From contig JALGZK010000017.1 in NCBI GenBank assembly GCA_025774935.1, positions 3,308 through 67,307 on the forward strand: DNA of 64,000 nucleotides, written 5' to 3'. Shown here piece after piece: positions 1-64,000 of the stretch. The notes under the pieces were generated by a model that was not told where the DNA came from, did no database searches, and worked only from the letters and a program-made list of their open reading frames with translations. Made by a program: the position numbers and the translations under genes. The stretch is from a bacterium (lineage in GTDB: Bacteria > Joyebacterota > Joyebacteria > Joyebacterales > Joyebacteraceae). Position 1 is the first letter of the stretch. Each line of letters starts with the position of its first letter.

Positions 1-3000
1 GTCTCGCCCTCGCCGGTCGACTGGAGGAAGTCCCCGCTCACGAAGGGCTCCCCGTCGATGGTGACCTGCACCGTCGGCGGGCTCATCTCGACGTGCGTCA
101 TCGGGTCGCCGAGAAGAATGTACGTCCGGTCCTCGGTCGACGACCCCTGTTCCGTTATGACCTTGACGGTCCCCTTCGTGACCACGCCGCCCAGTGACCA
201 CCGGGGCCACGGGTTGTCCTCCGGCGAGCCCTCGGGCGTCGGGTCGAGGAAGAAGGCCTCGAAGACCTTCTCGTTGTAGGTCGCGTTCGGGCCGAGGTAC
301 GCGATGCTTGAGCAGGCGAAGGTGCCGATCGCGCCCTGCCCGCCCGGCCTGAAGAGCATCTGCTCCACGATGCAGTCGACGCTCGTTCCCTCGTGCGAGT
401 CGTAGAACCGCGACAGCTCGCAGGACCATCCGAGGAAGATGAACGGCCTGCCTACGTTGTTGAACCTTGAGATGTCGTTCGTTCCGGTCGTGGCCAGGAT
501 GAGCTGCTCGTGCGTCATCTGGGTCCTGTTCCCGTGGCCTTCGAAGTTCACGATGTTGGTCCCGTTCGAGATCTGGTCGAACATGACGGGCGTGGCGTTG
601 TCGCGCACGTAGTTCGCCGTTTCGAACGCGTAGATGAAGTCGCCGGACGTCGTTTCGCCGTGGAACGGGTCGGTGAACCTGTGAAGAAGGAAGTGCGTCG
701 TGTCGATGCCCGCCGGGTTCGCGTCGACCATCTCGCCCAGTTCGAGGCTCACGGTGGCGAAGCGATCCTCCGAGGTGTAGCGAACGTAGTTCGATCCGAT
801 CGACCGGTACGACCACGAGTCGTCAGCGAGGAAGTAGACGTCGTTCCTCCAGTAGTCGTCGGGCTCATAGTCCTCGTACTCGATGATCTTCTGAACGAGG
901 TTCTCCAGCTGGCTCTGGGGTCCGACCGGGAGCCGGCCGATCATCATCTGCGGGAGGAAGAGCGGTCCGTCGCCGAACGAGATGAACCACTGGTCGCTCG
1001 CCCTCAGCTTGGGTTCGCTCGCGGGCGATCTGATGAAGAGATACGTGGGCAGGTAGTCCGGAGTGCTCGAGTCGAGGGTCTGCTTGGTGTCCTCGTTCGC
1101 ATCACCGACGAGGAGGCACCACTGCGGCTGCCGGTCCCACTCGTCCATGGCGTACTCGAAGAGGTTGCGGATCGCCTCGTGCGAGGGCAGGCCTCCGTTG
1201 AACTCGTCGTAGACCTCCTGGAGCTTCGCGTGCGTCACCACGTGCCCCTGGGACTCACGGAACGCTACGAGAGGCTCCACCCCGTTGTGGTGGCCGTCGT
1301 ACGAGACGACGATGAGGTCGGCCTCCCTCGAGAAGAGGTTGGCGGGCTCGCGCCTCTCGATGTAGATCACCTCGAGCGCGCCGCCCGTCTCGACCGCCTC
1401 GTATCGGGCGAACCCCGAGACGTCCGTCTGGAAGACCAGCCGGTATCCGCCGCCTTGGGGCTCGACGTTCACGGCGTCAAGGGCGAACTCGAGCGGACTC
1501 CACGGATCGGTCACGTCGAAGAGACGTATAGCGTCGTCGTCGAATCCCCCGACTTCGAACTGGCTCAGGCCGGTCTCTCCCCCGCTCGTGCAGGCGAGGC
1601 GACCGTCGACCGTCCGGTAGCTGCGCAGGTAGTCGAACTCGAACCAGTCCAGGTTCGCGCCCGACCAGCCACCCGGGCCGTCCGAGCCCTCCGCGACGAG
1701 CGAGTTCGCGCCGTCGGTGAAGTAGGACGCCGGGATCGGGGACGTCGGGTTCGCGTAGACGTCCTCGTCCATCGAGTAGGAGATGCCGCTGAACTGGAAG
1801 TCGTCGACGTAGTTCGTGGTTCCCGTCCCGTCCTTGATCGAGAAGTCGACGCGGTGGGAGCCGGTCGTGATGCCCTGGTAGCGAGCCCTCAGATAGACCC
1901 CTCCGGACGGGTCGATGTCGTGGATCGAGAACGGCAGCTGGTACTCGTCGTCTTCGTCCCCGTAGAACGTCCAGTGATAGTAGTCGACCTCGTCGTTCGG
2001 GGGGGTCGAGTCGTAGTAGACGTCCTCCTCGAACCTGAGGGTGTCCCGGAAGCTCGCAGGCGGCACGAGGCCGGGCTCGTCGAGCCAGCCCGGCGTCGTC
2101 TCCATCCTGGTCGCGACCCCTTCGCCCCACCCGAACCAGTACACGTTCTCCGTCGTGTAGCGGTCTTCGTAGCCTTCGACCATGACGCCGTCGGCGAAGC
2201 TCAGCGCGTAGAAGTAGAGGTAGTCCGACCCGTCGAAGAGGTCGTTCTCGTTCTCGTCGACCACGACGATCGCCGTCGGTGTCTCGACGAACGGATCGAG
2301 CTCGGCAGGCTCGTACGTCCTTCGGTAGACGCCGATCTCGTCGACCGAGCGCGTGCCGTCGAGGCCCTCGGCCGCGAGGTCCGCGAAGCTCACGCGATAG
2401 AGCCCCGTCTCGCCGATCCAGAGCCGGTAGGCTTCCTCGTCGTCCCGCAGTTCGATCCTCATGTGGGCGCGGCGGGGCTCCGGACGGGCGCGCCACCGCT
2501 TCGCCTGGTCGTAGTTCAGGATCGTGCCGGAGTAGATGCCCTCCCACGCGGGTTCGTGCCGGACCTGGGGGATCATCTCACGCTCGAGCCCGCGAGGGCG
2601 GCCCCGCCAGCGGTCCGCCGCGCGGATCCTCACCCTAACGACGATCCTCGAGTGGAGCGCGAGCTGCCCGGTGCGCGGCGAGTAGTGGAACGGGCTCAGG
2701 AGGACCTGGACGACGCGCTGGTGCCGGAACGTCGACTGCGCACCGAGCTCTGCGGCGGCCGCCGGGTACGAGCCCCCGCGCGCGTAGAACTCCTCGTTCG
2801 GGAGGTACTCCTCGGTCGCGATCGAGAACTCCTCGTCGGAGACGATGCCCTCGACCGGGGCGGGCTCGATGCGATACGGGCCGAGGGCCTCGGTCTCGAG
2901 GGAGACGACCTCGAGGGAGAGCTCCGCCCCGAACGGGACGCCCAGAAGAACGCCCTTCCTCGGGAGCTTCGGGAGGCCGGGCTCCGTCGTCGAGCCGTAC

Positions 3001-3188
3001 AGCGGGACGCGGACCCGGTAATAGGACTCGCCACCGTGCACGACCTCCTCGAGCGAGTAGTCGTCGGTGGCGAGTTCTACGAGTATCTCGTCGTCTGACG
3101 TTTCGAGGACCCGCGGGCCGTTCGCCGCGAGCGCCGGCGCACAGAGCAGGAGCGCGATGACCGCCGCGGACAGACACTTCTGGAGCAT
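1..3188 (-). CDS. Secreted caspase-fold cysteine peptidase, C25 gingipain/PorU-like (partial; C-terminus beyond window start). Over 1060 aa visible
   Basis: Hand translation of minus strand: signal peptide MLQKCLSAAVIALLLCAPALAANG starting at ATG 3186-3188 with GGAGGGGAGAGGG RBS. Near window positions ~600 and ~430 the motifs IVNFEGHGNRTQM (His-Gly) and RPFIFLGWSCELSRF (Ser-Cys) match the catalytic His/Cys dyad arrangement of peptidase C25. Not in ORF track because the stop lies off-window. Confidence 0.55.
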   Translation of the reverse strand, partial: MLQKCLSAAVIALLLCAPALAANGPRVLETSDDEILVELATDDYSLEEVVHGGESYYRVRVPLYGSTTEPGLPKLPRKGVLLGVPFGAELSLEVVSLETEALGPYRIEPAPVEGIVSDEEFSIATEEYLPNEEFYARGGSYPAAAAELGAQSTFRHQRVVQVLLSPFHYSPRTGQLALHSRIVVRVRIRAADRWRGRPRGLEREMIPQVRHEPAWEGIYSGTILNYDQAKRWRARPEPRRAHMRIELRDDEEAYRLWIGETGLYRVSFADLAAEGLDGTRSVDEIGVYRRTYEPAELDPFVETPTAIVVVDENENDLFDGSDYLYFYALSFADGVMVEGYEDRYTTENVYWFGWGEGVATRMETTPGWLDEPGLVPPASFRDTLRFEEDVYYDSTPPNDEVDYYHWTFYGDEDDEYQLPFSIHDIDPSGGVYLRARYQGITTGSHRVDFSIKDGTGTTNYVDDFQFSGISYSMDEDVYANPTSPIPASYFTDGANSLVAEGSDGPGGWSGANLDWFEFDYLRSYRTVDGRLACTSGGETGLSQFEVGGFDDDAIRLFDVTDPWSPLEFALDAVNVEPQGGGYRLVFQTDVSGFARYEAVETGGALEVIYIERREPANLFSREADLIVVSYDGHHNGVEPLVAFRESQGHVVTHAKLQEVYDEFNGGLPSHEAIRNLFEYAMDEWDRQPQWCLLVGDANEDTKQTLDSSTPDYLPTYLFIRSPASEPKLRASDQWFISFGDGPLFLPQMMIGRLPVGPQSQLENLVQKIIEYEDYEPDDYWRNDVYFLADDSWSYRSIGSNYVRYTSEDRFATVSLELGEMVDANPAGIDTTHFLLHRFTDPFHGETTSGDFIYAFETANYVRDNATPVMFDQISNGTNIVNFEGHGNRTQMTHEQLILATTGTNDISRFNNVGRPFIFLGWSCELSRFYDSHEGTSVDCIVEQMLFRPGGQGAIGTFACSSIAYLGPNATYNEKVFEAFFLDPTPEGSPEDNPWPRWSLGGVVTKGTVKVITEQGSSTEDRTYILLGDPMTHVEMSPPTVQVTIDGEPFVSGDFLQSTGEGE

Positions 3189-3302
3189 GCTCAGAACCCT
3201 CTCCCCTCCACCCCCGGCGAACCGTCAGCTCACGGCGCGTCGTCGTTCACGTTGGGTTCCAGCTGCCCTGCCGGCGAAGGCACTCAAGGGTACGGAGGCT
3301 AC

Positions 3303-4673
3303 CTAGTGCGCCACCCTCGGCGCGTACGTGGCGTAGTCGAACTCCGGGCTGTTCTCCTTGTCGTGACAGGCACTGCAGGTCGCAGCCGTCACGACGCCGT
3401 AGGATCCGTCGCGCGCGTGGTCGGTGCCGATCCCGTGACACGCCTCACACTGGACGCTGCGGAGGATCGTCGGCACGCCGACTGATCCATCCTGCGGGAG
3501 GTCGAGGTGGCACGTCACGTGGCAGCGGAGACACTCCGGATTCGTCGATTGGTGCGCTTCCTCCAAGGTCGCGAACGCGTTCGCGTGCGCGGTCTCCATC
3601 CACTGATCGTACTGCGGCAGGTGGCACCGCTTGCAGGAGTCGTTGACACCGACGCAGACCTCCACGTACGCCTGCCTCGCCTGCGCCTTCGCCTCCCTCT
3701 CCCTCGCCCTCGCTGCTGCCCGCTCCTTGCTCAGCTCCTCGACCGCGACCTTGTGCTCCTTGAGCGCGAGCGCCATGACCGCGTCCGACGGGACCGTGTC
3801 GATGAGGGCGACGGCCTTGCCCGTGTAGCCTTCGTAGACGCCGTCGGCGTCGAAGCTCAAGCGGAAGTCCGACATGTACTGACCCTTGTATCCGGGCTGC
3901 ACGAAGACGGCCCCGCTCACCTCGTAGGGATCCGCCGAGAACGCGCTGTGGTTCCCCACGACGACGAAGTCGATCCCGCCGATCTGCCCGGCGATGTCCT
4001 TCGCCCTGGCGAGGCCCGTGTGGCTCAGGAGGATCACGAGATCCGCCTTCGTCCTGAGCTCGGGCACGAGCTCATTGAGAACAGCGTAGGGATCCGCAAT
4101 GGTGACCCCGGACGATTCGACCTCGCGGTGGGTCCTGAGATCGATTGAGGGATCCAGGACCCCCACGACCGCGAGCGTCACCCCCGCCCGTTCCACGATC
4201 ACATAGGGTTCGACGACGAGTTCCCCGGTTGATTCATCGAGGACGTTCGCCGAGACGATGGGCACGCCGCTCTCGTCGAATCGAGCGTGGAAGTAGTCGA
4301 GACCCATGTATAGGTCGTAGGCCCCGATTGTCGTCGCCGCGTATCCGATCTCCGCCATGCCCCTCAGGTTCATCGCGTCGACCATCTCGCGGGCGAACTC
4401 GCGTCGGGTCAGGGAGCTTCCGCCGTCGACGATGAGTTGGAGAGGTACGTTCTGTTCAAGCTGGTTGATGTAGCCGGCCCTCCGGACCAGCCCGCCTTTC
4501 TGGCCCCCGTGTCAGCCACAGGGCTCGAGTTCTCCCCGCGTGTCGGTGGTCACGAGGAGCGCAATCTCGAAGGGACCTTCCGGCCGTTCCACGCGCTCGG
4601 TCGTAGCGCAGCCGGCCGCGACGAGGACCGCCAGCACCACGATGAGTCCCCAACGGTTGACCAAGGCCTTCAC
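3303..4673 (-). CDS. Lipoprotein: degenerate 5'-nucleotidase/metallophosphoesterase-like domain fused to C-terminal tetraheme c-type cytochrome. Reading frame interrupted by in-frame TGA at 4512-4514 (possible pseudogene, sequencing error, readthrough or Sec)
   Basis: ORF 3303..4385 carries 4 CxxCH motifs (CKRCH, CLRCH, CEACH, CSACH) after a UshA-like region (VILLSHTG, VVVGNHS). The same frame continues upstream through TGA to a GTG/TTG start (4673/4664) after GGAGG, encoding lipoprotein signal VKALVNRWGLIVVLAVLVAAGC. UshA-like homology (LLVTTDTRGELEP ... GGLVRRAGYINQLEQNVPLQLIVDGG ... MVDAMNLRGM) spans the stop. Metal-ligand motifs are degenerate (DxH to DTR, GNHE to GAYD). Confidence 0.55.
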
Positions 4674-4714
4674 CTCCCTCGATTCCGCAACTTCGTAAGC
4701 TGCATGTGGTTAGA

Positions 4715-4729
4715 CACGTGTGCTACGTG
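4715..4729. promoter_or_regulatory. Perfect inverted repeat CACGT-N5-ACGTG in the upstream region of the 5'-NT/cytochrome gene; candidate operator
   Basis: cacgtgtgctacgtg palindrome in a lower-GC intergenic stretch, 40-60 nt upstream of the candidate start. Confidence 0.25.
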
Positions 4730-4889
4730 AACATAATAACACGCACCTGAAAGGGGCGCAAGGTGCATCAAACGGGCCGGATACGGGGACGGAACGCACG
4801 AAACCGATGTCGGCGGAACCGGGAGCAGGCGCCGGGCCGACATGACGGGACCGCCCGTTCCGGGGAGGGCGCCGCCTTGGGCACAGCAC

Positions 4890-4924
4890 ACAAAGAAAAA
4901 CGGGTGGCGCGCAATGCGCCACCC
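4890..4924 (-). terminator. Intrinsic terminator of paralog A
   Basis: GGGTGGCGC-gcaat-GCGCCACCC hairpin followed on the minus strand by GTTTTTCTTTG. Confidence 0.6.
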
Positions 4925-4945
4925 GCTCTCTGGAATGTACTCGTG

Positions 4946-5551
4946 CTACCGGTACAGGCTCTTGATCGAGCCCCACGTGGCATCCTCGACCGGCACCGGC
5001 GGGACGCAGTCGCCGTCCAGCGGGGGCATGCAGAGGCCGAAGTTACCGGCGTGGCCGTGCGAGTCGATCGACGCGACGCACCACTCGTCGAGCAGGTTCT
5101 GGCAGTCCGCGCCGACGGGGCCGTCAACGTCGTGCGCCAGAATCGTGATCGTGCCGGGCGTACCGAGGTACAGGTACGTGACCACCGCAGCGACCAGGAC
5201 GCCGTTGGCATCCGGGAACTGGCAGTTGGCGCCAGCCGTGATCGCCCAGCCGGGGGCGACTTCGACATCGCCGAAGTCCAGGCCACCGAGCAGGTTCGTC
5301 TGGGCGAGCTTGAAGCCGCCGAACGTACGGTCGAACTTGAAGGCAGCGCCGAGCATGCCGCCACCAACGCCGAACTGGTCGAAGCAGACGTAGACGTCGA
5401 CGGTCGCGTTCGGGGCCGGACAGACTTCGTTCACGACGTCGTTGCCGGTGTCCATGTCGGCGTCGAGGAAGATCGCCAGGTTCGGGTTATCATCGGCGAA
5501 AGCCGTCGCCGCGAAAGCCAGAACCATCACAACAATCATGAGCCTCTTCAC
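4946..5551 (-). CDS. Small secreted protein, paralog family 1 (A), C-terminal tail PVEDATWGSIKSLYR
   Basis: ORF 4946..5602. Probable GTG start 5549-5551 9 nt after GGAGG. Signal peptide MIVVMVLAFAATAFA-DD. Core LAQTNLLGGLDFGDVE shared with B, C, E. Confidence 0.8.
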   Translation of the reverse strand: MKRLMIVVMVLAFAATAFADDNPNLAIFLDADMDTGNDVVNEVCPAPNATVDVYVCFDQFGVGGGMLGAAFKFDRTFGGFKLAQTNLLGGLDFGDVEVAPGWAITAGANCQFPDANGVLVAAVVTYLYLGTPGTITILAHDVDGPVGADCQNLLDEWCVASIDSHGHAGNFGLCMPPLDGDCVPPVPVEDATWGSIKSLYR

Positions 5552-5865
5552 GATCTCAAACCTCCGTGCTGAAGGAACAGCCGAAACCACACCAATCGTC
5601 AAGCTGCAAGGTCGTCGATCACCTCCTCCTGCTCATCTACATGACAGAGTGTCTCTCGGATGCCAGACGCTCCGAGCGTCAACGCTCCTCACACTTTCGC
5701 ACCTGACCTTAGTATAGCACAAGACCTTGGGTTTTGGAAGAGTTTTTTGTGGCGCTTGGGCGCTCTGCACAGAAGAGACACGAGCGACTCACTGTGAGGC
5801 GTCAGACGGGACGTGGCACGGGTTCCAGGGAGCGTCCGCGATATTGGATGAATACAGGTAACTAG

Positions 5866-5903
5866 AACTGAAGAGGGGGCGGAGCCCGTCAGGCTCCTCC
5901 CCC
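5866..5903 (-). terminator. Intrinsic terminator of paralog B
   Basis: GGGGGCGGAGCC-cgtca-GGCTCCTCCCCC hairpin (1 mismatch). Confidence 0.45.
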
Positions 5904-5928
5904 TCCGCAACGCTCTCGTGATTCAGAC

Positions 5929-6534
5929 CTACCTGTAGAGGGCCTTGATCGTCCCCCAACTCCGGTCCTCGACCGGCACCGCGGGCACGCAGTCGCCGTC
6001 CGGAGGAGGCATGCAGACGCCGAAGTTGCCGGCGAATCCGTGCGAGTCGAGCGACGCGATGCACCAGTCATCCAGGAGGTTGTCGCAGTCCGCGCCGACG
6101 TGACCGTCGACGTCGTGCGCCAGGATCTGGACGATGCCGGGCGTGCCGAGATACAGGTACTGAACCGAGGCAGCCACCACGACGCCGTTGGCATCCGGGA
6201 ACTGGCAGTTGGCGCCGGCCGTGATCGCCCAACCGGGGGCGACTTCGACGTCGCCGAAGTCCAGACCGCCGAGGAGGTTCGTCTGGGCGAGCTTGAAGCC
6301 GGCGAACGTACGGTCGAACTTGAAGGCGGCGCCGAGCATCCCGCCGCCGCCACCGAACTGGTCGAAGCAGACGTAGACCATGATCGTCTCGTTCGGGTTC
6401 GGACAGACCTCGTTCACGACGTCGTTGCCCGTGTCCATGTCGGCATCGAGGAAAATCGCCAACTGCGGGTTCTGATCGGCGAGCGCCGTCACCGCCAGCA
6501 GCAATACGAGCAGAACTGTGACCAGCTGTCTCAC
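5929..6534 (-). CDS. Small secreted protein, paralog family 1 (B), tail PVEDRSWGTIKALYR
   Basis: ORF 5929..6612. Probable GTG start 6532-6534 9 nt after GGGAGGAG. Signal LVTVLLVLLLAVTALA-DQ. About 85% identical to A. Confidence 0.8.
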   Translation of the reverse strand: MRQLVTVLLVLLLAVTALADQNPQLAIFLDADMDTGNDVVNEVCPNPNETIMVYVCFDQFGGGGGMLGAAFKFDRTFAGFKLAQTNLLGGLDFGDVEVAPGWAITAGANCQFPDANGVVVAASVQYLYLGTPGIVQILAHDVDGHVGADCDNLLDDWCIASLDSHGFAGNFGVCMPPPDGDCVPAVPVEDRSWGTIKALYR

Positions 6535-6654
6535 GCTCACACTCCTCCCTTCTCGCTCCCTCGCCTGGTTACCTCGCCACCCATCGGGGACCCGGCATCC
6601 CGCAATCACCACCGCCGTTGCCGCGGTGCCTCACGTTCGCCGGGCCCTGAGATG

Positions 6655-6688
6655 GCGAAGGGGGCGGCGCCGACTGCGCTCCGCCCCC
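6655..6688 (-). terminator. Intrinsic terminator of paralog C
   Basis: GGGGGCGG ... CCGCCCCC 8-bp stem. Confidence 0.45.
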
Positions 6689-6727
6689 ATTGCCACAACG
6701 TATTCACTACCCGGTATTAGCAGTAGC

Positions 6728-7345
6728 TTACCGGTACAGAGACTTGATGGCACCCCAGGTCGCGTCCTCGACCGGGCTGATCGGCTCGCAGTCGCCCGAG
6801 GGCGGAGCCATGCAGACGCCGAAGTGGCCGTCAAACTGGTGCGAGACCGTCGACGGGACGCACCACGTGTCGAGGAGGTTGTCGCAGTCGGAGCCGACAG
6901 GACCGTCGACCGGGTGCGCGAGGATCGTGATGGTGCCGGGCACGCCGAGGTACAGGTACGACACCGACGCGGCAATCACGATGCCGGTGGCGTCCGGGAA
7001 CACGCAGTTCGCGCCGGCCGTGATGGCCCAGCCACCAGCCTCGACATCACCAAAGTCGAGTCCGCCGAGCAGGTTCGTCTGGGCGAGCTTGAACCCACCG
7101 AACGTGCGCTCGAACATGAAGGCAGCGCCGAGCATGCCGCCGCCAACTCCGTCGCCAGCCGGTCCGAACCTGTCAAAGCAGACGTAGACGTCAAACGCCG
7201 CGTTCGGAGGCGGGCAGATCTGCGTCACGGGCGCCGTACCCGTATCGTTGTCGGAGTCGAGGAAGATCGCGAGGTACGGGTTCTGGTCTGCGAGCGCCGG
7301 GAGGGCGAACGCGAGCACCAGGAGAACAATCAGCAACTTCTTCAT
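6728..7345 (-). CDS. Small secreted protein, paralog family 1 (C), tail SPVEDATWGAIKSLYR
   Basis: ORF 6728..7366. ATG 7343-7345 after GGAGGG. Signal MKKLLIVLLVLAFALPALA-DQ. Confidence 0.8.
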   Translation of the reverse strand: MKKLLIVLLVLAFALPALADQNPYLAIFLDSDNDTGTAPVTQICPPPNAAFDVYVCFDRFGPAGDGVGGGMLGAAFMFERTFGGFKLAQTNLLGGLDFGDVEAGGWAITAGANCVFPDATGIVIAASVSYLYLGVPGTITILAHPVDGPVGSDCDNLLDTWCVPSTVSHQFDGHFGVCMAPPSGDCEPISPVEDATWGAIKSLYR

Positions 7346-7543
7346 CGTAGTCCCTCCGTTTCGCACGGAACGGTCATCTTCTCAAGCAGCTCCACAAGTG
7401 GTAAGTAGATGCTCTGGCATCACCTCCCCCAGTGGACGTCGGACAAATTCGTTCCATCAAAAGCCTGAGTCGGGAAATAGAACGAAAGCGCCGTACACCC
7501 TCAACGCCACACACCCACGTCCGTGCAACCGGCCAGAACCTCG

Positions 7544-8116
7544 CTACGGAGCTGCGTGTCCGTAGTGAGCCGAGAACAGGATGAAGTCCTGCAGGCCGAT
7601 CGCACCGCCGCTCCAGTTGTAGTCGCTGCGGCCGACAACGAGGCCATAATCACCCGAGAACTCGATGAAGTCCTGGAGGTTCAGCCAGTTGTTGACATCC
7701 ACGAACAGATCGAACGTCTTGCAGTCCAGGTCGTCACTGTCGTTCAGAACGACCGTATAGATCTGCGCGCCGATCGTGACACCGGGCGTGGCAATGCTCT
7801 CGTCACCAACGACCGTGAAGCGGATCTCGCCATTAGCGTCGGTCTCCGCGTCCACGTTCGCAAACGTGACGTCGCCACCGGTCACCGTGAAGAAGAAGCT
7901 GTTGTACGGAATCCCCTCGATCGGGGTCGTGTCAGCCCTCTTCGCGGTAACAGTGATGTACTCGAAGGCCGGGCCATCGCCAGCAGGGCACGTCGTCATA
8001 CCGAGATCAGGACCGAGATCGCAAGTCGAGAGATCGGGGTCCGGGATTCCGGCGTTAGCGACGCCCGCCGCGAGGACCAGCAGTCCTGCGAGCACACCGG
8101 CAAGCGTTCTTGACAT
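7544..8116 (-). CDS. Secreted protein with two C-terminal tandem repeats (dockerin-like, N/D-x-W...LQDFI-F-S-x-x-YG); lacks the shared tail
   Basis: ORF with GGAGG RBS, signal MSRTLAGVLAGLLVLAAGVANA. Repeats DVNNWLNLQDFIEFSGDYG and SDYNWSGGAIGLQDFILFSAHYG. Confidence 0.65.
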   Translation of the reverse strand: MSRTLAGVLAGLLVLAAGVANAGIPDPDLSTCDLGPDLGMTTCPAGDGPAFEYITVTAKRADTTPIEGIPYNSFFFTVTGGDVTFANVDAETDANGEIRFTVVGDESIATPGVTIGAQIYTVVLNDSDDLDCKTFDLFVDVNNWLNLQDFIEFSGDYGLVVGRSDYNWSGGAIGLQDFILFSAHYGHAAP

Positions 8117-8431
8117 TTTCCTACCTCCTTACAGACAACTCAGACGCTCTGGGATCGCGCTGATGCCCGCGGGTCCACGAGAGACCCGTCAGGAACATAC
8201 TCTGCTGCGTCGGACCTCCTTTCCATGTTAGATGTCCGGTCGCTTTGTGGTGTCCTCTGTCTCAAGGCCACCTTCACGGAGCATTATAGCACAGCTTCCC
8301 TGTGTTTTGCAAGGGGAATCCGACACCACAAAACCCGCAACCGCCTGACAGCCGGGGCTTTGAGGCCTCATGTGAGTGGTTCCCCCCTGGTGGTCTGCAA
8401 GAACTGAGCCCGTGGGTCTATTCGTTGCTCA

Positions 8432-8480
8432 AAGTGGCAAAAACGGGCTCGCCCGCTGGTATCGGTGGGGGGGCGAGCCC
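8432..8480 (-). terminator. Intrinsic terminator downstream of paralog E
   Basis: GGGCTCGCCC-N16-GGGCGAGCCC perfect 10-bp stem, followed on minus strand by GTTTTTGCC. Confidence 0.45.
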
Positions 8481-8597
8481 GAATTCGACACCTCACAAAG
8501 GTATTATACGATACCCCGCCCGGCCGCGCAAGAGAAATCCGATGACGATTTCGTGCGACAGGTGACGCACATGGCGTCCGCGGAACTACGTCCGGTC

Positions 8598-9155
8598 CTA
8601 CCTATACAGACCCTTGATCCCGCTCCAGGTTGAAGCCTCGACCGGGCTCGAGGGCGCGTCGGTGCCCACGCCGAAGTTACTGAAGACGGTGGCCGTGTCG
8701 AGCAGGTTGTCGCAGTCGGAGATCACGAGCCCGTCGACGGGATGCTCCACGATCGTGATGGTGCCGGGCGTCCCCAGGTACAGGTACTGCACAGTCGCTA
8801 GCATCAGGTATCCGTTGGCATCCGGGAACTGGCACTCGGCCCCGGCCGTGATCGCCCAGCCGCCGGCCTCAACGTCGCCGAAGTCCAGGCCCGGAAGGAG
8901 ATTCGTCTGGGCCAGCTTGAACCCGCCGAACGTACGCTCGAACAGGAACGCTGCGCCGAGCGCTCCCCCGCCCGGTCCGAAGTTCTTCGCGACGACGTAC
9001 ACGTCGATCGTTCCGTTCGGAGCCGGATCGAGCCTGTTGTTCTCAGGCGGCGGCGGGTTGTTCGAGTCGCACCCGATCATGATGTTCGGGTTCTCGTCCG
9101 CCATCGCCGCGGTCGCGATGAACGCGACCAGCACTGCAGCCACCATGAACCTCAT
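8598..9155 (-). CDS. Small secreted protein, paralog family 1 (E, more divergent), tail SPVEASTWSGIKGLYR
   Basis: ATG at 9155 after GGAGGGAGGG. Signal MRFMVAAVLVAFIATAAMA-DE. Conserved core ERTFGGFKLAQTNLLPGLDFGDVEAGGWAITAGAECQFPDANG. Confidence 0.8.
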   Translation of the reverse strand: MRFMVAAVLVAFIATAAMADENPNIMIGCDSNNPPPPENNRLDPAPNGTIDVYVVAKNFGPGGGALGAAFLFERTFGGFKLAQTNLLPGLDFGDVEAGGWAITAGAECQFPDANGYLMLATVQYLYLGTPGTITIVEHPVDGLVISDCDNLLDTATVFSNFGVGTDAPSSPVEASTWSGIKGLYR

Positions 9156-9325
9156 TGTGTTCCCCTCCCTCCAACGAGGTTGTGATCATCAACTCATCGC
9201 ATTCGAGTGCTCTACAAACATCGCAGATGGTCGGTTCGTTCCTCACCTCCTTGGCCCCAACCACTTCCCGTTCGTTCTCTCTCGCTCTATAGGACGTGAC
9301 AGTCCGGTCGACCTTCAAGCGTCTT

Positions 9326-9402
9326 TGGTGGGCGAAACAGGACTCGAACCTGTGGCCCCCTGCGTGTAAGGCAGGTGCTCTAGCCAACTGAGCTATTCGC
9401 CC
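9326..9402 (-). tRNA. tRNA-Val (anticodon TAC) with encoded CCA
   Basis: Minus-strand sequence GGGCGAATAGCTCAGTTGGCTAGAGCACCTGCCTTACACGCAGGGGGCCACAGGTTCGAGTCCTGTTTCGCCCACCA folds as a cloverleaf with anticodon loop CTTACAC. Confidence 0.9.
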
Positions 9403-9592
9403 GGTCCTCGTCCGCCCCGTCTGCCGAGCGTGCCGGCCGGCCGCCCAGCATGATCCCGAGCGGAATCGCCACGCAGTACCCGACCACGAGGAGGATCGGG
9501 GCCAGCGTGAGCGACCCGGCCGCGAGCGTGAAATAGCCGGCGGCGATCAGCAGGATCCCGCAGGCGAACACTATGAGGTTCTTGGTCGACAT
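9380..9592 (-). CDS. Hypothetical small membrane protein (2 predicted TM helices); 3' end overlaps tRNA-Val, so doubtful
   Basis: ORF only; hydrophobic segments LIVFACGILLIAAGYFTLAAG and LAPILLVVGYCVAIPLGIML. Confidence 0.25.
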   Translation of the reverse strand: MSTKNLIVFACGILLIAAGYFTLAAGSLTLAPILLVVGYCVAIPLGIMLGGRPARSADGADEDRANSSVG

Positions 9593-9668
9593 CTAGACGA
9601 CCCCGGAAGTAGCGGCCCTCGATGCCCGAGCGCCTGCCCTGCCGATTCCTGCCCGACGGTGCAACCTA

Positions 9669-10826
9669 TCAACCGCCTTCACCACTGTCAAGCGAAAACT
9701 CCCCTGTTTCCGGGCCTTTCGGGACACTCTGGCGGTTGATTCGCTCCCGAGCCCGCACGTGCTCGTTGAAGGTCCTGGTGAAGGTGTGCGTGCCATCCCC
9801 GTTGGCCACGAAGAAGAAATCGTCGCTCCCACGAAGCGGATAGAGCGCGGCTTCGATCGACGCGCGTCCGGGATTCGAGATCGGGCCGGGCGGGAGTCCC
9901 GTGTTCCGGTAGGTGTTGTACGGAGACTCCGCCCTGAGATCCCCGTAGTAGAGCTTCCTGCGGTAGTTCCCCGTCGCGTACCTGACGGTCGGGTCCGCCT
10001 CGAGCCGCCACCCGCTCTCGAGCCGGTTGTGATAGACCGCCGAGATCCGGCTGCGCTCCCTGTCAAACATCGCCTCCGCCTCGATGATCGACGCCAGGGT
10101 GAGGACCTCGAGTTCGCTCATGCCCAGGCTCTCAGCGCGTGCCGCCCTCCGTTCGTCGAAGACCCGCCGGGTCTGCGCGACCATGATCCTGATCGCGTCC
10201 CGTCCCGTTGTGTTCAGCCTCATCCTGTAGGTGTCGGGGTGCAGGTAGCCCTCTAGTGATGGTGCCGTGATGCCGAGCTCGGTGATGAAGTCGGGGTCGT
10301 GAACGAGGTCCATGAACTCGCCGGCATCGATGCCGAGCGCGCTGTCGAGGAGCGCGGCGATCTCGGCCGCCCGGTAGCCTTCGGGAATCGTCAGATGCCG
10401 CCCGGCCACCTCGCCGTACCTGAGCGCCATCAGCACGTCGAGCTCCGAGAACTGGGGACCGAACTCGTACGCGCCTGCCTGGAGTCTGTCGGTGAACCTG
10501 AACACGCGCGCGGCCAGGACGAACTTGCCCGCGTCGCCCACGAGACCCGCGTCCTCGAGGATGCCCGCGATCTCCCGGACGCTCGCGCCCTCGGGGACCT
10601 CCACGAGAATCCGCGCGTCCGTCTCGTGAACCGAGAGGAGCCAGTGCACCTGGCTGAAGACCGCGAGCAGGAAGAGCCCGGTGACCACCACGGCCAGCGC
10701 GTCGCGAACGAACCAGAAGCGCCCGTAGCGTCCGCGGTGCTTGACCTCGGCGGCACGACGGCGCGCCGGTCGGCTCTCCTCTCTCCTTCTGTCGGTACCT
10801 TCCGCCAACACTGTCTCTCCGCTCAC
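9669..10826 (-). CDS. mltG: Endolytic murein transglycosylase MltG (YceG-like)
   Basis: C-terminal part of ORF 9669..11699 matches YceG family (N-terminal TM, LTIPEGY..., FFFVANGDGTHTF). GTG start at 10824-10826 overlaps the upstream TGA (GTGA). Confidence 0.8.
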   Translation of the reverse strand: MSGETVLAEGTDRRREESRPARRRAAEVKHRGRYGRFWFVRDALAVVVTGLFLLAVFSQVHWLLSVHETDARILVEVPEGASVREIAGILEDAGLVGDAGKFVLAARVFRFTDRLQAGAYEFGPQFSELDVLMALRYGEVAGRHLTIPEGYRAAEIAALLDSALGIDAGEFMDLVHDPDFITELGITAPSLEGYLHPDTYRMRLNTTGRDAIRIMVAQTRRVFDERRAARAESLGMSELEVLTLASIIEAEAMFDRERSRISAVYHNRLESGWRLEADPTVRYATGNYRRKLYYGDLRAESPYNTYRNTGLPPGPISNPGRASIEAALYPLRGSDDFFFVANGDGTHTFTRTFNEHVRARERINRQSVPKGPETGEFSLDSGEGG

Positions 10827-12223
10827 GGGCCCTTCGGCCTCGCGCCGGCTTCGTCGAGATAGCCCTGCAGGATCACGGACGCGGCGATCTGGTCGACGCG
10901 CCCCTTGCGGCCGCGCGACCTCTCGCCACGCTCCCTCATCACGCGCTCCGCCTCCGCGCTCGAGAGGCGCTCGTCCCGGAGGACGACTCGCGCCCGGGCG
11001 GCGTCCTCGATTGCGACGGCGAGCTCCCGGGCGCGGACCGCCCTCGGGCCGACGCTCCCGTCCATCCGGATCGGGTAGCCGACCACGACCGTGTCGGCGT
11101 CGTGCTCCCGGACGACCTCGGCCACGGCAGCAGCGACGGCGCGGTCGCCCTCCATCTCGAGGGTCGGAAGGGGACTCGCGAGCAGCCTCCCCTCGTCGCT
11201 CAGGGCAAGCCCCACTCGGGCCTCGCCGGGATCGACGCCCACGGCCCTCCGCGACTCGCCGTCGGGGAACCGCAGAAGCGAGAGGAGGCCGGCGAAGTCG
11301 TCGGGCAGTGGCGCTGCGAACCGCATCGACTCGCCCGACGCAGGATGCTCGAAGGCGAGACCTCGTGCGTGGAGCGCCTGCCTCAGAGCGGCCGCGTTCA
11401 GTCTCTTCGCGTCGCGGCGGAAGTGCGGAGGGACGTCTGCGAACGACTTCCGCACGCCGCCGTAGTCGGCGTCCCCGACCACGGGGTGATGGAGGTGCGC
11501 CACGTGGACGCGGATCTGGTGCGTCCGGCCGGTCCGGGGACTGAGCTCCACCAGGCTCGCCACCGGGTACTCCTCCCTCGCCTTCCAGCCGGTGACCGCG
11601 TCGCGTCCGTCGGTCGTCACCCACATGCGCTTCCTGTCGGACCGGCGGCGCCCGACGGGCTCGTCGATCGTGCCCTCGGTCCCGCCGAGACTGCCCCACA
11701 GGATCGCGAGGTAGCGCTTGCTCACGCGCCGTTCCTGGAACGCCTCCGCGAGCGCGCGGTGTGCGGCGTCGTTCTTCGCGACGACGATGACTCCCGAGGT
11801 GTCTCTGTCCAGCCGGTGGACGATCCCCGGGCGAAGGGCGCCGCCCGCTTCGGAGAGCGCCGCGCCGCGGCCGAGGAGCGCGTTCACGAGCGTCCCCGAC
11901 GCCGCGCCGGGCGCTGGGTGAACGACCATGCCCGCTGGCTTGTTCACCACGACGATGTCGTCGTCCTCGTACAGCACGTCGAGCGGGATGTCCTCGGGGT
12001 CGGCGCGGAGCGCCTCGAACTCGGGGACGTCGGCCTCGATCACGTCGCCGGGCGCGATCCGCGCGCTCGGCTTCGCCTGCTCGCCGTTCAGCGTGACCAG
12101 GCCCGCGAGGATGATCTCCTTGGCCCGGGTCCTCGAGAGCGAGGGCGTCTGTTCGCCAAGGAAGTGATCGAGCCTGTCCGTCGGTGCGTCGTCGGGGACC
12201 ACGAGGACGATCCGGCTCTTCAT
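10823..12223 (-). CDS. rluD: In-frame fusion: 23S rRNA pseudouridine synthase RluD (N-terminal, S4 + RluA catalytic domain) with YqgF/RuvX putative pre-16S rRNA nuclease/Holliday-junction resolvase (C-terminal)
   Basis: ATG 12221-12223 (MKSRIVLVV..., overlaps lspA stop as ATGA). RluA motifs HRLDRDTSGVIVVAKN. Continues without stop into RuvX-like VGVDPGEARVGLALSDEG ... TVVVGYP ... DERLSSAEAE. Confidence 0.75.
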   Translation of the reverse strand: MKSRIVLVVPDDAPTDRLDHFLGEQTPSLSRTRAKEIILAGLVTLNGEQAKPSARIAPGDVIEADVPEFEALRADPEDIPLDVLYEDDDIVVVNKPAGMVVHPAPGAASGTLVNALLGRGAALSEAGGALRPGIVHRLDRDTSGVIVVAKNDAAHRALAEAFQERRVSKRYLAILWGSLGGTEGTIDEPVGRRRSDRKRMWVTTDGRDAVTGWKAREEYPVASLVELSPRTGRTHQIRVHVAHLHHPVVGDADYGGVRKSFADVPPHFRRDAKRLNAAALRQALHARGLAFEHPASGESMRFAAPLPDDFAGLLSLLRFPDGESRRAVGVDPGEARVGLALSDEGRLLASPLPTLEMEGDRAVAAAVAEVVREHDADTVVVGYPIRMDGSVGPRAVRARELAVAIEDAARARVVLRDERLSSAEAERVMRERGERSRGRKGRVDQIAASVILQGYLDEAGARPKGP

Positions 12224-12795
12224 GACGAGTCCCGGTCGGAGGGCGCGTCGAGGCGCGGGTCGGGCGCCCCGCCCCCGTCGAGCACGGGTCGGGAGAAGAA
12301 CACGAGGTTGACGGCCAGCAGGATGACGCCGACCGTGATGGCGCTGTCGGCGATGTTGAAGGCGGGCCACCTGAGCTCGCCGAACCCGAAGTCCAGGAAG
12401 TCGACGACGGCGCCGGAACGCACGCGGTCGATGAGGTTCCCGACGGCGCCGCCCAGGACGAGCCCGAAGGCGAGCTGCTCCCAGCGCTTCATGCGGGCGA
12501 TCTCGCGCCTGAACGCGATGATCGCGATGGCGGCGGCGAGCGAGATGACGATAAACCACGTGCCGCGGCCCCGGAACATCCCGAAGGCCGCGCCCGTGTT
12601 CTCGGTTCGTGTCAGGCGGAAGAACGAGCCCCAGACGTCCACGGACTCGCCCATACGCATTGTGCGGACGACCAGCCCCTTGACGATGCGATCGGACACG
12701 ACGATGACGAGGGCGGTCGCGAACAGCCTGAGCTGCGCGCCGACGACGCCCCGACGAATCGGGGCGGCCGCCGGGCTAGCGCTCGAGCGATCCAT
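12220..12795 (-). CDS. lspA: Lipoprotein signal peptidase II
   Basis: LspA family motifs (RTENTGAAFGM, FNIADSAITVG). True start may be internal. Confidence 0.8.
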   Translation of the reverse strand: MDRSSASPAAAPIRRGVVGAQLRLFATALVIVVSDRIVKGLVVRTMRMGESVDVWGSFFRLTRTENTGAAFGMFRGRGTWFIVISLAAAIAIIAFRREIARMKRWEQLAFGLVLGGAVGNLIDRVRSGAVVDFLDFGFGELRWPAFNIADSAITVGVILLAVNLVFFSRPVLDGGGAPDPRLDAPSDRDSS

Positions 12796-13159
12796 TCTCC
12801 TCGGCCTTCTTGCAATCGATGCAGAGGCGCGCGTGCGGCACGACCTCTAGCCGCGGCTTCTGGATCTGCTTGCCGCAACCGAGGCAGCACCCGTACGTCC
12901 CGTCCCTGAGCCGCGCGATCGCCTCGTCGATATGATAGAGGAGCCTGCCCTCGGCGGACGCCATGTGGTACGCCTTCTCCCTCTCTTCGGCATCGCTGGC
13001 CTGATCCGCCATGTGCACCGAGTAGGCGGAGAGATCGCCCGCCGCGTCCCGTTGCGAGTTGTTGAAGATCTTGTCCTCGAAGTGGCCGAGTTCCTTCATC
13101 AGCTTCAGCCGCTCCTCGATGAGCCGCTCCTCGAAGTGCTTGATGTCCCTCTTGTTCAC
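12776..13159 (-). CDS. dksA: DksA/TraR-family C4 zinc-finger transcription factor
   Basis: C-terminal CCLGCGKQIQKPRLEVVPHARLCIDCKK zinc finger plus coiled-coil N-terminus. Confidence 0.8.
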   Translation of the reverse strand: MNKRDIKHFEERLIEERLKLMKELGHFEDKIFNNSQRDAAGDLSAYSVHMADQASDAEEREKAYHMASAEGRLLYHIDEAIARLRDGTYGCCLGCGKQIQKPRLEVVPHARLCIDCKKAEENGSLER

Positions 13160-13202
13160 TTTTCACCTCCGGCGCGAGAGCTCCGGGGTCTCCCCGGCCG
13201 CC

Positions 13203-16200
13203 TCACTCAGACCGCGCCACGGCGATCCTCGCCCGTTCACCGTTCACGTCCCATTCACGCTCGAGGTCGCCAGCCTCCTTGCTCTCGACGATGCTCTCCG
13301 CCAGCGTCTCCTTCGCGACTCGCGCCGCGAAGCACTCCATTGCCGCCTTGAGCCTCGGCCCCGCCTCGTAGTAGACGTGGATCCTGTCCACAACGTCGAA
13401 GCCGGCCTCCTTCCTCATGAACTGTATCTTGTTGATCATCTCACGCGCGAACCCCTCGTCCCTCAGCTCGTCGGTGATCTCGGTGTCGAGCCCCACGGTG
13501 AGGTCGCCGTCGGACTGGACAGCGAGCCCCTCCCTCGCCACGCTCTCGATCTCGACGTCCGAGGGCTCGACGACCGCGACGTCCTCACCCACGGGCACGT
13601 TCACGTTCGAACCTCCGCCGAGCGCCGCGACGTCCTCGGGAGGCATGCTCTTGATCGCCTCCGCGACGACGTTCACGTCCTTCCCGTGCTTCGGCCCGAG
13701 AGCGGGGAAGACCGGCACCGCTCTGAGCTGCGAGAGGTCGTCGCCCTCCGCCCACACGAGCTCCTTCACGTTCAGCTCCGCAAGGATGAGCTCCGAGAGC
13801 GCGGCCACGCCCTCCCTCCGCTCCTCCGCGACGCCCGCAACGTGGATCGTCGAGAGGGGCTGCCTCACCTTGAGCCCGACCGCGTTCCTCGCGGCCCGCC
13901 CGAGGACTACCACCGACCTCGCCGCCTCCATCGCGGCCTCGAGCTCCTCGTCGATCGCCCCGGCCTCCGGGAAGTCGCAGAGGTGCACGCTCGCAGGACC
14001 CTCGAGATTCCCGCCCTCACGGAGCCTGCGGTAGACCGCGTCCGAGAGGAACGGCGCCGCGGGGGCCATGGCCTTCGCCGTCGCGAGGAGCGCCTCGTGG
14101 AGCGTCGAGTAGGCCGACATCTTGTCCTCGTCCATCTCGCCCTTCCAGAACCGGGAACGCGACAGCCGCACGTACCAGTTCGAAAGGTCCTCGATGACGA
14201 ACGTCTGGAGCCTCCTTACCGCCTTCGTGATGTCGTACGACTCCATGCTCGCCCGCGCCGCCGCGATCGCGCTCGCCGTGCGCGAAGCGATCCAGCGGTC
14301 GATCACGGGTCGCCGCTCGGGCGGCACGGAGTGCTCAGACGGGTCGAACCCGTCGATATTCGCATAGAGCGAAAAGAAGCTGTAGGTGTTCCTGAGAGTG
14401 TCCAGGAACCTGCCCGCGACCTCCTTCGGGCCGTTCTCGTCGAACCGGGTCGCGAGCCACGGCGGACTCGTGGACATGAGGTACCAACGGAGCGCGTCGG
14501 CACCGTCCCGATCCATGATCGCGAACGAGTCGGCGATGTTGCCGACCGACTTCGACATCTTCTTGCCCTCGATGTCGAGAACCATGTCGTTCACGACGCA
14601 GCGCTTGAACGACGACTGGCCGGAGATGATCGTGGAGATCGCGAGGAGCGAGTAGAACCACCCGCGCGTCTGGTCGACGCCCTCGGCGATGAAGTCGGCC
14701 GGGAAGTGCGTCTCGAACACCTCCTCGTTCTCGAACGGCCAGTGGAACTGCGCGTACGGCATGCTCCCCGTGTCGAACCAGCAGTCGATCACCTCGGGCG
14801 TCCGGGTCATCACGCCCCCACACTTCCCGCACGAGAGCTTGACCTCGTCGACCCAAGGCTTGTGGAGGTCGATGTCGTCGTGGAACCCCTCGACGGCCCT
14901 CTCCCCGAGCTCCGCGACGCTCCCGACGCTCGTCCTCTCCCCGCACGCGTCGCAGATCCAGATGTTCAGAGGCGTGCCCCAGTACCGGTCTCGCGAGACC
15001 GCCCAGTCGACGTTGTTCTCGAGCCAGTCCCCGAGACGGTTCAGGCCGATCTCCTTCGGGTGCCAGTCGATCTCGCGGTTGATCCTGAGCATGTCGTCCT
15101 TGAACTGCGTCGTCTTCACGTACCAGGAGTTCCTCGCGTAATACACCAGCGGCGAGTCGCACCGCCAGCAGAACGGATACGTGTGCACGATCGTCCCGCT
15201 CTTGTAGAGGAGGCCGCGCTCCTCGAGGTCCTCGAGGATCAGGGGGTCCGCGTCCTTGATGAACATCCCGGCCCAGGGCTTCACCTCAGCCGTGAGCTTC
15301 CCCGCCTCGTCGACGGGCTGCACGAACGGCAGGTCGTGTTCCCTCCCGACGCGGTAGTCGTCCTCGCCGAACGCGGGCGCGACGTGAACGATGCCCGTGC
15401 CGTCCTCGAGCGTGACGAAGTCGCCGCTCAGAACGTAGTGGCCCTTCTTGTCAACGGGCACGAACGAGTAGAGCGGCTCGTACTCCTTCCCCATGAGGTC
15501 GAGACCCATGCACCTGTCGACGACCTCGTGGTCCTCCTCGATCACGGAGAGGAGCGCCTCTGCCAGGATGAGGTTCTCGTCCCCGACCTTCACCTTGACG
15601 TAGTTCTCTGTCGGGGCGACGGCGAGTGCGACGTTCGAGATGAGCGTCCACGGCGTCGTCGTCCAGACGAGGAACGACGTGTCGGGCTCGTCCTTGAGAC
15701 GCATCCTCACGAAGACCGATGGGTCCTTCGCGTCGGCGTAGCCCTGCGCGACCTCGTGGCTCGAGAGCGGCGTCCCGCAGCGCGGGCAGTACGGGAGGAT
15801 CTTGTGGCCGAGATAGATGAGGTCCCGGTCCCACATGTTCTTGAGGATGTGCCAGACGGACTCGATGTAGTCGTTCGTGCAGGTGACGTACGGATCCGAG
15901 AGATCGATCCAGTACGCCATGCGCCTGGTGAGGCGGTCCCACTCGTCCTTGTACACGAAGACGCTCGAGCGGCAGCTTGCCGCGAACTCGGCGACGCCGT
16001 AGTCCTCGATGTCGTCCTTCGTCTCGAGTCCGAGTTGCTTCTCCACTTCGATCTCGACGGGGAGACCGTGCGTGTCCCAGCCGGCCTTCCGTTCGACGAG
16101 GTGGCCGGTCATCGTCTTGTAGCGACAGACGATGTCCTTGACCGTCCGGGCGAGAACGTGGTGCGCCCCCGGGTGTCCGTTCGCGGTGGGCGGCCCCTCA

Positions 16201-16427
16201 TAGAAGACAAACCGGGGCGCTCCCGAGCGTCCGGTGACGCTCTCCTGGAAGGTCCCCTCGGCCTCCCAGCGCTCGAGCGTCTCAACCTCGAGCTCCGGGA
16301 GCGACTGCCCTTTTGGAAACTCTCTGTAAGGCATTCTCTGTCTCTCCCCCGTCGGGGGGCCGTCCGTACCGGCGAGGCGCCCCGACGAATCGTCGGGCGC
16401 CTTGCGGGCCCGACTACATCTCGGCAA
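13203..16427 (-). CDS. ileS: Isoleucine--tRNA ligase
   Basis: 1074 aa, HIGH-type motif (PPTANGHPGAHH), KMSKS present, class I editing-type synthetase length. Confidence 0.9.
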   Translation of the reverse strand: MPRCSRARKAPDDSSGRLAGTDGPPTGERQRMPYREFPKGQSLPELEVETLERWEAEGTFQESVTGRSGAPRFVFYEGPPTANGHPGAHHVLARTVKDIVCRYKTMTGHLVERKAGWDTHGLPVEIEVEKQLGLETKDDIEDYGVAEFAASCRSSVFVYKDEWDRLTRRMAYWIDLSDPYVTCTNDYIESVWHILKNMWDRDLIYLGHKILPYCPRCGTPLSSHEVAQGYADAKDPSVFVRMRLKDEPDTSFLVWTTTPWTLISNVALAVAPTENYVKVKVGDENLILAEALLSVIEEDHEVVDRCMGLDLMGKEYEPLYSFVPVDKKGHYVLSGDFVTLEDGTGIVHVAPAFGEDDYRVGREHDLPFVQPVDEAGKLTAEVKPWAGMFIKDADPLILEDLEERGLLYKSGTIVHTYPFCWRCDSPLVYYARNSWYVKTTQFKDDMLRINREIDWHPKEIGLNRLGDWLENNVDWAVSRDRYWGTPLNIWICDACGERTSVGSVAELGERAVEGFHDDIDLHKPWVDEVKLSCGKCGGVMTRTPEVIDCWFDTGSMPYAQFHWPFENEEVFETHFPADFIAEGVDQTRGWFYSLLAISTIISGQSSFKRCVVNDMVLDIEGKKMSKSVGNIADSFAIMDRDGADALRWYLMSTSPPWLATRFDENGPKEVAGRFLDTLRNTYSFFSLYANIDGFDPSEHSVPPERRPVIDRWIASRTASAIAAARASMESYDITKAVRRLQTFVIEDLSNWYVRLSRSRFWKGEMDEDKMSAYSTLHEALLATAKAMAPAAPFLSDAVYRRLREGGNLEGPASVHLCDFPEAGAIDEELEAAMEAARSVVVLGRAARNAVGLKVRQPLSTIHVAGVAEERREGVAALSELILAELNVKELVWAEGDDLSQLRAVPVFPALGPKHGKDVNVVAEAIKSMPPEDVAALGGGSNVNVPVGEDVAVVEPSDVEIESVAREGLAVQSDGDLTVGLDTEITDELRDEGFAREMINKIQFMRKEAGFDVVDRIHVYYEAGPRLKAAMECFAARVAKETLAESIVESKEAGDLEREWDVNGERARIAVARSE

Positions 16428-17244
16428 TCATCCTGAACACGAGTTGCGTGAGGTTCGGTTCGGCCTTGCGCGCGATCTTGAGAATCTCGCGGTGGCTCGC
16501 GGGCTCTAGCGCGTCCGGCAGGCACAGGTCGGTCACGACCGCGAAGCCCGCGACGCGCATCTTCCCGTGGATCGCGACGATGTTCTCGGCGACCATCGAC
16601 ATGCTGACGACGTCGCCGCCGATCATTCTGAGGAACCTGTACTCCGCGGCCGTCTCGAGATTGGGCCCCGCGACCCCGATGAAGACACCCTTCCGCAGCT
16701 GGATCTTCTCGTCGAGCGCGATCTCCTCGGCGAGCTTCACGTACTCGCGGTCGTAGGGCTGGGACATGTCGGGGAACCGCGGACCCAGACTATCGTCGTT
16801 CGGTCCGATGAGCGGGTTGTCGCCCGTGAGGTTGATCTGGTCGACGATCGCGACGATGTCGCCCTTCTCGTGGAGGGGGTTCATTCCGCCCGCCGCGCAC
16901 GTCAGGATGAGCTTCCGCGCTCCCAGCGCCCTCAGGACGCGGATCGGGAAGGTCACCTCCTGCATCGTGTAGCCCTCGTAGTAATGGACGCGGCCGTTCA
17001 TGAGGGCGACGCGCTTCCGGCCGATCTTCCCGAGCACGAGCTCGCCGGCGTGCCCCTCGACACCCGACTTCGGGAAGTGCGGGATCTTGTCGAAGGGGAT
17101 CGTCGCCTCGACCTCCATGTGGCTCGACAGGTTCCCGAGGCCGCTTCCGAGAACCACTGCGACCTGGGGCTTCAGGGCCGTCTTCTTCCTTATGAAGGAG
17201 ACGGCCTTGTCGATCTTCTGCGAGAGCGTCAGCGTTTTGGCCAT
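16414..17244 (-). CDS. Purine nucleoside phosphorylase (trimeric PNP family)
   Basis: 276 aa with PNP family I signature regions (VVLGSGLG, GRVHYYEG, SMSMVAENIVAIH). Confidence 0.8.
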   Translation of the reverse strand: MAKTLTLSQKIDKAVSFIRKKTALKPQVAVVLGSGLGNLSSHMEVEATIPFDKIPHFPKSGVEGHAGELVLGKIGRKRVALMNGRVHYYEGYTMQEVTFPIRVLRALGARKLILTCAAGGMNPLHEKGDIVAIVDQINLTGDNPLIGPNDDSLGPRFPDMSQPYDREYVKLAEEIALDEKIQLRKGVFIGVAGPNLETAAEYRFLRMIGGDVVSMSMVAENIVAIHGKMRVAGFAVVTDLCLPDALEPASHREILKIARKAEPNLTQLVFRMIAEM

Positions 17245-17302
17245 TCTTCCACCTCCGCGCCGGGGTGCTACGCCCGGCTGCTGCGCCGGAGTGCCGCCCC
17301 GG

Positions 17303-17605
17303 CTACTGCGCCCGCTCCGCGAGCTGGTAGAGCGTGCGCACGAGGAACTTCTGCACGAAGTAGAGCGCGAAGAACGCGATGATCGGCGACAGGTCGAACC
17401 CGCCCTGGACGAGAATCGGGAATCTCCTTCTGAGCCTCCCGAGGAGCGGTTCGGTGATCCGCCTCAGGAAGAGCACGATCGGGTGCATCGACCTCGGCGC
17501 AAACCACGACACCACGACCACCGCAAAGATCGCGAGGATGTAGAGGAAGACCGCGATGTCGATGATCTGCGCGAGCGCGCTCAGGAGGTTCGCCAGCACG
17601 AACAT
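17303..17605 (-). CDS. yggT: YggT family membrane protein
   Basis: 100 aa, multi-TM, adjacent to yggS as in conserved cell-division neighbourhood. Confidence 0.75.
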   Translation of the reverse strand: MFVLANLLSALAQIIDIAVFLYILAIFAVVVVSWFAPRSMHPIVLFLRRITEPLLGRLRRRFPILVQGGFDLSPIIAFFALYFVQKFLVRTLYQLAERAQ

Positions 17606-17648
17606 CCGCCCTCCTCCGTCGGCCGTCCGGCGTCAGCGCGCCGGCCCT

Positions 17649-18335
17649 TCAGCCCCTCTCGCCGAAGATCGCCCGGCCGACCCGCACGATCGTGGCGCCC
17701 TCCTCGATCGCGACCTCGAAGTCGTTCGTCATCCCCATCGACAGGTGCTCCATCGAGACGCCCGGGATGACCCTCTCCTCGATCTCATTCCTGATCTCAC
17801 GAAGCTCCCGGAAGCAGGGCCTGACGTCCTCCGGATCGGGCAGGAAGGCTCCGATCGTCATGAGGCCCCGGATGGCGAGGCCGCGGAGATCGGCCATCTC
17901 CTCGACGGCGGCCATGACCTCCCCCGGCGGGAGCCCGTACTTCGTTTCCTCGCCGGAGGTGTTCACCTCGACGAGGACGTCGATCATCGTCCCCCGGGCC
18001 TCGCAGCGCGTGGAGATCTCGCGCGCGAGACGGAGGCTGTCGACCGACTGGATCATGTCGAAGAGCTCGAGCGCCTTCTTGACCTTGTTGGTCTGAAGAT
18101 GCCCGACGAGGTGCTTCTCGACCGACGGCAGGTCTTCCCCGAGCTTCCGCTCGGCCTCCTGCACGCGGTTCTCGCCGATGCAGGTGACGCCGGCCTCGAT
18201 GGCCTCCACGATCTTCGGAAGCTCGACCGTCTTCGTCACAGCGACGAGGGCGACCTCCTCCGGATCGCGAAGGGCCCGTTCGGCCGCAGCTGCGATCCGC
18301 TCCCGCACGTGGAGAACGTTCTCGTGAATGCCCAT
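17649..18335 (-). CDS. yggS: YggS family pyridoxal-phosphate homeostasis protein
   Basis: 228 aa alanine-racemase-N-like fold (VTKTV..., GHLQTNK). Confidence 0.85.
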   Translation of the reverse strand: MGIHENVLHVRERIAAAAERALRDPEEVALVAVTKTVELPKIVEAIEAGVTCIGENRVQEAERKLGEDLPSVEKHLVGHLQTNKVKKALELFDMIQSVDSLRLAREISTRCEARGTMIDVLVEVNTSGEETKYGLPPGEVMAAVEEMADLRGLAIRGLMTIGAFLPDPEDVRPCFRELREIRNEIEERVIPGVSMEHLSMGMTNDFEVAIEEGATIVRVGRAIFGERG

Positions 18336-18610
18336 GCCCGGGACGTCCCCCCGGTCAGCCCTCGTTGTGAACCATGTATTATAGCCGCCGGTCCGGCGAA
18401 CGGCAACGTCAAACCGGCGCGTCCGGTCGGGCCCTGGAAGCCACGAAAGGCCCTAAACATGGGCCCGTTCCGGTCTCCGGACCCCCCGCGGCGCCGGATG
18501 CGGCTTGTGCATGAGGCCCCCTCGTGGTACTCTCGTTGGGCTGCGCCGCGCTCACTCGCGGCGTGACTCACGTCCGAATCCCTGCGACCGTCGACCCCGA
18601 GGAGCGACGA

Positions 18611-19111
18611 ATGGCCGGTTCGAAACCCGACGAGTTCAAGCCCAGAGTCATCGTCTTCTGCTGCAACTGGTGCGCGTACGCGGGCGCCGACCTGGCGGGG
18701 GTGTCGAGGATGAAGATCAGCCCTCACTTCCGCGTGGTCAGGACGATGTGCTCCGGCAGGGTCGACCCCGAGCTCATCCTCCAGGCGTTCGTGAACGGAG
18801 CGGACGGCGTCATGGTGGCCGGCTGCCACCCGGGGGACTGCCACTATCTCGAGGGGAACTACAGGGCCATGCGGCGGGTGGCGTTCCTGAAGAAGCTCCT
18901 CGAGTCGATGGGGATGGACCCCCGGCGGCTCGAGCTTCAGTGGGTCTCCGCCGGCGAGGGAGCGAGGTTCCAGGAGGTGGTGAACGAGTTCGTCGGGACC
19001 GTGAAGAGCCTCGGACCCAACCCCCACGGACCCGCGGACGAGGAGCCGGCTCCGAACCCCGAGACCGCGGGGAGTCCGGAAGCGACCGAACGGGAGCGCG
19101 CGAGCGTCTGA
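18611..19111 (+). CDS. mvhD: MvhD/FlpD-like hydrogenase iron-sulfur subunit (heterodisulfide-reductase-associated delta subunit family), stand-alone
   Basis: One of the few plus-strand genes. ATG 18611. Motifs VIVFCCNWCAYAGADLAG ... MVAGCHPGDCHY. Confidence 0.75.
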   Translation: MAGSKPDEFKPRVIVFCCNWCAYAGADLAGVSRMKISPHFRVVRTMCSGRVDPELILQAFVNGADGVMVAGCHPGDCHYLEGNYRAMRRVAFLKKLLESMGMDPRRLELQWVSAGEGARFQEVVNEFVGTVKSLGPNPHGPADEEPAPNPETAGSPEATERERASV

Positions 19112-19228
19112 CGCGGGTAGACGGTCGCCGCCGCGCACACAAGCGATACGCAGACGGGGGGAACCGATCCGGCTCCCCCCGCTTTCATCTGTTCCGCCGC
19201 CACGGGCGAGGCCCGGGACGCGGAGTCG

Positions 19229-20476
19229 CTACTGGACCTTCCTGAAGACGCACGACACGACGGTGCGGTCGTTCCCACCCATCGAGATCATGAGGCCGTA
19301 CGGCTTCGAGGAGTCGATCTCGATCGACTGCCCGTCGGGCTTCCCCGTGAACTGCATCGCGATGTCGGCCGCCTGCCGGACTCCCGTCCCGCCGGTGTAG
19401 TGGCCGTACCCGATGAGTCCGCCGGAGAGGTTCGTCGGAACCTCGCCGTCCGGCGCCGTCTTTCCTGCCGCCACGAAGTCGGGCGACTCGCCGTAGCCGC
19501 AGAACCCGGCCGCCTCGAGCGAGAGCATCCCGCCGATCGTGAAACAGTCGTGGACCTCGAGCATGCCGATGTCCTTCGGAGTCACGCCCGCCATCTCCAT
19601 CGCGTTCGCCACCGCGCGCGCCGACGTCGTGAGCTTCGTCTGGTCCTCGGGGTCCTTCGAGATGTCAGCGACCACCTGCCCGTACCCGACGAGCTCGACG
19701 GCGTCCTTCCTGTCGACTCCGAGCCTGTCGAGCCCCTCCTCCGAAGCGAAGATCACAGCCGACGCGCCGTCGGATACCTTCGAGCAGTCGTAGACGTTGA
19801 TGTGTCCGCAGAACGCGTTCGCGTTGCACGGCGTCATGCCGGCCGCGTAGAGGTCCTCGATCGAGTTGTGGTACTCCTGTGCCTTCGGGCACTGCCGGGC
19901 GTTCAGGACCGCCCGTTCGTACCATCTCGCCATGGCCTCGCGCGTCCGCTCGGCGCCGAACTTCTCGCTCGCCGCGCAGGCGCGGTCCGAGAACTTCGCC
20001 GGGAAGAAGTAGGCGTGCCCGGACTTCCTCTGGGTCACGTAGTGTCCCGCGCCCGCCAGGATGTCCGCTCCGTAGACCGCCTTGACCGTGTTCTGGACCT
20101 CGAACCCGACGGCGAGAACGCTGTCAGCCATCCCCGAAAGCACCGTCTTCGCCGCGGTCACGAGCCCCAGGCCTCCCGATCCGCACGCGCCCTCGACCCG
20201 GACGAGCGGCTTGTACTCGAGCGAGGGGTCGATCATCGGCATCACGGCCGCGAGGTTCCCCTGCTTGTTGAACCGCGCCGCCATGAAGTTCGAGACCACG
20301 CCCTCGTCGATGTTCGCCGCGTCGTTGACCTGAGCGATCGCCCCCTGCCCCGCTTCCTTGATGTAGTGCTCGATGCCCGGACGCGGCTTCTTCGGATGGA
20401 ACTCCTTCCGTCCCGTGCCGAGGGAGATCGTGTTGTAGCCTGCCGTCACGTAGACGGGCTTCGTGAGATTCTTCAT
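19229..20476 (-). CDS. Thiolase-like protein (acetyl-CoA C-acyltransferase / SCP-x-type)
   Basis: 415 aa, thiolase fold with active-site Cys region VEGACGSGG and C-terminal HDCF/GGLIGYGH motifs. Confidence 0.75.
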   Translation of the reverse strand: MKNLTKPVYVTAGYNTISLGTGRKEFHPKKPRPGIEHYIKEAGQGAIAQVNDAANIDEGVVSNFMAARFNKQGNLAAVMPMIDPSLEYKPLVRVEGACGSGGLGLVTAAKTVLSGMADSVLAVGFEVQNTVKAVYGADILAGAGHYVTQRKSGHAYFFPAKFSDRACAASEKFGAERTREAMARWYERAVLNARQCPKAQEYHNSIEDLYAAGMTPCNANAFCGHINVYDCSKVSDGASAVIFASEEGLDRLGVDRKDAVELVGYGQVVADISKDPEDQTKLTTSARAVANAMEMAGVTPKDIGMLEVHDCFTIGGMLSLEAAGFCGYGESPDFVAAGKTAPDGEVPTNLSGGLIGYGHYTGGTGVRQAADIAMQFTGKPDGQSIEIDSSKPYGLMISMGGNDRTVVSCVFRKVQ

Positions 20477-21852
20477 CGCGTCCCTCCCACCTTGTCGGTC
20501 ACGAGCTCCACGTACTCGTTCACGGGCCCGTAGAGATGGTAGAAGCCGTTCGTGAGGACGCCGTTCACGACGTCGGCCGACTCCGCGACGCCGTCGGCGA
20601 CGAGCTTCTCGCCTATCTCCTTCGAGCGCACGAGGTAGGCGCGAGCGAGCCCGGCCCCGAGCGTGTCGGTCGTCGCGAGGTTCCCGAAGTAGGCCGCGAG
20701 CTTGTCGTCCTTCTTCGGGTCCATGAGGAGCGCTCGCCAGGGCGCCAGTCCGTCGGGTGGACCGCCGAGCTTCTCGTCGAGCTTCGACGTCCAGTCGCCG
20801 TCCGCGAAGAGCGCGTAGCCGCCCTTCGAGAGATCGTAGACTCCCGCGGGCCGCCCCTTCTCGTACTTGAGAACCCCGTCCTTCTGCGCGCCCGAGGCAT
20901 ACTGACCGCCGAGGACCCCGCCGTCGGCCATGCGGTCGAGGAGGTCGTCCCTGAGCGTCTCTCCGTCGATGTGCTCGGTCATGACCTTCATGATGAACCG
21001 GCAGACGTCAACGCCGACGTAGTCGACGAGCTGGAAGATGCCCATCGGCCGAACAAGGAGGTCTTGGCTGACCTTGTTCACGACGTAGACGGCCTCGGCC
21101 TCGGACATCGACTCCTCGGCCATGAGCCTCTTGACCTCCGACGTCGCGTGGAGGATGTCGCGCATGAAGTGCCCGTTCCCGATGAAGCCGGCGATGTCGT
21201 TCGCAGGAAAGACCTTCTTCCTGAGACGCTTCGCAAGCTCACGACCCGTCTCCACGGCGTCGGGCTTCGTCGACGATGTAGTGATGAGCTCGAGGAGCCT
21301 CTGGACCGCCGGGGGGTTGTAGAAGTGGTAGCCGACGATGCGACCCCCGAGCCCCACGCCCTCGTCCAGGACCTTGATCGGGATGGACGACGTGTTCGTG
21401 AGGTAGTAGGCGTCCGGGTCGACGAGCTTGTCCAGCTTCGTGAGGACGTCGATCTTGATGCCCTCGTTCTCGATGATCGCCTCGAAGACGAGGCGCGCGC
21501 CCTCCGCCGCCTCGAGCGTCGTGCTCGGCCTCAAGACCGAGAGGGCGTCCTCCACGAACGCGGCGATGACGTCGTAGTTCTCAACGAGGTCGTCGCGGTC
21601 CGCGTAGAGCTCCCTCAGGGGCACGATGCTCTTCTCCGCCGCCTTCGTGAGCTGGGCGCGAAGATAGCCGAGGAGCCCCGTGAGAGCTTCCTCGTTCACG
21701 TCGATCACGTGAAGGACGTATGTCCTGTCCTTGTTCTCCGGCTTGAGTTTCGCTGTGGCCATCTCCTGCGCGAGGAGGAGGGCGATGCCGCTGCCCATCT
21801 TCCCCGCCGCGCCGAGCACGGCCACGTTCTCCAGCCTGGTGTCAAGATCCAC
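20473..21852 (-). CDS. 3-hydroxyacyl-CoA dehydrogenase (long form)
   Basis: N-terminal Rossmann VAVLGAAGKMGSGIA and C-terminal 3HCDH domains. Confidence 0.8.
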   Translation of the reverse strand: MDLDTRLENVAVLGAAGKMGSGIALLLAQEMATAKLKPENKDRTYVLHVIDVNEEALTGLLGYLRAQLTKAAEKSIVPLRELYADRDDLVENYDVIAAFVEDALSVLRPSTTLEAAEGARLVFEAIIENEGIKIDVLTKLDKLVDPDAYYLTNTSSIPIKVLDEGVGLGGRIVGYHFYNPPAVQRLLELITTSSTKPDAVETGRELAKRLRKKVFPANDIAGFIGNGHFMRDILHATSEVKRLMAEESMSEAEAVYVVNKVSQDLLVRPMGIFQLVDYVGVDVCRFIMKVMTEHIDGETLRDDLLDRMADGGVLGGQYASGAQKDGVLKYEKGRPAGVYDLSKGGYALFADGDWTSKLDEKLGGPPDGLAPWRALLMDPKKDDKLAAYFGNLATTDTLGAGLARAYLVRSKEIGEKLVADGVAESADVVNGVLTNGFYHLYGPVNEYVELVTDKVGGTR

Positions 21853-21929
21853 GCGTCGCTCCTTTCACAGGATGCTGGGACACGGTGTCGACTTGCTCCA
21901 TTTCAACTCACACTCGGCCGGGCCAACGA

Positions 21930-22553
21930 TCAGCCCCCGCCGGTCTCTTCTCGTCTCCCCGCCTCGGACGTCGGGGCCTCCGCGCCCTCGAGGGGCTCCT
22001 CCGGGTCGAAGCAGTGTCGGCACCGCGCCTCGTACGCCTCGGACGCGCCGACGACGACCCTCTCTCTCGAGGGGATGATGCGCTGGGTCCGGTTCGCGGG
22101 CTTCCCGCACTGCATGCAGACGGCCAGCGTCTTCGTGAGGTACTCCGCGACCGCGAGGAGTGCGGGCATGGGCTCGAAGGGGCGTCCCAGGTAGTCCTGA
22201 TCGAGCCCGGCGACGATCACGCGAACGCCCGAGTTGGCCAGCGTCTCGCAGACCTCGACGAGATGCGGTCCCATGAACTGCGCCTCGTCGAGCCCGACCA
22301 CCTGGACGTCCGGTCCCACGTAGTCGAGGACCTCTCGCGCGTCGCCGATCCGGATCGACTCGATGCGGCGCTCGTCGTGCGAGACGATGTCCTCCTCGTC
22401 GTACCGGTCGTCGATCCTCGGCTTGAACGCGAGCACCTTCTGCTTCGCTATCTTCGCGCGCCTGAGCCTCCGGATAAGCTCCTCGCTCTTCCCGGAGAAC
22501 ATGCTCCCGCAGATGACCTCGATCCAGCCCGTGTCGTCGTGTCTGTCGGTCAT
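21930..22553 (-). CDS. tdk: Thymidine kinase
   Basis: P-loop [12 protein letters not shown] and C-terminal zinc ribbon CMQCG...CRHC. Confidence 0.85.
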
Positions 22554-22583
22554 GCTCTTCTCCTGGCTTCCCCGCTCTCCCGG

Positions 22584-23378
22584 TCAGAGACGCGGTGCGA
22601 GCGTCACGTCGCCGTGCCAGATCTCGACACGACTCCCTTCCTCCTCGATGACGAGGGCGCCCTCCGGGGACACGTCGACGACACCCCCCGCGTGCCGCTC
22701 TCCGCCGCTGTCGACCTCGATCCGCCGTCCGAGCGTCGCCGAGAGGGAGCGCCAGCGCTCCCGCATCGCCGCGAGACCTCCGTTCAGGTACGAGAGGTAG
22801 TCCTCCTCGAACCTCGTCAGGACGGCGGCGAGCACCGCATCGCGGTCGGCCTCGGCGCCGGTCAGGATCCGGAGCGAGGTCGCGGTCCCCCGGATGTCCA
22901 GCGGGAAGTCGTCCTCCGTCTGGTTGACGTCGATCCCGATCCCGACGACCGCGCTCTCCACCGGGTCCCCCTGAGTCGCCCCCGCTTCGACGAGGACGCC
23001 ACCGAGCTTCCTTCCGCCGGCGACGATGTCGTTCGGCCACTTGACGCCGACGTCGGCACCCGTCGCGCTCCGGAGCGCCTCCGCCACCGAGAGTGCGGTC
23101 ACGATCGACAGGGCGCTGACTCGATCCGCTGGAAGGCCGGGGCTCAGGAGCACGGACGCCCAGACACCCATCCCGGCGGGCGAGTGCCACGAGCGACCCG
23201 CGCGGCCGCGGCCGCCCGTCTGCTCGTCGGAGACGATGACGCTGCCCTCGGGCTCGCCACGGGCGGCGAACTCCCAGCAGACGGCGTTGGTCGAGACGAC
23301 GGAGGAATAGCGGTGGATCCTCCGTCCGACGAACCTCGTCTCCAGCCCGAGGTCGAGTTCCGCGGGCGGCGAGCTCAT
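22584..23378 (-). CDS. birA: Biotin--protein ligase (BirA catalytic + C-terminal domain; no N-terminal HTH)
   Basis: Real start ATG 23376-23378 (MSSPPAELDL...) inside longer Arg-rich ORF. Motifs GRGRAGRSWHSPAG, VKWPNDI. Confidence 0.8.
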   Translation of the reverse strand: MSSPPAELDLGLETRFVGRRIHRYSSVVSTNAVCWEFAARGEPEGSVIVSDEQTGGRGRAGRSWHSPAGMGVWASVLLSPGLPADRVSALSIVTALSVAEALRSATGADVGVKWPNDIVAGGRKLGGVLVEAGATQGDPVESAVVGIGIDVNQTEDDFPLDIRGTATSLRILTGAEADRDAVLAAVLTRFEEDYLSYLNGGLAAMRERWRSLSATLGRRIEVDSGGERHAGGVVDVSPEGALVIEEEGSRVEIWHGDVTLAPRL

Positions 23379-24451
23379 CCGCACGAGCTCCGCGCCCTGC
23401 CGGAGAGGCTCCCGACCCGGCTGATCCGCTCTTCGGCGACCGCGCTCGCGGCCTCGGCCGTGCTGATGCCGCGCTCGCGAGAGAGGGCGAAGACCTTCTT
23501 GAGCACCTTGTAGATGTTCTCGGAGCGCCGCTTCGCGCGGTCCTCGCTGAACCCCGCGATCTCCTCCGTCACCGCGATGAGCGCGCCCGAGTTGAACACG
23601 AAGTCGGGCGCGTAGAGGATCCCGCGGTCGATGAGGAGGTTCACGTGTTCGGGCTGGGCGAGCTGGTTGTTCGCGAGTCCCGCGACGATCGCGCACCTCA
23701 GGCGGGGGATCGTCGAGGAGTCGAGGACCTCGCCCACGGCACACGGACTCCAGATGTCGCACTCGACGTCGTAGATCGCATCCGGATCCACGAGCTCGAT
23801 CCCGAGCTCTTCGCGCGCCCGGTCCGCGGCCGGCGCGTCGACGTCGCTCCCCACCACACGCGCGCCCTCCCCCACGAGCTGGCGGGAGAACTCCACGCCC
23901 CCGCGCCCGAGTCCCTGGATAGCGACCGTGAGCCCCGAGAGCACCGGCTCCTTCCCCGCCTCCTCCAGGCACGCCCTGAGCCCGCGGAGTGCCCCGTGCA
24001 CCGTTACCGGCGAGACGTCCCCGCATCCTCCGTACGCCTCGTGGAGGCCGACCACGTGATCAGTCGCCACGCGTATGAGCTGCATGTCCTCGACGTCGGT
24101 CCCGAGACCCTGCGACGTGATGTAGCGCCCGTTCAGGCTCTCGATCTGCCTCCCGAGCGCCCGGAAGAGCGCCTCGCTCTTGTCCGCCGCGGGGTCGCCT
24201 ATGATGACGGCCGAGCCCCCGCCGAAGTTGAGCCCGGCGGCCGCGGCCTTGTAGGTCATCGCGTGTGAGAGCTTGAGGGCGTCCTCGAGCGCGTCGTCCT
24301 CGCGGTCGTACTCCCGCATGCGCGTCCCGCCGATGGCGGGACCGAGGACGGTGCTGTGGATCGCCACGACGCCGCGGAGACCCGCGACCTCGTCGTACGC
24401 GAACGCGACCTGCTCGTGCTCGAACTCCTCGAGAGCCTTGAAGATCTCCAT
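23375..24451 (-). CDS. Glu/Leu/Phe/Val dehydrogenase family (leucine-dehydrogenase-like)
   Basis: Start ATG 24449-24451 (MEIFKALEEFEHEQV). Conserved GGxR and NAD Rossmann (AIQGLGRGG). Confidence 0.8.
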   Translation of the reverse strand: MEIFKALEEFEHEQVAFAYDEVAGLRGVVAIHSTVLGPAIGGTRMREYDREDDALEDALKLSHAMTYKAAAAGLNFGGGSAVIIGDPAADKSEALFRALGRQIESLNGRYITSQGLGTDVEDMQLIRVATDHVVGLHEAYGGCGDVSPVTVHGALRGLRACLEEAGKEPVLSGLTVAIQGLGRGGVEFSRQLVGEGARVVGSDVDAPAADRAREELGIELVDPDAIYDVECDIWSPCAVGEVLDSSTIPRLRCAIVAGLANNQLAQPEHVNLLIDRGILYAPDFVFNSGALIAVTEEIAGFSEDRAKRRSENIYKVLKKVFALSRERGISTAEAASAVAEERISRVGSLSGRARSSCG

Positions 24452-24513
24452 CTGCGTCTCCGATCGGCGTGGCGTGTGCTCGCGCGGCCCTAACCGCGCG
24501 ACGCCGCGTGCCG

Positions 24514-25302
24514 CTAGTCCTTCTTCTTCCGCTTCCAGGCGGGGTCCCTCTTCTCGAAGAACGCCGCGATGCCCTCGTGTGCGTCGCCGATCCCGAAGCA
24601 AAGCCCGAAGACCTCTGCCTCGTAGGCGCTGCCGGTCTCGAGGCCGGCGCCCGCGCCCTTGTTCACGCACGCCTTCACGAGCGCGATGGCCGCGGGACCG
24701 TTGGACGCGATCGCCCCCGCCATCTCCTTCGCCGCGTCCACGAGTTCGTCCGGCTCGACGACCCTGTTGACGAGGCCGTACGAGAGAGCGGTGGGCGCGT
24801 CGATCGGCTTGCCAACGAGCAGAAGCTCCTTCGCCCGGCCGAACCCAACGAGCCTCGGGAGACGCTGCGTTCCGGCGAACCCGGGCGTCAACCCGAGCGT
24901 GACCTCCGGCTGCCCCATCTTCGCCTTCGACGAGGCGATCCGGACGTCACACGCCATGGCGATCTCGAGTCCGCCCCCGAGAGCGTATCCGTTGATCGCC
25001 GCGATGACCGGCTTGGACAGGTTCTCGATCGCCGCAAACGCCTTCTGGCCCAGCTTCGACGCCTCCCGCGCCTCCATGCCCCCCATCTCCGAAAGCTCCG
25101 CGATGTCCGCGCCGGCGACGAACGCCTTGCCGGCCCCGGTCAGGACGACGGCGCCAATGTCGTCGTCCTCCTCGATCTCCATCATCGCGTGGATGAGCTC
25201 TCTCATCGTCTCGCCGTTCAGGGCGTTCAGAGCGTCGGGCCTGTTGATGGTCACGACCGCGGTCAGCCCGTCCCTCTCGATGGTGATGTTCTTGAAGGTC
25301 AT
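24514..25302 (-). CDS. Enoyl-CoA hydratase (crotonase family)
   Basis: Crotonase fold motifs (VVLTGAGKAFVAGADI, INGYALGGGLE). ATG 25300-25302 after GAGGAG. Confidence 0.8.
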   Translation of the reverse strand: MTFKNITIERDGLTAVVTINRPDALNALNGETMRELIHAMMEIEEDDDIGAVVLTGAGKAFVAGADIAELSEMGGMEAREASKLGQKAFAAIENLSKPVIAAINGYALGGGLEIAMACDVRIASSKAKMGQPEVTLGLTPGFAGTQRLPRLVGFGRAKELLLVGKPIDAPTALSYGLVNRVVEPDELVDAAKEMAGAIASNGPAAIALVKACVNKGAGAGLETGSAYEAEVFGLCFGIGDAHEGIAAFFEKRDPAWKRKKKD

Positions 25303-25411
25303 CACTCCTCCTCTTGCAGAAACGGATTCGGTTGCCACAGTGGTATCAGGCATCGGTGTCGCGCCTCAGTTCGGTCTCTTGGTCGCAGGTCCCGGCCCCC
25401 CGGGCCCATCG

Positions 25412-26527
25412 TCACAGCTCGGCGGTCGCCCCCTCGACGGTCTCAGGGTAGTTCTTGGCCTCCTCCTCCCCGCGGAGGACGCGGAGGCAGCCGTGCGCCA
25501 GGGCCTCGAGCTCGTCCTCGCCGGGAACGAGTACCACCTTCCCGATCGACGACACGCGCGCCCGGATGCCCTCGGTGATGCGCTCGGACCTCGCGAGTCC
25601 ACCGGTCAGGACGATCGCGTCGACCTCTCCCTTGAGGACCGTCGCCATCGCCCCGATCTCCTTGGCGATCTGGTAGATCATGGCGTCGAGGACCCGGGCG
25701 GCGCGCTCGTCCCCCTTCGCGGCAAGTTCCTCGACCTCCTTCGCGTCCTTCGTGCCCAGGTAGCCCATGAGCCCGCCCTGCCCCACGAGCTTCTTCATGA
25801 TGACGGACTCGTCATACTCGCCGGAGAAGCACAGCTTGAGGAGATCGACGGTGGGGAGCCCGCCGGCGCGCTCGGGCGTGAAGGGGCCCGCGGAGAGCGC
25901 GTTGCTGACGTCGACCATCCGCCCCTTCCCGATCGCGCAGATGCTGATGCCCCCTCCGAGGTGCGCGACGACGAGGCTCGTCTCGCGGAGCTTCTTGCCG
26001 AGCTGCTTCGCGACGGTCCGCGCGGTGGCCTTGACGTTCAGGGCGTGCACGAGGCTCGTGCGCCGGATCTCCGGCATCCCCGAGTAGCGAGCCACGATGT
26101 CGAGCTCGTCGACGCAGGGCGGGTCGACAATGAACGCATCGATCCCGAAGTCCCACGCAATCCCGTACGCGAGCACCGCGCCCAGGTTCGACGGGTGCTC
26201 CCCCGCGACAGCCTCCCGGGCGTCCGCGATCATCCGCTCGTTGACGCGGTACGTGCCGCTGACGGTCGGGTTGAAGAGACCTCCGCGACCGACCACCGCC
26301 GTCAGCGAGTTCAGCGCGACGTCACTGTCGCCCAGGAACTCGAGGATGAGCGCCTTCCTGTACTCGTACTGGTCCCAGACCGTCGGGAACCGGCCGAGCT
26401 CGAGGACGCTGTGCTCGACGGAGTCCTCGAAACGGCACTCCTCGCCCTCGAAGACGGCGAGCTTCGTCGAGGTCGACCCCGGGTTCAGAACGAGTATGAG
26501 CTCGTTGCCCTTCTTGGATTTGTCCAT
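25412..26527 (-). CDS. buk: Butyrate kinase (acetate/butyrate kinase family)
   Basis: N-terminal ILVLNPGSTSTK and overall ASKHA butyrate-kinase architecture. Confidence 0.8.
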   Translation of the reverse strand: MDKSKKGNELILVLNPGSTSTKLAVFEGEECRFEDSVEHSVLELGRFPTVWDQYEYRKALILEFLGDSDVALNSLTAVVGRGGLFNPTVSGTYRVNERMIADAREAVAGEHPSNLGAVLAYGIAWDFGIDAFIVDPPCVDELDIVARYSGMPEIRRTSLVHALNVKATARTVAKQLGKKLRETSLVVAHLGGGISICAIGKGRMVDVSNALSAGPFTPERAGGLPTVDLLKLCFSGEYDESVIMKKLVGQGGLMGYLGTKDAKEVEELAAKGDERAARVLDAMIYQIAKEIGAMATVLKGEVDAIVLTGGLARSERITEGIRARVSSIGKVVLVPGEDELEALAHGCLRVLRGEEEAKNYPETVEGATAEL

Positions 26528-26594
26528 CGCGTTTCTCTTCCCGATCCGCGGACCCGGTGGGCCGCAAGGACGGCGCGGCGGCCGCCGTGCCGGA

Positions 26595-27752
26595 TCAGTA
26601 ACCCCTCTCCTTGTAGATCTCGCGCTGAATGAGGAACTTCATGATCTCCGCGGTCCCGCCGCCGATCGTCATGAGGCGGGCGTCGCGGTAGAGCTGCTCC
26701 GCCTTGCTCTCCTTCATGTAGCCGATCCCGCCCAGCACCTGGAGCGCCTCGGAGGCGATCTCCTGGGCGGCGGTGGTCGCGAATAGCTTCGCGGCCGCTC
26801 CCTGCCGGCTCGCGGGCAACCCCTTCTCGATCATGCGGGCCGCCTCGAGCGTGAGGAGTCTGGCCGCGTCGATCCTGACGGCCATGTCGGCGATCTTGAA
26901 GCTCACGCCTTCGAACATGCGGATCTGACGTCCGAACTGCTCGCGCTCGGTCGAGTGCTCGACGGCGAGTTCGAGCGCCGCCCGCGAGTAGCCGACGGCG
27001 CCGGCTGCGAGCGAAGTTCGCTCGGTATCGAGCTCGTCCATGAGGATCGAGAACCCCTTGTTCTCCTCTCCCAGGAGCGCGGACGCCGGGATCCTCGCGT
27101 CCTCGAACTTGAGGTGCGAGACCTTGAGTCCCCGCATCCCCATGAGATCGTAGTCCTTCACGACGCTGAACCCAGGTGTGTCGGTCTCGAAGATGAACGC
27201 GCTCATGCCCTTCCGGGCCTTCACAGAGGTGTCGGTAACCGCGAAGAGGAGGATGTAGTCGGCGAGGCTCCCGTTCGTGATGAAGCGCTTCTCTCCGTTG
27301 ATGACGTACTCGTCCCCGTCGCGCACCGCCTGCGTCTTCATCCCCGCCGTGTCGGACCCGACGTCGGGCTCCGTGATCCCGATCGCTCCGATCCTGCCGC
27401 CAGCGACGATCGACGGGAGGTACTTCCTCCGCTGCTCGTCGTTCCCGAACTTGTTCACGGGCGGCGCGAAGTAGACCGACGTCACGCCGCGAGTCACGTC
27501 GAGCATGGGGCAGACCGCGGAGATCTCCTCCGCTATGATCGTCTCCGCGACCATTCCCTTTCCCGTCCCCCCGTACTCGGCAGGGAGGAGGGCTCCCATG
27601 TAGCCTGCCTCCCCCACCCGCTTGAGGAGCTCGCGCGGGTACTCCCCGCTCTCCTCGATCGCGTCGGCCTCGGGCGCGACCACGATCTCGGCGAACTTCC
27701 TCACTTCTTCCCTGAACGCGTTTTCCTCGTCGGTGTAGAGAACGCTCAGCAT
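26595..27752 (-). CDS. Acyl-CoA dehydrogenase (short/branched-chain type)
   Basis: 385 aa ACAD fold, C-terminal YRDARLMTIGGGTAEI. Confidence 0.85.
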   Translation of the reverse strand: MLSVLYTDEENAFREEVRKFAEIVVAPEADAIEESGEYPRELLKRVGEAGYMGALLPAEYGGTGKGMVAETIIAEEISAVCPMLDVTRGVTSVYFAPPVNKFGNDEQRRKYLPSIVAGGRIGAIGITEPDVGSDTAGMKTQAVRDGDEYVINGEKRFITNGSLADYILLFAVTDTSVKARKGMSAFIFETDTPGFSVVKDYDLMGMRGLKVSHLKFEDARIPASALLGEENKGFSILMDELDTERTSLAAGAVGYSRAALELAVEHSTEREQFGRQIRMFEGVSFKIADMAVRIDAARLLTLEAARMIEKGLPASRQGAAAKLFATTAAQEIASEALQVLGGIGYMKESKAEQLYRDARLMTIGGGTAEIMKFLIQREIYKERGY

Positions 27753-27776
27753 TGCGCTTCCTTTCGCTCCCGCGCG

Positions 27777-28289
27777 CTATCCGTCCGATTCGTTCGGTTC
27801 GATCTCGATCATAGCTTCCGTCGTGCCGACCGAGTCGCCCGCCGCGACGTTCACCTTCGCGACGACTCCGTCGATCGGGGACCGGACGTCGTGCTCCATC
27901 TTCATCGCCTCGACGATGACAAGGCTCTGACCGGTCGTGACTTGCTCGCCCTCTGAGACGGCGAGCTTGACGACCGCCCCGGGCATCGGGGCCTTGATCC
28001 TCCCGCTCCCGCCGACGGCGCTTCCCGATCCCGCGAACGACTCGTCGTCTCCCGCTCCGGTTTCGAGGACGAAGCTCCGTCCGTCGATCCAGACGGCGAG
28101 GCCGCCGTCGCGGCGCGCGACCCTCGCGGTGTGAGAGCGGCCGTCGACCAGGAGCGAGATCACGCCGCCCTCGGCGCGCTGCCAGTCGACGTCGTACGAT
28201 CGCTCGTCGACGGTGACGTGAGCCTCGGGCTTACGCCCGTCGGTCCTCACCCTGTGCTTCCGCCCGCCGATCAGGAACTCGAAGTCCAC
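27777..28289 (-). CDS. Biotin carboxyl carrier protein (biotinyl domain, AMKM)
   Basis: C-terminal VIVEAMKMEHDVRSP biotinylation motif. Confidence 0.8.
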   Translation of the reverse strand: MDFEFLIGGRKHRVRTDGRKPEAHVTVDERSYDVDWQRAEGGVISLLVDGRSHTARVARRDGGLAVWIDGRSFVLETGAGDDESFAGSGSAVGGSGRIKAPMPGAVVKLAVSEGEQVTTGQSLVIVEAMKMEHDVRSPIDGVVAKVNVAAGDSVGTTEAMIEIEPNESDG

Positions 28290-28352
28290 GTGGTCTCCCC
28301 GTGTGTCCGCGATGTGTCGGCGTCGCGCGTCGATCGCGCCCCGCCGCTCGGT

Positions 28353-29858
28353 CTATCTACCGCCGCCCACGCGCCATCCGCCGAGCGTGTCCCACGGCGA
28401 CGGCGCCCTCTCCGTCAAGACGGAACCGGTCGAAGTCTCCGACGAGAGCGCGAGTGCGCCGGCGATGAGGGCGACGTCCGCGAGGGCGTCGTCCGCCCCG
28501 GCCGCCCCGTCGCCGCCCCAGTCCCGCATGTGCTTCTCGATGAAATCGGTCTGCGTGTCCCCCGCGGCGAACGCGGGGTTCTCGATGATCGCCTTCAGGT
28601 ACTCGACCGTCGTCTCGATGCCGAGGATCGTCGTCTCCGAGAGCGCCCGCAGCATGCGGTGCCTCGCCGCTTCCCGGTCGCCAGCGTGCACGATGAGCTT
28701 CGAGAGGATCGGGTCGTAGTGGACCGGTACGTCCCAGCCCTCGTAGATCCCGCAGTCGTGTCTTACGCCAGGACCGGACGGCTCGCGGAACAGCGTCACG
28801 GTCCCGGCCGACGGCAGGAAGTCGTTCCGCGGGTCCTCCGCGTAGATCCGGCACTCGATCGCGTGTCCGCGCTGGACGAGGTCTTCCTGAGCGAGGTCGA
28901 GCCGTTCGCCCGACGCGATCAGGATCTGCTCTCTCACGATGTCGACGCCCGTCACGAACTCGGTGACGGGATGCTCGACCTGCACGCGCGCGTTCACCTC
29001 GAGGAAGTAGAAGTGGCCGTCCTCGTCGAGCAGGAACTCGACGGTGCCCGCGTTCGTGTAGCCGACCGCGCGCGCGGCGCGCACCGCGGTCTCGCCCATG
29101 CGGTTCCTGAGCTCGGGGTCGAGCGCCGTCGACGGCGACTCCTCGACGATCTTCTGGTGGCGCCGCTGTATCGAGCACTCGCGCTCGAAGAGGTGCACGA
29201 CGTTCCCGTGCGTGTCGGCGAGGACCTGGAACTCGACGTGACGCGGCCGCTCGATGAGCTTCTCGATGTAGACCGTGTCGTCCCCGAACGCGGACTTCGC
29301 GACGCGGCTCGACGCTTCGAGCGCTCCGGCGAGGTCGCCCTCGGCGCGCACGACAGTCATCCCCTTGCCGCCCCCGCCCGCCGAGGCCTTGACGAGGACG
29401 GGGTAACCCATCTCCGCGGCCTTCGACGTGTACTCGGCGAGGTCCTCGCCTTTCCCGAGCATGCCCGGGATGATCGGCACGCCCTCGGCCTTCATCGTCT
29501 CGCGCGAACGGATCTTGTCGCCGACGAGCGAGAGCGCCTCCGAAGTCGGACCGATGAACGTGATCCCCGCCTCCTCGCACGCCGCAGCGAACCTGCTGTT
29601 CTCGGCCAGGAACCCGTAGCCAGGGTGGATTGCGTCGGCGCCTACCTTCCGCGCGGCCGCGATGACGGCGTCGATGTCCAGGTAGCTCTCGAGCGCCGGG
29701 GCCGGGCCGACGTGGACCGCCTCCTCGGCCTCGAGCACGTGGAGGGAGGCGCGGTCTGCGTCCGAGTAGATGGCGGCCGACGGGACCCCCATGTCGCGGC
29801 AGGCCCTGATGACCCTGACGGCGATCTCGCCGCGGTTGGCCACGAGGATCTTATCCAT
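28353..29858 (-). CDS. Biotin carboxylase subunit of an acyl-CoA carboxylase
   Basis: MDKILVANRGEIAVRVIRA ... ATP-grasp motifs. Confidence 0.9.
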   Translation of the reverse strand: MDKILVANRGEIAVRVIRACRDMGVPSAAIYSDADRASLHVLEAEEAVHVGPAPALESYLDIDAVIAAARKVGADAIHPGYGFLAENSRFAAACEEAGITFIGPTSEALSLVGDKIRSRETMKAEGVPIIPGMLGKGEDLAEYTSKAAEMGYPVLVKASAGGGGKGMTVVRAEGDLAGALEASSRVAKSAFGDDTVYIEKLIERPRHVEFQVLADTHGNVVHLFERECSIQRRHQKIVEESPSTALDPELRNRMGETAVRAARAVGYTNAGTVEFLLDEDGHFYFLEVNARVQVEHPVTEFVTGVDIVREQILIASGERLDLAQEDLVQRGHAIECRIYAEDPRNDFLPSAGTVTLFREPSGPGVRHDCGIYEGWDVPVHYDPILSKLIVHAGDREAARHRMLRALSETTILGIETTVEYLKAIIENPAFAAGDTQTDFIEKHMRDWGGDGAAGADDALADVALIAGALALSSETSTGSVLTERAPSPWDTLGGWRVGGGR

Positions 29859-30660
29859 CGGACCCCCCGTCGCTCTTCGCCATCCACCGTGGCTTCCGCT
29901 TCTCGAGGAACGCGGTCATGCCCTCCTGGCCCTCGTCGGAGACGCGGACCTCGGCGATGACCTTCGCGGTGTAGCTCTTCGCCTCCTCGAGAGGCATCTC
30001 CCGCACGTTGTCGAGGAGCTCCTTGCAGACACGGAGCGCCTCGGGTCCGCTCGAGATGAGGCGACCGACGACCTCCCCGACGTACTCGTCCAGTTCGTCC
30101 TCGTCGGCGACGTCGTTCACGAGGCCGAGGCGGTAGGCCTTCTTCGCCTTCATCCGCTCCCCCGAGAGGAAGAACTCGCGGCACGCGCCGGGACCCGCCC
30201 GCATGATCACGTAGGGCGAGATGCACGCCGGAACGAGACCGATCTTGACCTCCGAGAGGCTGATGACGGCCTTCTTCGACGCGATGACTATGTCGTTCGC
30301 CGCCATGAGCCCCGCGCCGCCGCCGATCGCGTAGCCGTTCACGCGCGCGACGGTCGGCTTCCGGAGCTTGTGGATGAGCTCCATCACGTCCGAGATCTTG
30401 AGGCTGTCGGCGAGGTTCTCGTCGAACGAGTAGTTCACCGTGTGCTTCATGTAGTTCAGGTCGGCGCCGGCGCAGAACGAGTTCCCCTCGCCCGTGAGGA
30501 CGACGACGCGCACGCCGGGGTCGTCCTCGAGCTTCCGGTACGCGTCGAGGAGCTCGTCGAGCATGACGTCGTTGAACGCGTTCTTGACCTCCGGGCGCGA
30601 GAGCGTGACCGTGGCCACCTGGTCCTCGACCCCGACCCTGATCGTCGTGTAGTCGCTCAT
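29851..30660 (-). CDS. Enoyl-CoA hydratase (methylglutaconyl-CoA hydratase-like)
   Basis: ATG 30658-30660 (MSDYTTIRVGV). Crotonase motifs. Confidence 0.8.
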   Translation of the reverse strand: MSDYTTIRVGVEDQVATVTLSRPEVKNAFNDVMLDELLDAYRKLEDDPGVRVVVLTGEGNSFCAGADLNYMKHTVNYSFDENLADSLKISDVMELIHKLRKPTVARVNGYAIGGGAGLMAANDIVIASKKAVISLSEVKIGLVPACISPYVIMRAGPGACREFFLSGERMKAKKAYRLGLVNDVADEDELDEYVGEVVGRLISSGPEALRVCKELLDNVREMPLEEAKSYTAKVIAEVRVSDEGQEGMTAFLEKRKPRWMAKSDGGSDG

Positions 30661-30698
30661 GCGTTCGCGTTCCTCCGGCGCGGGGCGACCCGCGCGGG

Positions 30699-32306
30699 CT
30701 ACATCCTGAAGACCCCGTACTTCTGGTCGGGGATCGGCGCGTTCAGTGCCATCGCGATCCCGAGCGCGAGGGCCGACCGCGTGTCGAGCGGATCGATGAT
30801 GCCGTCGTCCCAGAGCCGGGCCGTAGAGTAGTATGCCGCCGCCTCGTGCTCGTACCGCTCGAGCACGGGCTTCATGAACTCCTGCTGCTCCTCGGGCGTC
30901 ATCTCTTTCCCCTGCTTCTTGAGCTGACGCATCTTGACGGTGAGGAGGACGTTCGCCGCCTGCTCGCCGCCCATGACGCAGATCTTCGCGTTCGGCCACA
31001 TCCAGAGGAGCCTCGGGTCGTACGCGCGGCCGCACATGCCGTAGTTGCCCGCGCCGTACGAGCCGCCTACGATCACCGTGAACTTCGGGACGTCGGCGTT
31101 CGCGACGGCGTGAACGAGCTTCGCGCCGTCGCTCGCGATGGCGCCGTGCTCGTACTCCCGACCGACGATGAACCCCGTGATGTTCTGGAGGAAGATCAAC
31201 GGGATCTTCCTCATCGTGCACAGCTCGATGAAGTGCGCGCCCTTCTTGGCGCTCTCGGAGAACAGGACGCCGTTGTTGGCGAGGATCCCGACCGGGTAGC
31301 CCATGATGCGCGCGAACCCGGTGACGAGGGTGATGCCGTAGAGCTCCTTGAACTCGTGGAAGCGGCTGCCGTCCACGAGGCGCGCGATGACTTCCCGCAT
31401 GTCGAACGGCTTCCGGAGGTCCGGCGGTACGATCCCGTAGAGCTCGTCGGGGTCGTACGCGGGGTCCTCGGGCGCGCTCACGCCGAGTTCGAACCGCTTT
31501 GGCGGGTCGAGGTTCTCGACCACGTTCCGCGCGATCGCGAGCGCGTGCTCGTCGTTCAGGGCGTAGTGGTCGGTAACGCCGGATATCCGGCAGTGCACGT
31601 CCGCGCCGCCCAGCTCCTCGGCCGTCACCTCCTCCCCCGTCGCGGCCTTCACGAGAGGCGGGCCCCCGATGAAGATCGTGCCCTGCTCCTTCACGATCAC
31701 CGTCTCATCGCTCATCGCGGGAACGTACGCCCCCCCCGCCGTGCACGAGCCCATCACGATCGAGATCTGCGGGACGCCCATGGCTGAGAGCTTGGCCTGG
31801 TTGTAGAAGATCCGGCCGAAATGCTCCTTGTCGGGGAACGTCCCCGACTGGTGCGGCAGGAATATGCCTCCCGAGTCCACGAGGTAGACGCAGGGAAGCC
31901 TGTTCTCCATCGCGACATCCTGCGCGCGCACGTGCTTCTTGATGGTCATCGGGAAGTACGTGCCACCCTTAACCGTCGCGTCGTTCGCGACCACGAGGAC
32001 CTCGCGACCGTGCACCCGCCCGACCCCCGTCACCATCCCGGCCTGGGGCGCCTCGTTGTCGTACATGTCGTAGGCCGCGAGCGGCGAGAGCTCGACGAAC
32101 GGCGTGTTCGGGTCGAACAGCTTCTCGAGCCGCTCACGGACGAGGAGCTTCCCGCGCTTCTTGTGGCGCTCGCGCTGCGACTCGGGACCGCCCAGGCTCA
32201 CGCGCTCGAGGCGCTCCCTGAACTCCCCGACCACCTCGAGCATCCGGGCCCGGTTTTCCCGGAACTCGGCGCTCTTCGTGTCGACTTTGCTCTCGATCCG
32301 GTACAT
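30699..32306 (-). CDS. Acyl-CoA carboxylase carboxyltransferase subunit (methylcrotonyl-CoA carboxylase beta-like)
   Basis: 535 aa carboxyltransferase with two crotonase-like halves. Confidence 0.85.
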
Positions 32307-32378
32307 CGGTCGGACCTCTTCCTGTTCGGGCCTCGTGCGGGTCCCGTTCGGGCATCGCGGTCGCCGCGCGTACGCTCG

Positions 32379-32774
32379 CTACTTGTCCGGCACGAACTTG
32401 TAGCCGTAGCAGAGGATCCCCGCCTCGCCTTCCTCGCGGATCTTCCGGAACTCGATCTTGATCGGCAGACCGACCTCGAGGTCGTCGAAGTCTACGTCGG
32501 CGATCTGGCCGGTCATGCGAACACCGCCCTCGAGCTCCACGATCCCCATCGCGTAGGGCGTCTGTTCGCAGAACTCCGACGGTCCAACGCGAATCACCGT
32601 GTAGGTCAGGAGCTTCCCGCGGTCGTCGAGCTTGATCTCCTCGAACTCGCGTCCGCCACAGCCCGAGCAGACGACCCGCGGCGGGAAGAACTGCGCGCCG
32701 CAGTCGGTGCACTTCTCCGCCTCGAGACGGTAACGCTGGGGAATCCCCCTCCAGTACTTCGCTGATGTCGACAT
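32379..32774 (-). CDS. DUF35 OB-fold/zinc-ribbon protein (thiolase/HMG-CoA synthase scaffold)
   Basis: 131 aa, CTDCGAQFFPPRVVCSGCG zinc ribbon + OB fold. Adjacent to thiolase and HMGCS. Confidence 0.8.
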   Translation of the reverse strand: MSTSAKYWRGIPQRYRLEAEKCTDCGAQFFPPRVVCSGCGGREFEEIKLDDRGKLLTYTVIRVGPSEFCEQTPYAMGIVELEGGVRMTGQIADVDFDDLEVGLPIKIEFRKIREEGEAGILCYGYKFVPDK

Positions 32775-32849
32775 CCGTTGTCCTCCGTGACTCCTGGGAA
32801 CTGTTCTCGTCGGGGCGCCCGGCCGGGAGCCCCGCTCCTCCCTGGGACT

Positions 32850-34007
32850 CTACACCTTCCCAAGGATGTGCGCGACGCACGACCCGCCGGTGCCGCCCAT
32901 GTTCTGGGTCATGCCTACCTTCGCTCCCTCGACCTGGCGCTCGCCGGCGTCTCCCCTGAGCTGCTTCACGGTCTCGACGATCTGAGCGATACCGGTCGCG
33001 CCGACTGGGTGGCCCTTCGACTTGAGGCCCCCTGACGGATTCACCGGAATGCGTCCGCCCATGGCGGTCTCGCCGCTCGGCGCGCCCGTTCCGCCCTTCC
33101 CCTTCTCGAAGAACCCGAGCGCCTCGATGACCGCGATCTCCGCGATCGTGAAGCAGTCGTGGACCTCGACGAAGTCGATGTCGGCGGGCGTGAGCCCCGC
33201 ACCCTTGTACGCGACCTCTCCGGCCTTGGCGACCGCCGAGAGCCACGTCAGGTCCTGCCGCGAGTGGAGCGCGATCGAGTCGGTCGCGTGCGCCGACGAA
33301 AGGATCTTGACCGGAGCCTTGTGGCTCAAGTCCTTGGCCATGTCGAGCGGACAGAGGATCGCGCCGGCCGCGCCGTCGGTGATCGGCGAGCAGTCGAGGA
33401 TCGTGAGCGGATCCGCGATCATGACCGAGTTCAGGACCTGGTCGACCGTCACCTCGAACGGGTACTGCGCGAGCGGGTTCTTCGCTCCGTTCTTGTGGTT
33501 CTTGACGGAGACCTCCGCCAGCTGCTCTCGCGTCGTCCCGTACGCGTGCATGTGCGCGACCGCGAGCAGCGCGTAGAGGCCCGGGAAGGTGATGCCGTGG
33601 TAGACCTCGTACTCGGCGTCGGCCGCCGTGGAAAGCGCGTACGTCGCTCCGGCGCCGTCGACGTCGGTCATCTTCTCGACGCCGCTCGCGAGCACGATGT
33701 CATTCGCGCCCGAGGCCACGTCGAAGTACGCCTGCCTGAATGCCGCGCCTCCCGAGGCGCAGGCGCTCTCGACGCGGAGCGCCGGGATCGGCGCGACGCC
33801 GAGGTAGTCGGCGAGGAGCGACCCCAGGTGCTCCTGCCCGACGAAGAGGCCGCTCGTCATGCAGCCTACGTACATCGAGTCGATGTGGTCGACGCCCGCG
33901 TCGTCGATCGCGAGCATCGCGGATTCGGTGAAGATGTCGCGGAGGGATTTCTCCCACAGCTCCCCCCACTTCTGCATCCCCACGCCGATGACTGCCACGT
34001 CCCTCAT
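32850..34007 (-). CDS. Thiolase (archaeal-type acetoacetyl-CoA thiolase, DUF35-partnered)
   Basis: 385 aa thiolase fold ([17 protein letters not shown]). Confidence 0.8.
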
Positions 34008-34065
34008 GTGATGTCTCCTGTCGGTTCGGTTCCAGCCAGTGTCCGTTCGTCGAGTCGCGTGTCGG

Positions 34066-35109
34066 CTACTCGCCCATCCGGATCTTCCGGCGGTACTTCG
34101 CGTAGGTCCCGTACTCGATGTAGGTCTTCTTGTCGAGGAGCTCCCTCGTCCCAGGGGCGACGTTCCTGACTTCGTCGATCCTGTCGGTCACCTCGAACAC
34201 GAACCCGTCGCTGCCCGCGCCGGAGCCGTAGCTGACCATGAGGACCATGTCGCCCGGCTTCGCAACGTCGAGCGTCGCCGTGAGACCCATCGGGGAGCTG
34301 CCCGAGTAGGTGTTCCCGAGGGTCGGCGAGAGCCAGCCCGGATCGATTTGCTCCTTCGTGAACCCGAGCATCTTGCCGACCCTCTGCGGGAACTTCCCGT
34401 TGGGCTGATGGAAGACCACGTACGCGAAGTCCTTCGGCTCCATCTTCACCTTCGCCATGATACCCTTCGCGCACCCCATGATGTGCTTGAAGTACGCGGG
34501 CTCGCCGGTGAACCTGCCGGCGTGCCGCGGGTAGTGCATGTAGCTTCGGCGCCAGAAGTCGGGCGTGTCGGTCATGAACGAGTAAGTCTCGATGACCTTC
34601 GCGACTCCGGGGTCGCGCCCGATGACGAACGACGCGGCGCCCGCGGCGGCCGAGTACTCGAGCGCGTCGCTCGGGGCGCCCTGCGACGTGTCCGCCCCGA
34701 CGGCGAGCCCGTACTCGATCTTCTCCGAGTCCACGAGTCCCATGCAGACGAACATCGCCTCCGACCCGGCCTTACACGCGAACTCGAAGTCGGCGCAGTG
34801 GACCTCCGGCGTCGCGCCGATCGCTTCCGCGAGCACGGTGCCGGACGGCTTGACCGCGTAGGGGTGCGATTCCGAACCGACGTAGACCGCCCCGATCTTC
34901 GACGGGTCGATCTCCGCCCTCGTGAGCGCGTGCTTCGTCGCCTCGACCGACATCGTGATGACGTCCTGATCGGGCGACGGCACGGATTTCTCCTGAAGCA
35001 TCAGACCGCGCTTGTAGCTCGGCGCGTCCGCCCCCCAGACCTTGGCGATCTCTTCCACCTTGATCCTGTTCCGGGGCATGTAAGCGCCGTAACCGATGAT
35101 CCCTGCCAT
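34066..35109 (-). CDS. Hydroxymethylglutaryl-CoA synthase (archaeal-type)
   Basis: ATG 35107-35109 after GGGAGGAAG ([13 protein letters not shown]). HMGCS motifs ([20 protein letters not shown]). Confidence 0.8.
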
Positions 35110-35164
35110 GTAGACCTCGCTTCCTCCCTCTGAATCCCGCGCCGGCCCACTGCCGGCGACTGAG

Positions 35165-36244
35165 CTAGCACATGATGTTGCGAACGAGCTGTATTCTGCC
35201 GACCCTCCACGCCGCGTTCGAGACCGCGACATTGTACGGGGTCGTGTTCTCTTTCTTCGCCGTCGTGATGATGTCGGCCATCACGTCGTAGACGCGCCTC
35301 GCCTCCTCCAGCAGGCGCTCGCGCGGTGCGCCGCGGAGGTGGGGCTCGGTCTGGTAGAGCTCCGCTCCGGCGATCACGAAGTCGGGAGCGTAGATGATCC
35401 CGCGGTCCTTGAGGACGTCCGCGTGGTGCGGTTCCTCGAGGATGTCGGAGGCACACCCCGCGACGATCCTGCACTGGAGCTGCGGGATCGTCTCGTCGTT
35501 CAGGATCCTCCCGATCGCGCACGGCGACAGGACGTCGCACTCTGTCCTGAGAATGGCGTCGGGCCGGACGATCGTGATGTCGGGGTAGTCCTCCTCCACT
35601 TCCTTCAGTCGCTCGTAGTAGTCGTCCTGCACTTCCTTCAGGCGGTCGTACCGGACATCGGTGATCGTGATCTCTGCCCCCTCCTCGGCGAGCTTGCCGA
35701 CCAGGAACGCTCCCACCTTCCCCACGCCCTGAACCGCCACGCGGAGCCCCTTCAGACTCGACGTGCCCTTGAGGTCGCGGACGCAGGCCTTCATCCCCCA
35801 AAGGACGCCCATGCCCGTGATCTCGTGGCTCCCCGCCATCGGCACGACGCTCGTGGTCTCGCGCCGCACGTGGAGGAAGTCCCGGTCGGACGTCCCGAAC
35901 GCCGGGTAGGTGACGAAGAGCCCCTTCAGCCCCTCGACGAACCGCCCGAACGCGCGGTAGTAGGCCTCGTCGATCTCCTGCCCCTCCTCGGCCATGAGGA
36001 TCGCCTTCCCCCCGCCCATGTCCGACTCGAACGACGCGCTCTGGTAGGTCATCATCTCCGAGAGCCTCAGCGCGTCGAAGATCGCCTCGTCCTCACTGCC
36101 GTACTCCATGAGCCGCGTGCCGCCGACCGACGTACCGAGCGTCGTGTCGTGGATGGCGATGATCGCCCGGAGGCCGGTCGGCCGGTTGAAGCAGAAGATC
36201 AGCTGCTCGTGGCGGCTCTTCTTCATGCGGTCGAAGATGCTCAT
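35165..36244 (-). CDS. Glu/Leu/Phe/Val dehydrogenase family, second paralog
   Basis: ATG 36242-36244 (MSIFDRM). GGTR motif, Rossmann VQGVGKVG. Confidence 0.8.
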   Translation of the reverse strand: MSIFDRMKKSRHEQLIFCFNRPTGLRAIIAIHDTTLGTSVGGTRLMEYGSEDEAIFDALRLSEMMTYQSASFESDMGGGKAILMAEEGQEIDEAYYRAFGRFVEGLKGLFVTYPAFGTSDRDFLHVRRETTSVVPMAGSHEITGMGVLWGMKACVRDLKGTSSLKGLRVAVQGVGKVGAFLVGKLAEEGAEITITDVRYDRLKEVQDDYYERLKEVEEDYPDITIVRPDAILRTECDVLSPCAIGRILNDETIPQLQCRIVAGCASDILEEPHHADVLKDRGIIYAPDFVIAGAELYQTEPHLRGAPRERLLEEARRVYDVMADIITTAKKENTTPYNVAVSNAAWRVGRIQLVRNIMC

Positions 36245-36675
36245 TCCTCTTCGAACTCCTTCTTGTCGCACATCTCGGTCATCGCGCCGAACGTGCTCTT
36301 CGGGTGAAGGAATGCGATGCGGCCTCCCTCGATTCCCGGTTTCGGCTTCTCGTCGACCACCCGGAAGCCCGCTGCCTCTGCGGCGGCGAGCCCTTCCTCG
36401 AGATCGGGGACCTCATACGCGAGGTGGTGAAAACCCGGGCCCCGCTTCTCGAGGAAGTCCATGATGGGGCCGGGCCCCAGCGGCTCGATCACCTCCACCA
36501 TCACGTCCCCGGCCCTGAGGAACGCGGCCTTGACCCCGTGGAGCTCGGACTCCTCGACCTTCACTACCTCGAGGCCGAGGAGGTCGACGTAGAGGCGGAG
36601 CGCCTCGTCGACGCTCTCGACCACGAACGACACGTGGTCGATCTTCCTGGCCTTCGTCGTCGGTGCGTGCGGCAT
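36241..36675 (-). CDS. mce: Methylmalonyl-CoA epimerase (VOC/glyoxalase fold)
   Basis: 144 aa C-terminal part of Arg-rich ORF. IDHVSFVV ... FHHLAYEV ... AFLHP VOC motifs. ATG 36673-36675. Confidence 0.75.
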   Translation of the reverse strand: MPHAPTTKARKIDHVSFVVESVDEALRLYVDLLGLEVVKVEESELHGVKAAFLRAGDVMVEVIEPLGPGPIMDFLEKRGPGFHHLAYEVPDLEEGLAAAEAAGFRVVDEKPKPGIEGGRIAFLHPKSTFGAMTEMCDKKEFEEE

Positions 36676-36689
36676 TCCGGTCTCCGCTC

Positions 36690-38381
36690 CTACCACAGGC
36701 CGCCTGCGGGTCGGTACCTTCCGAACACTTCCTCGACCGCCGCCGACATCTCCCCCAGGGTCGCGCGGGCCCTCGCGCACTCGATGACGGCCGGCATGGT
36801 CGGGGTGCCGCTCCGGGCGTCGGCGGTCAGCCGCGCGAGCGCCCCGTCCACCTTCGACGCGTCGCGGCCGGCCCTGAGCTCCGCGAGCGCCTCGGACTTC
36901 GATTCCCGGAGCGCCGGGTCGACCCGGAGGATCTCCATGCGCGTGGGCTCGTCGATCTCGTAGCGGTTCACTCCGACGACGACCCGCGCCCCCTCCTCGA
37001 TCTCCTTCTGCTGCCGGTACGCGCTCTGCGCGATCGACTTCTGGTAGTAGCCGCTCTCGATCGCGGCGGTGGCGCCGCCCATCCCGTCGATCTTCTCGAG
37101 CTCGGCCGAAGCCTCGCGCTCGATCTCGCCGGTCAGCCACTCGACGTAGTACGAGCCACCGAGCGGATCGACCACGTTCGCGACGCCGGACTCCTCGGCG
37201 ATCACCTGCTGGGTCCGGAGCGCGATCCGCGCGCTCTCCTCGGTCGGGAGCGCCAGCGCCTCGTCGCGCGAGTTCGTGTGGAGCGACTGCGTCCCGCCGA
37301 GCACGGCCGCGAGCGCCTGCACGGCCACCCGGACGACGTTCACCTCGGGCTGCTGCGCCGTGAGGCTCACGCCTGCGGTCTGCGTGTGGAACCTGAGCAT
37401 CTGCGCGCGCGGCGACTCGACTCCGAAACGGTCCCGCACGATCCTCGCCCACATCCTCCTCGCGGCCCGCATCTTCGCGACCTCTTCGAAGAGGTCGTTG
37501 TGGGCGTCGAAGAAGAACGAGAGCCTTCCCGCGAACTTCTCGAGGTCGAGCCCCCGCTCCCTCGCCGCCTCGACGTAGGCGACGGCGTCGGCGAGCGTGA
37601 ACGCGAGCTCCTGCGCCGCGGTCGAGCCGGCCTCGCGGATGTGATAGCCCGAGACCGATATCGTGTTCCATTTCGGGACCTCGGCGCCGCAGTACTCGCA
37701 GAGGTCCATGGCGAACCCGACCGACTCCCGAGGCGGATAGGCGTAGGTTCCGCGCGCGGCATACTCCTTCAGGATGTCGTTCTGAACCGTCCCGCGGAGC
37801 TCGGCCGCGGCCACTCCCTGCTCCTCGGCGACTACGAGGTACATGCCCATGACGAAGGGCGCCGTCGCGTTGATCGTCATCGAGGTCGAGACCTCGCCGA
37901 GCGGGATCCCCTCGAAGAGGGTCTTCATGTCCTCGACCGAGCAGATCGAGACGCCGACTCGCCCGACCTCGCCCTCCGCCATGTCGTGGTCGGCGTCGTA
38001 GCCCATCTGCGTCGGGAGGTCGAAGGCGACGGAGAGCCCGGTCTGGCCCTGCTCGAGAAGGTAGCGGAACCGTCTGTTCGTCTCCGCTGCCGTCCCGAAC
38101 CCCGCGTACTGCCTCATCGTCCAGAGGCGGCCGCGGTACATCGTCGGCTGGACGCCCCGCGTGAACGGGTACTCCCCGGGGAACCCGAGATCGTCGCCGA
38201 GGGTCGAAGGCTGGTCGTCCTCGGTGTAGAGCCCGTCGACCTCGACACCCGACTGCGTCGGGAACGCGCCCTTCCGCTCGGGGAACCGCTCGAGCGTCCG
38301 CCTGAGCGTCGTCTCCTCCCAGCGCTTCCGCTCCGCGTTCCCCTTCGCCACCTGCTCTCCCCGCCCGGATGCGCCGGGCAC
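36690..38381 (-). CDS. Methylmalonyl-CoA mutase-family catalytic (substrate-binding TIM barrel) subunit, no B12 domain
   Basis: 563 aa. [22 protein letters not shown] motifs. Ends before a cobalamin-binding domain. Confidence 0.85.
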
Positions 38382-38885
38382 CTACTCGATCACGACGAGG
38401 TCCTCGCCCTGGGTCACGCCCTGGCCGACCTCGACCTTGATCTCCTTCACGACCCCGCCGCCGGCGCTCTTGAGCTCGTTCTCCATCTTCATCGCCTCGA
38501 GCGTGACGACTCCTTCTCCGGGCTCGACGGTGCCGCCGACCTCCACCGCTATTCCGACGACGATGCCGGGCATGGGCGCCCTCAGCACCTCGCCCCGCAC
38601 CTCCTCGTCCCCGCCTCCCGCCGCCGCGAGTCTGAGCGCCCGCTCGTCCATCACGCGGGCGTCGTACGTCGACCCGTCGAGGACGATCTGGTAGATCCTG
38701 TCCTTCCTGTGGACCGACACCTCGAACGACTTGTCACCCAGGAGGAGCGAGTAGACCGGCGACCGGCCGATCCGGACGAGGTCGACCGGCTGCGTCTCGT
38801 CGCCGAGCGTGACCTTCGCACCCTCGTCGCTCTTCTCGACCTCGAGTTCGATCTTCCTGTCGGCGATCTCGACCTGGTACTTCAC
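38382..38885 (-). CDS. Biotin carboxyl carrier protein (second copy)
   Basis: 167 aa from GTG 38883-38885. VTLEAMKMENELKS biotinyl motif. Confidence 0.7.
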   Translation of the reverse strand: MKYQVEIADRKIELEVEKSDEGAKVTLGDETQPVDLVRIGRSPVYSLLLGDKSFEVSVHRKDRIYQIVLDGSTYDARVMDERALRLAAAGGGDEEVRGEVLRAPMPGIVVGIAVEVGGTVEPGEGVVTLEAMKMENELKSAGGGVVKEIKVEVGQGVTQGEDLVVIE

Positions 38886-38959
38886 GTGTCCCTCCGCGGT
38901 GTCTCGTCGTCGGTGCGCGCGGGCCTCTTCCAGGCATCCGCCTGTCAGCGAGGAGCCGG

Positions 38960-40486
38960 CTACTTGAGGTGGAGCTGCCAGCCTCCCCACGTCCTCCGCT
39001 CGGGCGGCTGCCGCCAGCCGCCTCGCGATGTGCCGGCCCCCGCTCCGACTGCGAGCGGCTGCGCCTCCTCTCGCTCCGCGTCGCGCACGAGCGCTGCGGC
39101 CACGGCCGCGACCTCGGGAAGCGGGAGCGTCCTGCCCGTGTACGTCGGGAAGAAGACCTCGTCGACGTACGACGTGTCGAAGTCTCCGCTCCGGAAGGCC
39201 TCGCTCTCCATCACGGCCTTGTGGAACGGGATCGTCGTCTTGATGCCCTCGATGTTGTACTCGGAGAGGGCGCGCCGCATCCTCTCGATCGCCTGGTCTC
39301 TCGTGGGCGCCCACGCCAGGAGCTTGGAGACGAGCGGGTCGTAGTAGATCGGCACGTCGAACCCGGCGTGGATGCCGCTCTCGACCCGGACGCCGGGGCC
39401 CGCGGGCTCCCTCATCCGCTCGATGAGACCGGTCGAAGGGAAGAAGTTGTTCTCGGGATCCTCGGCGCAGATCCGGCACTCGATCGCGGAGCCTCTGTGG
39501 AAGACGTCGAGCTGGCGGAACGAGAGCTCCTCGCCCGCCGCCACGCGGAGCTGCTCCCTGACGAGGTCGATGCCCGTCACGAGCTCCGTCACCGGGTGCT
39601 CGACCTGGAGCCGCGCGTTCACCTCCAGGAAGTAGAACTCGCGGTTCGCGTCGAGCAGGAACTCGATCGTTCCGGCGTTGACGTACCCCGAGGCCTTCGC
39701 CGCCTTGACCGCCGCCTCCCCCATCTTCGCTCGGAGGCTCTTCGTGAGCGCGGTCGACGGCGACTCTTCCACGAGCTTCTGGTGGCGCCTCTGGATCGAG
39801 CACTCGCGCTCGCCCAGGTGCACGACATTCCCGTGGCTGTCGGCGATGATCTGAAACTCGACGTGGCGAGGTTTCTCGATGAGCTTCTCGAGGTAGATGC
39901 GGTCGTCGGCGAACGCACTCCCGGCCTCCGAGCGGGCCGCCCTCGCGGCGGCCGCGAGCTCGTCCTTCGAGAATATGGCGCGCATCCCCTTGCCGCCGCC
40001 GCCCGCCGCCGCCTTGAGCATGACGGGGAACCCGATCCGCTCCGCCTCGGCCTGGATCTCATCGTCGTCCGAGAGCGGACGGTCGCCGCCCGGCACGACG
40101 GGGATCCCCGCCGCGACCATCGTCTTCCGCGCCTCCATCTTGTCGCCGACGAGCGCGATGGTCCTGCTCGAGGGACCAATGAAGACGACGCCCGCGTCCT
40201 CGCACGCGCGCGCGAATCCGGCGTTCTCCGCGAGGAACCCGTATCCCGGGTGGATGGCCTCGGCGCCTATCTTCTTCGCGTGGTCGACGATCGCGTCGAT
40301 CTTGAGGTAGCTCTCGCCCGGGGCCGGCGGCCCAATGAGGTGGGCCTCGTCCGCCTGGCGGACGTGGCGCGAGGAGCGGTCGGCCTCCGAGTAGATGGCG
40401 GCGGAGGATATCTCGAGCTCCCGTAGCGCACGGATGACCCTGATCGCGATCTCGCCTCGGTTGGCTACCAGCACCTTCTTGAACAT
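38960..40486 (-). CDS. Biotin carboxylase (second copy)
   Basis: MFKKVLVANRGEIAIRVIRA..., 508 aa. Confidence 0.9.
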   Translation of the reverse strand: MFKKVLVANRGEIAIRVIRALRELEISSAAIYSEADRSSRHVRQADEAHLIGPPAPGESYLKIDAIVDHAKKIGAEAIHPGYGFLAENAGFARACEDAGVVFIGPSSRTIALVGDKMEARKTMVAAGIPVVPGGDRPLSDDDEIQAEAERIGFPVMLKAAAGGGGKGMRAIFSKDELAAAARAARSEAGSAFADDRIYLEKLIEKPRHVEFQIIADSHGNVVHLGERECSIQRRHQKLVEESPSTALTKSLRAKMGEAAVKAAKASGYVNAGTIEFLLDANREFYFLEVNARLQVEHPVTELVTGIDLVREQLRVAAGEELSFRQLDVFHRGSAIECRICAEDPENNFFPSTGLIERMREPAGPGVRVESGIHAGFDVPIYYDPLVSKLLAWAPTRDQAIERMRRALSEYNIEGIKTTIPFHKAVMESEAFRSGDFDTSYVDEVFFPTYTGRTLPLPEVAAVAAALVRDAEREEAQPLAVGAGAGTSRGGWRQPPERRTWGGWQLHLK

Positions 40487-40511
40487 GATGTCGTCCGTGC
40501 CTCCTCGAGGG

Positions 40512-42062
40512 CTAGAGCGGGATGTTCCCGTGCTTCCTGGGCGGGTTCGAGTCTCTCTTGTTCGCGAGCATCCGGAGCGCGTCGATGACGACGGGCCTCG
40601 TGTCGCGCGGCTTGATCACTCGGTCGAGGAACCCCGCGGCCGCCGCGATGTAGGGGCTCGAGAACTTCTCCTTGAACTCGTCGACGAGCTTCTTCCTGAG
40701 CGCTTCGGGATCGTCCGCCGCGCCGAGCTCCTTTCGGAAGAGGACGTTGACGGCGCCCTCCGCGCCCATGACGGCGATCTCCGACGTCGGCCACGCGAGG
40801 TTCACGTCGCCCCTGATGTGCTTGCTGCTCATGACGACGTACGCGCCGCCGTACGCCTTCCTCGTGATGATCGTGATCTTCGGGACGGTCGCCTCGCAGT
40901 ACGCGTAGAGGAGCTTCGCGCCGTGCCTGATGATCCCGCCGAACTCCTGCCCCGTTCCCGGCAGGAATCCCGGCACGTCGGTGAACGTGATGAGCGGGAT
41001 GTTGAACGCGTCGCAGAACCGGACGAACCTCGCGCCCTTGACCGACGAGTCGATGTCGAGGACGCCCGCGAGCGCGGCGGGCTGGTTCGCGATGATCCCG
41101 ACGGGACGGCCGTCCATGCGCGCGAACCCGACGACGATGTTCGGGGCGAAGTCACGGTGCACCTCGAGGAAGTCGCGGTCGTCGACTACCCGCAGAATCA
41201 CGTCCTTCATGTCGTACGGCTTGTTCGGGTTGTCGGGCACGATCTCGTCGAGCTCGGGGTCACGGCGCTCGGGGTCGTCGGTCGGGTCCTTGCTCGGCGG
41301 GTCCTCCGCGTTGTTCGACGGGAGGAACGAGAGGAGCTCCCGGATCTGCGAGAGACAGGCAGCCTCGCTGTCGGAGTTGAAGTGCGCGACGCCGCTCTTC
41401 GTGTTGTGGACCGGCGCCCCGCCGAGCTCCTCGTGCGTCACCTCTTCGTGCATGACCGTCTTGATGACGTCAGGCCCGGTGAGGAACATGTAGCTCGTCT
41501 TGTTCACCATGAAGACGAAGTCGGTGATGGCCGGCGAGTAGACGGCGCCGCCCGCACACGGCCCCATGATCGCCGAGATCTGCGGGACGACGCCCGAGGC
41601 CAGCACGTTCCGGAGGAAGAACTCGGCATACCCGGCGAGGCTCCAGACGCCCTCCTGGATGCGCGCGCCGCCGGAGTCGTTGAGGCCGACGACCGGCGCC
41701 CCGTTCTTCATCGCGAGGTCCATGATCTTGCAGATCTTCTCTCCGTGCGCCATCGAGAGCGAGCCGCCGAACACGGTGAAGTCCTGCGCGAAGACGTAGA
41801 CGAGCCTCCCGTCGACCGTCCCGTACCCCGTCACCACCCCGTCGCCCGGGATCCTCTTCTTCTCCATGTCGAAGTCGGTGCAGCGGTGGGTCACGAACGG
41901 GTCGAGCTCGCGGAAGCTGCCCTCGTCGAGGAGGAGGTCGAGCCGCTCCCTGGCGGTGAGCTTGCCGGCGGCGTGCTGCTTCTCGATGCGCTTCTCACCG
42001 CCGCCCAGCAGGGTCTCCTTCGTTCGCTCTTCGAGCTCCTTCATCTTCTCTTCTATCGACAT
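40512..42062 (-). CDS. Propionyl-CoA carboxylase beta chain / methylmalonyl-CoA carboxyltransferase
   Basis: 516 aa carboxyltransferase with PccB/12S-like motifs. Confidence 0.85.
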
Positions 42063-42096
42063 CGCTACCGGCCCCTTCTCGATTGAGGGAAGAACC

Positions 42097-42954
42097 TCAC
42101 GCGTCGGAGAGGTCCTCGAACGCGTACCTGCCCCTCTCGTCCTTCGTGATGCGGCCGACGTTCCCGTCGACGTCGTGGTCGAGGATGACGATCCAGTCGC
42201 CGGCGACCGCCTGTGCGAGGAGCTTCTCCTTCTGCTCGATGACCTCGAGCGGGAAGGTGTCGACGCCCGCGACGTACGGAACGCGTACGTGGTGCCTCCC
42301 CGGAATGAGGTCGGCCGGGTAGACCGCCGTTCCGTCGGGCGTCTCTATCAGCACCATCGTGTGCCCGGCCGTGTGGCCGCCGGTCCGCACCATCGTGACA
42401 CCGGGGGCGACCTCGTGTCGGTCGCCGACGAGATCGAGCTGCCCCGCCTCCTCGATGGGAACGAAGTCGTCCGTGCGGTACGCGGCTCTGCTCCGGGCGT
42501 CCGGCTCGAGCGCGTCCGCCCACTCCCGCTCGTTCACGTGGTAGCACGCGTTCGGGAACGCGGGCTCGACGCCCCCGGTCCCGTCCCGAGTCGCTCCGGC
42601 GGCGTGGTCCGCGTGGAGGTGCGTGAGGACGACCGTGTCGATGTCCTCGGGCGCGAATCCCATCCGCCGGAGAGCCGTCTCCACGTTTCTGTCGGGGTCG
42701 AACGCGAAAATCCTGAGGTCCTTCTTGGTGTGCCTCGCCCCGAACCCGACGTCGACCAGGATCTTCCTGCCGTCGGTCTCGATGAGGAGCGGCGAGAGCG
42801 AGAGCCTGATGCGGTTCTGGTCGTCGGCCGGGACGAGCGCCTCCCAGATGATCTTGGGGACGGCTCCGAACATCGCGCCGCCGTCGTAGAGGCACTCCCC
42901 CGCGTCGAGGCTCGTGAGCTTCACTCCCCCGAGTGTCACCGTGAGGTCCGTCAT
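42097..42954 (-). CDS. MBL-fold metallo-hydrolase
   Basis: HLHADH motif. ATG 42952-42954. Confidence 0.7.
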
Positions 42955-42977
42955 GCTCACACCCGTCGCTCCCCCGC

Positions 42978-44129
42978 TCATCCCCTGAGCTCCCAGCCGG
43001 CCACCACGAGCTTCTGGATCTCGGAGGTCCCCTCGATGATCTCGGTCACGCGCGCGTCGCGGAAGTAGCGCTCGACGGGGTGGAGATCCGCGACGACGCC
43101 CGAGCCGCCGTGAACCTGCACGGCCTTCGACGCTACGAACGAGGCGGTCTCAGACGCGAAGAGCTTCGCCTGCGCTGCGATCTCGCCGTACGGGGCTCCT
43201 TCGTCCATGGTCGCCGCCGCCTGGTATGTGAGCGCGCGGGCGGCTTCGAGCCGCGTGGCCATCTCCGCGATCATGAGCTGGACCGCCTGGAACTTCGCGA
43301 TGGGGCGCCCGCCCGTCACGCGGGAGAGCGCGTAGGCCTTCGACGCCTCGAGCGCGGCCTGACCGATACCGACGGCCATGGCTGCGGCTCCGATCCTGCC
43401 GCCGTCGAGGACCCCGAGCGCCATCCTCATGCCCTTCCCGCGCTTGCCGATCACGTGCGCCGCGGGGATGCGCATGCCGTCGAAGACGAGCTTCCCCACC
43501 GGCGCGGCCTTCAGACCGATCTTGATTCCTGCGCTCTCGGGCGCGAACCCATCCGCGTGCTCCGCCTCGACGAGGAGCGCGCTCATCTCGTCGCGCTTCG
43601 TGACCTTCCCGTCCTTCTCGACCGCGGTCTCGCCCGTGATCGCGAAGAGGACGATGACGTCGGCGATGGGGCCGTTCGTGATGTACATCTTCGTGCCGGT
43701 GGCGACGAAGTGGTCGCCTTCCTCAGGCGCGCGCGTGGGCGTCGTCGGGTCGAGCTCGGTGAGCGCGAACGCGCCGAGCTTCTTCTTCGCGAGCTCCGGA
43801 AGGACGTGCGCCTTTATCTCGTCGGACGCGTGCTCCGCGAGGAGCGCGACGCAGAGTGAGCTGTGGATGGACATCACGAGCGCCGTGCTCGCGTCGCAGC
43901 GCGCGAGCTCCTCGACAGCGGTCACGTACTCGAGCGCGCTCGCCCCTCGCCCGCCGAACTCCGTCGGCGCGAGGAGCCCCATCATCCCGGCTTCGAACAT
44001 CGCGTCGAGCGCCGCCCGGTCGTACCTCCCGACCTTGTCCATGCCCGCCGCGCGCGGAGCGATCTCCCGCTCTGCGAACTCCCGCGCCCACGCGCGGATC
44101 TCGCGCTGCTTCTCGCTCAGATCGAACAT
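42978..44129 (-). CDS. Acyl-CoA dehydrogenase
   Basis: 383 aa ACAD fold. Confidence 0.85.
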   Translation of the reverse strand: MFDLSEKQREIRAWAREFAEREIAPRAAGMDKVGRYDRAALDAMFEAGMMGLLAPTEFGGRGASALEYVTAVEELARCDASTALVMSIHSSLCVALLAEHASDEIKAHVLPELAKKKLGAFALTELDPTTPTRAPEEGDHFVATGTKMYITNGPIADVIVLFAITGETAVEKDGKVTKRDEMSALLVEAEHADGFAPESAGIKIGLKAAPVGKLVFDGMRIPAAHVIGKRGKGMRMALGVLDGGRIGAAAMAVGIGQAALEASKAYALSRVTGGRPIAKFQAVQLMIAEMATRLEAARALTYQAAATMDEGAPYGEIAAQAKLFASETASFVASKAVQVHGGSGVVADLHPVERYFRDARVTEIIEGTSEIQKLVVAGWELRG

Positions 44130-44169
44130 CGTGTCCTCGTCCGGCGCGGTCCGGGCGGCCCGTCCGATG

Positions 44170-44577
44170 CTACGCGCCGCGCTTCTGCGCGACCGCTTCC
44201 TTGATGTACGTGACGATGTCGCGCGTGTCGGTGCCCGGGCCGAAGAGCCGGTCGACGCCCATGCCGACGAGCTTCTCCATGTCCTCGTCGGGGATGATCC
44301 CCCCGCCCGTCACGATCACGTCGTCGGCGCCCTTCTCCTTCAGGAGCTCGAGCACCCGCGGGAACATCGTCATGTGCGCGCCCGAGAGGATGCTCATCGC
44401 GACGACGTCCACGTCCTCCTGGACTGCCGCGTTGACGATCATCTCGGGGGTCTGGTGGAGGCCGGTGTAGATGACCTCCAGCCCGCCGTCCCGGAGAGCG
44501 CTCGCCACGACCTTCGCGCCGCGGTCGTGGCCGTCGAGCCCGGGCTTGGCGACCAGTACTCGGATTCTCTGTGGCAT
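44170..44577 (-). CDS. Cobalamin-binding subunit (methylmalonyl-CoA mutase small/B12-binding domain protein)
   Basis: ATG 44575-44577 after [29 protein letters not shown]12-binding DxHxxG motif. Confidence 0.85.
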
Positions 44578-44608
44578 CGTTGGTGCTTCCTCCGCTCGTC
44601 TCTCCCGC

Positions 44609-46042
44609 CTAGTTCGGCGGCTCGTAGGGATCGGGAGTACCGGGCCGGATGGGTGGTTCCTTCTGGAGCGACATAACGTGGTCCGTAAGGAGTTGCCCCG
44701 CCGGCCAGCGGATCCAGCCCGCCCTGATCCACTGCGGATCGAGCGGGTTCTCTTCCTTCGGGTCGGTGTGGAGATCGTAGACGAGAGGCACCGGATACTC
44801 TTTGAGGGGCTCGCCCCACGCACGGTCGAGCTCCTTGAAGACCATTTTCCAGTTCCGCCACTTCACGCCGAAGATTTCGCTCCCGACGTAGACGATGACG
44901 CCCTCGCGGTTCGACTTCTCGTGACCACCCGTGAAGAAGTCGAGCTGGTCGATGCTGTCGATGACGCGGTCGTCGGGCACGTCGCCTCCGACCGCACTGG
45001 CAAACGTCGCGAAGAGGTCCACCTCGTGGACGATCTCGTTACTGACGAGCCCCTCGGGAACGTTCCCGGGCCACCGCATGAGGAACGGCACCCGAAGCGA
45101 GCCCTCGTAGCCTGTGAAGTAGGTGCTCCGCCACGGCCCGCTGAACCCGTGCCACGGCACCTGCGCGTCGGGCCCGTTGTCGGCGGTGAAGATGAAGATC
45201 GTCTCGTCCCGGATGCCGAGCCGGTCGACCTCGTCGAGGAGCATGCCGACGTAGACGTCGAGCTGTGCAAGAACATCGGCGAAGTCGCCGTTCCCCGTCT
45301 TCCCCGCGAAGTCCGGGTGCGGCGTGAACGGCATGTGCGTCTGCGTGTAGGGCAGGTAGAGGAAGAACGGTCTCTCGGCTTCGACCTGGCGCCGCATGAA
45401 GTCGATCGACAGCTCGGTCAGCTCGCCGTCGATGAGGGCGCGCTCCTCGAGGTCGTATACGCGGAGGTTCGCGGGCTCCTCGCCCCTCACGCCTTCCATG
45501 ATGTGCTCGGGATGCGCGAACGGATGTGAGTCGGGCCTGAAGCGGCTGTCGTTGGGCCAGAACGCCTCGTCCGAGGAGTTCGGGATCCCGTACCACTCGT
45601 CGAACCCCTGGTCCGTGGGGTATCTCCCCTCCGTGTGACCGAGGTGCCACTTGCCGAACATGCCGGTCGCGTAGCCCGCGTCCGAGAGCATCTCGGCCAT
45701 CGTGTACTCCCACTGCGTGAGGCCGTAGATCGGCGACTCGATCGGGATTGACGCGTTCCCCGTGCGGATGGCGTAGCGCCCCGTGAGGATCGCGGCCCTG
45801 CTTGGCGTGCACTGGGCTTCCACGTTGAAGTTCGTGAGCCGGATGCCCTCCGACGCGAGCTTGTCGAGCCGGGGCGTCGGCGCCCCGCGGATGATCCCGC
45901 CGCCATAGCAGCCGAGCTCCCCATACCCGAAGTTGTCCATGAAGATGAGGACGATGTTCGGCTTGGACGCGGCCTGCGCGGCCGCGGGCTTGAGCGCGAA
46001 CGTCGCGGCTAGAAGCCCGAAGACGGCCATGAGGAACTTCAT
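44609..46042 (-). CDS. Secreted sulfatase (formylglycine-dependent, CTPSR motif)
   Basis: Signal peptide [36 protein letters not shown] sulfatase signature. Confidence 0.85.
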
Positions 46043-46054
46043 CGTCTCCCCCTT

Positions 46055-47728
46055 TCACCCGTTGGGGTGAGGCAGGACCTCCCGGAGGACCCCGATCATC
46101 TCCCCGATCGTGGCGTACACCCGGGAGCACTGAACGAAGTGTGGCATCAGGTTGTCGGTGCCCTCGGCCGCGGCGCGGAGTCCCGCGAGGGCTTTCGTGA
46201 CCGCTGCGTCGTCGCGCTCCGTCCTCACCTGTGCGAGCACCTCCCGCTGCCGCTCCGCAACGTCCGCGCCGATCTTCAGGAGCTCGATCTTGATCTCCTC
46301 GCCCTCGTCGACGTGTTCGTTCACGCCGACGATTACCTGGCGGTTCTCCTCGATCGCTCGCTGGTACCGGAACGCGGCCTTCGCGATGTCGCGCTGGAAG
46401 AACCCCTTCTCGATCGCCGGGATGACGCCGCCGAGCTTCTCGATCTTGTCGAAGTAGTCGCGGCAGCCTTCCTCCATCCTGTTCGTGAGCGCCTCGACGT
46501 AGTACGACCCGCCGAGGGGGTCGATCACGTTCGGGACGCCGGACTCGTGCGCGATGACCTGCTGGGTCCGGAGGGCTACGTGCACGGCCTCTTCGGAAGG
46601 GAGCGCGAGCGACTCGTCCATCGAGTTCGTGTGGAGGCTCTGCGTTCCGCCCATCACGGCGGCCAGCGCCTCGAGCGCGGTCCGGACGACGTTGTTGAAC
46701 GGCTGCTGCGCTGTAAGGCTGCAGCCCGCCGTCTGCGTGTGGAACCGCATGAGCCACGACCGGGGGTCCTTCGCCCCGTACTTCTCCTTCATGTCGGTCG
46801 CCCAGATCCGTCTCGCGGCGCGGAACTTCGCGACCTCCTCGAAGAAATCCATGTGCGAGTTGAAGAAGAACGAGAGTCTCGGCGCGAACTCGTCGACGTC
46901 CATCCCGGCCGCGATGCCGGCCTCGACGTAGGCGAACCCGTCGGCGAGCGTGAACGCGAGCTCCTGGAGCGCGGTCGAGCCCGCCTCGCGGATGTGGTAG
47001 CCGCTGATCGATATCGTGTTCCACTGCGGGACGTCGGTCGCGCAGTACTGCATGATGTCGGTGATGATCCGCATCGAGGGCTCGGGCGGGAAGATCCAGC
47101 TCTTCTGCGCGATGTACTCCTTGAGGAGGTCGTTCTGGATCGTGCCGCGCAGCTTCTTCGAGTCGACGCCCTGTTTCTCCCCCACGCAGATGTACATGGC
47201 GAGGAGCACGGCCGCGGGAGCATTGATCGTCATCGACGTCGAGACCTTGTCGAGCGGAATCCCGTCGAAGAGGGTCTCCATGTCGCGGAGCGAATCGATC
47301 GCGACGCCGCACACGCCCACCTCGCCCTCCGCCCGTTCGTGGTCGGAGTCGTAGCCCATGATCGTCGCGAGATCGAAGGCGACCGAGAGCCCGGTCTGCC
47401 CGTGCTCGAGCAGGAACTTGTACCGTCTGTTCGAGTCCTCGGGCGTTCCGAACCCCGAGAACTGCCGCATCGTCCAGAGGCGGCCGCGGTACATGTTGTG
47501 GCGGACCCCCCGCGTGTACGGGTACTCGCCGGGGAACCCGAGGTCGTTCAGGTAGTCGAGATCCGCGACGTCGTCAGGTGTGTAGAGGAGGTCGACCTCC
47601 TCGCCGGAGACCGACGTGAACTCGGCGTCGCGCTGGCGGGACGACTCGGTGGCGTTCCCCTCCCAGGCCTTCCTCGCACCAGCGACATCGCCGGTTCCGC
47701 TCTTCTTCGTGGTGTCAACGTCCGCCAT
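46055..47728 (-). CDS. Second acyl-CoA mutase catalytic subunit (methylmalonyl-CoA mutase family, no B12 domain)
   Basis: ATG 47726-47728 after GGGAGG (MADVDTTKK). About 60% similar to 36690..38381 ([22 protein letters not shown]). Confidence 0.8.
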
Positions 47729-49487
47729 CGCTGCCTCCCATGAGAGCGACGACCTGGGCCAGGAGCTGGTCAGACGAGAAGTGCGCCATCGAGATCGTGC
47801 CCGAAGGACACGCCGCCGCGCACGTGCCGCAGCCCTTGCAGAGCGCCTCGTTGCAGCTCGACACGTCCTTCTCCTCGTCGAGCGTGAGAGCGCCGTAAGG
47901 GCAGACGGAGATGCAGATCCTGCAGCCTGCGCAGAGGTCCTCGTCGATCGAGCACGAGAGAGCCTCGACCGTGACCGTGCCCTTCGACATCGGGATGATC
48001 GCCGAGGACGCTGCGGCCTTCGCCTGGGCGACCGTGTCGGGGATGTCCTTCGGCCCCTGGCAGCAGCCGGCGAGGTAGATGCCCTCGCTCGCGGTGTCGA
48101 CGGGACGGAGTTTCGGGTGGGCCTCCATGAGGAAGTTGTCCTGGGAGCAGCAGAGCTTGAGCGCGTTCGCGAGGCGTCCGGTGCCCTCGCGAGGGACGAG
48201 CCCCGCCGCCAGGACGACGAGGTCGGCCTCGACGTCAAGCGGCTCGCCCTCGAGCGTGTCCTCGCCCCGAACGACCAGTCGGTCCTTCCTCTTGTAGATC
48301 TCGGAGACGCTCCCGCGCCGGTAGATGACCCCCTCCTTCCGCACGCGGTCGTAGAACTCCTCGAACCCCTTCCCGAACGCCCGGATGTCCATGTAGAAGA
48401 CCGTCACGTTCGCGTCGGGGATCTTCTCCTTCACGAGGTGCGCCTGCTTCGCAGTGAACATGCAGCAGACGCGCGAGCAGTACTCGTTCCCCACGGTCTC
48501 GTCGCGCGAGCCCACGCACTGGATGAACACGACGTCCTTGGGCTTCTTCCCCGCGATCACGATCTCTCCTGTCGTCGGACCCGACGCCGAGCAGATTCGC
48601 TCCATCTCGAGCCCGGTGATCACGTTCTCGTACGAGGCGTACCCGAGCTCGGGCTTGAGGCAGGGGTCGAACTCGTCGAAGCCCGTCGCGACGACGACCG
48701 TTCCGACCTGAAGCGGCTCCTCCCGCTCCTCCATCTCGTAGTCGATCGCGTCGGGACCACAGACCTTCTCGCACACGCCGCAGGTGCCCAGGGTCTTCTT
48801 CAGGCAGTGCTCGTCGTCGAGCACGGGGACCGCGGGGACCGCCTGCGGGAACGGGAGGTAGATCGACGACCTCGAGACGAGACGGGTGTCGAACTCGGAC
48901 GCGAGCGGCCGGGGCGTGAGGTCGGTGATGAGCCCGAGGTCGATCGCGTCGGTCGGGCAGATGAACTCGCACGCGCCGCAGGCGATGCAGACCTCCGACT
49001 TCTCGGCATACGGCGTGGCGATCGCGCGGTTGTCGCCTCGCCCGCGGAACGCGAGCGCTCCGGCTCCTACGACGTCGCGGCACATGCGGACGCAGAGCCC
49101 GCACATGATGCAGCGGTTGTCGCTCCGGTCCTCGGGCGTCCGGAACGGGGTCCCCTCGATCCCGAGCTTCGCCGCGAGGTCGCGGATCTCGACCGCGTCC
49201 GGCGCTTCGGCGAGCATGAGCTCGACGACGAACCGCCGCGCCTTCCGGACCATCTCGGAGTCGGTCCGGACCTCGCCCTCCCACGCGGGGTAGGTGCACG
49301 CCGGGTGCAGCCTCGACTTCCCCTTCCAGATCGTCTCCACCACGCAGACCCGGCACGCGCCGTACGGGGTGAGCCCCCGGTAGGTGCAGAGCGTCGGGAT
49401 CTCGATCCCGAGCTCGACGGCCGCCTCGAGCACGGTCCGGTTCTGGTCGGCCTCTATCTCGTGTCCGTCGATGATCAGGAGACCCAT
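47715..49487 (-). CDS. Fusion: NuoG-N-terminal-like 2Fe-2S ferredoxin + 2x[4Fe-4S] + C-terminal half of HdrA (FAD domain second half + C-terminal ferredoxin)
   Basis: [13 protein letters not shown]...[15 protein letters not shown] (2Fe-2S), [23 protein letters not shown], then HdrA-like VVATGFDEF...CVGSRD...CCMFTAKQA...CCQGPKDIP and terminal [12 protein letters not shown] / [12 protein letters not shown]. Confidence 0.75.
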
Positions 49488-49554
49488 TCCCGGTGTTCCT
49501 CTCGTTCCTTTGGTGTCCATGGCTTCGCGGCGCGGGCGCCCGGCGCCCCCGCCG

Positions 49555-51408
49555 CTACTCGATCTTGATCGCGTCGAACTTGCAGGACTCGAAGCAGATG
49601 CCGCACTTGATGCACTCGTCCTGGTCGATCGCGTGGACCTTCTTGGGCTCGCCCTCGATGCACTCCTGCGGGCACTTCTTCGCGCATACGGTGCAGCCGG
49701 TGCAGGCGTCGGCGATCACGCTGTACGTGACGAGCGCCTTGCAGACCCCGGCCGGGCAGCGCTTCTCCTCGATGTGCGCGCGGTACTCGTCCTTGAAGTA
49801 CCGGAGGGTCGTCAGGACCGGGTTCTGCGCGGTCGAGCCGAGCTGGCAGAGAGCGGTCTGTTCGAGACCCCACGAGAGGTACTCGAGCTCGTCGATGTGC
49901 CTGGCCTCCCCGTTTCCGTCGCAGATGTCTGAGAGTATCGCGTGCATCTGGCGAAGGCCCTCGCGGCACGGGGTGCACTTCCCGCACGACTCGTCCTTCA
50001 GAAACCCGACGAAGTACTTCGCGATGTCGACCATGCAGTTCCTGTCGTCCATCACGATCATGCCGCCCGAGCCCATCATCGATCCCGCCTCGGTGAGGCG
50101 GTCGAAGTCGACCTCGAGGTCGAGGAGGTCGGCCGGGATGCAGCCCCCGGAGGGCCCTCCCGTCTGGACCGCCTTGAACTCGCGCCCGCCGCGGATGCCG
50201 CCGCCGATGTCGTCGACGATCTCGCGGAGCGTGACGCCCATCGGGACCTCGACGAGACCGGTGTTCACGACTTTGCCCACGAGCGAGAAGATCTTCGTGC
50301 CCTTGCTCCCCTCGGTTCCGATCTCGGCGAACCAGTCTGCGCCCTTGTCGACGATCAGGGGCACGTTCGCCCAAGTCTCGACGTTGTTGAGGACCGTCGG
50401 GCGCATGCGGAGCCCGCGCTCCACCGTGTGGATGTGCTTCGGCCTCGGCTCGCCTGGGCGTCCCTCGATCGACGCCATGAGCGCGGTCGATTCGCCGCAG
50501 ACGAACGCGCCGCCCCCGCGCGCCACCGACACGTCGAACGCGAACCCTGTGCCGAGGATGTTCTCTCCGAGGAGCCCCGCCGCGCGCGCGTCGTCGAGGG
50601 CGCGGGTGAAGTTCGCGACCGCGAGCGGGTACTCCTCGCGGACGTAGATGTAGCCCTCGTTCACTCCGAGGGCGAACGCGCCGATCACCATCCCTTCGAG
50701 GACGCTGTGCGGGTTACCCTCGAGGATGCTCCTGTCCATGTACGCGCCGGGGTCGCCCTCGTCCGCGTTGCAGATGAGGTAGCGCGTGTCCCCGGGCGCC
50801 TTCAGGCACGACTCCCACTTCTTCCCGGTCGGGAAGCCCCCGCCGCCCCTCCCGCGGAGACCTGACGACTTCACGGCCGCCACGATCTCGTCGGGCATCA
50901 TCGAGCCGAGCGCCTTCGCCAGCGGCGCGTATCCACCGATCGCGACGTAGTCCTCGATGCTCGTGGGATCGAGAACGCCGTTCCTGCCGAGGATGAGCCG
51001 CGTCTGGTGCTTGTAGAACGGAACGTCCTCCTCGCGGACGATCTTCTCGCCGGACGCGGAGTCGACGTAGAGGAGCCGCTCGACGAGACCGTCGCCCACG
51101 ACGGATGTTTCGACGACCTCAGGAACGTCCTCGGGCTTGACCTGCTGGTAGAGCGTGCCGCCGGGCTGGATGACGACGAGCGGTCCCCTCTCGCAGAACC
51201 CGTGGCACCCCGTCGTCAGCACGCGGACCTTCGACGCGAGGCCTCGCGATTCGACCTCCTCACGGAACGCCTCCGCGACCTTCCCGCCGCCGCATGCGAT
51301 GCAGCCGGTACCGCAGCAGACCGCGACCACGCGCGCGCCCGGATCCCGCTCCTTCAGGATCTCCTTCCGCGCCTTGTCGAGGTCTGCGATGTCCTTGACG
51401 TGCCTCAT
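49555..51408 (-). CDS. NuoF/HndC-like NAD(H)-binding flavoprotein with N-terminal thioredoxin-like 2Fe-2S and C-terminal 2x[4Fe-4S] domains
   Basis: ATG 51406-51408 after GGAAGGAAC. GRGGGGFPTGKKW NADH/FMN motif, ESCGKCTPCREG, C-terminal CTGCTVCAKKCP / CIKCGICFESC. Confidence 0.85.
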   Translation of the reverse strand: MRHVKDIADLDKARKEILKERDPGARVVAVCCGTGCIACGGGKVAEAFREEVESRGLASKVRVLTTGCHGFCERGPLVVIQPGGTLYQQVKPEDVPEVVETSVVGDGLVERLLYVDSASGEKIVREEDVPFYKHQTRLILGRNGVLDPTSIEDYVAIGGYAPLAKALGSMMPDEIVAAVKSSGLRGRGGGGFPTGKKWESCLKAPGDTRYLICNADEGDPGAYMDRSILEGNPHSVLEGMVIGAFALGVNEGYIYVREEYPLAVANFTRALDDARAAGLLGENILGTGFAFDVSVARGGGAFVCGESTALMASIEGRPGEPRPKHIHTVERGLRMRPTVLNNVETWANVPLIVDKGADWFAEIGTEGSKGTKIFSLVGKVVNTGLVEVPMGVTLREIVDDIGGGIRGGREFKAVQTGGPSGGCIPADLLDLEVDFDRLTEAGSMMGSGGMIVMDDRNCMVDIAKYFVGFLKDESCGKCTPCREGLRQMHAILSDICDGNGEARHIDELEYLSWGLEQTALCQLGSTAQNPVLTTLRYFKDEYRAHIEEKRCPAGVCKALVTYSVIADACTGCTVCAKKCPQECIEGEPKKVHAIDQDECIKCGICFESCKFDAIKIE

Positions 51409-51457
51409 GCTGTTCCTTCCGTGTGGTCTGTCGTCCGCCGCCCGGACGGAGCGCTGG

Positions 51458-52801
51458 TCACGCGCCCGCGTGGGCCGCGAAGACGTCGTCGGTCCCACCG
51501 GGTGCCACGGAGTGGTACTCGTTGTCCATCACGACCACCGGGCCGAGCGCGCAGCATCCCAGGCAGTTCACCGTGAGAAGAGTGTAGGCGAGGTCGTCGG
51601 TCGTCTCTCCCGGACCGATCCCGAGCCGGCGCTCTAACTCTTCGAGCACGCGCACCGCGCCGCGCGCGTGGCAGGCGGTGCCCATGCAGACCTTGATGAT
51701 CTGTTTCCCGCGAGGCTCGAGGCTGAACGAGGTGTAGAACGACGCCACGTGGTAGATCGTCGCCGGCGGGATGCCGAGCCGGAACGACACGTACTTGAGC
51801 GCGTCGACCGGCAGGTAGTTGTACTCGATGTTCACGTCCTGGAGGATCTGGATGAGCTCCTCCGCGTCTGCGCCGTGCTCCGCGATGATCTCGTCGAGCT
51901 TCCCCCGGTCTCCATCCGCGAGGTCGCGTGGGATGCCCGGCGGCTCGCGGAGCTGCGGCACGTTCCTAATCGGACACTCGGCGTAGCAGAGCCCGCAGTT
52001 CGTGCACTTGTCGATGTCGACGTAGCGCGCCTTCCTCGTGATGGTCGCCGTGAAGTTCCCGATGTACCCCTCGGTCTCCTTGATCTCGGAGTAGGTCATG
52101 AGGTCGATGTTCGGGTGCCTCCCTGCGTCGACCATCTTCGGGGTCAGGATGCAGGCCGAGCAGTCGAGCGTCGGGAACGTCTTGTCCAGCTGCGCCATGC
52201 GTCCGCCGATCGTCGCGTCCTTCTCGACGAGGTGGACGCGGTACCCCGCCTCGGCGATGTCGAGCGCGGACTGGATGCCCGCGATGCCGCCGCCCACGAC
52301 CAGCGCCTCCGGGATGACGGGGACCTCCCGCTCGATGAGGGGCTTCAAGTGCGTCGCCCGCGCGGCCGCGGCCCGGACGAGGTCGATCGCCTTCTCGGTC
52401 GCCGCCTCCGGGTCCTCGGTGATCCACGAGCACTGCTCGCGGATGTTGGCCATATCGAAGAGGTACTGGTTCACGCCGGCGTCGGCGAGGGCCGCCCGGA
52501 AGGTCGGCTCGTGCATCCTCGGAGAGCACGCGGCGACAACGACCGCCGTGAGATCGTTCTTCTCGATGTCTTCCTTGATGAGCGTCTGGCCGGGGTCGGA
52601 GCACATGTACGGGTAGGTCTTCGAGACGACGACGTTCGGGAACGTCGACGCGACCTCCGCCACCCTCCTCACGTCAACCATGTAGGCGATGTTGATCCCG
52701 CAGTGGCAGACGTAGACGCCGACCCTGGGTTCCCTCTCGAGAGCGGGCCCGGCGTTTCTCGTCCCGCCGCCTTCCGCCGGCGAGCGGTCTTCCTTGGCCA
52801 T
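51458..52801 (-). CDS. Fusion: N-terminal half of HdrA (Cys cluster + FAD-binding Rossmann) + C-terminal NuoE-like thioredoxin-fold 2Fe-2S domain
   Basis: VYVCHCGINIA, VVGGGIAGIQSALDIA (FAD), CTNCGLCYAECP, then NuoE-like VCMGTACHARG ... CLGCCALGPVVVMD. AAGGAG RBS. Confidence 0.75.
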   Translation of the reverse strand: MAKEDRSPAEGGGTRNAGPALEREPRVGVYVCHCGINIAYMVDVRRVAEVASTFPNVVVSKTYPYMCSDPGQTLIKEDIEKNDLTAVVVAACSPRMHEPTFRAALADAGVNQYLFDMANIREQCSWITEDPEAATEKAIDLVRAAAARATHLKPLIEREVPVIPEALVVGGGIAGIQSALDIAEAGYRVHLVEKDATIGGRMAQLDKTFPTLDCSACILTPKMVDAGRHPNIDLMTYSEIKETEGYIGNFTATITRKARYVDIDKCTNCGLCYAECPIRNVPQLREPPGIPRDLADGDRGKLDEIIAEHGADAEELIQILQDVNIEYNYLPVDALKYVSFRLGIPPATIYHVASFYTSFSLEPRGKQIIKVCMGTACHARGAVRVLEELERRLGIGPGETTDDLAYTLLTVNCLGCCALGPVVVMDNEYHSVAPGGTDDVFAAHAGA

Positions 52802-52837
52802 TCGTGTCTCCTTCGAAGCGCGAAGGCCGCGCCCGTT

Positions 52838-53812
52838 CTAGGCGCGGAGCTCGGTGATCTTCTCGGTCAGGGCCGGAACGACCTTCATGAGGTCGCCCAC
52901 GATGCCGTAGTGCGCCGCCTGGAAGATGGGGGCCTTCGGGTCCTTGTTGATCGCGACGATGGTCTCGGCGGACTTCATGCCGGCCACGTGCTGGAACTGC
53001 CCGGAGACGCCGATCGCGACGTAGAGTTTCGGCTTGACGGTCTTCCCGGACGAACCGACCTGACGGTCCTTCGGGAGCCACCCGGCGTCGACGACTGGGC
53101 GCGAGCACGCGACGACCCCGCCCAGGAGCTCGGCGAGGCCGGTGATCAAGGGCATGTTCTCCTCTTCCTTGATCCCTCGGCCGATGGCGATGACCACGTC
53201 CGACTTCGTGATGTCGACCTCGCCCGCGGCGGCCTCGACGTACTCGACGAACCGGCGGAACGCGGGCTCATCGGGGACCTCGGTGTCGAGGGCAACGACG
53301 CTCCCGCCGCGCGAGGCCTCCTCCGGTGCGAAGGCGGCGGGTCGAACCGTCACGAGGCTGATCGCGGCGCCGCCGAACCCCACCCGCTCGTTGACCTTCC
53401 CGCCGTACGTCTGCCGGGTCCCCACGAGGTCGGACCCTTCGACCGCGAGGTCGATGACGTCTGACGCGAGCGGGGCGTCGAGCGCGACCGCGAGGCTGGG
53501 AGCCAGGTCGACGCCGAACGCGGTGTGGCCGATCATAACGACCGACGGCTCCCGCCCCCGGATGACGTCGGCCAGAACCGGCTGATAGACTGCCGAGTTG
53601 TAGTGCGCGAACCCATCGTGATCGCGGACGAGGACCTCGTCGGCCTGCTGCGCGAGCCTCTCCGCGAGATCGCCAACGCCCGATCCGAGAAGGACCGCGG
53701 CGACCTTCGTCCCGGACGCGTCGGCCACTCCCCTCGCGTGCGCGAGCATCTCGAAGGTCACGTCCTTGAGTTCGCCGTTCAGGTGTTCAGCGAGGACAAG
53801 CACGTCGTTCAT
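52838..53812 (-). CDS. etfA: Electron transfer flavoprotein alpha subunit
   Basis: 324 aa EtfA fold, C-terminal FAD-binding [19 protein letters not shown]. Confidence 0.85.
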
Positions 53813-54601
53813 CTACGCGAATCCCTTCTCTTTGAGAACGTCGGCAAGCTTCGTGGACGCCTCGGCGGGCGTCCCGTCGAGGATCTCCGCACCCTCGCCG
53901 GCCGGCGGGTAGTCGAGTCCAAGGAGCGTCGTCTTCGAGCCCGCCTTCCCGGCCTCGGCGGTGTCGAGACCGAGGTCGGACGCGGCCTTCGTGTCGATGT
54001 CGCGCTTGGCCGCCTTCGCGATCCCCATGATCGAGGCGTAGCGGGGCTCGTTGATGCCGGTCTGGATCGTCACGACGGCGGGGAGCTTGATCTCGAGCTT
54101 CTCCAGGAGCCCGCCCTCGAGCTCGCGTCCGACGGTCACGGCGCCGTCGCCGATCTCCATCTCGGTGACGTACGTGGCGTGCGGCACGCCGAGCATCTCG
54201 GCGAGCGTGACGCCGACCTGGGTCATCCCGTCGTCCGACGCCATGCACCCTGTGAGAACCAGGTCGTACTCCATCCCGCCGATGGCCTTGGCGAGCGCGT
54301 TCGCCGTCGCCCACGCGTCCCCGCCATCGAACGCCGGGTCAGCGAGGCGGACCGCCTCGGTCGCGCCCTTCGCCATGCACATCCGGAGGACCTCCTCGGA
54401 GGAGTCCGGACCGAGCGTGATCACGGTGACCTCGCCGTCCCTGTCCTCCTTGATGAGGAGCGCCTCCTCGAGCGCGTAGTTGTCGGACTCGTTGATCTGG
54501 AGAGGAAGCCCCTCCATCTCGATGCCGCTCCCGTCTGAGGCGATCCTGACGTCGGCCTCGGCGGTGTCCGGCACCTGTTTCACGCATACGACGATGTTCA
54601 T
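53813..54601 (-). CDS. etfB: Electron transfer flavoprotein beta subunit
   Basis: ATG 54599-54601 (MNIVVCVKQVPDT). Confidence 0.85.
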   Translation of the reverse strand: MNIVVCVKQVPDTAEADVRIASDGSGIEMEGLPLQINESDNYALEEALLIKEDRDGEVTVITLGPDSSEEVLRMCMAKGATEAVRLADPAFDGGDAWATANALAKAIGGMEYDLVLTGCMASDDGMTQVGVTLAEMLGVPHATYVTEMEIGDGAVTVGRELEGGLLEKLEIKLPAVVTIQTGINEPRYASIMGIAKAAKRDIDTKAASDLGLDTAEAGKAGSKTTLLGLDYPPAGEGAEILDGTPAEASTKLADVLKEKGFA

Positions 54602-54659
54602 GCGTTCGGTCTCCTCCTGTCGGGCCGGAGGGGCGAAGAGCCCTCCCGTCCCAGGGCTG

Positions 54660-55781
54660 CTAGAGCGCCATCGCGGCGAGCTCGGCGAGGTCGAGTATCT
54701 CGATCTTCCCCTCGCAGCCACTCGTCTTCACCGCGTCCTCGAGGGTCAGGAGGCAGAACGGACACGCGGTCACGAGTGTGTCCGCTCCGAGCTCGACGGC
54801 GTCCTTGACCCGCGTGTCGGCGAGACGCTCGCCCCTCTCGTCCTCCGCCTCGACCCACATCCTCCCGCCGCCGCCTTCGCAGCAGAGGGCGCGCTCGCGG
54901 GAACGGTCGAGGTCCTCGAACTCGACACCCGAGATGCGTTCGATCACGCTCCGGGGCTCGTCGAAGATCGCGTTGTGCTTCCCGAGGAAGCAGGGGTCGT
55001 GGTACGTCACCTTCCGCTCCACGCTTCCCTTGAACGCGAGCTTCCCTTCGTCGAGAAGCCCCGCGAGGTACTGCGAGTAGTGCACGACCTCGTCCGCGAC
55101 GCCGCCGTACTCGTTCAGGAGCGTGTTCATGCAGTGGGGCGAGCTCGTCACGACCGCGTCGATCGAGTGGCTGGCGAACGCTTCTCGGTTCCCCTCGACG
55201 AGAAGCTCGAAGAGCCCCTCCTCTCCCATCCGCTTGACCTCGTTCCCGCAGCACGACTCGGCTGCGCCCAGGGTCGAGTAGCCGACGCCGGCCGCCTCGT
55301 AGAGACGGACGAGCGCCCGGGCGACGTCCTGGCACCGGGGATCGTAGGCCGGCGTGCACCCGACGTACCAGAGGAGCGGGACGGCGTCGCCGTCTCCCGC
55401 GACCGGAACGTCGAGTTCGTCTGCCCACTCGGTCCTCTTCTCCCTGCCCCGGCCCCACGGGTTCCCGTGCTTGAACGTGCTCTCGAGCGCGTCCCTGATC
55501 GTAGGCGAGACCTTCCCCCGCTCGATCGAGGAACCGCGAAGCCCAATCAGAAGTTCCATGGGCTTCACGCCCTTCGGGCAGCGCTCCGTGCACGTCGCGC
55601 ACGTGGTGCAGCTCCAGGCCTCCGGACGTTCGTGCGCGCCCTTCGGGGCCGGCCCGATGAGCCCGTCGTAGACGACCTTCCGCACATTCAGATACGTGCG
55701 GAGCGACACCGGGCAACCCGCCGTGCACCTCCCGCACTGGATGCAGCCGAGGAGCTCGTACTTGTCAGCAAGTGATGGCAT
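54660..55781 (-). CDS. HdrD/GlcF-like Fe-S oxidoreductase (2x[4Fe-4S] + two CCG cysteine-rich domains), ETF-associated
   Basis: CIQCGRCTAGCP, CTTCATCTERCP, CCG domains (ESCCGNE, CCEGGGG). Confidence 0.75.
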   Translation of the reverse strand: MPSLADKYELLGCIQCGRCTAGCPVSLRTYLNVRKVVYDGLIGPAPKGAHERPEAWSCTTCATCTERCPKGVKPMELLIGLRGSSIERGKVSPTIRDALESTFKHGNPWGRGREKRTEWADELDVPVAGDGDAVPLLWYVGCTPAYDPRCQDVARALVRLYEAAGVGYSTLGAAESCCGNEVKRMGEEGLFELLVEGNREAFASHSIDAVVTSSPHCMNTLLNEYGGVADEVVHYSQYLAGLLDEGKLAFKGSVERKVTYHDPCFLGKHNAIFDEPRSVIERISGVEFEDLDRSRERALCCEGGGGRMWVEAEDERGERLADTRVKDAVELGADTLVTACPFCLLTLEDAVKTSGCEGKIEILDLAELAAMAL

Positions 55782-55830
55782 GTGTCAGCACCGGTCCTGT
55801 GGTGGTTGCTGTTCGTCCCGCCCGGGCGAG

Positions 55831-56973
55831 CTACTTGAGCTCGTTCCGCGCGATGACGAGCTTCTGGATCTGGCTCGTCCCCTCGTAGATCTCGATGATC
55901 TTCGCGTCCCTGTACATCCTCTCGACGGCGTACTCCTTCGAGTAACCGTAGCCGCCGTGAATCTGGACGGCCTTCCTCGTCACGTCGACCACGATCTCCG
56001 CGGCGAAGTACTTCGCCATCGCGGCCTCGCGCGTGAACCTCTTGGCGCCAGCGTCCTTCATCGAGGCGGACCGGTAGACGAGGAGCCTCGCGGCGTCGAT
56101 CTTGGTCGCCATGTCGGCGATCATGTCCTGGATCATCTCGAACTCGGCGATGGGCTTCCCGAACTGCTGCCGCTCCTTCGCGTACTTCACCGAGGCGTCC
56201 AGGGCGCCCTGCGCGATGCCGACTCCCTGCGCGCCGATGTCGATCCTCGAGACGTCCAGCGTGGTCATGACGACCTTGAACCCCTGCCCCTCCTCACCCA
56301 GCAGGTTCTCCTTCGGGACCATGCAGTCGTCGAAGATGAGTTCGGTGTTGCCGGTGGCGCGGATGCCCATGAGGTTCTCGTGCTTCCCGATCGAGAACCC
56401 CGGGAAGTCCTTCTCGACGATGAAGGTGCTCATCCCCTTGTGCCGGGCGGAAGGGTCGGTGTACGCGAACACGATGAAGAGCCCCGCCGCCTCCGCATTC
56501 GTGATCCAGCACTTCGTCCCGTTCAGCCTGTAGTGGTCGCCCTCGAGGACCGCGGTCGTCTCCATCGACGCGGGGTCCGACCCGGCGTTCGGCTCGGTGA
56601 TGCCGATGGCGCCGAGCGCCTTCCCGGACGCGAGCATCGGGAGGTACTTCTTCTTCTGCTCCTCGGTCCCGAACTGGAAGATCGGGAACGTGGCGAGCGA
56701 GTTATTCACCGCGGTGATCACGCCGGTCGAAGCGCAGACCCGCGAGATCTCCTCGACGATGATCGCGAGCGTGGTGAAGTCCATTCCCGCTCCGCCGTAC
56801 TCCTCGGGAATCACGACGCCGAGGAGCCCCAGCTCCGCCATCTTCTTCATGGTCGCGTGAGGGAACTCGCGAGACTCGTCGATCTCCGCGGCGATGGGCT
56901 CGATCTCGTTCATGGCGAACTCGCGCACCATGTCGCGGACCATCTTTTGGTCCTGGCTCAAGCTGAAGTCCAT
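55831..56973 (-). CDS. Acyl-CoA dehydrogenase (butyryl-CoA dehydrogenase-like), ETF-partnered
   Basis: 380 aa ACAD. Confidence 0.85.
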   Translation of the reverse strand: MDFSLSQDQKMVRDMVREFAMNEIEPIAAEIDESREFPHATMKKMAELGLLGVVIPEEYGGAGMDFTTLAIIVEEISRVCASTGVITAVNNSLATFPIFQFGTEEQKKKYLPMLASGKALGAIGITEPNAGSDPASMETTAVLEGDHYRLNGTKCWITNAEAAGLFIVFAYTDPSARHKGMSTFIVEKDFPGFSIGKHENLMGIRATGNTELIFDDCMVPKENLLGEEGQGFKVVMTTLDVSRIDIGAQGVGIAQGALDASVKYAKERQQFGKPIAEFEMIQDMIADMATKIDAARLLVYRSASMKDAGAKRFTREAAMAKYFAAEIVVDVTRKAVQIHGGYGYSKEYAVERMYRDAKIIEIYEGTSQIQKLVIARNELK

Positions 56974-57015
56974 TCCCTCGGGCTCCTTTCGTTTCCCGTG
57001 GAGGCGGACCGCGGT

Positions 57016-58056
57016 CTACTCGCCGCGCCCGCCCGAGCCGATCCTGTCGAGTACGTCCCTTGCGATCTCGTAGGGGGAACGGTGTCCCCTCGTAACGTCT
57101 CCCACCATTCCGTCGAGGCCGGCCTCGCCTCCCATCCGTTCGAGCAGCTGGCGTTCGAGAGCGTCGACCACGATCGCGCGGACCTGCGACTTGAAGTGCG
57201 CGCGGCGCCGCTCCTCGAAGAGCCCCGCCGACTTGAGGAACTCGCGGTGCGACTCGATGGCGGCCGCGAGCTCGGGGATGCCGTCGCCGGTCGTGGCCGT
57301 CGTCTGGACCACCGGGGGCGACCAGCCTGTGCCCTCGTCCTTGAGCGAGAGCATCGACTGAAGCTCCGCGACAGTCATCTCGGCGCCCTCGCGGTCCGCC
57401 TTGTTGACGACGAAGACCTCCCCGATCTCCATGAGCCCGGCCTTCATCGCCTGGATGCTGTCGCCCGACTCGGGCACGAGCACGATGACCGTCGTATCCG
57501 CGGCCTCCGCGATGTCGAGCTCCGACTGCCCGACCCCCACGGTTTCGAGGATGACGAAGTCGAGCCCGTAGGCGTCCATCGCGGCGGCGACGCTGGGGGC
57601 CGCTCGGGAGAGCCCCCCGAGCCCCCCTCGGGTCGCCATGCTCCTGATGAAGACACCCTCGCGGGTGCCGAGGCGCTGCATCCTGATGCGGTCGCCCAGG
57701 AGCGCCCCGCCGGTGAACGGGCTCGTCGGGTCGACGGCCACGATGCCGACGGAGCCCCCTGCGTCGAGATAGTGCCCTGTGAGCCCGTCGACGAGCGTGC
57801 TCTTGCCCGCCCCGGGCGGACCCGAGATCCCGATCCGGTAGGCGGAGCCGACGCTCGGGTAGACGGCATCGAGAAGCGCGTAGCCGCGTTCGTCCTCGTC
57901 CTCGATCCAGGAGATCGCTCTCGCGAGCGCGACGGTGTCTCCGCTCAACACCCGCTCGACGAGAACGTCGACGGCAACGTCCCTCACGTCGTCCCCCTCG
58001 GCCCGCCCTCTCGGCGGGCGCGGGTTAGAACTCGATCCCCTCGCGCGCCTCGACAC
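57016..58056 (-). CDS. meaB: MeaB/ArgK-type G-protein chaperone of B12-dependent mutases
   Basis: P-loop GPPGAGKST. Start may be the internal GTG. Confidence 0.8.
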   Translation of the reverse strand: MSRRARGSSSNPRPPRGRAEGDDVRDVAVDVLVERVLSGDTVALARAISWIEDEDERGYALLDAVYPSVGSAYRIGISGPPGAGKSTLVDGLTGHYLDAGGSVGIVAVDPTSPFTGGALLGDRIRMQRLGTREGVFIRSMATRGGLGGLSRAAPSVAAAMDAYGLDFVILETVGVGQSELDIAEAADTTVIVLVPESGDSIQAMKAGLMEIGEVFVVNKADREGAEMTVAELQSMLSLKDEGTGWSPPVVQTTATTGDGIPELAAAIESHREFLKSAGLFEERRRAHFKSQVRAIVVDALERQLLERMGGEAGLDGMVGDVTRGHRSPYEIARDVLDRIGSGGRGE

Positions 58057-58552
58057 CGGCGTCGTAGTGGTGCTTGATCTTCAGCACCTCACTCACGAGG
58101 TCGGCCACCATCACGATCTCCGGATGCGCCGACCGACCCGTGAGGACGAGCTCGACGTGCGGGGGGCGTTCCCCGATCAGCTCCAGCACCTGCTTCAGGC
58201 TGACGAGACCGAAGTCGAGGGCGACGTTGATCTCGTCGAGAACGACGAGGTCGTGCTCGCCGCCCGTGATGACCTCGCGCGCCCTCGCCAGGCCGGCCTG
58301 GGCGAGATCGACGTCGACCTGCGGCGGGTTCTGCTTGTCGACGAACTCGTCGCGGCCGGACTGCTCGATGACGAACCCCGACAGGGCGCGAGCCGAGTCG
58401 AGCTCCCCGTAGTTCGAGCTTCCCTTCATGAACTGGATCACGTAGACGCTGAGCCCGTGGCCGACGGCGCGGAGGGCCAGACCGAGCGCGGCGGTCGTCT
58501 TGCCCTTCCCGTCGCCGGTATAGACCTGCACGGTTCCGTGCCTCTCCGGCAC
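58025..58552 (-). CDS. cobO: Cob(I)alamin adenosyltransferase (CobO/BtuR family)
   Basis: VYTGDGKGKTTAALG P-loop, 175 aa. Confidence 0.8.
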   Translation of the reverse strand: MPERHGTVQVYTGDGKGKTTAALGLALRAVGHGLSVYVIQFMKGSSNYGELDSARALSGFVIEQSGRDEFVDKQNPPQVDVDLAQAGLARAREVITGGEHDLVVLDEINVALDFGLVSLKQVLELIGERPPHVELVLTGRSAHPEIVMVADLVSEVLKIKHHYDAGVEAREGIEF

Positions 58553-58806
58553 AGGCGCCTCCAGGAACGGGGTGGCTATCCGGCCTCAGAAGGCCTGGGA
58601 CTCGTTATCCGAGACGCGCGGGCGTCGGCGGGCGCCCGCGCGGGATGGCATGCTCTAGAGCCCCGAAATACTATCAGAAGCGGCGATTCCCGTCAAGAAG
58701 GAGTCCCATCTCCCCCCCCGGGCCGCGGGGACGTGCCCGATCGGCGACCATCGGCCGTTCTATGAATCTCTGTTCACTAGATTGTGCGAAGATGTCGAAA
58801 AAGTCC

Positions 58807-58836
58807 TTGCCATCCGGAGTCTGGAAGTGGTATGAT
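58807..58836 (+). promoter_or_regulatory. Sigma-70-like promoter (TTGCCA-N18-TATGAT) for paralog F, implying a ~280-nt 5' leader
   Basis: Lower-GC island. -35 at 58807-58812, -10 at 58831-58836. Confidence 0.4.
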
Positions 58837-59122
58837 AGCGACGTTGGAAGCTCCCCTGCTTTTCGAGGGGGAAGCCTCAGACGTATGACTGTACAGGCGG
58901 TGACAGAGCGGTCCCCGCGCGAGCGAGGGACTGTCGGCAGACAACATGCGCTGCAGCGAGAGCCGGCGGTTCCGTGCGGGGTCCGCAGGAATCGTACGAG
59001 TCACCTCAACTCAGCGCGTGTGATCCGGTGAAAGGAGGTGAGCGAGGGACACCGGATTCGCAGCAAGAGTGTGTTGTTCCGCGGAACTGAAGCCAGTGAG
59101 TTGAGAGTAGGAGGCGGGAGAG

Positions 59123-59647
59123 ATGAAGAAGCTGCTAATTGCTATTGCGATCCTCGCCATCGCGGCCCCGGCCATGGCTCGCGAGATCGAGGGCGCGTTC
59201 GTGGATCTGGTCGACCCGGCGGCGAATGAGCTCATCCCCGGTGCGACCATGACCCTGAAGTTCATCGTCCAGAACGATTCGAGTGACGCCGAATGGCTCA
59301 CCGACGTTCACATCGCGTTCCCCGACGGGTTCGTCCTCCACGAGAGCACGATGGCCTACGACATGATCGTGGCCGGCCGGCCGAGCTGGGACCAGTATGT
59401 CCCGCCGGTTGACCACACGGCCATCTGGGAGGACAACAACGGTGGCTGGGGCGAGGTCTACAGCACCGAGTTCACGCACGTCTACATCGACGTGACGATC
59501 CCCGACCAGCTCTACGGCTGCATCTACTGGTCGCTGTGGGGAGACGAGTACGGCGACGAGCCCCACTGGGTCTGCGGCTGCATCGACGTCGGCTTCAGCC
59601 CGGTCGAGGATGCGACGTGGGGTGCGATCAAGGCGATGTACAGGTAG
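59123..59647 (+). CDS. Small secreted protein, paralog family 2 (F), tail SPVEDATWGAIKAMYR
   Basis: GGAGG RBS, signal MKKLLIAIAILAIAAPAMA-RE. Mature domain unrelated to family 1 but same C-terminal 15 residues. Confidence 0.8.
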   Translation: MKKLLIAIAILAIAAPAMAREIEGAFVDLVDPAANELIPGATMTLKFIVQNDSSDAEWLTDVHIAFPDGFVLHESTMAYDMIVAGRPSWDQYVPPVDHTAIWEDNNGGWGEVYSTEFTHVYIDVTIPDQLYGCIYWSLWGDEYGDEPHWVCGCIDVGFSPVEDATWGAIKAMYR

Positions 59648-59680
59648 TCCGAGCGCTCAACAAGCAGTACTGCTTTCCGA

Positions 59681-59716
59681 GAGCCCCGGCCATGTGGCCG
59701 GGGCTCTTCCTTTTCA
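59681..59716 (+). terminator. Intrinsic terminator of paralog F
   Basis: GAGCCCCGGCC-atgt-GGCCGGGGCTC then TTCCTTTTC. Confidence 0.6.
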
Positions 59717-59898
59717 CGTGCGCCTCTCCGACGGCCTCGTCGGCTGCTCCCGGGCACCGTTGCCCCCGGGGTCCCGGGCTCCGGGCGGCCACGACCAGCA
59801 GGGGTCGGCAGGGCCCGCCGCAGGGATCCCAGCGCCGTCTCCCGGCTTCTCGCCCCTCCCACGCCCTCCAGACCCCCCCAGGGGCCTCATCCTAACTC

Positions 59899-59927
59899 TT
59901 GACAAGTTCTGATACTCGTGATATCCT
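59899..59927 (+). promoter_or_regulatory. Sigma-70-like promoter (TTGACA-N17-TATCCT with TG extension) for paralog G
   Basis: TTGACA at 59899-59904. ~230-nt leader. Confidence 0.35.
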
Positions 59928-60164
59928 GATTATAGAGGGATGGCGACTCTCTGATTCAGACGGGCCATCGGGCCCACGGTTCGAGGGACACAATCCACGA
60001 TCTCGACTGCCCTGCTCCTCTCAGGGGAGCGCAGCAATGGAAGGAGGGCAGCCCGGGATAAGAGCAAGTCGACGGCACCGCGCCGAGCGCGATGCCGTCT
60101 GTTCACAGGTGGACCGGCTGCAGTCTCGCAGCCCCAAGTGCAGGTAGTACGAAGGAGGACGACG

Positions 60165-60686
60165 ATGAAGGTCCTGATGGTAGCGATCACGATTCTGGCG
60201 CTCACGTTCGCCGCCGGCGCGCGTGAGATCGACGGCGCGTACGTGTCCCTGACGTCGCCCGCGCCGCTCGACATCGTCCCGGCGACGGTGATGACGTTCA
60301 TCTTCTGGGTCCAGAACGACTCAGGCGACGCGGAGTGGCTCAGCAACATCCATATCACGTTCCCCGACGGCTTCAATCTCGTGGAGGGCTCGATGGGATT
60401 CGCCGAGATCGCCACAGGCCGACCCAGCTTCGACATGACCGTCAGCGGACAGACGGCTCAGTGGGACGACAACGACGGCGGCTACGGCGAGATCTACAGC
60501 ACCGAGGGCACGGAGGTGTGGGTCGACGCGTTCGTCCCGGGCTGCTACGAGTGCGGCGAGCTCTACTGGGAACTCTGGGGTGACGTCTGGGGCGCGGAGC
60601 CTCACTACGTCGACGGGGTCATCGACCTCTGCCCCTCGCCCGTCGAGGAGTCGACTTGGGGATCCATCAAGGCGCTCTACAGGTAG
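60165..60686 (+). CDS. Small secreted protein, paralog family 2 (G), tail SPVEESTWGSIKALYR
   Basis: ATG 60165 after GAAGGAGG. Signal MKVLMVAITILALTFAAGA-RE. About 50% identical to F. Confidence 0.8.
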   Translation: MKVLMVAITILALTFAAGAREIDGAYVSLTSPAPLDIVPATVMTFIFWVQNDSGDAEWLSNIHITFPDGFNLVEGSMGFAEIATGRPSFDMTVSGQTAQWDDNDGGYGEIYSTEGTEVWVDAFVPGCYECGELYWELWGDVWGAEPHYVDGVIDLCPSPVEESTWGSIKALYR

Positions 60687-60710
60687 GACCACACCCGCGA
60701 CGCGATCCGA

Positions 60711-60753
60711 GACGAAGAAAGGCCCCGGCATGGACTGCCGGGGCCTTTCACAT
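60711..60753. terminator. Bidirectional intrinsic terminator (paralog G on plus, tmRNA on minus)
   Basis: GGCCCCGGCA-tggac-TGCCGGGGCC perfect 10-bp stem flanked by A-run and T-run. Confidence 0.65.
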
Positions 60754-60754
60754 A

Positions 60755-61113
60755 TGGTGGAGGCGGCGGGAGTCGAACCCGCGTCCGAAAGCGATTCCAC
60801 ACGGACCTCTACATGCTTAGCCCGATCTTTGGATCTCGCCCCCCGGGTCTCCAATGGGCGGGATACCCGGCGAGCCAGCCACCGTATAGAGTTCGCCTCC
60901 TCACCCAGCGGCAAAGCTCGGAGACTATCCCGTGTAAGCGACGCCCCATCCCGGCCCCACGGGCAAAACCGGGTGGGACGCGTCCGCTCTAGTTAGCAGA
61001 CGTATGCCGGCTGGTAGTCGGCAGTTGAAAAGTCCCCGTTTGTTTAACGAGCCAACGGGACCTCGGCATGCCATCCGTGTTTCTCTCACCCCCGTCGAAA
61101 CCGGATCGCCCCC
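60755..61113 (-). ncRNA. ssrA: tmRNA (ssrA)
   Basis: Minus strand starts GGGGGCGAUCCGGUUUCGACGGGGG and ends GGGUUCGACUCCCGCCGCCUCCACCA (tRNA-Ala-like acceptor/T-arm + CCA). Candidate tag region GCCGACUACCAGCCGGCAUACGUCUGCUAA. Confidence 0.85.
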
Positions 61114-61209
61114 ATATGTCGATATCAATGAGCTCTGGCGCTTCTCCGCGCCAACTTTAATCTACCGCAGTCCTCGCGGGGAGTCAAGGTGTCGGGCGGC
61201 CGGGCGGGG

Positions 61210-61584
61210 TCAGTCGAGGTCGCGCTGCGAGAGCGCGCGGAAGTACTGGTACCTCACGCCGTCGCGCTCGACGAGCGCTTCGAACGCTTCCCTGATGCGA
61301 TCCGGGTTCGTGATGGCCGGATCGTACTCGACGATCGCGGAGTTGTTGCGAGCGTAGGTCGTGACGCTGATCATCCCCGGCACCTCGGCGGTCATCTTCA
61401 CGAATCCCATGGACGTGCCGCGGCACCGGACTCCCTCGACGATGTACTCGACCGTGCCCACCTCCGCCGGGCGCTCCACATCGAACGGGAAGTGGAGCGT
61501 CGGCACCCGGTACAGGTTCGCTGTGGCGAACGCCGCGACGACGAGCACCGCGATCGCTGCGGGGATGATGACCGCCTTTCGCAT
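61210..61584 (-). CDS. Membrane-anchored protein with degenerate heavy-metal-associated (HMA)-like domain
   Basis: N-terminal TM. YIVEGVRCRGTSMGFV ... SAIVEYDP resembles an HMA fold lacking the CxxC pair. Confidence 0.4.
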   Translation of the reverse strand: MRKAVIIPAAIAVLVVAAFATANLYRVPTLHFPFDVERPAEVGTVEYIVEGVRCRGTSMGFVKMTAEVPGMISVTTYARNNSAIVEYDPAITNPDRIREAFEALVERDGVRYQYFRALSQRDLD

Positions 61585-61642
61585 GATGTGTCTTCCTTCC
61601 CCGACGTCGGCCGCGACTCAGGCGGCCGCGCAGTTCCCGCTG

Positions 61643-62419
61643 CTACTTCCCGTAGCAGGACAGCTCGAGCGCTCCCGACTCCGGACACTCTGACACGCAG
61701 TCGAGGCAGTTGGTGCAGTTGCGGGCGGTCACCTCGATCTCTCGCGAGACCGGGATCTGGTGCGGGCACACCCGGTCGCACTCTCCGCACTCCGTGCAGG
61801 CTTCGGGGTTCCGCCGGACGCGGAGCCCGCCGTAGCGGGAGAGCGGGTCCATGACGGCGCCGAGCGGGCAGAGGTAGCGGCACCAGAAGAACGGAACGAG
61901 CACCGCGGCCGCGAGGATCGCGAAGAGGATGTAGAAGCTGAACGCGGCGGTCCCGTGTCCGCCCCACGTGAACAGGATGTAGAACGGGTCGTACGCGCGG
62001 AACCCGAGGTCGCCCTTCCAGACGGTCCACGTGAGCAGGAGCACCAGGACGAGCACGACGTAGCGGAGGTTCATCGCCCAGCGGTCGCCGCGGTCGGGCA
62101 GGTGGAACGACCGGCCGAAGACCTTCCGGCCCGCGCGGGAGAGCCACTCGCTCACTGTCCCGAACGGGCAGACCCAGCTGCAAAACGACTTCTTCGTCGC
62201 GATCGTGAGCACGAAGAGGGACACCATGAGGGACACGTTGAGCTCGGTAAGCCGGCACGTGTACTGGCCGTACCGCGCGAGCGGTAAGAGCGCTGCAACG
62301 CCCCCGAATGGGCAGTACGCCTCGCAGGTGTTCGGCGTCAGCCCGGCGATCCCCCTCGCCATGAGGACGACCGTGCCGGCCAGAAACGCGATCTGAACGA
62401 GTGTCCTGAGAACCCTCAC
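61643..62419 (-). CDS. Membrane-bound 4Fe-4S polyferredoxin (NapH/MauN/CcoG-like family)
   Basis: Multiple TM helices plus CTECGECDRVCP and CTNCLDCVSECP clusters. Confidence 0.7.
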   Translation of the reverse strand: MRVLRTLVQIAFLAGTVVLMARGIAGLTPNTCEAYCPFGGVAALLPLARYGQYTCRLTELNVSLMVSLFVLTIATKKSFCSWVCPFGTVSEWLSRAGRKVFGRSFHLPDRGDRWAMNLRYVVLVLVLLLTWTVWKGDLGFRAYDPFYILFTWGGHGTAAFSFYILFAILAAAVLVPFFWCRYLCPLGAVMDPLSRYGGLRVRRNPEACTECGECDRVCPHQIPVSREIEVTARNCTNCLDCVSECPESGALELSCYGK

Positions 62420-63354
62420 GCACCCTCTCCCACGGCTTCAGCCCACATCGACTCGAGCGACTCGCGGAGCCCGATCCGGGGCTCCCACCCGAGCTCCTTG
62501 ATCTTCGAGATGTCCGCGCGCATGACCGGCACGTCGATCTCCCTGAGTCGGGCGTCCTCGATCTCGACCGGCACGTCGACGCCCGCGACGGAGAGGAGCT
62601 CGTCGATGACCTCCCGAACGGAGACGTCGCGGCCTGAAGCCACATTATACACGGAGCCTACTTCCCCGCGCTCGAGAATCGCGTCGAGGGCCCCCACGGC
62701 GTCCCGGACGTCGACGAAGTCGCGCCGCGCCGTCACGAGCCCGACGTTCAGGCGGTCGGCTCCGCCCTCGCGGACTCCCGCCAGCTGCCGGACGAACGTC
62801 ATGGGGACGAGGCCCTCCGGCTGCCCCGGGCCGAGGAGGTTGAAGATGCGCGCGAGGGCAATCGGGAGTCCGGAGCCTGCCGACATCGAGAGCGCCACGT
62901 ACTCCTGCGCGACCTTGCTCACCGCGTAGGCCGTCACGGGACGGAGGGGCTGCTTCTCGGGAACGGGAAGGTCCCCGTCACCGATCACGCCGTACATCGC
63001 GGCCGAGCCCACCTGCACGATGCGGGTGTCCGTGAGACCAGCCGCCGAGAGCGCGCCGTACAGCCTCGCCGTGCCGACGACGTTGACGTCGAGGTAGAGA
63101 TCGAGGTCGGCGCCGCCGATCAGGCTCGCGAGATGGACGACCCCGGTCGGCCTGCTCTCGCCGACGAGCGCCCGCACGGCGCCGCGGTCGCGGAGGTCGA
63201 CCTTCCGGTAGTGGTCGCATGCGAGTCCGCCCGGGTCGGGCCGCTCGCTCGTCGCCCAGAGCTCGGTGACGGGATGGGACTCCCGGAGGTGCCGGAGCGT
63301 CCAGGCCCCGACGAAGCCGGTGGCGCCCGTCACGAGCACGCGGTCGTACGTCAT
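62416..63354 (-). CDS. NAD-dependent epimerase/dehydratase family protein
   Basis: VLVTGATGFVGAW Rossmann. YAVSK catalytic motif. Confidence 0.8.
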   Translation of the reverse strand: MTYDRVLVTGATGFVGAWTLRHLRESHPVTELWATSERPDPGGLACDHYRKVDLRDRGAVRALVGESRPTGVVHLASLIGGADLDLYLDVNVVGTARLYGALSAAGLTDTRIVQVGSAAMYGVIGDGDLPVPEKQPLRPVTAYAVSKVAQEYVALSMSAGSGLPIALARIFNLLGPGQPEGLVPMTFVRQLAGVREGGADRLNVGLVTARRDFVDVRDAVGALDAILERGEVGSVYNVASGRDVSVREVIDELLSVAGVDVPVEIEDARLREIDVPVMRADISKIKELGWEPRIGLRESLESMWAEAVGEGA

Positions 63355-63402
63355 CGATGAGCTTCCCTCTTGGAAGTCAGTGAGCAGATGCGGTCGGCGG
63401 GC

Positions 63403-64000
63403 TCAGCCCAGGAGCCGTTTGCGTATCTTCTCGAAGTCCTCGTTCGCGCGGTCGTAGTCGTCGGGCCGGCCGATGTCGAGCCAGTAACCGTCGTACGGGT
63501 AGGCCCGGACGTCGAGTCCCCTCTCGATGCTCGCGATCATGAGCTCGTCGAAGCCGAACGGTCCGGACTCGGGCACGAGGTCCATGACGGACCTGCTGAA
63601 CGCGTAGATCCCCATGCTGACGCTGAACCGCTCGTGCGGTTTCTCGACGAACTCGGTAAGCCGCCGCGTCTCCGCGTCAAACCCGAGCACGCCGAAGTCG
63701 ATCGTGACCTCGCGCTCGTACGTCGCGATCGTCGCGACCGCGCCGCTCTCGACGTGCGCGCGGAAGATCGCGGCGTAGTCGAGGTCGGTCAGGAGATCCC
63801 CGTTCATGACGAGGAAGTCCTCCGGTAGATCCTCGATGAGCCGGAGCGGGGCGATCGTGCCCAGCGGTTCGTCCTCGACCGAGTAGTCGACCGAGAGCCC
63901 CCACTTCCCACCGTCCCCGAAGTAGGCCATGAGGAGGTCCGCCATGTGCCCGACGGTCATCGTGGCGCGCTCGCACCCGGACGCGGCGAGCCTCCGTAGC
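63403..64000 (-). CDS. Sugar-phosphate nucleotidyltransferase (partial; N-terminus beyond window end)
   Basis: C-terminal portion similar to glucose-1-phosphate thymidylyl/mannose-1-P guanylyltransferases. Frame open to window edge. Confidence 0.65.
   Translation of the reverse strand, partial: LRRLAASGCERATMTVGHMADLLMAYFGDGGKWGLSVDYSVEDEPLGTIAPLRLIEDLPEDFLVMNGDLLTDLDYAAIFRAHVESGAVATIATYEREVTIDFGVLGFDAETRRLTEFVEKPHERFSVSMGIYAFSRSVMDLVPESGPFGFDELMIASIERGLDVRAYPYDGYWLDIGRPDDYDRANEDFEKIRKRLLG

Follow-up and report, generated by a model that had tools for sequence, protein, structure and literature searches.

The peptidase encoded at the left edge of the window (i.e. the whole stretch of 64,000 nucleotides that was analysed) belongs to a large PorU-like subfamily of C25 cysteine peptidases that is spread through Candidatus Eiseniibacteriota. 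Upstream of the genes of this subfamily, and in the same orientation, stand one to six genes whose products are small secreted beta-sandwich proteins with a conserved tail of 15 residues at the end. It is about evenly balanced whether the enzyme acts as a PorU-type, sortase-like C-terminal signal peptidase, with clients that most likely include these tail proteins and maybe also proteins with a T9SS-type CTD; that peptidase and tail are enzyme and substrate is an inference, for which the adjacency of the genes is indirect evidence.

The gene for this PorU-like C25 cysteine peptidase (3..3188, minus strand, as are all peptidase coordinates below; delineated by ORF, GC3 and Pfam/NCBIfam) is a single ORF that starts with an ATG at 3188, is preceded by a Shine-Dalgarno-like stretch (GGAGGGGAGAGGG), and leaves the window at the left edge. 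Because its GC3 of 0.92 fits a genome with 67% GC, the ORF is taken to be a real gene. A full-length version (P0001, 1249 aa) is present in a public protein collection and is 100% identical over the visible part, codons 1-1062. The remaining 187 C-terminal residues, CTD included, fall outside the window; the 3' end of the gene beyond the window edge encodes Ig-like domains and a FlgD_ig/T9SS-type-A-like CTD. The original prediction of more than 1060 residues with a signal peptide agrees with the 1062 visible codons and with a Sec signal peptide at aa 1-21 (3126..3188; read from the sequence as APALA before ANG), where MLQKCLSAAVIALLLCAPALA ends in an AxA site directly before ANG and where the AF2 model has an N-terminal helix (aa 2-20) of low pLDDT.

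The long regions in front of the catalytic dyad had been described as having no obvious similarity to other proteins, which turned out to be wrong. Residues 27-187 (2628..3110) form a gingipain-type prodomain (Pfam Propeptide_C25, E 8.5e-17, 61 bits), which has a PDB sequence match to the Kgp prodomain 5MUN, resembles the prodomains of RgpB and Kgp with a TM of 0.76-0.80 (Foldseek), and is presumed to be a latency module. Residues 251-625 (1314..2438) correspond to the N-terminal beta-sandwich domains of PorU, according to Foldseek, to AF2 (all-beta secondary structure, pLDDT about 90) and to the NCBIfam PorU model NF033707, of which positions 5-742 align to aa 251-1043. The catalytic, caspase-fold Peptidase_C25 domain follows at aa 626-1032 (93..1313; Pfam PF01364, Foldseek). 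The proposed check by HMM search indeed retrieved this domain, with 204.3 bits against a cutoff of 23 (E 4.6e-60) and profile positions 2-373 of 374 covered; Foldseek matched it to the catalytic domains of RgpB and Kgp (E about 1e-14, target TM 0.58-0.65). The dyad consists of His885 (codon CAC, 534..536, in FEGHGN), which aligns with the GHG of P. gingivalis PorU, and Cys923 (codon TGC, 420..422, in GWSCEL), which aligns with the PorU cysteine in TATCDF. With GHG at residues 884-886 and SC at 922-923, the histidine lies within the predicted distance of ~830-900 residues from the N-terminus, while the cysteine falls slightly past it. Both residues are invariant in two alignments (49 and 27 relatives), as is the GR (G751/R752) of an IGRLPV-type motif that is common to the peptidase and PorU. 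The AF2 model as a whole has a pLDDT of 88.6 and a pTM of 0.89. At the C-terminus, precomputed Pfam data give a FlgD_ig domain, and the CTD aligns with that of PorU, scoring 21.2 bits on TIGR04183 (cutoff 23). By profile, dyad and predicted fold, the peptidase is a secreted C25 (caspase-fold) enzyme.

Its PorU-like architecture, which had also been predicted, was confirmed at both levels: PorU 6ZA2 is the best PDB sequence match (E 2.4e-14, collinear across both catalytic domain and CTD), and 6ZA2_B is the best fold match of the AF2 model in Foldseek (E 5.6e-25, 908 aligned columns), compared to only about 435-460 columns for RgpB and Kgp. With PorU (PG0026 of P. gingivalis; 6ZA2; NF033707) the peptidase has in common family C25, the conserved His/Cys dyad, and the module order (N-terminal beta-domains, catalytic domain, Ig-like domains, and a type-A-like CTD of its own). 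'Long-form' PorUs have an extra N-terminal domain like the peptidase, and one of them (P0052) also shows a weak Propeptide_C25 match. Identity to P. gingivalis PorU is 14-17%, and since the full-length protein scores 258.4 bits on NF033707, below the equivalog cutoff of 420, it is PorU-like on sequence grounds rather than a demonstrated PorU. On the same model, canonical PorUs score 538, 990 and 1357 bits, other members of the subfamily 177-293, and gingipain-like paralogs from related MAGs 27-80. When canonical PorUs were used as queries against Eiseniibacteriota DNA, the best matches were members of the peptidase's family, and subfamily queries outscored canonical PorU at all 110 loci of the comparative set. 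Most of the best 150 of 11,135 HMMER matches (245-1291 bits) align collinearly along the whole or the larger part of their length; in the window, four tail genes lie upstream of the peptidase gene. Public databases name the subfamily only "C25 family cysteine peptidase" or "Gingipain domain-containing protein".

The gingipains RgpB and Kgp (1CVR, 4IEF, 4RBM, 5MUN) likewise combine a caspase-like fold with a prodomain and a T9SS-type CTD, but in the peptidase ~440 residues of PorU-type domains stand between the prodomain and the catalytic domain. A gingipain layout was rejected, as the prodomain does not directly precede the catalytic domain and the Pfam scan gave no match to the Peptidase_C25_C Ig domain (PF03785) in the peptidase. 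Related MAGs contain separate gingipain-type paralogs, in which catalytic domain and C25_C Ig domain come directly after the prodomain. PorU2/PorV2 (NF052324, NF052325), a putative second T9SS sortase pair, provide a precedent for paralogous PorU-like sortases with partners of their own; membership of that pair was rejected at 105-106 bits for the peptidase (cutoff 450) and 96 bits for an Eiseniibacteriota PorV-like protein (cutoff 325).

In P. gingivalis, porU and porV are 75 bp apart (PMC5445135), and at a canonical-PorU locus (L119) the two genes are adjacent as well. The peptidase, unlike PorU, has no adjacent porV and is preceded by genes for proteins with the 15-residue tail instead. A PorV/PorQ/PorP-like gene was found neither in the window nor in the 110 subfamily loci, and the T9SS core (Sov/SprA, PorK/L/M/N) appeared neither in the window, when read by eye, nor among ten candidates for outer-membrane or large proteins from related loci. 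Reading the translations of 9.6-64 kb by eye revealed housekeeping and acyl-CoA metabolism genes and no T9SS components, as the original prediction had stated for the window. Its further suggestion that the peptidase stands outside a T9SS context holds for the locus itself, but not for the related MAGs, which encode a PorV/PorQ-family outer-membrane protein (206 bits, cutoff 90), many proteins with FlgD_ig/type-A-like CTDs, and gingipain-like C25 cargo; the peptidase's own CTD limits the suggestion further. In one of these (CSMAG_2124, contributing L018 and L044) the PorV/PorQ-family protein occurs together with a peptidase ortholog (L018), and CTD-like segments are present in about 28 other Eiseniibacteriota loci, several of them passing TIGR04183.

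Directly upstream of the peptidase gene lies a gene for a lipoprotein that fuses a UshA-like selenoprotein to a cytochrome c554-like multihaem part (3303..4673, minus strand; translation, NF041198). It contains an in-frame TGA (Sec) at 4512-4514 (ELEPCG-TGA-HGGQKGG) and, when read through with U replaced by C, scores 290 bits on NF041198 (cutoff 275). This gene is not conserved in distant lineages, where L125 has a Rotamase_2 gene; in L160 an ORF at the same position looks homologous, as judged by appearance rather than by a profile scan. The array follows, all on the minus strand: tail-bearing paralogs 1 (4946..5551, start approximate, ending in PVPVEDATWGSIKSLYR), 2 (5929..6534, AVPVEDRSWGTIKALYR) and 3 (6728..7345, ISPVEDATWGAIKSLYR), a secreted protein that has an Ig-like domain and, at its C-terminus, a dockerin-like segment in duplicate (7544..8116), and paralog 4 (8598..9155, SSPVEASTWSGIKGLYR). 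Paralog 3 is predicted to be a cohesin-like beta-sandwich with a C-terminal helix (AF2, pLDDT 92.4), in which the tail forms helix 191-204 (pLDDT about 60). Its best Foldseek matches are cohesin modules (prob 1.0, TM about 0.6, E only about 2e-3), and the Pfam Cohesin model gave no match in the array protein. The dockerin-like protein is kept in the array of other lineages, with homologous-looking counterparts in L125 and L127, while its homologue in L002 matches Dockerin_1 with an E of only 0.074. A predicted cohesin fold next to a protein with a duplicated dockerin-like C-terminus is reminiscent of cohesin-dockerin display by cellulosome scaffoldins, but with these weak E-values, and in what is presumed to be a candidate-phylum diderm, this is no more than a resemblance.

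The association of the array with the peptidase gene was followed in 110 metagenomic loci of the subfamily, many of them related to each other and down to 24% identity. With a relaxed pattern, tail-like gene ends occurred 52 times upstream on the same strand and twice elsewhere, in 244 kb of upstream and 339 kb of downstream sequence. At least 5.5 kb of upstream sequence was available for 13 loci, 11 of which have a tail gene; none was detected by pattern in L177, L178, L210, L150, L237 and L168, with 4.7-7 kb upstream each. The arrangement of array and peptidase recurs in 10 further loci of the window type (46-58% identity), and in L125 (35%), L126 (31%) and L127 (28%), where the downstream genes are completely different. 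The other neighbours of the peptidase change between lineages, while the upstream same-strand tail genes persist to about 24-28% identity and recur in lineages of 52-71% GC. The bodies of the upstream proteins fall into at least six BLAST families, with a core W-G-x-[IV]-K-x-L-Y that persists but varies by lineage. In the clade of the window, and partly in L125 and L127, synteny extends to the housekeeping genes that lie upstream of the array (as far as ileS-dksA-lspA-rluD-ruvX-mltG), so that part of this conservation may be inherited gene order. The peptidase had been proposed as the prime candidate partner of the array, for which this comparison of genomes argues, with 52 of the 54 tail ends lying upstream on the same strand.

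The tail has the consensus [STV]PVExx[TS]WGxIKxLYR-COOH, is followed immediately by the stop codon in 152 of its 157 occurrences, and is 94-100% conserved at its conserved positions among 163 unique tails. About 80% of the complete carriers have a signal-peptide-like N-terminus. The original description of a tail-bearing paralog array beside the peptidase stands, but the tail is also found on many families scattered over the genomes, with at least 116 matches in the genome scan. Two more lie 56 kb away in the window on the plus strand, a secreted protein (59123..59647, ending in SPVEDATWGAIKAMYR) and its paralog (60165..60686, SPVEESTWGSIKALYR); the body of the former looks unlike the array family, so the tail can be regarded as a portable module. 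Most clients of the peptidase would thus be unlinked to it. Many unrelated secreted families carry the tail, including enzyme-like ones, and one and the same family can carry either the tail or a CTD. Scans of tail-bearing proteins against Pfam and NCBIfam gave no match. Conservation is much higher in the tail than in the protein bodies, pointing to a specific partner that recognises it.

Judged from these sequence patterns, the tail behaves as a sorting signal. C-terminal sorting signals with dedicated peptidases include LPXTG (sortase), PEP-CTERM (exosortase) and GlyGly-CTERM (rhombosortase). Like these and the T9SS CTD, the tail is a short conserved motif at the very C-terminal end of many secreted proteins that are otherwise unrelated, with a 'choice of anchor' between two signals within families and a candidate processing peptidase gene beside some clients. 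Unlike LPXTG, PEP-CTERM and GlyGly-CTERM, it lacks both a transmembrane helix and a basic stop-transfer cluster, and compared to the T9SS CTD (an 80-residue Ig domain) it comprises only 15 residues, predicted with low confidence to form an amphipathic helix. P. gingivalis PorU prefers Gly, Ser or Ala at P1 and Ser, Thr, Asn or Asp at P1' (PMC5445135). The residue preceding PVE is S, T or N in about 70% of the tails, and the position two residues before that is most often G (24%), which may be weakly indicative of compatibility with this preference.

In P. gingivalis, PorU takes off C-terminal signals and attaches the cargo to A-LPS by transpeptidation (PMC5445135, PMC4560394). By analogy, the peptidase would be exported, kept latent by its prodomain, and brought to the cell surface through its CTD, where it would be held, perhaps on a PorV/PorQ-family barrel encoded elsewhere in the genomes. 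There it would cut the C-terminal signal off client proteins and possibly join the newly made C-terminus to a glycolipid on the surface. The neighbouring cohesin-like tail proteins would be dedicated, abundant clients, which may serve the dockerin-like protein of the array as a scaffold on the cell surface. More tentatively, and short of an even chance, the tail could be a new class of C-terminal sorting signal, a 15-residue counterpart of the CTD, with the PorU-like subfamily as its dedicated peptidase/sortase without adjacent PorV, and with the cohesin-like proteins as its oldest clients, which would build a surface display scaffold together with a dockerin-like partner.

CTD proteins, of which these genomes encode many, are, however, an obvious alternative class of substrates, and the tail helix, as modelled, could simply be an anchor binding a membrane or a partner that is never cleaved. 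It is possible, though rather doubtful, that the peptidase is the Eiseniibacteriota ortholog of canonical PorU, which removes FlgD_ig/type-A CTDs of ~80 residues, and that the array adjoins it because gene order was inherited, because envelope genes are co-regulated, or because the tail proteins are clients of some other machinery, with the tail as an uncleaved anchor or docking helix. The PorU-like architecture and own CTD, the CTD-like segments in other loci, the PorV/PorQ-family protein in CSMAG_2124, the retrieval of this family by canonical PorU in the sampled Eiseniibacteriota DNA, and the co-conservation of the housekeeping block in several lineages all favour this. However, the genes downstream of the peptidase and directly next to it have been exchanged in every lineage, whereas the array stays in its place and on its strand. 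Moreover, none of the 110 loci has the porU-porV adjacency of canonical systems, the score is far under the PorU equivalog cutoff, and the tail is far more conserved than the protein bodies.

A role as a gingipain-like effector or maturation protease, either degradative or trimming the neighbouring beta-sandwich proteins for polymerisation, seems improbable. Family C25, the gingipain-type prodomain and a CTD typical of T9SS cargo would fit such a role, as would small Ig-like/cohesin-like neighbours with a conserved C-terminal segment; trimming has a precedent in Rgp, which cleaves type V pilins, the C-terminal segments of which join subunit-subunit contacts. Yet the true gingipain-type paralogs of related MAGs have another architecture and far lower scores on the PorU model (27-80 bits, as given above), the peptidase carries the PorU-specific 440-residue N-terminal domains, and the tail occurs on many unrelated enzyme-like families rather than only on pilin-like proteins and is predicted to be helical, offering no donor strand. 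That the adjacency statistics merely reflect chance matches or closely related contigs is very improbable. The relaxed pattern is short, and with many mutually related loci the counts are non-independent, but only two of the 54 matches fall outside the upstream same-strand region, which makes up less than a quarter of the searchable sequence. Moreover, the matches end real ORFs of 100-290 residues (the length filter), with signal-peptide-like N-termini on the examples inspected, and recur over the whole GC range and in all of the at least six protein families mentioned.

No sortase-like enzyme other than PorU has been described for the surface of Gram-negative bacteria (PMC5445135). The subfamily described here is phylum-wide and deeply diverged, and has one constant genomic companion, i.e. 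the proteins with the 15-residue tail. Work on PorU has been confined almost entirely to Bacteroidota, in which the enzyme cuts sorting signals from surface proteins and handles a folded domain of 80 residues; the Eiseniibacteriota are an uncultured phylum that is common in soils and sediments. No report of T9SS-type sorting in this candidate phylum was found in the literature, and on a conservative reading the combination of a PorU candidate, a PorV/PorQ-family protein and abundant CTD cargo is evidence for such sorting. If the peptidase does process the tail, this would add one more bacterial protein-sorting signal, it would make the secreted and surface proteome of Eiseniibacteriota predictable from sequence by a simple handle, and it would mean that PorU-type sortases can evolve new signal specificities.

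The gene of the PorU-like peptidase runs on the minus strand from an ATG at 3188, with a purine-rich ribosome-binding stretch ahead of it, and is still open at the left window edge, so that 1062 codons are visible (GC3 0.92, in a window with ~67% G+C). A public protein of 1249 aa (P0001) is identical to the peptidase encoded here, which means that its last 187 residues lie beyond the window. The protein starts with a Sec signal peptide (MLQKCLSAAVIALLLCAPALA|ANG), followed by the Pfam domains Propeptide_C25 (residues 27-187, E 8.5e-17) and Peptidase_C25 (residues 626-1032, E 4.6e-60); for P0001, a FlgD_ig domain at the C-terminus is also recorded in its precomputed annotation. The GHG motif is found at residues 884-886 and the SC motif at 922-923, and His885 and Cys923 never vary in two alignments, one of 49 and the other of 27 relatives, which confirms the peptidase and its catalytic dyad as originally predicted.

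The original prediction had also seen no similarity in the long region before the dyad, which is incorrect: residues 251-1043 align with positions 5-742 of NF033707 (the NCBIfam model for PorU), and the N-terminus resembles the prodomain of Kgp in a sequence search against solved structures. The best solved-structure match by sequence is Porphyromonas gingivalis PorU (6ZA2, E 2.4e-14), with collinear matches in both the catalytic and the C-terminal domain of P0001. The 1062 visible residues, modelled with AlphaFold2 (pLDDT 88.6, pTM 0.89), likewise have PorU as their top Foldseek match (E 5.6e-25, 908 aligned columns), followed by the catalytic domains of RgpB and Kgp (~435-460 columns, E ~1e-14), while gingipain prodomains match the model with a TM of 0.76-0.80. 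On NF033707, full-length P0001 stays below the equivalog cutoff, with 258 bits against 420. Three canonical PorUs score 538 (P0051), 990 (P0052, with a PorV gene immediately downstream) and 1357 bits (P0055, with PorP/SprF neighbours), and gingipain-type C25 paralogs of related MAGs, in which the prodomain abuts the catalytic domain and a C25_C Ig domain and a CTD (the FlgD_ig/T9SS-type-A-like C-terminal domain of ~80 residues) are present, score 27-80 bits. Conversely, when canonical PorUs are the queries, their best matches in sampled Eiseniibacteriota DNA are with the peptidase subfamily, nearly end to end. The peptidase is PorU-like by fold, architecture and relative similarity, yet belongs to a distinct, diverged branch.

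This branch is large. Searched exhaustively with HMMER, 1.84 billion cluster representatives yielded 11,135 relatives at E ≤ 1e-3, of which 1,413 reach E ≤ 1e-30. Most of the best 150 have ~1240-1450 residues, are collinear along all or the greater part of their length and (a few closer or shortened entries aside) are 27-35% identical; the seven of the 150 that were scored with NF033707 gave 177-293 bits, also under the cutoff. One public name for members is "Gingipain domain-containing protein, Eiseniibacteriota", and Candidatus Eiseniibacteriota is a candidate phylum according to the NCBI taxonomy, from which it follows that the subfamily covers at least the Eiseniibacteriota and that its public annotation is only generic. 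A literature search found no publication describing the PorU-like subfamily or the tail discussed below.

Four paralogs of ~190-205 residues form an array upstream of the peptidase gene (4946-5551, 5929-6534, 6728-7345 and 8598-9155, all on the minus strand) and end in PVE(D/A)x(T/S)W(G/S)xIKxLYR directly before the stop codon. Two further proteins (59123-59647 and 60165-60686, plus strand) have the same ending on bodies that by look are unlike the array family. A scan of one-genome-per-species contigs for the tail and a following stop codon, with a degenerate DNA pattern, gave at least 116 places, and among the matches listed nearly all were from Candidatus Eisenbacteria MAGs, with many per genome. 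A few MAGs labelled Latescibacterota, Krumholzibacteriia or Gemmatimonadota have tails as well. The consensus of 163 unique tails (with % conserved) is [STV]-P94-V98-E94-x-x-[TS]95-W-G83-x-I96-K-[ASG]-L96-Y97-R100, where W and K carry no figure because they were fixed by the search pattern. In 871 kb a stop codon came immediately after the tail core 152 times and at most 4 residues further on 4 times, and once the core was internal; with 152 of 157 occurrences at the very end, a linker ahead of a CTD is ruled out.

The tail carriers are of many unrelated families (170-450 residues), and 102 of the 127 complete ones have a signal-peptide-like N-terminus; the tail-bearing proteins that were scanned had no match to a Pfam or NCBIfam model. 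Some families carry either the tail or a CTD, examples being the beta-helix/PMP-repeat family and the array domain, the latter being fused into a 971-residue CTD protein in L067, a related locus (CTD-bearing members of tail families at L020:5160-6935, L072:2-2113 and L067:419-3334, versus tail-bearing members such as L034:2554-3780). This exchange within families is a 'choice of anchor' pattern and suggests that the two elements are alternative signals. The strict C-terminal position, the conservation and the portability between families would mark the tail as a sorting-type signal, and it looks like an undescribed signal for sorting or anchoring.

The original prediction had made the peptidase the prime candidate partner of the neighbouring array, and what was then a local coincidence now appears, from comparison of loci, to be a conserved association across the phylum. 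In all the close orthologs (46-58% identity), ileS-dksA-lspA-rluD/ruvX-mltG are followed by a tail array that includes one dockerin-like protein, by a small ORF and a cytochrome gene, by the peptidase and finally by glcE/F-like genes, an order that on its own could be explained as inherited synteny. At 35% identity (L125), the peptidase is preceded by a dockerin-like protein, one tail protein (AVELTTWGAIKGLYR) and a PpiD/SurA-like rotamase, and followed by unrelated genes. At 31% (L126), two tail proteins lie immediately upstream and ClpB downstream, and at 28% (L127) five paralogs whose tails are degenerate (TWGKVKSLYSK, SWGKVKALYN and others) are found upstream together with a dockerin-like protein, with sugar-metabolism genes downstream. 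In a soil clade (P0214-type, labelled Eisenbacteria) the array lies 3.3-9.4 kb upstream, behind two or three genes on the opposite strand. The tail itself varies by lineage (PVE..WGxIKALYR; P[TV]R..WGQVKSLYR; NED.TWGxVKSLY(K); ATE..TWxGVKxLF.), and the bodies of the upstream proteins fall into at least six BLAST families, some of which are missed by a tail-less HMM of the window family. Since the tail persists while bodies diverge and neighbours differ, it is the tail, above any single protein family or other neighbour, that is the constant companion of the PorU-like gene.

Metagenomic loci were collected with a degenerate DNA pattern that had been designed by hand for the surroundings of the catalytic His; it covers ~17 of 27 subfamily representatives and gave 120 loci, 110 with a subfamily gene and 10 false. 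Within these 110 loci, which are not independent of one another, 52 tail-like gene ends were upstream on the same strand and 2 elsewhere, the available sequence being 244 kb upstream and 339 kb downstream. A tail gene was present in 11 of the 13 loci having ≥5.5 kb of upstream sequence, and several subfamily loci with 4.7-7 kb upstream had no tail by pattern. Most tail genes per genome are unlinked to the peptidase. Taken together, there is good comparative evidence, short of proof, for what is probably a functional link between peptidase and tail.

A second recurrent type of Eisenbacteria locus (L006, L023, L039, L042, L056, L081, L100 and L109) has a gene of a ~410-residue tail family (TTDNGCGPG...DD), after which come one or two gingipain-type C25 proteases (~1140 residues, CTD-bearing). 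It is an independent association of a C25 peptidase with a tail protein; the one family member scanned (L006:232-1500) had no Pfam match.

Whether the peptidase stands outside a T9SS context, as originally predicted, depends on the scale: this holds for the locus, but the lineage does have T9SS-type parts. Reading all translations by eye revealed no T9SS component in the window, in agreement with the prediction. From 9.6 to 58 kb it encodes MltG, LspA, DksA and IleRS and has a long series of acyl-CoA, propionate and electron-transfer genes. Most of this (13203-58080) is a co-directional housekeeping and catabolic run with nothing secretion-related; by eye, it includes IleRS, purine nucleoside phosphorylase, acyl-CoA dehydrogenases, biotin carboxylases, carboxyltransferases, two methylmalonyl-CoA-mutase-like genes, ETF, Hdr/Nuo-like iron-sulfur proteins and a sulfatase. 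PorV-, PorQ- and PorP-like genes are absent from all 110 subfamily loci, and ten large or outer-membrane-like proteins of related loci, scanned with Pfam, showed no T9SS core but only DUF5916/CBM9, the plug domain of a TonB-dependent receptor, a weak FadL-like barrel, peptidases and further unrelated proteins.

In the lineage, the elements found are CTD cargo, a barrel of the PorV/PorQ family and the CTD of the peptidase itself. The C-terminus of P0001 is a type-A-like CTD (TIGR04183, 21.2 bits versus a cutoff of 23), and CTD-like ends occur in ~28 other Eiseniibacteriota loci, several above that cutoff. Two Eisenbacteria MAGs encode a 303-residue outer-membrane protein of the PorV/PorQ family (NF033709, 206 bits, cutoff 90; L065:439-1350 and L044:2316-3311, both minus strand), which is about equidistant from PorV, PorQ and PorV2 and under all three equivalog cutoffs. 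Its neighbours by eye are a CAAX-type protease, LemA, an HtpX-like protease and a metallophosphoesterase, and no T9SS genes. When the PorV, PorP/SprF and FGE-sulfatase proteins of the canonical loci L119 and L120 were used as tblastn queries, only these two genes and CTD-only similarity were returned. One MAG (CSMAG_2124) holds both the PorV/PorQ-family gene and a peptidase ortholog (L018). According to reviews, several FCB-superphylum phyla other than Bacteroidota may have a T9SS (PMC11285876); our literature search found no paper tying it to Eiseniibacteriota.

As for the array proteins, the product of 6728-7345 is predicted to be a beta-sandwich, with cohesin modules as best structural matches (Foldseek, E ~2e-3, probability 1.0, TM ~0.6). 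A type V pilin-like identity is unsupported, the fold being cohesin-like and the tail helical and common to unrelated families. Each array that was detailed and had enough upstream sequence (7544-8116 on the minus strand of the window, L001, L002, L125 and L127) has among its proteins one whose dockerin-like C-terminus is duplicated (Pfam Dockerin_1, only E 0.074). Array and dockerin-like protein may form a cohesin-dockerin-like surface scaffold, in which both assignments are resemblances only, because Pfam scores are below threshold.

Between array and peptidase lies the gene of a lipoprotein, a UshA-like selenoprotein with a cytochrome c554-like multihaem domain (3303-4673, minus strand). 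It has an in-frame TGA at 4512-4514, after EPCG and with a hairpin on its 3' side; the read-through product scores 290 bits with NF041198 (NCBIfam, cutoff 275), and on related contigs gene callers split it into ORFs of 51 and ~350-380 residues. The rotamase of L125 (8548-9945; Rotamase_2 in Pfam) is directly upstream of the PorU-like gene and may be a dedicated periplasmic chaperone. A homologous-looking ORF ends 122 nt upstream of the peptidase in L160, and opposite-strand ORFs of 480-620 aa in the soil clade (L209, L227 and L159) have C-termini that look similar. A weakly FadL-like outer-membrane barrel of ~390 residues (Toluene_X, E 6e-4; L026:4810-5961 and L117:584-1783) ends in VGYEF, and a related locus has a TonB-dependent receptor (L118:1066-3768); in these three loci, barrel or receptor is near another small tail-bearing family, ending in NPVEAKSWGSIKALYR.

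PorU of P. gingivalis is a peptidase of the cell surface; it retains its own CTD, is anchored via PorV, cleaves cargo with small residues at P1 and polar ones at P1', and transfers this cargo to A-LPS (PMC5445135). By analogy, the Eiseniibacteriota enzyme would be exported, kept latent by its prodomain, and would reach the cell surface, where it would cut C-terminal signals off its clients. The most likely reading, with about an even chance of being right, is that its clients include the tail proteins. The main rival, which we consider possible but rather improbable, is that the enzyme serves CTD cargo only and that the tail is an uncleaved anchor, read by something else. In the structural model of the 6728-7345 product the tail is a low-confidence amphipathic helix on a well-folded domain, a prediction that fits a flexible recognition peptide and an anchor alike. 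Comparison of sequences points to a PorU-type sortase subfamily that appears to be coupled to a short, undescribed C-terminal tail.

Follow-up and report, generated by a model that had tools for sequence, protein, structure and literature searches.

An apparently undescribed, widespread C-terminal tag on secreted proteins of uncultured Eisenbacteria-type bacteria

Predicting surface proteomes from sequence relies mainly on C-terminal sorting signals, and following up LPXTG, PEP-CTERM and the T9SS CTD has in each case revealed a dedicated envelope machinery. Tripartite sorting signals combine a motif with a transmembrane helix of ~20 residues and a basic cluster, and PorU is known as a C-terminal signal peptidase/transpeptidase. 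Among the anchoring scaffoldins of cellulosomes, ScaE joins a single cohesin to an LPXTG signal and OlpA/B/C bear SLH modules. C-terminal membrane anchors formed by amphipathic helices are, to our knowledge, poorly conserved in sequence and not common to unrelated families. The T9SS CTD is an Ig-like beta-sandwich with conserved motifs B, D and E, which are still present in the short CTDs of P. intermedia (PMC11969387).

In the 64,000-nucleotide stretch of DNA analyzed here (the window), six proteins end in the same tail: the cohesin-like paralogs A, B, C and E of a tandem array (4946-9155) and the sequence-unrelated proteins F1 and F2. The tail comprises ~16 residues with the consensus (T/S/V)-P-V-E-x-(S/T)-(T/S)-W-G-x-I-K-(A/S/G)-L-Y-R-COOH. 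Dozens of unrelated families of mostly small secreted proteins carry it as a portable tag that is, with few exceptions, strictly C-terminal. It is apparently undescribed and widespread in uncultured Eisenbacteria-type bacteria, and it probably serves as an envelope targeting or anchoring signal.

The tandem array and its surroundings

The genes of the array lie on the minus strand. Paralog A (4946..5539, 197 aa) comprises a Sec signal, a cohesin-fold domain and the tail VPVEDATWGSIKSLYR, which is followed by the stop codon (4946..4996, minus strand); an intrinsic terminator with a 15-bp stem and a T run lies after the gene (4896..4930, minus strand). Paralog B (5929..6504, 191 aa), which shares 83% identity with A, ends in VPVEDRSWGTIKALYR and a stop codon (5929..5979), paralog C (6728..7345, 205 aa) in SPVEDATWGAIKSLYR and a stop codon (6728..6778), and paralog E (8598..9155, 185 aa) in SPVEASTWSGIKGLYR and a stop codon (8598..8648), all on the minus strand. 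A, B, C and E are Sec-exported single-domain proteins with a predicted cohesin beta-sandwich fold; the AF2 model of C shows this fold with a pLDDT of 93 and the tail as a helix at residues 192-204 with a pLDDT of about 60. The Pfam Cohesin model matches none of A-E at E<=1.

Protein D (7544..8116, minus strand) is composed of a signal peptide, an Ig-like (weak Big_1) domain and two dockerin-like repeats. It carries neither tail nor CTD, Sec being its only export signal. The two repeats are visible in its sequence, and the D of the window itself gives no Dockerin_1 match; its orthologues in loci L063 and L074 reach 17 and 16 bits, below the Dockerin_1 cutoff of 22.9. Linkage at the gene level is recurrent, with D orthologues adjoining cohesin-tail genes in L052, L063, L093, L074 and L122.

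F1 (59123..59647, plus strand; tail 59597-59647) is a YcnI/cohesin-like beta-sandwich unrelated in sequence to the array paralogs, and F2 (60165..60686, plus strand; tail 60636-60686) is its paralog with 55% identity. Both sit 50 kb away from the array. Between the array and the C25 peptidase gene discussed below lies a gene for a UshA-like lipoprotein with a C-terminal cytochrome c554 domain (3303..4673, minus strand), matched by NF041198 (UshA_like_PCGU, 251 bits) and by Cytochrome_C554. An in-frame TGA at 4512-4514, within the motif EPCG-U, makes it a candidate selenoprotein, and the gene is split identically in the gene calls of L001 and L122.

Sequence, structure and carriers of the tail

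An unanchored 17-position HMM of the tail, searched against 1.84e9 proteins, returned 188 matches at E<=0.001. The C-terminal end is at most 2 residues away in 144 of the 148 top matches, whose terminal residue is R in 119 cases and Lys in 7. In the genome-scan set, the frequencies of W, G, I, K, L, Y and R are dictated by the search pattern itself; among the positions that the DNA pattern left free, -10 is T/S in 93% of sequences, -4 is A/S/G in 80%, and -13/-14/-15 are E/V/P in about 50%. Across phyla, W-G-x-I-K-x-L-Y-R is nearly invariant. One lipoprotein family holds two to four copies of the tail, in tandem, internally and also after the signal peptide, and two-domain fusions keep it at their extreme C-terminal end, which together point to anchor-like behavior.

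AF2 renders the tail as a helix (pLDDT about 60) detached from the high-confidence beta-sandwich, and its helical hydrophobic moment is 0.5, against 0.44 for the 95th percentile of control 10-mers. The predicted structure of the tail is a short helix, amphipathic and joined to the passenger by a flexible linker; given the low AF2 confidence, the bound state could take another conformation. A small-xxx-small face is formed by G at -8 and A/S/G at -4. Searching PDB sequences with the tail profile returned nothing significant.

Once the tail is removed, the remainders of 146 tail proteins fall into 68 sequence clusters, and no Pfam or NCBIfam family is common to the 68 representatives. The passengers include LTD, Cleaved_Adhesin, FG-GAP, NHL, CBM, beta-helix and plastocyanin domains, choice-of-anchor J/W domains, and homologues of PEP-CTERM, rhombosortase- and myxosortase-dependent proteins, the last two groups being families that bear sorting signals in other contexts. 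The carriers come from MAGs of Eisenbacteria, Latescibacterota, Krumholzibacteriia, Gemmatimonadota and relatives, and every one of them belongs to an uncultured organism.

These results agree in part with a preliminary description of the window, which had reported a C-terminal tail shared by the array paralogs and two distant proteins. Reanalysis confirms this tail, and its occurrence in 68 unrelated clusters bears out the proposal that it is a portable module and not mere family conservation. The tail is, as stated there, far shorter than a T9SS CTD, and the stop codon directly after W-G-x-I-K-x-L-Y-R leaves no hydrophobic span, as expected from the claim that no transmembrane helix follows. 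Its novelty also stands with respect to Pfam and NCBIfam, where no known sorting-domain model matched: A-F have no match to Por_Secre_tail, FlgD_ig or the NCBIfam T9SS sorting-domain HMMs at E<=1, and neither A-F nor the 68 representatives match any NCBIfam sorting-signal model. Literature searches on the tail motif, Eisenbacteria secretion or T9SS, CTERM signals and Latescibacteria cohesins found nothing relevant.

T9SS-type CTDs occur in the same neighborhoods, with 47 CTD proteins in 35 of the 117 tail loci. An HMM of these CTDs, built from the tail loci, matched none of 139 tail proteins, and five tail proteins show passenger homology to CTD proteins, including adjacent paralogs in locus L083. 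Tail and T9SS-type CTD are thus used in the same genomes and on homologous passengers, but they exclude each other on any one protein. The CTDs in tail loci likewise end in a hydrophobic strand followed by a terminal K or R.

Several other identities for the tail were considered and rejected. It is not a linker element upstream of CTDs, because CTD proteins contain no internal copies of it. An outer-membrane beta-signal was discarded on account of the terminal residue, which is Arg and not aromatic, and of the passengers, which are soluble beta-sandwiches; Lpp-like peptidoglycan attachment through a terminal Lys was discarded on the residue counts given above.

Readings of the tail and of the neighboring peptidase

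The explanation that we tentatively favor, and that may well hold, is that a portable C-terminal helix tag retains cohesin-fold and other passengers non-covalently at the envelope, with the adjacency of the C25 peptidase gene reflecting block synteny. Following Sec export, the tail helix would direct the passenger to the cell envelope and hold it there: the face made up of W/I/L/Y, the K and R that flank it and the small-xxx-small face would bind, without a covalent link, to one particular envelope component, which may be a receptor protein or the surface of a membrane. In the array, the tail would take the role that SLH modules or LPXTG signals play in scaffoldins such as ScaE, and the tethered cohesins would present partners that carry dockerins, D among them, in the periplasm or at the surface.

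That the tail lies almost invariably at the C-terminus and ends in Arg suits a recognized and perhaps cleaved signal no less well than a passive anchor. It is nonetheless unlikely, if by no means negligibly so, that the tail is a true sorting signal removed or transferred by dedicated machinery, whether a sortase-like enzyme or an outer-membrane route, possibly as a minimal T9SS-shuttle signal. Its strictly C-terminal placement, its mutual exclusion with the CTD on homologous passengers, its presence on choice-of-anchor families and the similar ending of CTDs in tail loci all argue for such a signal, but one family has copies in tandem, at internal sites and at the N-terminal side, which cleaved signals do not usually show, and no conserved neighboring enzyme emerges from the 2936 ORFs of the 117 loci. 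When all these ORFs were clustered in search of a partner gene, the largest cluster was united only by a T9SS-type CTD, and the sole recurring enzyme family near tails consists of sulfatase-TPR fusions, present in 7 of 117 loci as a raw count that takes no account of background frequency.

The preliminary description had instead nominated the neighboring peptidase as the processing enzyme, so that the tail would be a recognition and cleavage signal for a C25 (PorU-like) peptidase acting as a sortase. We consider this improbable. The gene (1..3188, minus strand) encodes the N-terminal 1062 aa of a secreted C25-family cysteine peptidase and runs off the window; Pfam identifies Propeptide_C25 (8.5e-17) and a Peptidase_C25 catalytic domain (4.6e-60), and the sequence shows the His/Cys dyad and the motifs EGHGN and GWSCE. 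Its relatedness to PorU, its same-strand position at a distance of 1.8 kb from the array, and the conservation of the array-C25 arrangement in L014, L049 and L122 speak for the proposal. Against NCBIfam PorU (NF033707) it scores 193 bits, under the equivalog cutoff of 420, which was probably trained on Bacteroidota, so that it may still be a distant orthologue. Its full-length form (1249 aa, L001:10719-14468) carries a C-terminal FlgD_ig/T9SS-type CTD of ~85 aa of its own. CTD proteins abound in the same genomes and are the substrates to be expected for this T9SS-type protein of PorU/gingipain-like character; CTD motifs B, D and E are absent from the tail (PMC11969387). Of 117 tail loci, moreover, no more than 3-4 include a C25 gene within their 8 kb. 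In those loci the whole block (IleRS-DksA-LspA-RluD-YceG-array-cytochrome-C25-GlcD) is syntenic, flanking housekeeping genes included, and neither P0054, a more distant cohesin-tail homologue, nor the F1/F2 locus has a C25 neighbor. Because of this low frequency, the block synteny and the expected CTD substrates, the peptidase is unlikely to be a specific partner: in these loci nothing ties it specifically to the tail beyond the conserved block, and the nomination is not supported. The T9SS core genes porV, sprA/sov and porKLMN were found neither in the window nor in L001, and the remainder of the window holds metabolic genes only, with no T9SS parts.

There is also little probability that the tail is a protein-protein association helix without a targeting role, either an oligomerization motif or a mini-dockerin for cohesin-like receptors, through which tailed proteins would build complexes or filaments. 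The small-xxx-small face, the co-occurrence with cohesin-fold proteins and the way in which the tail terminates enzymes and binding modules of many kinds, as dockerins do, are consistent with it, but the cohesin-like family, with its 61 clusters, is small and belongs to a single Eisenbacteria clade, while the tail is found in several phyla, and a 10-residue helix is far below the size of any known dockerin. Finally, the notion that the tail is no functional peptide at all, and stems from chance likeness, a DNA or RNA element at gene ends or plain family conservation, has only the shortness of the motif in its favor and is already refuted for practical purposes by the synonymous codon changes among the copies, the 68 unrelated clusters and the motif counts (6 observed, 0 in 100 shuffles), with Rfam finding one tRNA and one tmRNA only in the window.

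Significance and comparison with described systems

Proteins marked by the tail make up no fewer than 68 unrelated sequence clusters and come from several uncultured phyla, which are common in soil, groundwater and sediments; the tail escapes current annotation models. A simple tail HMM would classify a large share of the 'hypothetical' secreted proteins of these phyla, and phylogenetic profiling with it could expose partner machinery. It is possible, if doubtful, that TWGxIKxLYR is the address label of an unrecognized envelope sorting pathway in Eisenbacteria, Latescibacterota, Krumholzibacteriia, Gemmatimonadota and relatives, parallel to T9SS and with its own receptor or processing enzyme. 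Dozens of small surface proteins in each genome would pass through it, a minimal cohesin-dockerin display system among them.

The type A T9SS CTD (TIGR04183/Por_Secre_tail, FlgD_ig-like, PorU-processed) resembles the tail in being C-terminal and portable, in its basic last residue, and in its presence on Sec-exported proteins of FCB-group bacteria. The tail differs in its ~16 aa, against the 70-100 aa given for CTDs in the preliminary description, in its predicted helical structure and in its lack of motifs B, D and E. The signals of LPXTG/sortase, PEP-CTERM/exosortase, GlyGly-CTERM/rhombosortase and MYXO-CTERM are likewise short C-terminal tags on unrelated surface proteins, and tail passengers overlap those of tripartite signals in choice-of-anchor domains, an M36-like peptidase and a ScyF-like NHL protein; unlike tripartite signals, the tail has only ~10 residues past PVE and no transmembrane helix. 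The C-terminal anchors of E. coli PBP5/PBP6 and the membrane targeting sequence of MinD resemble the predicted tail helix: they too are short, terminal and amphipathic, with an aromatic/aliphatic and a Lys/Arg face. Unlike these anchors, the tail is nearly invariant across phyla, and this conservation exceeds what is usual for in-plane membrane anchors.

The cellulosomal anchoring scaffoldins offer a parallel to the array, in which one cohesin-fold domain is likewise followed by a C-terminal module, here putatively anchoring, and is encoded beside a dockerin-like protein (D). The array differs from the cellulosome in that its cohesin and dockerin are recognizable by fold or sub-threshold sequence matches only and in that it contains no carbohydrate-active enzymes. 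Its hosts are Gram-negative candidate phyla and its anchoring module would be the new tail; the combination of cohesin plus tail with a dockerin-like partner suggests a cellulosome-like display logic in these phyla.

Tail genes of the window

Exactly six ORFs of the window (G+C 66.8%) end in W(G/S)xIKx(L/M)YR followed by a stop in a six-frame scan: A (4946-5539), B (5929-6504), C (6728-7345) and E (8598-9155), the reverse-strand cohesin-fold paralogs of the array, and F1 (59123-59647) and F2 (60165-60686), two forward-strand beta-sandwich paralogs unrelated to them in sequence. As a degenerate DNA pattern, tail plus stop gives six matches in the window against 0.00 expected (100 shuffles), and the copies vary by synonymous codons, so that constraint acts on the tail peptide. 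The preliminary description of array and tails was accurate, with AxA-type signal peptides in all six proteins and 83% identity between A and B (57-75% among A, B, C and E). Two JGI metagenome contigs (sample 3300041074) hold the window's proteins, one (L001) with the array and its flanks, the other (L119) with the F1/F2 locus.

Strong GC-rich hairpins lie 3′ of A, B, C, F1 and F2, and extended -10-like promoter sequences 5′ of A (5700-5712, reverse strand, TGTGCTATACT) and of the dockerin-like gene D (8283-8312, reverse strand, TGTGCTATAAT) are consistent with separate transcription of individual array genes. Directly 3′ of F2 is a tmRNA gene (60755-61113, reverse strand) whose tag peptide according to ARAGORN, ADYQPAYVC, is unusual and may be mispredicted, as its end is not the usual Ala-Ala.

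No Pfam or NCBIfam entry matches any of A-F. The A/B/C/E family, in which the tail is conserved, is small, with 61 homologue clusters out of 5.8 billion and none of these named, and its two-domain fusions (P0022, P0025, P0058) keep the tail at the extreme C-terminus. D (7544-8116, reverse strand) has a weak Ig-like match, two dockerin-like repeats and no tail; its orthologues, found amid cohesin-tail genes in L052, L063, L093, L074 and L122, give sub-threshold matches to Dockerin_1 (E 0.007 and 0.013). Across syntenic genomes (L014, L052, L063, L122) the cohesin-tail paralogs are 28-47% identical, compared with 55-68% for flanking housekeeping genes; the array (4946-9155) is fast-evolving, a trait typical of surface-exposed proteins.

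Distribution and portability of the tail

The tail is real and widespread. A scan with the DNA pattern over 185,579 species, each represented by a single genome, located at least 117 tail loci, all listed ones from MAGs, with titles naming Eisenbacteria (~43), Latescibacter- (8), Krumholzibacteri- (6), Gemmatimonadota (3) and ‘Fibrobacteraceae’ (3), and ~50 unclassified; all carriers being uncultured, immediate testing is limited. The 117 listed loci contain 156 ORFs with the tail at their end and yield the consensus (T/S/V)PVEx(S/T)(T/S)WGxIK(A/S/G)LYR, in which T/S at -10 (93%), A/S/G at -4 (80%) and E -13, V -14 and P -15 (~50% each) are conserved even though the search pattern left them free. 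The profile search for further carriers proposed in the preliminary description, run with a 17-position HMM of the six window tails and no positional constraint, produced 188 matches at E<=0.001 among 1.84 billion representative proteins; in the best 148 of these, the motif lies within two residues of the C-terminus in 144, and Arg is the last residue of 119 of the proteins.

That the tail is a portable module, as first proposed, is borne out by 146 tail-stripped proteins from the listed loci, which fall into 68 unrelated BLAST clusters (45 singletons). Cluster representatives carry LTD, Cleaved_Adhesin, FG-GAP, NHL, beta-helix, CBM, plastocyanin, choice-of-anchor J and choice-of-anchor W domains, or resemble PEP-CTERM, rhombosortase-dependent and myxosortase-dependent proteins. 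Since no Pfam or NCBIfam family is common to every representative, neither database models the tail, which upholds its claimed distinctness from modelled sorting signals; with no PDB chain carrying it and no description in the searchable literature, it is apparently undescribed in these sources (Pfam, 2025 copy; NCBIfam release 20). Tail genes from separate families also sit together: the three consecutive genes at L120:8888-10573 represent three families (cohesin-like, 197 aa; Cys-rich, 152 aa; and P0054, a more distant cohesin-tail protein).

Across the 117 listed loci, the ORF cluster with most members is united by a FlgD_ig/T9SS-type C-terminal domain (CTD) of ~85 aa, and 47 C-terminal CTD ORFs are spread over 35 of these loci. 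CTD and tail never occur on one protein there (0 cases), CTD proteins are larger (median 576 vs 238 aa, p = 1.5e-8), and the passengers of five tail proteins, among them adjacent paralogs in L083, are homologous to those of CTD proteins. In Prevotella intermedia, T9SS CTDs described as ‘short’ still keep motifs B, D and E (PMC11969387), whereas the tail has none of the three; together with the mutual exclusion, this rules it out as a T9SS CTD. In genomes that use CTDs, the tail is thus an alternative module for the C-terminus.

Physical properties and candidate functions

Both structure models show the tail as a low-confidence helix (pLDDT ~60), set behind a linker apart from the confident core. 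Its helical hydrophobic moment is 0.5, compared with a 95th percentile of 0.44 for 10-mers drawn as controls from the same proteins; the predicted helix would have one face made of W, I, L and Y, with K and R on either side, and the conserved G (-8) and small residue (-4) forming a small-xxx-small face. Carriers are small (median 238 aa) and mostly not lipoproteins (lipobox in 8 of 117).

The evidence best supports reading the tail as a new, short, portable tag for envelope targeting and anchoring. We favour, tentatively, non-covalent docking of the tail helix on a specific envelope component, which in the array would supply anchoring to single cohesins. A cleaved sorting signal served by some other machinery ranks second and seems rather unlikely: nine of the best 148 of the 188 profile matches (P0079-P0081, P0102-P0104, P0122, P0163, P0167), most with a lipobox, contain 2-4 motif copies. 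Some of these form a C-terminal tandem (P0102), some separate duplicated domains (P0104, P0122, P0167) and some come straight after the signal peptide (P0079, P0163), an arrangement that fits repeats used for binding or anchoring better than signals that are cleaved off. Less probable still is a pure protein-association motif.

Several multi-copy proteins share a conserved ...YRWEDxG... segment ahead of the motif and may therefore form one family, possibly NTF2/SnoaL-like by analogy with a single weak DUF4440 match among tail representatives; six tandem paralogs (L026:1646-6328) are listed alongside them.

Neighbouring genes and known systems

Clustering of neighbouring ORFs in the 117 listed loci revealed no recurrent enzyme except sulfatase-family proteins, mostly TPR-fused, at seven loci (L012, L032, L053, L069, L077, L096, L101; e.g. 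L032:6793-7998, L096:2038-4170). Five of six scanned have the TPR fusion (L069 is sulfatase only; L032 is cut by the locus edge), and the genes adjoin tail genes of at least five families, often directly downstream. As TPR domains can bind C-terminal peptides, the sulfatase-TPR proteins are a lead for a tail receptor, of uncertain significance.

The Peptidase_C25 gene beside the array (3-3188, reverse strand; Propeptide_C25 and Peptidase_C25 domains) reaches 193 bits against the PorU model, short of the 420 cutoff; at full length it encodes a 1249-aa protein ending in a typical CTD. Orthologues (~50% identity) adjoin cohesin-tail arrays in L014, L049 and L122, within a block (IleRS-DksA-LspA-RluD/RuvX-YceG-array-cytochrome-C25-FAD/Fe-S genes) that is syntenic as a whole, so that adjacency carries little functional information. 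Processing of the tail by this peptidase, suggested earlier from that adjacency and by analogy with PorU and sortases, is improbable, no likelier than the protein-association reading, as only 3-4 of the 117 listed loci have any C25 homologue, F1 and F2 lie among metabolic genes, and the P0054 locus, where that gene adjoins two other tail genes and a CTD-bearing M28 peptidase, has no C25 gene.

Between array and peptidase, the ‘cytochrome’ gene (3303-4673, reverse strand) has a lipobox N-terminus, an in-frame TGA (4512-4514) within ...GELEPCG-TGA-HGGQKGG..., the PCGU motif of NCBIfam UshA_like_PCGU, and a fused cytochrome c554 domain. Gene prediction divides it into ORFs of 49-53 and 349-360 aa, likewise in L001 and L122; from its motif it looks like a single selenoprotein.

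In cellulosomal anchoring scaffoldins the anchoring function belongs to SLH or LPXTG modules, a role that the proposed anchoring tag would fill for the array cohesins. The concept is already known, and the tail belongs with C-terminal sorting and anchoring signals; it differs from every described one in having no transmembrane helix, in not being a folded domain and in its length of only 16 residues.

Follow-up and report, generated by a model that had tools for sequence, protein, structure and literature searches.

A split HdrA fused at its break to a HydBC/Bfu-type module in an ETF-linked acyl-CoA operon: a possible two-stage electron-bifurcating complex

The nearest characterised system to the locus described here is the class II benzoyl-CoA reductase (BCRII) of Geobacter metallireducens, Bam[(BC)2DEFGHI]2 (bioRxiv 10.64898/2026.04.10.717634), a soluble complex in which BamGHI form a HydBC/Bfu-type module and BamE is a bifurcating flavoprotein of the HdrA type. 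Its HdrD/HdrBC-like subunit BamD, which has a degenerate distal non-cubane cluster, docks ETF and passes high-potential electrons to it, while the inserted ferredoxin domain represents the low-potential exit in both Hdr and BCRII (preprint 10.64898/2026.04.10.717634). The classification of the Bfu family (HydABC, NiFe-HydABCSL, Wor-Bfu and Nfn-Bfu) by Schut et al. 2022 contains no Hdr-fused type, and an HdrA module occurs only in Bam-Bfu, as separate subunits (PMC9304861).

The locus was analyzed within a bacterial DNA stretch of 64,000 nucleotides, hereafter the window. A preceding sequence-only reading had proposed three genes, i.e., two halves of HdrA, each fused to an NADH-dehydrogenase-type domain, on either side of a flavoprotein gene, and these genes, designated P1, P2 and P3, were recovered on the minus strand at exactly the positions it gave (Table 1). 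The shorter start choices for P2 (51408) and P3 (49487) fit the lengths of their homologues, being 617 aa and 588-590 aa, respectively.

Table 1. Positions in the window of the split-HdrA genes, their domains and associated genes.
Feature	Position	Strand	Assignment or evidence
P1, whole gene	51458-52801	minus	HdrA N-half + NuoE/HydC domain
P1 residues 26-282, HdrA N-terminal half	51956-52726	minus	HdrA2 profile, PDB 5odc_A, alignments
P1 residues 300-441, NuoE/HydC/BfuC-type thioredoxin-like [2Fe-2S] domain	51479-51904	minus	PF01257, 8a6t_C
P2, BfuB/HydB-type NAD(H)- and FMN-binding subunit	49555-51408	minus	Pfam, nuoF_fam, PDB
P3, whole gene	47715-49487	minus	HoxU/BfuA-type polyferredoxin + HdrA C-half
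P3 residues 1-183, BfuA/HoxU-type [2Fe-2S] + 2x[4Fe-4S] polyferredoxin	48939-49487	minus	profiles, 9mqx_A, 8a6t_A
P3 residues 197-590 + stop, HdrA C-terminal half	47715-48899	minus	HdrA2 profile, 5odc_A
Methylmalonyl-CoA-mutase-family gene	46055-47728	minus	Pfam MM_CoA_mutase
EtfA	52838-53812	minus	Pfam ETF / ETF_alpha; PDB comparisons
EtfB	53813-54601	minus	Pfam ETF / ETF_alpha; PDB comparisons
Soluble HdrD-like protein	54660-55781	minus	Pfam CCG, Fer4_8; PDB 9ojn_A
Acyl-CoA dehydrogenase (ACAD)	55831-56973	minus	Pfam Acyl-CoA_dh_N/M/1
Orphan MvhD (FlpD) gene	18524-19111	plus	Pfam FlpD, E 2e-55; tblastn, context

Residues 26-279 of P1 correspond to positions 1-256 of the 777-position HdrA2 profile (NCBIfam, E 4.8e-115), and residues 23-281 align with residues 2-261 of the HdrA structure 5odc_A (E 3e-101). 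This half comprises the Cys-rich N-domain, a FAD Rossmann motif, a CxxC pair and the first CxxCxxCxxxCP motif of the HdrA inserted ferredoxin domain (C266-C276). It is followed by a 2Fe-2S_thioredx/HoxE/NuoE match (residues 300-431; Pfam PF01257, E 5e-43), which aligns with HydC (8a6t_C, residues 300-441, E 6e-39) and carries the [2Fe-2S] cysteines C372, C377, C413 and C417.

The middle gene, P2, had been read as HndC/HydB-like, and this assignment held. It contains the Pfam domains Complex1_51K, SLBB and NADH_4Fe-4S and an N3-type [4Fe-4S] cluster, matches the nuoF_fam profile (E 1e-140) and aligns over its full length with 7t2r_B, 9mqx_B and HydB, bifurcating subunits whose structures have been characterised (E ~1e-230). 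The extra domains that distinguish bifurcating HydB from NuoF (PMC9304861) are all present: the N-terminus carries a thioredoxin-like 2Fe-2S domain, and the C-terminus a 2x[4Fe-4S] domain for ferredoxin binding. The insert as a whole, previously described as NuoEFG/HydABC-like, is of the bifurcating HydBC/Bfu type rather than a plain NuoEFG.

In P3, the N-terminal ~183 residues match Fer2_4, Fer4_21, HoxU, the FeFe_hydrog_A6 N-terminus and PDB entries 9mqx_A and 8a6t_A, and the remainder covers HdrA2 profile positions 253-641 and residues 239-649 of 5odc_A (E 2e-131). In this C-terminal half, which is 70% identical to the unsplit HdrA of Ca. Eisenbacteria, the named relatives among the related MAGs compared, C228/236/239/243 make up the second Cys motif of the inserted ferredoxin domain; a TrxR-like domain with [4Fe-4S] cysteines and a C-terminal 2x[4Fe-4S] domain are also present, and K347 maps to the flavin-N5 Lys409 of M. 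thermolithotrophicus HdrA (5odc). The profile and structure matches therefore bear out the NuoE-like and NuoG-N-terminal/HoxU-like domains, the N-terminal Cys cluster and both ferredoxin domains of HdrA that had been claimed for the flanking genes, and domain annotation returned HdrA-specific features rather than ordinary GltD/NfnB-like proteins. The cluster cysteines of HdrA are all invariant in the family alignment, and all hallmarks of HdrA, including the flavin-N5 lysine, are kept in P1 and P3.

The two halves of HdrA meet at HdrA2 profile positions 256 (P1) and 253 (P3), or at residues ~261 and ~260 of 5odc_A, and the unsplit ‘...CPSRVP|SEFNEG...’ is matched by ‘...CPIRNVP’ in P1 and ‘...ASEFDTR’ in P3. 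Since the halves abut at the same profile position, the split represents a clean fission; an origin as two paralogous HdrA fragments was rejected on the same ground. The break separates the first from the second Cys motif of the inserted ferredoxin domain, and because P1 and P3 each bring one motif of this 2x[4Fe-4S] domain, the two proteins must, judging from their sequences, associate, which would rebuild one complete HdrA. A complete HydBC/Bfu-type module, composed of BfuC (the P1 C-terminal domain), BfuB (P2) and BfuA (the P3 N-terminal domain), is covalently tethered exactly at the HdrA break. The tether following the BfuA domain of P3 measures 13 residues (184-196), and the last BfuA Cys motif is separated from the HdrA ‘PFPQ’ motif by 33 residues in 80 of 87 family members, a conserved spacing which argues for a fixed geometry; the corresponding spacing in unsplit HdrAs is 19 residues.

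The split arrangement, which it had been suggested should be sought in other genomes, proved to be a widespread cassette with syntenic unsplit counterparts, and is thus not unique to this window. The cassette is present in at least 100 database clusters of bacteria and archaea, with more than 120 (P1-type fusion) and 95 (P3-type) clusters at 90% identity, and chance is excluded because the fusion architecture recurs across clusters in which the cluster-ligand cysteines are all invariant. The block ACAD/HdrD-like/EtfBA/P1-P2-P3 is kept in lineages that are only 53-67% identical (L081-83, L084/85 and L092), which speaks for a functional link between its genes, while L089 and L090 possess an identical operon with an unsplit HdrA of 662 aa, so that the split and unsplit operons form a natural pair with and without Bfu. 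Elsewhere the cassette is followed by MvhD and the Mvh [NiFe]-hydrogenase (L005, L009, L025, L067, L069 and L088) or by MvhD and a Flx NADH module (L087), and an HdrBC or HdrD-like gene lies upstream of it in L003, L025, L069, L087 and L088. As these genes fill the mid- and high-potential arms of HdrA in the relatives, only the low-potential arm is left for Bfu. In L025, L067 and L069, a sensory-hydrogenase/PHP/kinase cassette occupies this split site, between the HdrA-N gene and a NuoE-type gene that stands alone; such a cassette is typical of HydABC operons, which hints that the insert was derived from an operon of this type.

P1-P2-P3 directly follow the genes for ACAD, the HdrD-like protein and EtfBA, the latter two just upstream as the sequence-only reading had noted, and the end of P3 is overlapped by 14 nt by the mutase-family gene (ATG at 47728), the three genes being translationally coupled into a branched-chain acyl-CoA/propionyl-CoA operon. 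The mutase-family gene, which occurs in the same order in L081, L089 and L090, provides operon context and lies outside the redox module. Among the redox genes of the conserved block ACAD comes first; it holds the same place in L081, L090, L084 and L092, and is presumed to be the reductant (or oxidant) of ETF. EtfB most resembles the W3A1 ETF, which is non-bifurcating, whereas for EtfA the scores against W3A1 and the bifurcating CarE/C. difficile type are equal. The HdrD-like protein comprises an HdrC-like 2x[4Fe-4S] domain and two CCG domains, the first of which reads SPHC instead of CPHC; this Ser214 substitution, a replacement of Cys by Ser as also reported for BamD, is present in every ETF- or HdrA-adjacent homologue. 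Its top PDB match is mycobacterial EtfD (9ojn_A, E 2e-62), followed by HdrC, and it is proposed as the adaptor that joins the high-potential arm of HdrA to ETF. The orphan MvhD gene, whose likely start is near 18611, lies 29 kb from the operon and might serve the HdrA flavin as adaptor on its third arm.

On about even chances, we favor the view that the products of the operon form a soluble iron-sulfur complex with several flavins, and that its two electron-bifurcating devices, placed in series, would link ETF/acyl-CoA to NAD(H) and ferredoxin. In the high-potential arm, electrons would be exchanged between ACAD, ETF, the HdrD-like (BamD/EtfD-like) protein, the [4Fe-4S] cluster of the HdrA TrxR-domain and the bifurcating FAD, consistent with the homology of the HdrD-like protein to the ETF-oxidising EtfD and to HdrC. 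The low-potential arm would run from this FAD via the N-domain cluster, the split inserted-ferredoxin clusters and the BfuA clusters to the BfuB FMN, the step between BfuA and the inserted domain being proposed from topology alone. Bfu would thus occupy the place of free ferredoxin in an ordinary HdrA and would exchange the electrons of this arm with NAD(H) as well as with ferredoxin or flavodoxin. Such a membrane-independent two-stage (‘cascade’) bifurcation or confurcation would use ETF to connect the acyl-CoA/enoyl-CoA couple with the pools of NAD(H) and ferredoxin, and its second stage would shift the gear ratio and redox span relative to the syntenic unsplit HdrA version, which would communicate with ferredoxin alone. 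The catabolic context, i.e., degradation of branched-chain acyl-CoA and propionyl-CoA, suggests that in vivo the electrons come from ETF and that the complex operates in the confurcating direction. If true, acyl-CoA oxidation, NADH and ferredoxin would be coupled in two stages without a membrane; no description of the split HdrA family was found in the literature, and the two-stage link is apparently undescribed.

Several observations weigh against this scheme, among them the mixed affinities of the two ETF subunits given above. The Bfu module of BCRII delivers its electrons to the mid-potential and not the low-potential arm, by way of the C-terminal ferredoxin domain and MvhD/BamF. The three-arm scheme is also incomplete at this locus: the operon, like that of L092 and the unsplit operons of L089 and L090, contains no enzyme for the MvhD-side, mid-potential arm, for which only the orphan MvhD is encoded. 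Finally, the catabolic energetics are awkward, as Bfu at ~-390 mV and ETF at ~0 mV average ~-200 mV by our own arithmetic (potentials quoted in PMC9304861 and preprint 10.64898/2026.04.10.717634), for which no acceptor can be named.

A wiring like that of BCRII, which we consider rather unlikely here, would make Bfu the input: the electrons of NADH and reduced ferredoxin would be confurcated and would reach the HdrA flavin along the mid-potential arm (C-terminal ferredoxin domain and MvhD), with ETF, then enoyl-CoA or a respiratory chain, as the high-potential output, and with free ferredoxin/flavodoxin or some reductase as the very low-potential acceptor, to which electrons would pass through the inserted ferredoxin domain once reassembled. 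Experiments support such a flow for the only characterised machine with Bfu, HdrA, BamD and ETF; the window does encode an MvhD, an MvhD gene directly follows the P3 homologue in almost all other split-HdrA loci, and the L084 operon (L084/85) includes a flavodoxin gene. However, Bfu is fused at the inserted and not the C-terminal ferredoxin domain, with a conserved tether length, and the MvhD arm of the relatives is already occupied by Mvh hydrogenase or Flx. Moreover, the window encodes no BamBC or other consumer of low-potential electrons, and ferredoxin as both donor and acceptor would render the net reaction futile.

It is still less probable that the complex is a ‘Type 2’ Bfu enzyme with ETF/enoyl-CoA as high-potential third substrate, in which HdrA and the HdrD-like protein would form a non-bifurcating wire, or one-electron/two-electron adaptor, carrying electrons downhill from NADH and reduced ferredoxin to ETF and enoyl-CoA. 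High-potential third substrates (menaquinone, H2O2) have been proposed by Schut et al., and only two arms of the HdrA flavin have cis-encoded partners; yet the features of a bifurcating flavin site are all retained, including the N5 Lys and six clusters, reduced ferredoxin would be wasted, the direction opposes the catabolic context, and the syntenic unsplit version, lacking an NAD(H) site, would be left without a function. That the genes do not form one machine, being independent or degenerate (a disrupted hdrA pseudogene with a hydrogenase-diaphorase cassette, or GltD/NfnB-like flanks), has only the unusual gene structure in its favor and is for practical purposes refuted by conservation, given the intact frames, the in-frame fusions with invariant ligands kept across the bacterial and archaeal clusters, a codon-position GC pattern equal to that of neighbor genes, and HdrA matches to E 1e-101 and 1e-131 with no GltD/NfnB signature.

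Compared with known systems, the favored two-stage complex differs from BCRII in having no tungsten BamBC catalytic module, in a single HdrA over two polypeptides instead of a fused double HdrA, in a Bfu joined covalently at the inserted ferredoxin domain where that of BCRII docks on the C-terminal domain through BamI and BamF, in an MvhD/BamF encoded outside the operon, and in its context of acyl-CoA catabolism instead of aromatic ring reduction. P2 matches BfuB along its whole length, the N-terminal 2Fe-2S and C-terminal 2x4Fe-4S domains included, whereas BfuC and BfuA are here domains on HdrA halves and not the free subunits of the Bfu family (PMC9304861). With MvhAGD-HdrABC of methanogens (5ODC) and FlxABCD-HdrABC of sulfate reducers, the locus has in common the fold of HdrA, its cofactor ligands and the flavin-N5 lysine, the identity to methanogen HdrA being ~55-60%, and relatives of the cassette lie in HdrCB...MvhDGA or ...FlxDCBA clusters; here, however, an ETF-linked HdrD-like protein replaces HdrBC, no hydrogenase or Flx module is present in cis, and Bfu interrupts the inserted ferredoxin domain in place of free-ferredoxin reduction. 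The HdrD-like protein is homologous to the cytoplasmic CCG/Fe-S part with which mycobacterial EtfD, of the ETF:menaquinone oxidoreductase (9OJN; PMC13083937), takes electrons from ETF, but it lacks a membrane domain and is encoded beside HdrA, so that electrons are predicted to be kept in a soluble complex and not passed to the quinone pool. Bcd-EtfAB/CarCDE-type complexes are also soluble and use acyl-CoA/enoyl-CoA, NAD(H) and ferredoxin, although they bifurcate at the EtfB FAD, while two further bifurcating modules (HdrA FAD and Bfu FMN) are present here. HdrL of Desulfobacterium autotrophicum (PMC2702500), of which the locus had earlier been considered reminiscent, is likewise an HdrA-like protein that gained NAD(P)H binding by fusion, yet it is a single large unsplit polypeptide with a GltD/NfnB-type domain, absent here, and no NuoE/F/G-type module; the likeness is therefore loose, and BamDEFGHI-ETF is the nearer analogue.

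The three genes proposed by the sequence-only reading to form an HdrA split around a NuoF-like flavoprotein, designated P1, P2 and P3, were all found to be real and correctly placed, in a window with a G+C content of 67% and almost all of its genes on the minus strand. P1 encodes, as had been claimed, the first half of HdrA with its N-terminal Cys cluster, followed by a NuoE-like domain: in profile searches, residues 26-279 correspond to positions 1-256 of the 777-position HdrA2 profile (E 4.8e-115) and residues 300-431 belong to the NuoE/HoxE thioredoxin-like [2Fe-2S] family, while among solved structures residues 23-281 match residues 2-261 of the methanogen HdrA 5odc_A (E 3e-101) and residues 300-441 align with HydC of a bifurcating hydrogenase. 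P3 opens with the anticipated NuoG-N-type ferredoxin, more exactly a HoxU/HydA-N-terminal type [2Fe-2S] plus 2x[4Fe-4S] polyferredoxin, its remainder representing the second half of HdrA (profile positions 253-641, equivalent to 5odc_A 239-649, E 2e-131). P2, described earlier as NuoF/HndC-like, is more than a plain NuoF, since it also carries N-terminal thioredoxin-like [2Fe-2S] and C-terminal 2x[4Fe-4S] domains (Pfam); it is specifically a bifurcating-type HydB/BfuB, with end-to-end matches (E ~1e-230) to 7t2r_B, 9mqx_B and HydB, all B subunits of bifurcating enzymes whose structures are known, and with residues 28-614 aligned to residues 8-594 of 7t2r_B with conserved Cys. The alternative named in the sequence-only reading, that the flanking genes are GltD/NfnB-like proteins, was rejected on domain and conservation evidence, their domain and structure matches being to HdrA; domain and conservation evidence likewise led to rejection of the split genes as pseudogenes.

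Coordinates of the features discussed, in the window and in the loci (L numbers) compared with it
Feature	Locus	Position	Strand	Description
P1	window	51458-52801	(-)	447 aa; HdrA N-half + NuoE/HoxE thioredoxin-like [2Fe-2S]
P2	window	49555-51408	(-)	617 aa; BfuB/HydB-type
P3	window	47715-49487	(-)	590 aa; HoxU/HydA-N-terminal type polyferredoxin + HdrA C-half
HdrD-like gene	window	54660-55781	(-)	
Orphan MvhD (FlpD)	window	18524-19111	(+)	29 kb from P1-P3; between YggS-like PLP gene and thiolase
Sulfatase-family gene	window	44609-46042	(-)	477 aa; between methylmalonyl-CoA-mutase gene and its B12-binding-domain gene
tmRNA gene	window	60755-61113	(-)	tag peptide ADYQPAYVC
tRNA-Val(tac) gene	window	9326-9402	(-)	
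Cytochrome_C554-family multihaem cytochrome	window	3303-4385	(-)	
Fer4_5 polyferredoxin	window	61643-62419	(-)	
HdrA-N/NuoE separation	L025	5090-8996		HdrA N-half gene ~286 aa
HdrA-N/NuoE separation	L067	10786-14728		HdrA N-half gene ~286 aa
HdrA-N/NuoE separation	L069	3177-7086		HdrA N-half gene ~286 aa
Flavodoxin gene	L084/L085	9431-9910		between EtfA and P1 homologue
P1-type and P3-type genes	L091	8645-11776		adjacent, no BfuB gene between
tblastn match to first acyl-CoA dehydrogenase	L089	about 5851		81% identity
Small ORF	L089	6291-6674		opposite strand to operon

The N-terminal Cys-rich [4Fe-4S] domain of HdrA is present in P1 (residues 26-130 align with 5odc_A and 8rvu_a), with C32, C34, C67, C92 and C124 invariant among 22 aligned family members, as is the FAD Rossmann motif GGGIAGIQ. 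P3 retains the TrxR-like cluster-binding segment CVGSRD...YCSRVCCM in place of the NAD(P)H dinucleotide motif, and its K347 aligns with residue 409 of 5odc_A (Lys409; Lys280 in BamE of the class II benzoyl-CoA reductase, BCRII), the lysine at flavin N5 that is a hallmark of Hdr-type bifurcating flavins (10.64898/2026.04.10.717634). The other hallmarks of HdrA, and all of its cofactor ligands, are likewise kept. HdrA is here not a single polypeptide, about 3.2 kb of coding sequence for the HydBC-type bifurcating module Bfu (BfuA, BfuB and BfuC) separating its halves. The inserted and C-terminal 2x[4Fe-4S] ferredoxin domains of HdrA are both present, the Cys motifs of the former being shared out between P1 (C266-C276) and P3 (C228/C236/C239/C243). 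The splice point was mapped, with a precision of a residue or two, by alignment with a close unsplit HdrA (database protein P0195, 662 aa, Ca. Eisenbacteria per source), which reads '...CTSCGDCIEKCPSRVP|SEFNEG...' at the junction; the HdrA part of P1 ends '...CTNCGLCYAECPIRNVP' and that of P3 restarts '...ASEFDTRL...'. The break falls just past the first CxxCxxCxxxCP motif of the inserted ferredoxin domain. Both motifs contribute ligands to every cluster of a 2x[4Fe-4S] ferredoxin fold, and since one motif resides on each polypeptide, P1 and P3 must associate to form this domain. In 80 of 87 family members, 33 residues separate the last BfuA Cys motif from the HdrA 'PFPQ', compared to a matching spacing of 19 residues in unsplit HdrAs, and the BfuA-HdrA tether, judged from sequence, is not a floppy linker.

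A BfuB is distinguished from non-bifurcating NuoF/HoxF by its N-terminal Trx-like [2Fe-2S] and C-terminal 2x[4Fe-4S] domains, and with these extra clusters represents the NAD(H)- and ferredoxin-reactive bifurcating core (PMC9304861). P2 possesses both extra domains, the FMN/NAD(H) site and the N3-type cluster (Pfam and 7t2r_B alignment). BfuC (NuoE-like [2Fe-2S]) and BfuA (N-terminal [2Fe-2S] plus [4Fe-4S]) are both present as fused domains, the BfuA part being predicted to hold three clusters, as in the short Type-2 BfuA. None of the types into which Bfu enzymes have been classified (FeFe, NiFe, Fdh, Nfn, F420, Wor, Bam, Codh, Por, Mbh, Nuo and Rub) is Hdr-fused or ETF-linked (PMC9304861). 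At the level of sequence, P1-P2-P3 carry the defining features of the HdrA family as well as those of Bfu, yet fit no published Bfu type.

Upstream of P1, on the same strand, lie genes for CobA, MeaB, an acyl-CoA dehydrogenase (ACAD), a soluble HdrD-like protein, EtfB and EtfA, and downstream a methylmalonyl-CoA-mutase-family gene starts 14 nt ahead of the P3 stop codon. The earlier observation that no HdrBC adjoins the split HdrA, and that an HdrD-like protein and EtfBA lie upstream, was confirmed; the window genes scanned included neither HdrBC nor a hydrogenase, Flx or tungsten AOR gene, and no hydrogenase or Hdr gene lies near the orphan MvhD. The remaining window is a large island of branched-chain amino-acid, acyl-CoA and propionyl-CoA metabolism, with two Leu/Glu-type dehydrogenases, two further ACADs, two carboxylase sets, a second mutase, thiolases, a 3-hydroxyacyl-CoA dehydrogenase and an acetate/butyrate-type kinase. 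The mutase and B12 genes that flank the sulfatase-family gene are adjacent in the syntenic loci L081, L089 and L090, where a sulfatase homologue was not detected. The window also holds a tmRNA and a tRNA-Val gene. Its multihaem cytochrome and Fer4_5 polyferredoxin genes indicate that the host may also have respiratory electron-transfer components; a multihaem cytochrome gene likewise lies near the cassette in L092.

The best solved relative of the HdrD-like protein is the mycobacterial EtfD 9ojn_A (E 2e-62), an ETF-oxidising iron-sulfur reductase (PDB 9OJN; PMC13083937), with HdrC second, and EtfBA is encoded adjacent to the HdrD-like gene. The first CCG domain reads SPHC, compared to CPHC in EtfD, and every homologue encoded beside ETF and/or HdrA has this Ser (Ala in the case of L089). 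The substitution recalls that in BamD, where a Cys-to-Ser change degrades the distal non-cubane cluster (10.64898/2026.04.10.717634). Motif inspection and PDB similarity leave the ETF type ambiguous: the EtfB motif is 'DDGMTQVGV', as against the DGDTAQVGP-like motif of bifurcating group 2 (in which a second FAD replaces AMP in EtfB), EtfB scores highest with the non-bifurcating W3A1 ETF, and EtfA scores equally with CarE, C. difficile EtfA and W3A1.

The same split arrangement, for which a search of other genomes had been suggested, was indeed found elsewhere. P1-type fusions form more than 120 clusters at 90% identity (54-81% identity, full coverage), and the BfuA::HdrA-C architecture occurs in 95 of the 120 best P3 matches. 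Clustering at 50% yields about 4-8 full-length fusion representatives versus 1276 HdrA-like representatives (E <= 1e-30); the split family is real and widespread, yet accounts for a minor part of the diversity of HdrA. Named carriers, among the matches listed, are Ignavibacteria, Zixibacteria, Terriglobia, Vicinamibacterales, Anaerolineales, Myxococcales, Gemmatimonadota, Spirochaetales, KSB1, Thermoplasmata, Promethearchaeota and Syntropharchaeia. A genome scan with HdrA N-domain patterns returned mostly ordinary HdrA among the matches listed, and is no census of the split family.

Three gene contexts were distinguished. In the first, [HdrD-like or HdrCB]-P1-P2-P3 is followed by MvhD and an MvhG/A [NiFe]-hydrogenase; in three such loci (L025, L067 and L069) the HdrA-N half and the NuoE-type domain each have a gene of their own, and between the two lie genes for a sensory-type [FeFe]-hydrogenase-like protein (Fe_hyd_lg_C + PF04060), a PHP phosphoesterase and a kinase-like HATPase_c protein. 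The presence of this cassette hints that the insert derived from a HydABC-type operon with a regulatory cassette. In the second context (L086 and L087), the cassette is combined with Flx NADH modules and MvhD. The third, ACAD(s)-HdrD-like-EtfBA-(flavodoxin)-P1-P2-P3, comprises the window, L081-83 (75-90% identity), L084/85 (52-65%, MvhD follows) and L092 (49-68%, no MvhD), and its retention across such divergence argues for the gene block being a functional unit. The flavodoxin of L084/L085, a distant ETF-linked lineage, is a possible low-potential partner replacing ferredoxin. Variant forms were also observed: L091 has no BfuB gene between its P1-type and P3-type genes; P0159, P0160, P0162, P0170 and about 30 other BfuA::HdrA-C proteins of ~500-523 aa, about 70-90 residues shorter and covering 82-87% of P3 with an HdrA-C part 61-69% identical to that of the window, probably lack the C-terminal ferredoxin domain, judging from length and coverage; and P0234 (742 aa) is a triple fusion of BfuA::HdrA-C with an MvhD (PF02662) domain.

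Outside the window's clade, the closest relatives of both HdrA halves are unsplit HdrAs of 659-662 aa, which share 72-76% identity with the C-half and 69-73% with the N-half, other split proteins reaching at most 66% among the matches listed. Two loci, L089 (GCA_964562405.1) and L090 (GCA_043815815.1), possess an intact hdrA and no Bfu genes in an operon that is otherwise gene-for-gene the same (CobA-MeaB-ACAD-HdrD-like-EtfB-EtfA-HdrA-MCM-B12-ACAD-Lactamase_B-carboxyltransferase-biotin carboxylase), the flanking proteins being 74-87% similar to those of the window, equally in the split L081 and the unsplit L089/L090. In rough neighbour-joining trees without bootstrap, split and unsplit HdrAs are interleaved in at least three places, and the Bfu parts of ETF-linked loci group with L087, L001 and L091. 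On these comparisons, repeated gain or loss of the cassette at one and the same site is evident. In L089, the stretch matching the operon's first ACAD has no operon-strand gene annotated and only the small opposite-strand ORF called; either a pseudogene or a gene missed by the annotation may lie there.

Electrons at low potential leave the HdrA flavin of Hdr and BCRII through the inserted ferredoxin domain, and in BCRII BamD passes high-potential electrons to ETF (10.64898/2026.04.10.717634). In the wiring proposed for the window locus, the high-potential arm would consist of ACAD, ETF, the HdrD-like protein and HdrA, and the low-potential arm would lead from the HdrA flavin through the rebuilt inserted domain to BfuA and the BfuB FMN, such that Bfu would take the place of free ferredoxin as the low-potential partner of HdrA and share electrons between NAD(H) and ferredoxin. 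Bfu is assigned to this arm because the other two are filled in relatives, by HdrBC and by MvhD-hydrogenase or Flx. A BCRII-like arrangement of Bfu and HdrA, the main rival, draws on BCRII itself, which connects Bfu to the mid-potential arm, and is considered rather unlikely; a non-bifurcating complex, in which Bfu would have ETF as a third substrate, is improbable. Direct NADH binding by HdrA as the missing arm is unlikely because the CVGSRD segment replaces the TrxR dinucleotide motif in the alignment.

With Bfu on the low-potential arm, a second bifurcation stage would widen the redox span or alter the gear ratio; for example, HdrA low-arm electrons near -400 mV could be divided by Bfu, some going to NAD+ (about -280 mV) and the others to ferredoxin (about -500 mV) (potentials from PMC9304861). 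The catabolic gene context suggests that ETF would be the donor at the window locus, the cascade running in the confurcating direction. Confidence in this wiring is evenly balanced, since no mid-arm enzyme for HdrA is encoded in cis at the window locus, the averaged potential in the catabolic direction is calculated at about -200 mV with no obvious acceptor, the ETF is ambiguous, and the wiring of BCRII is contrary. A broader proposal, which is tentative and falls somewhat short of an even chance, is that split HdrA::Bfu constitutes a distinct, undescribed class of cascade bifurcating enzyme, its HdrA low-potential arm hard-wired to a HydBC-type FMN module, of which the ETF-linked form would re-oxidise ETF. 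If true, two voltage-amplifying stages would be combined in one soluble complex, anaerobes would have a membrane-independent means of re-oxidising the ETF that serves acyl-CoA dehydrogenases, coupled to NAD+ and ferredoxin, and with it another answer to the long-standing problem of 'uphill acyl-CoA oxidation', and the Eisenbacteria-like operon pairs with and without Bfu would amount to a naturally occurring change of gear.

Flavin-based electron bifurcation is the way in which anaerobes achieve redox reactions beyond single steps, and the ETF-linked form bears on their disposal of high-potential electrons from acyl-CoA oxidation. For the bifurcation and anaerobic-metabolism fields, interest resides in the precise splice site, in the use of one cassette as a module that joins ETF/acyl-CoA dehydrogenases, [NiFe] hydrogenases or Flx NADH modules in numerous phyla of bacteria and archaea, and in the syntenic unsplit controls, close genomes in which a shared operon either has or lacks the insert being a ready-made comparison for judging the benefit of a second bifurcation stage. 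The literature searched yielded no account of an HdrA divided within its inserted ferredoxin domain and carrying NuoE/HoxU (Bfu) domains fused to the halves, although a brief earlier mention is possible.

The resemblance to HdrL suggested by the sequence-only reading does not extend to domain make-up: in HdrL a GltD/NfnB-type NAD(P)H-FAD domain is fused to HdrA, whereas P1-P3 are without it, their sole NAD(H) site being in the NuoF-type P2, and the window system is therefore not an HdrL. P1-P3 with the HdrD-like protein and ETF would work like the BamDEFGHI-ETF portion of BCRII. However, BCRII has a tungsten-pterin BamB plus BamC module, and no AOR-family gene occurs among the window genes scanned; BamE is a fused double HdrA, whereas the window HdrA is single and split; and BamF (MvhD) is an adaptor in the complex, whereas the only window MvhD is the distant orphan. 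The window system thus falls outside BCRII, lacking BamBC, a double HdrA and an in-operon MvhD. The serial coupling of two different bifurcating modules was first shown for BCRII (10.64898/2026.04.10.717634), and the window locus would represent the same two module types coupled again in evolution by another route, HdrA having been interrupted precisely in its low-potential ferredoxin domain by the splicing in of a HydBC-type module.
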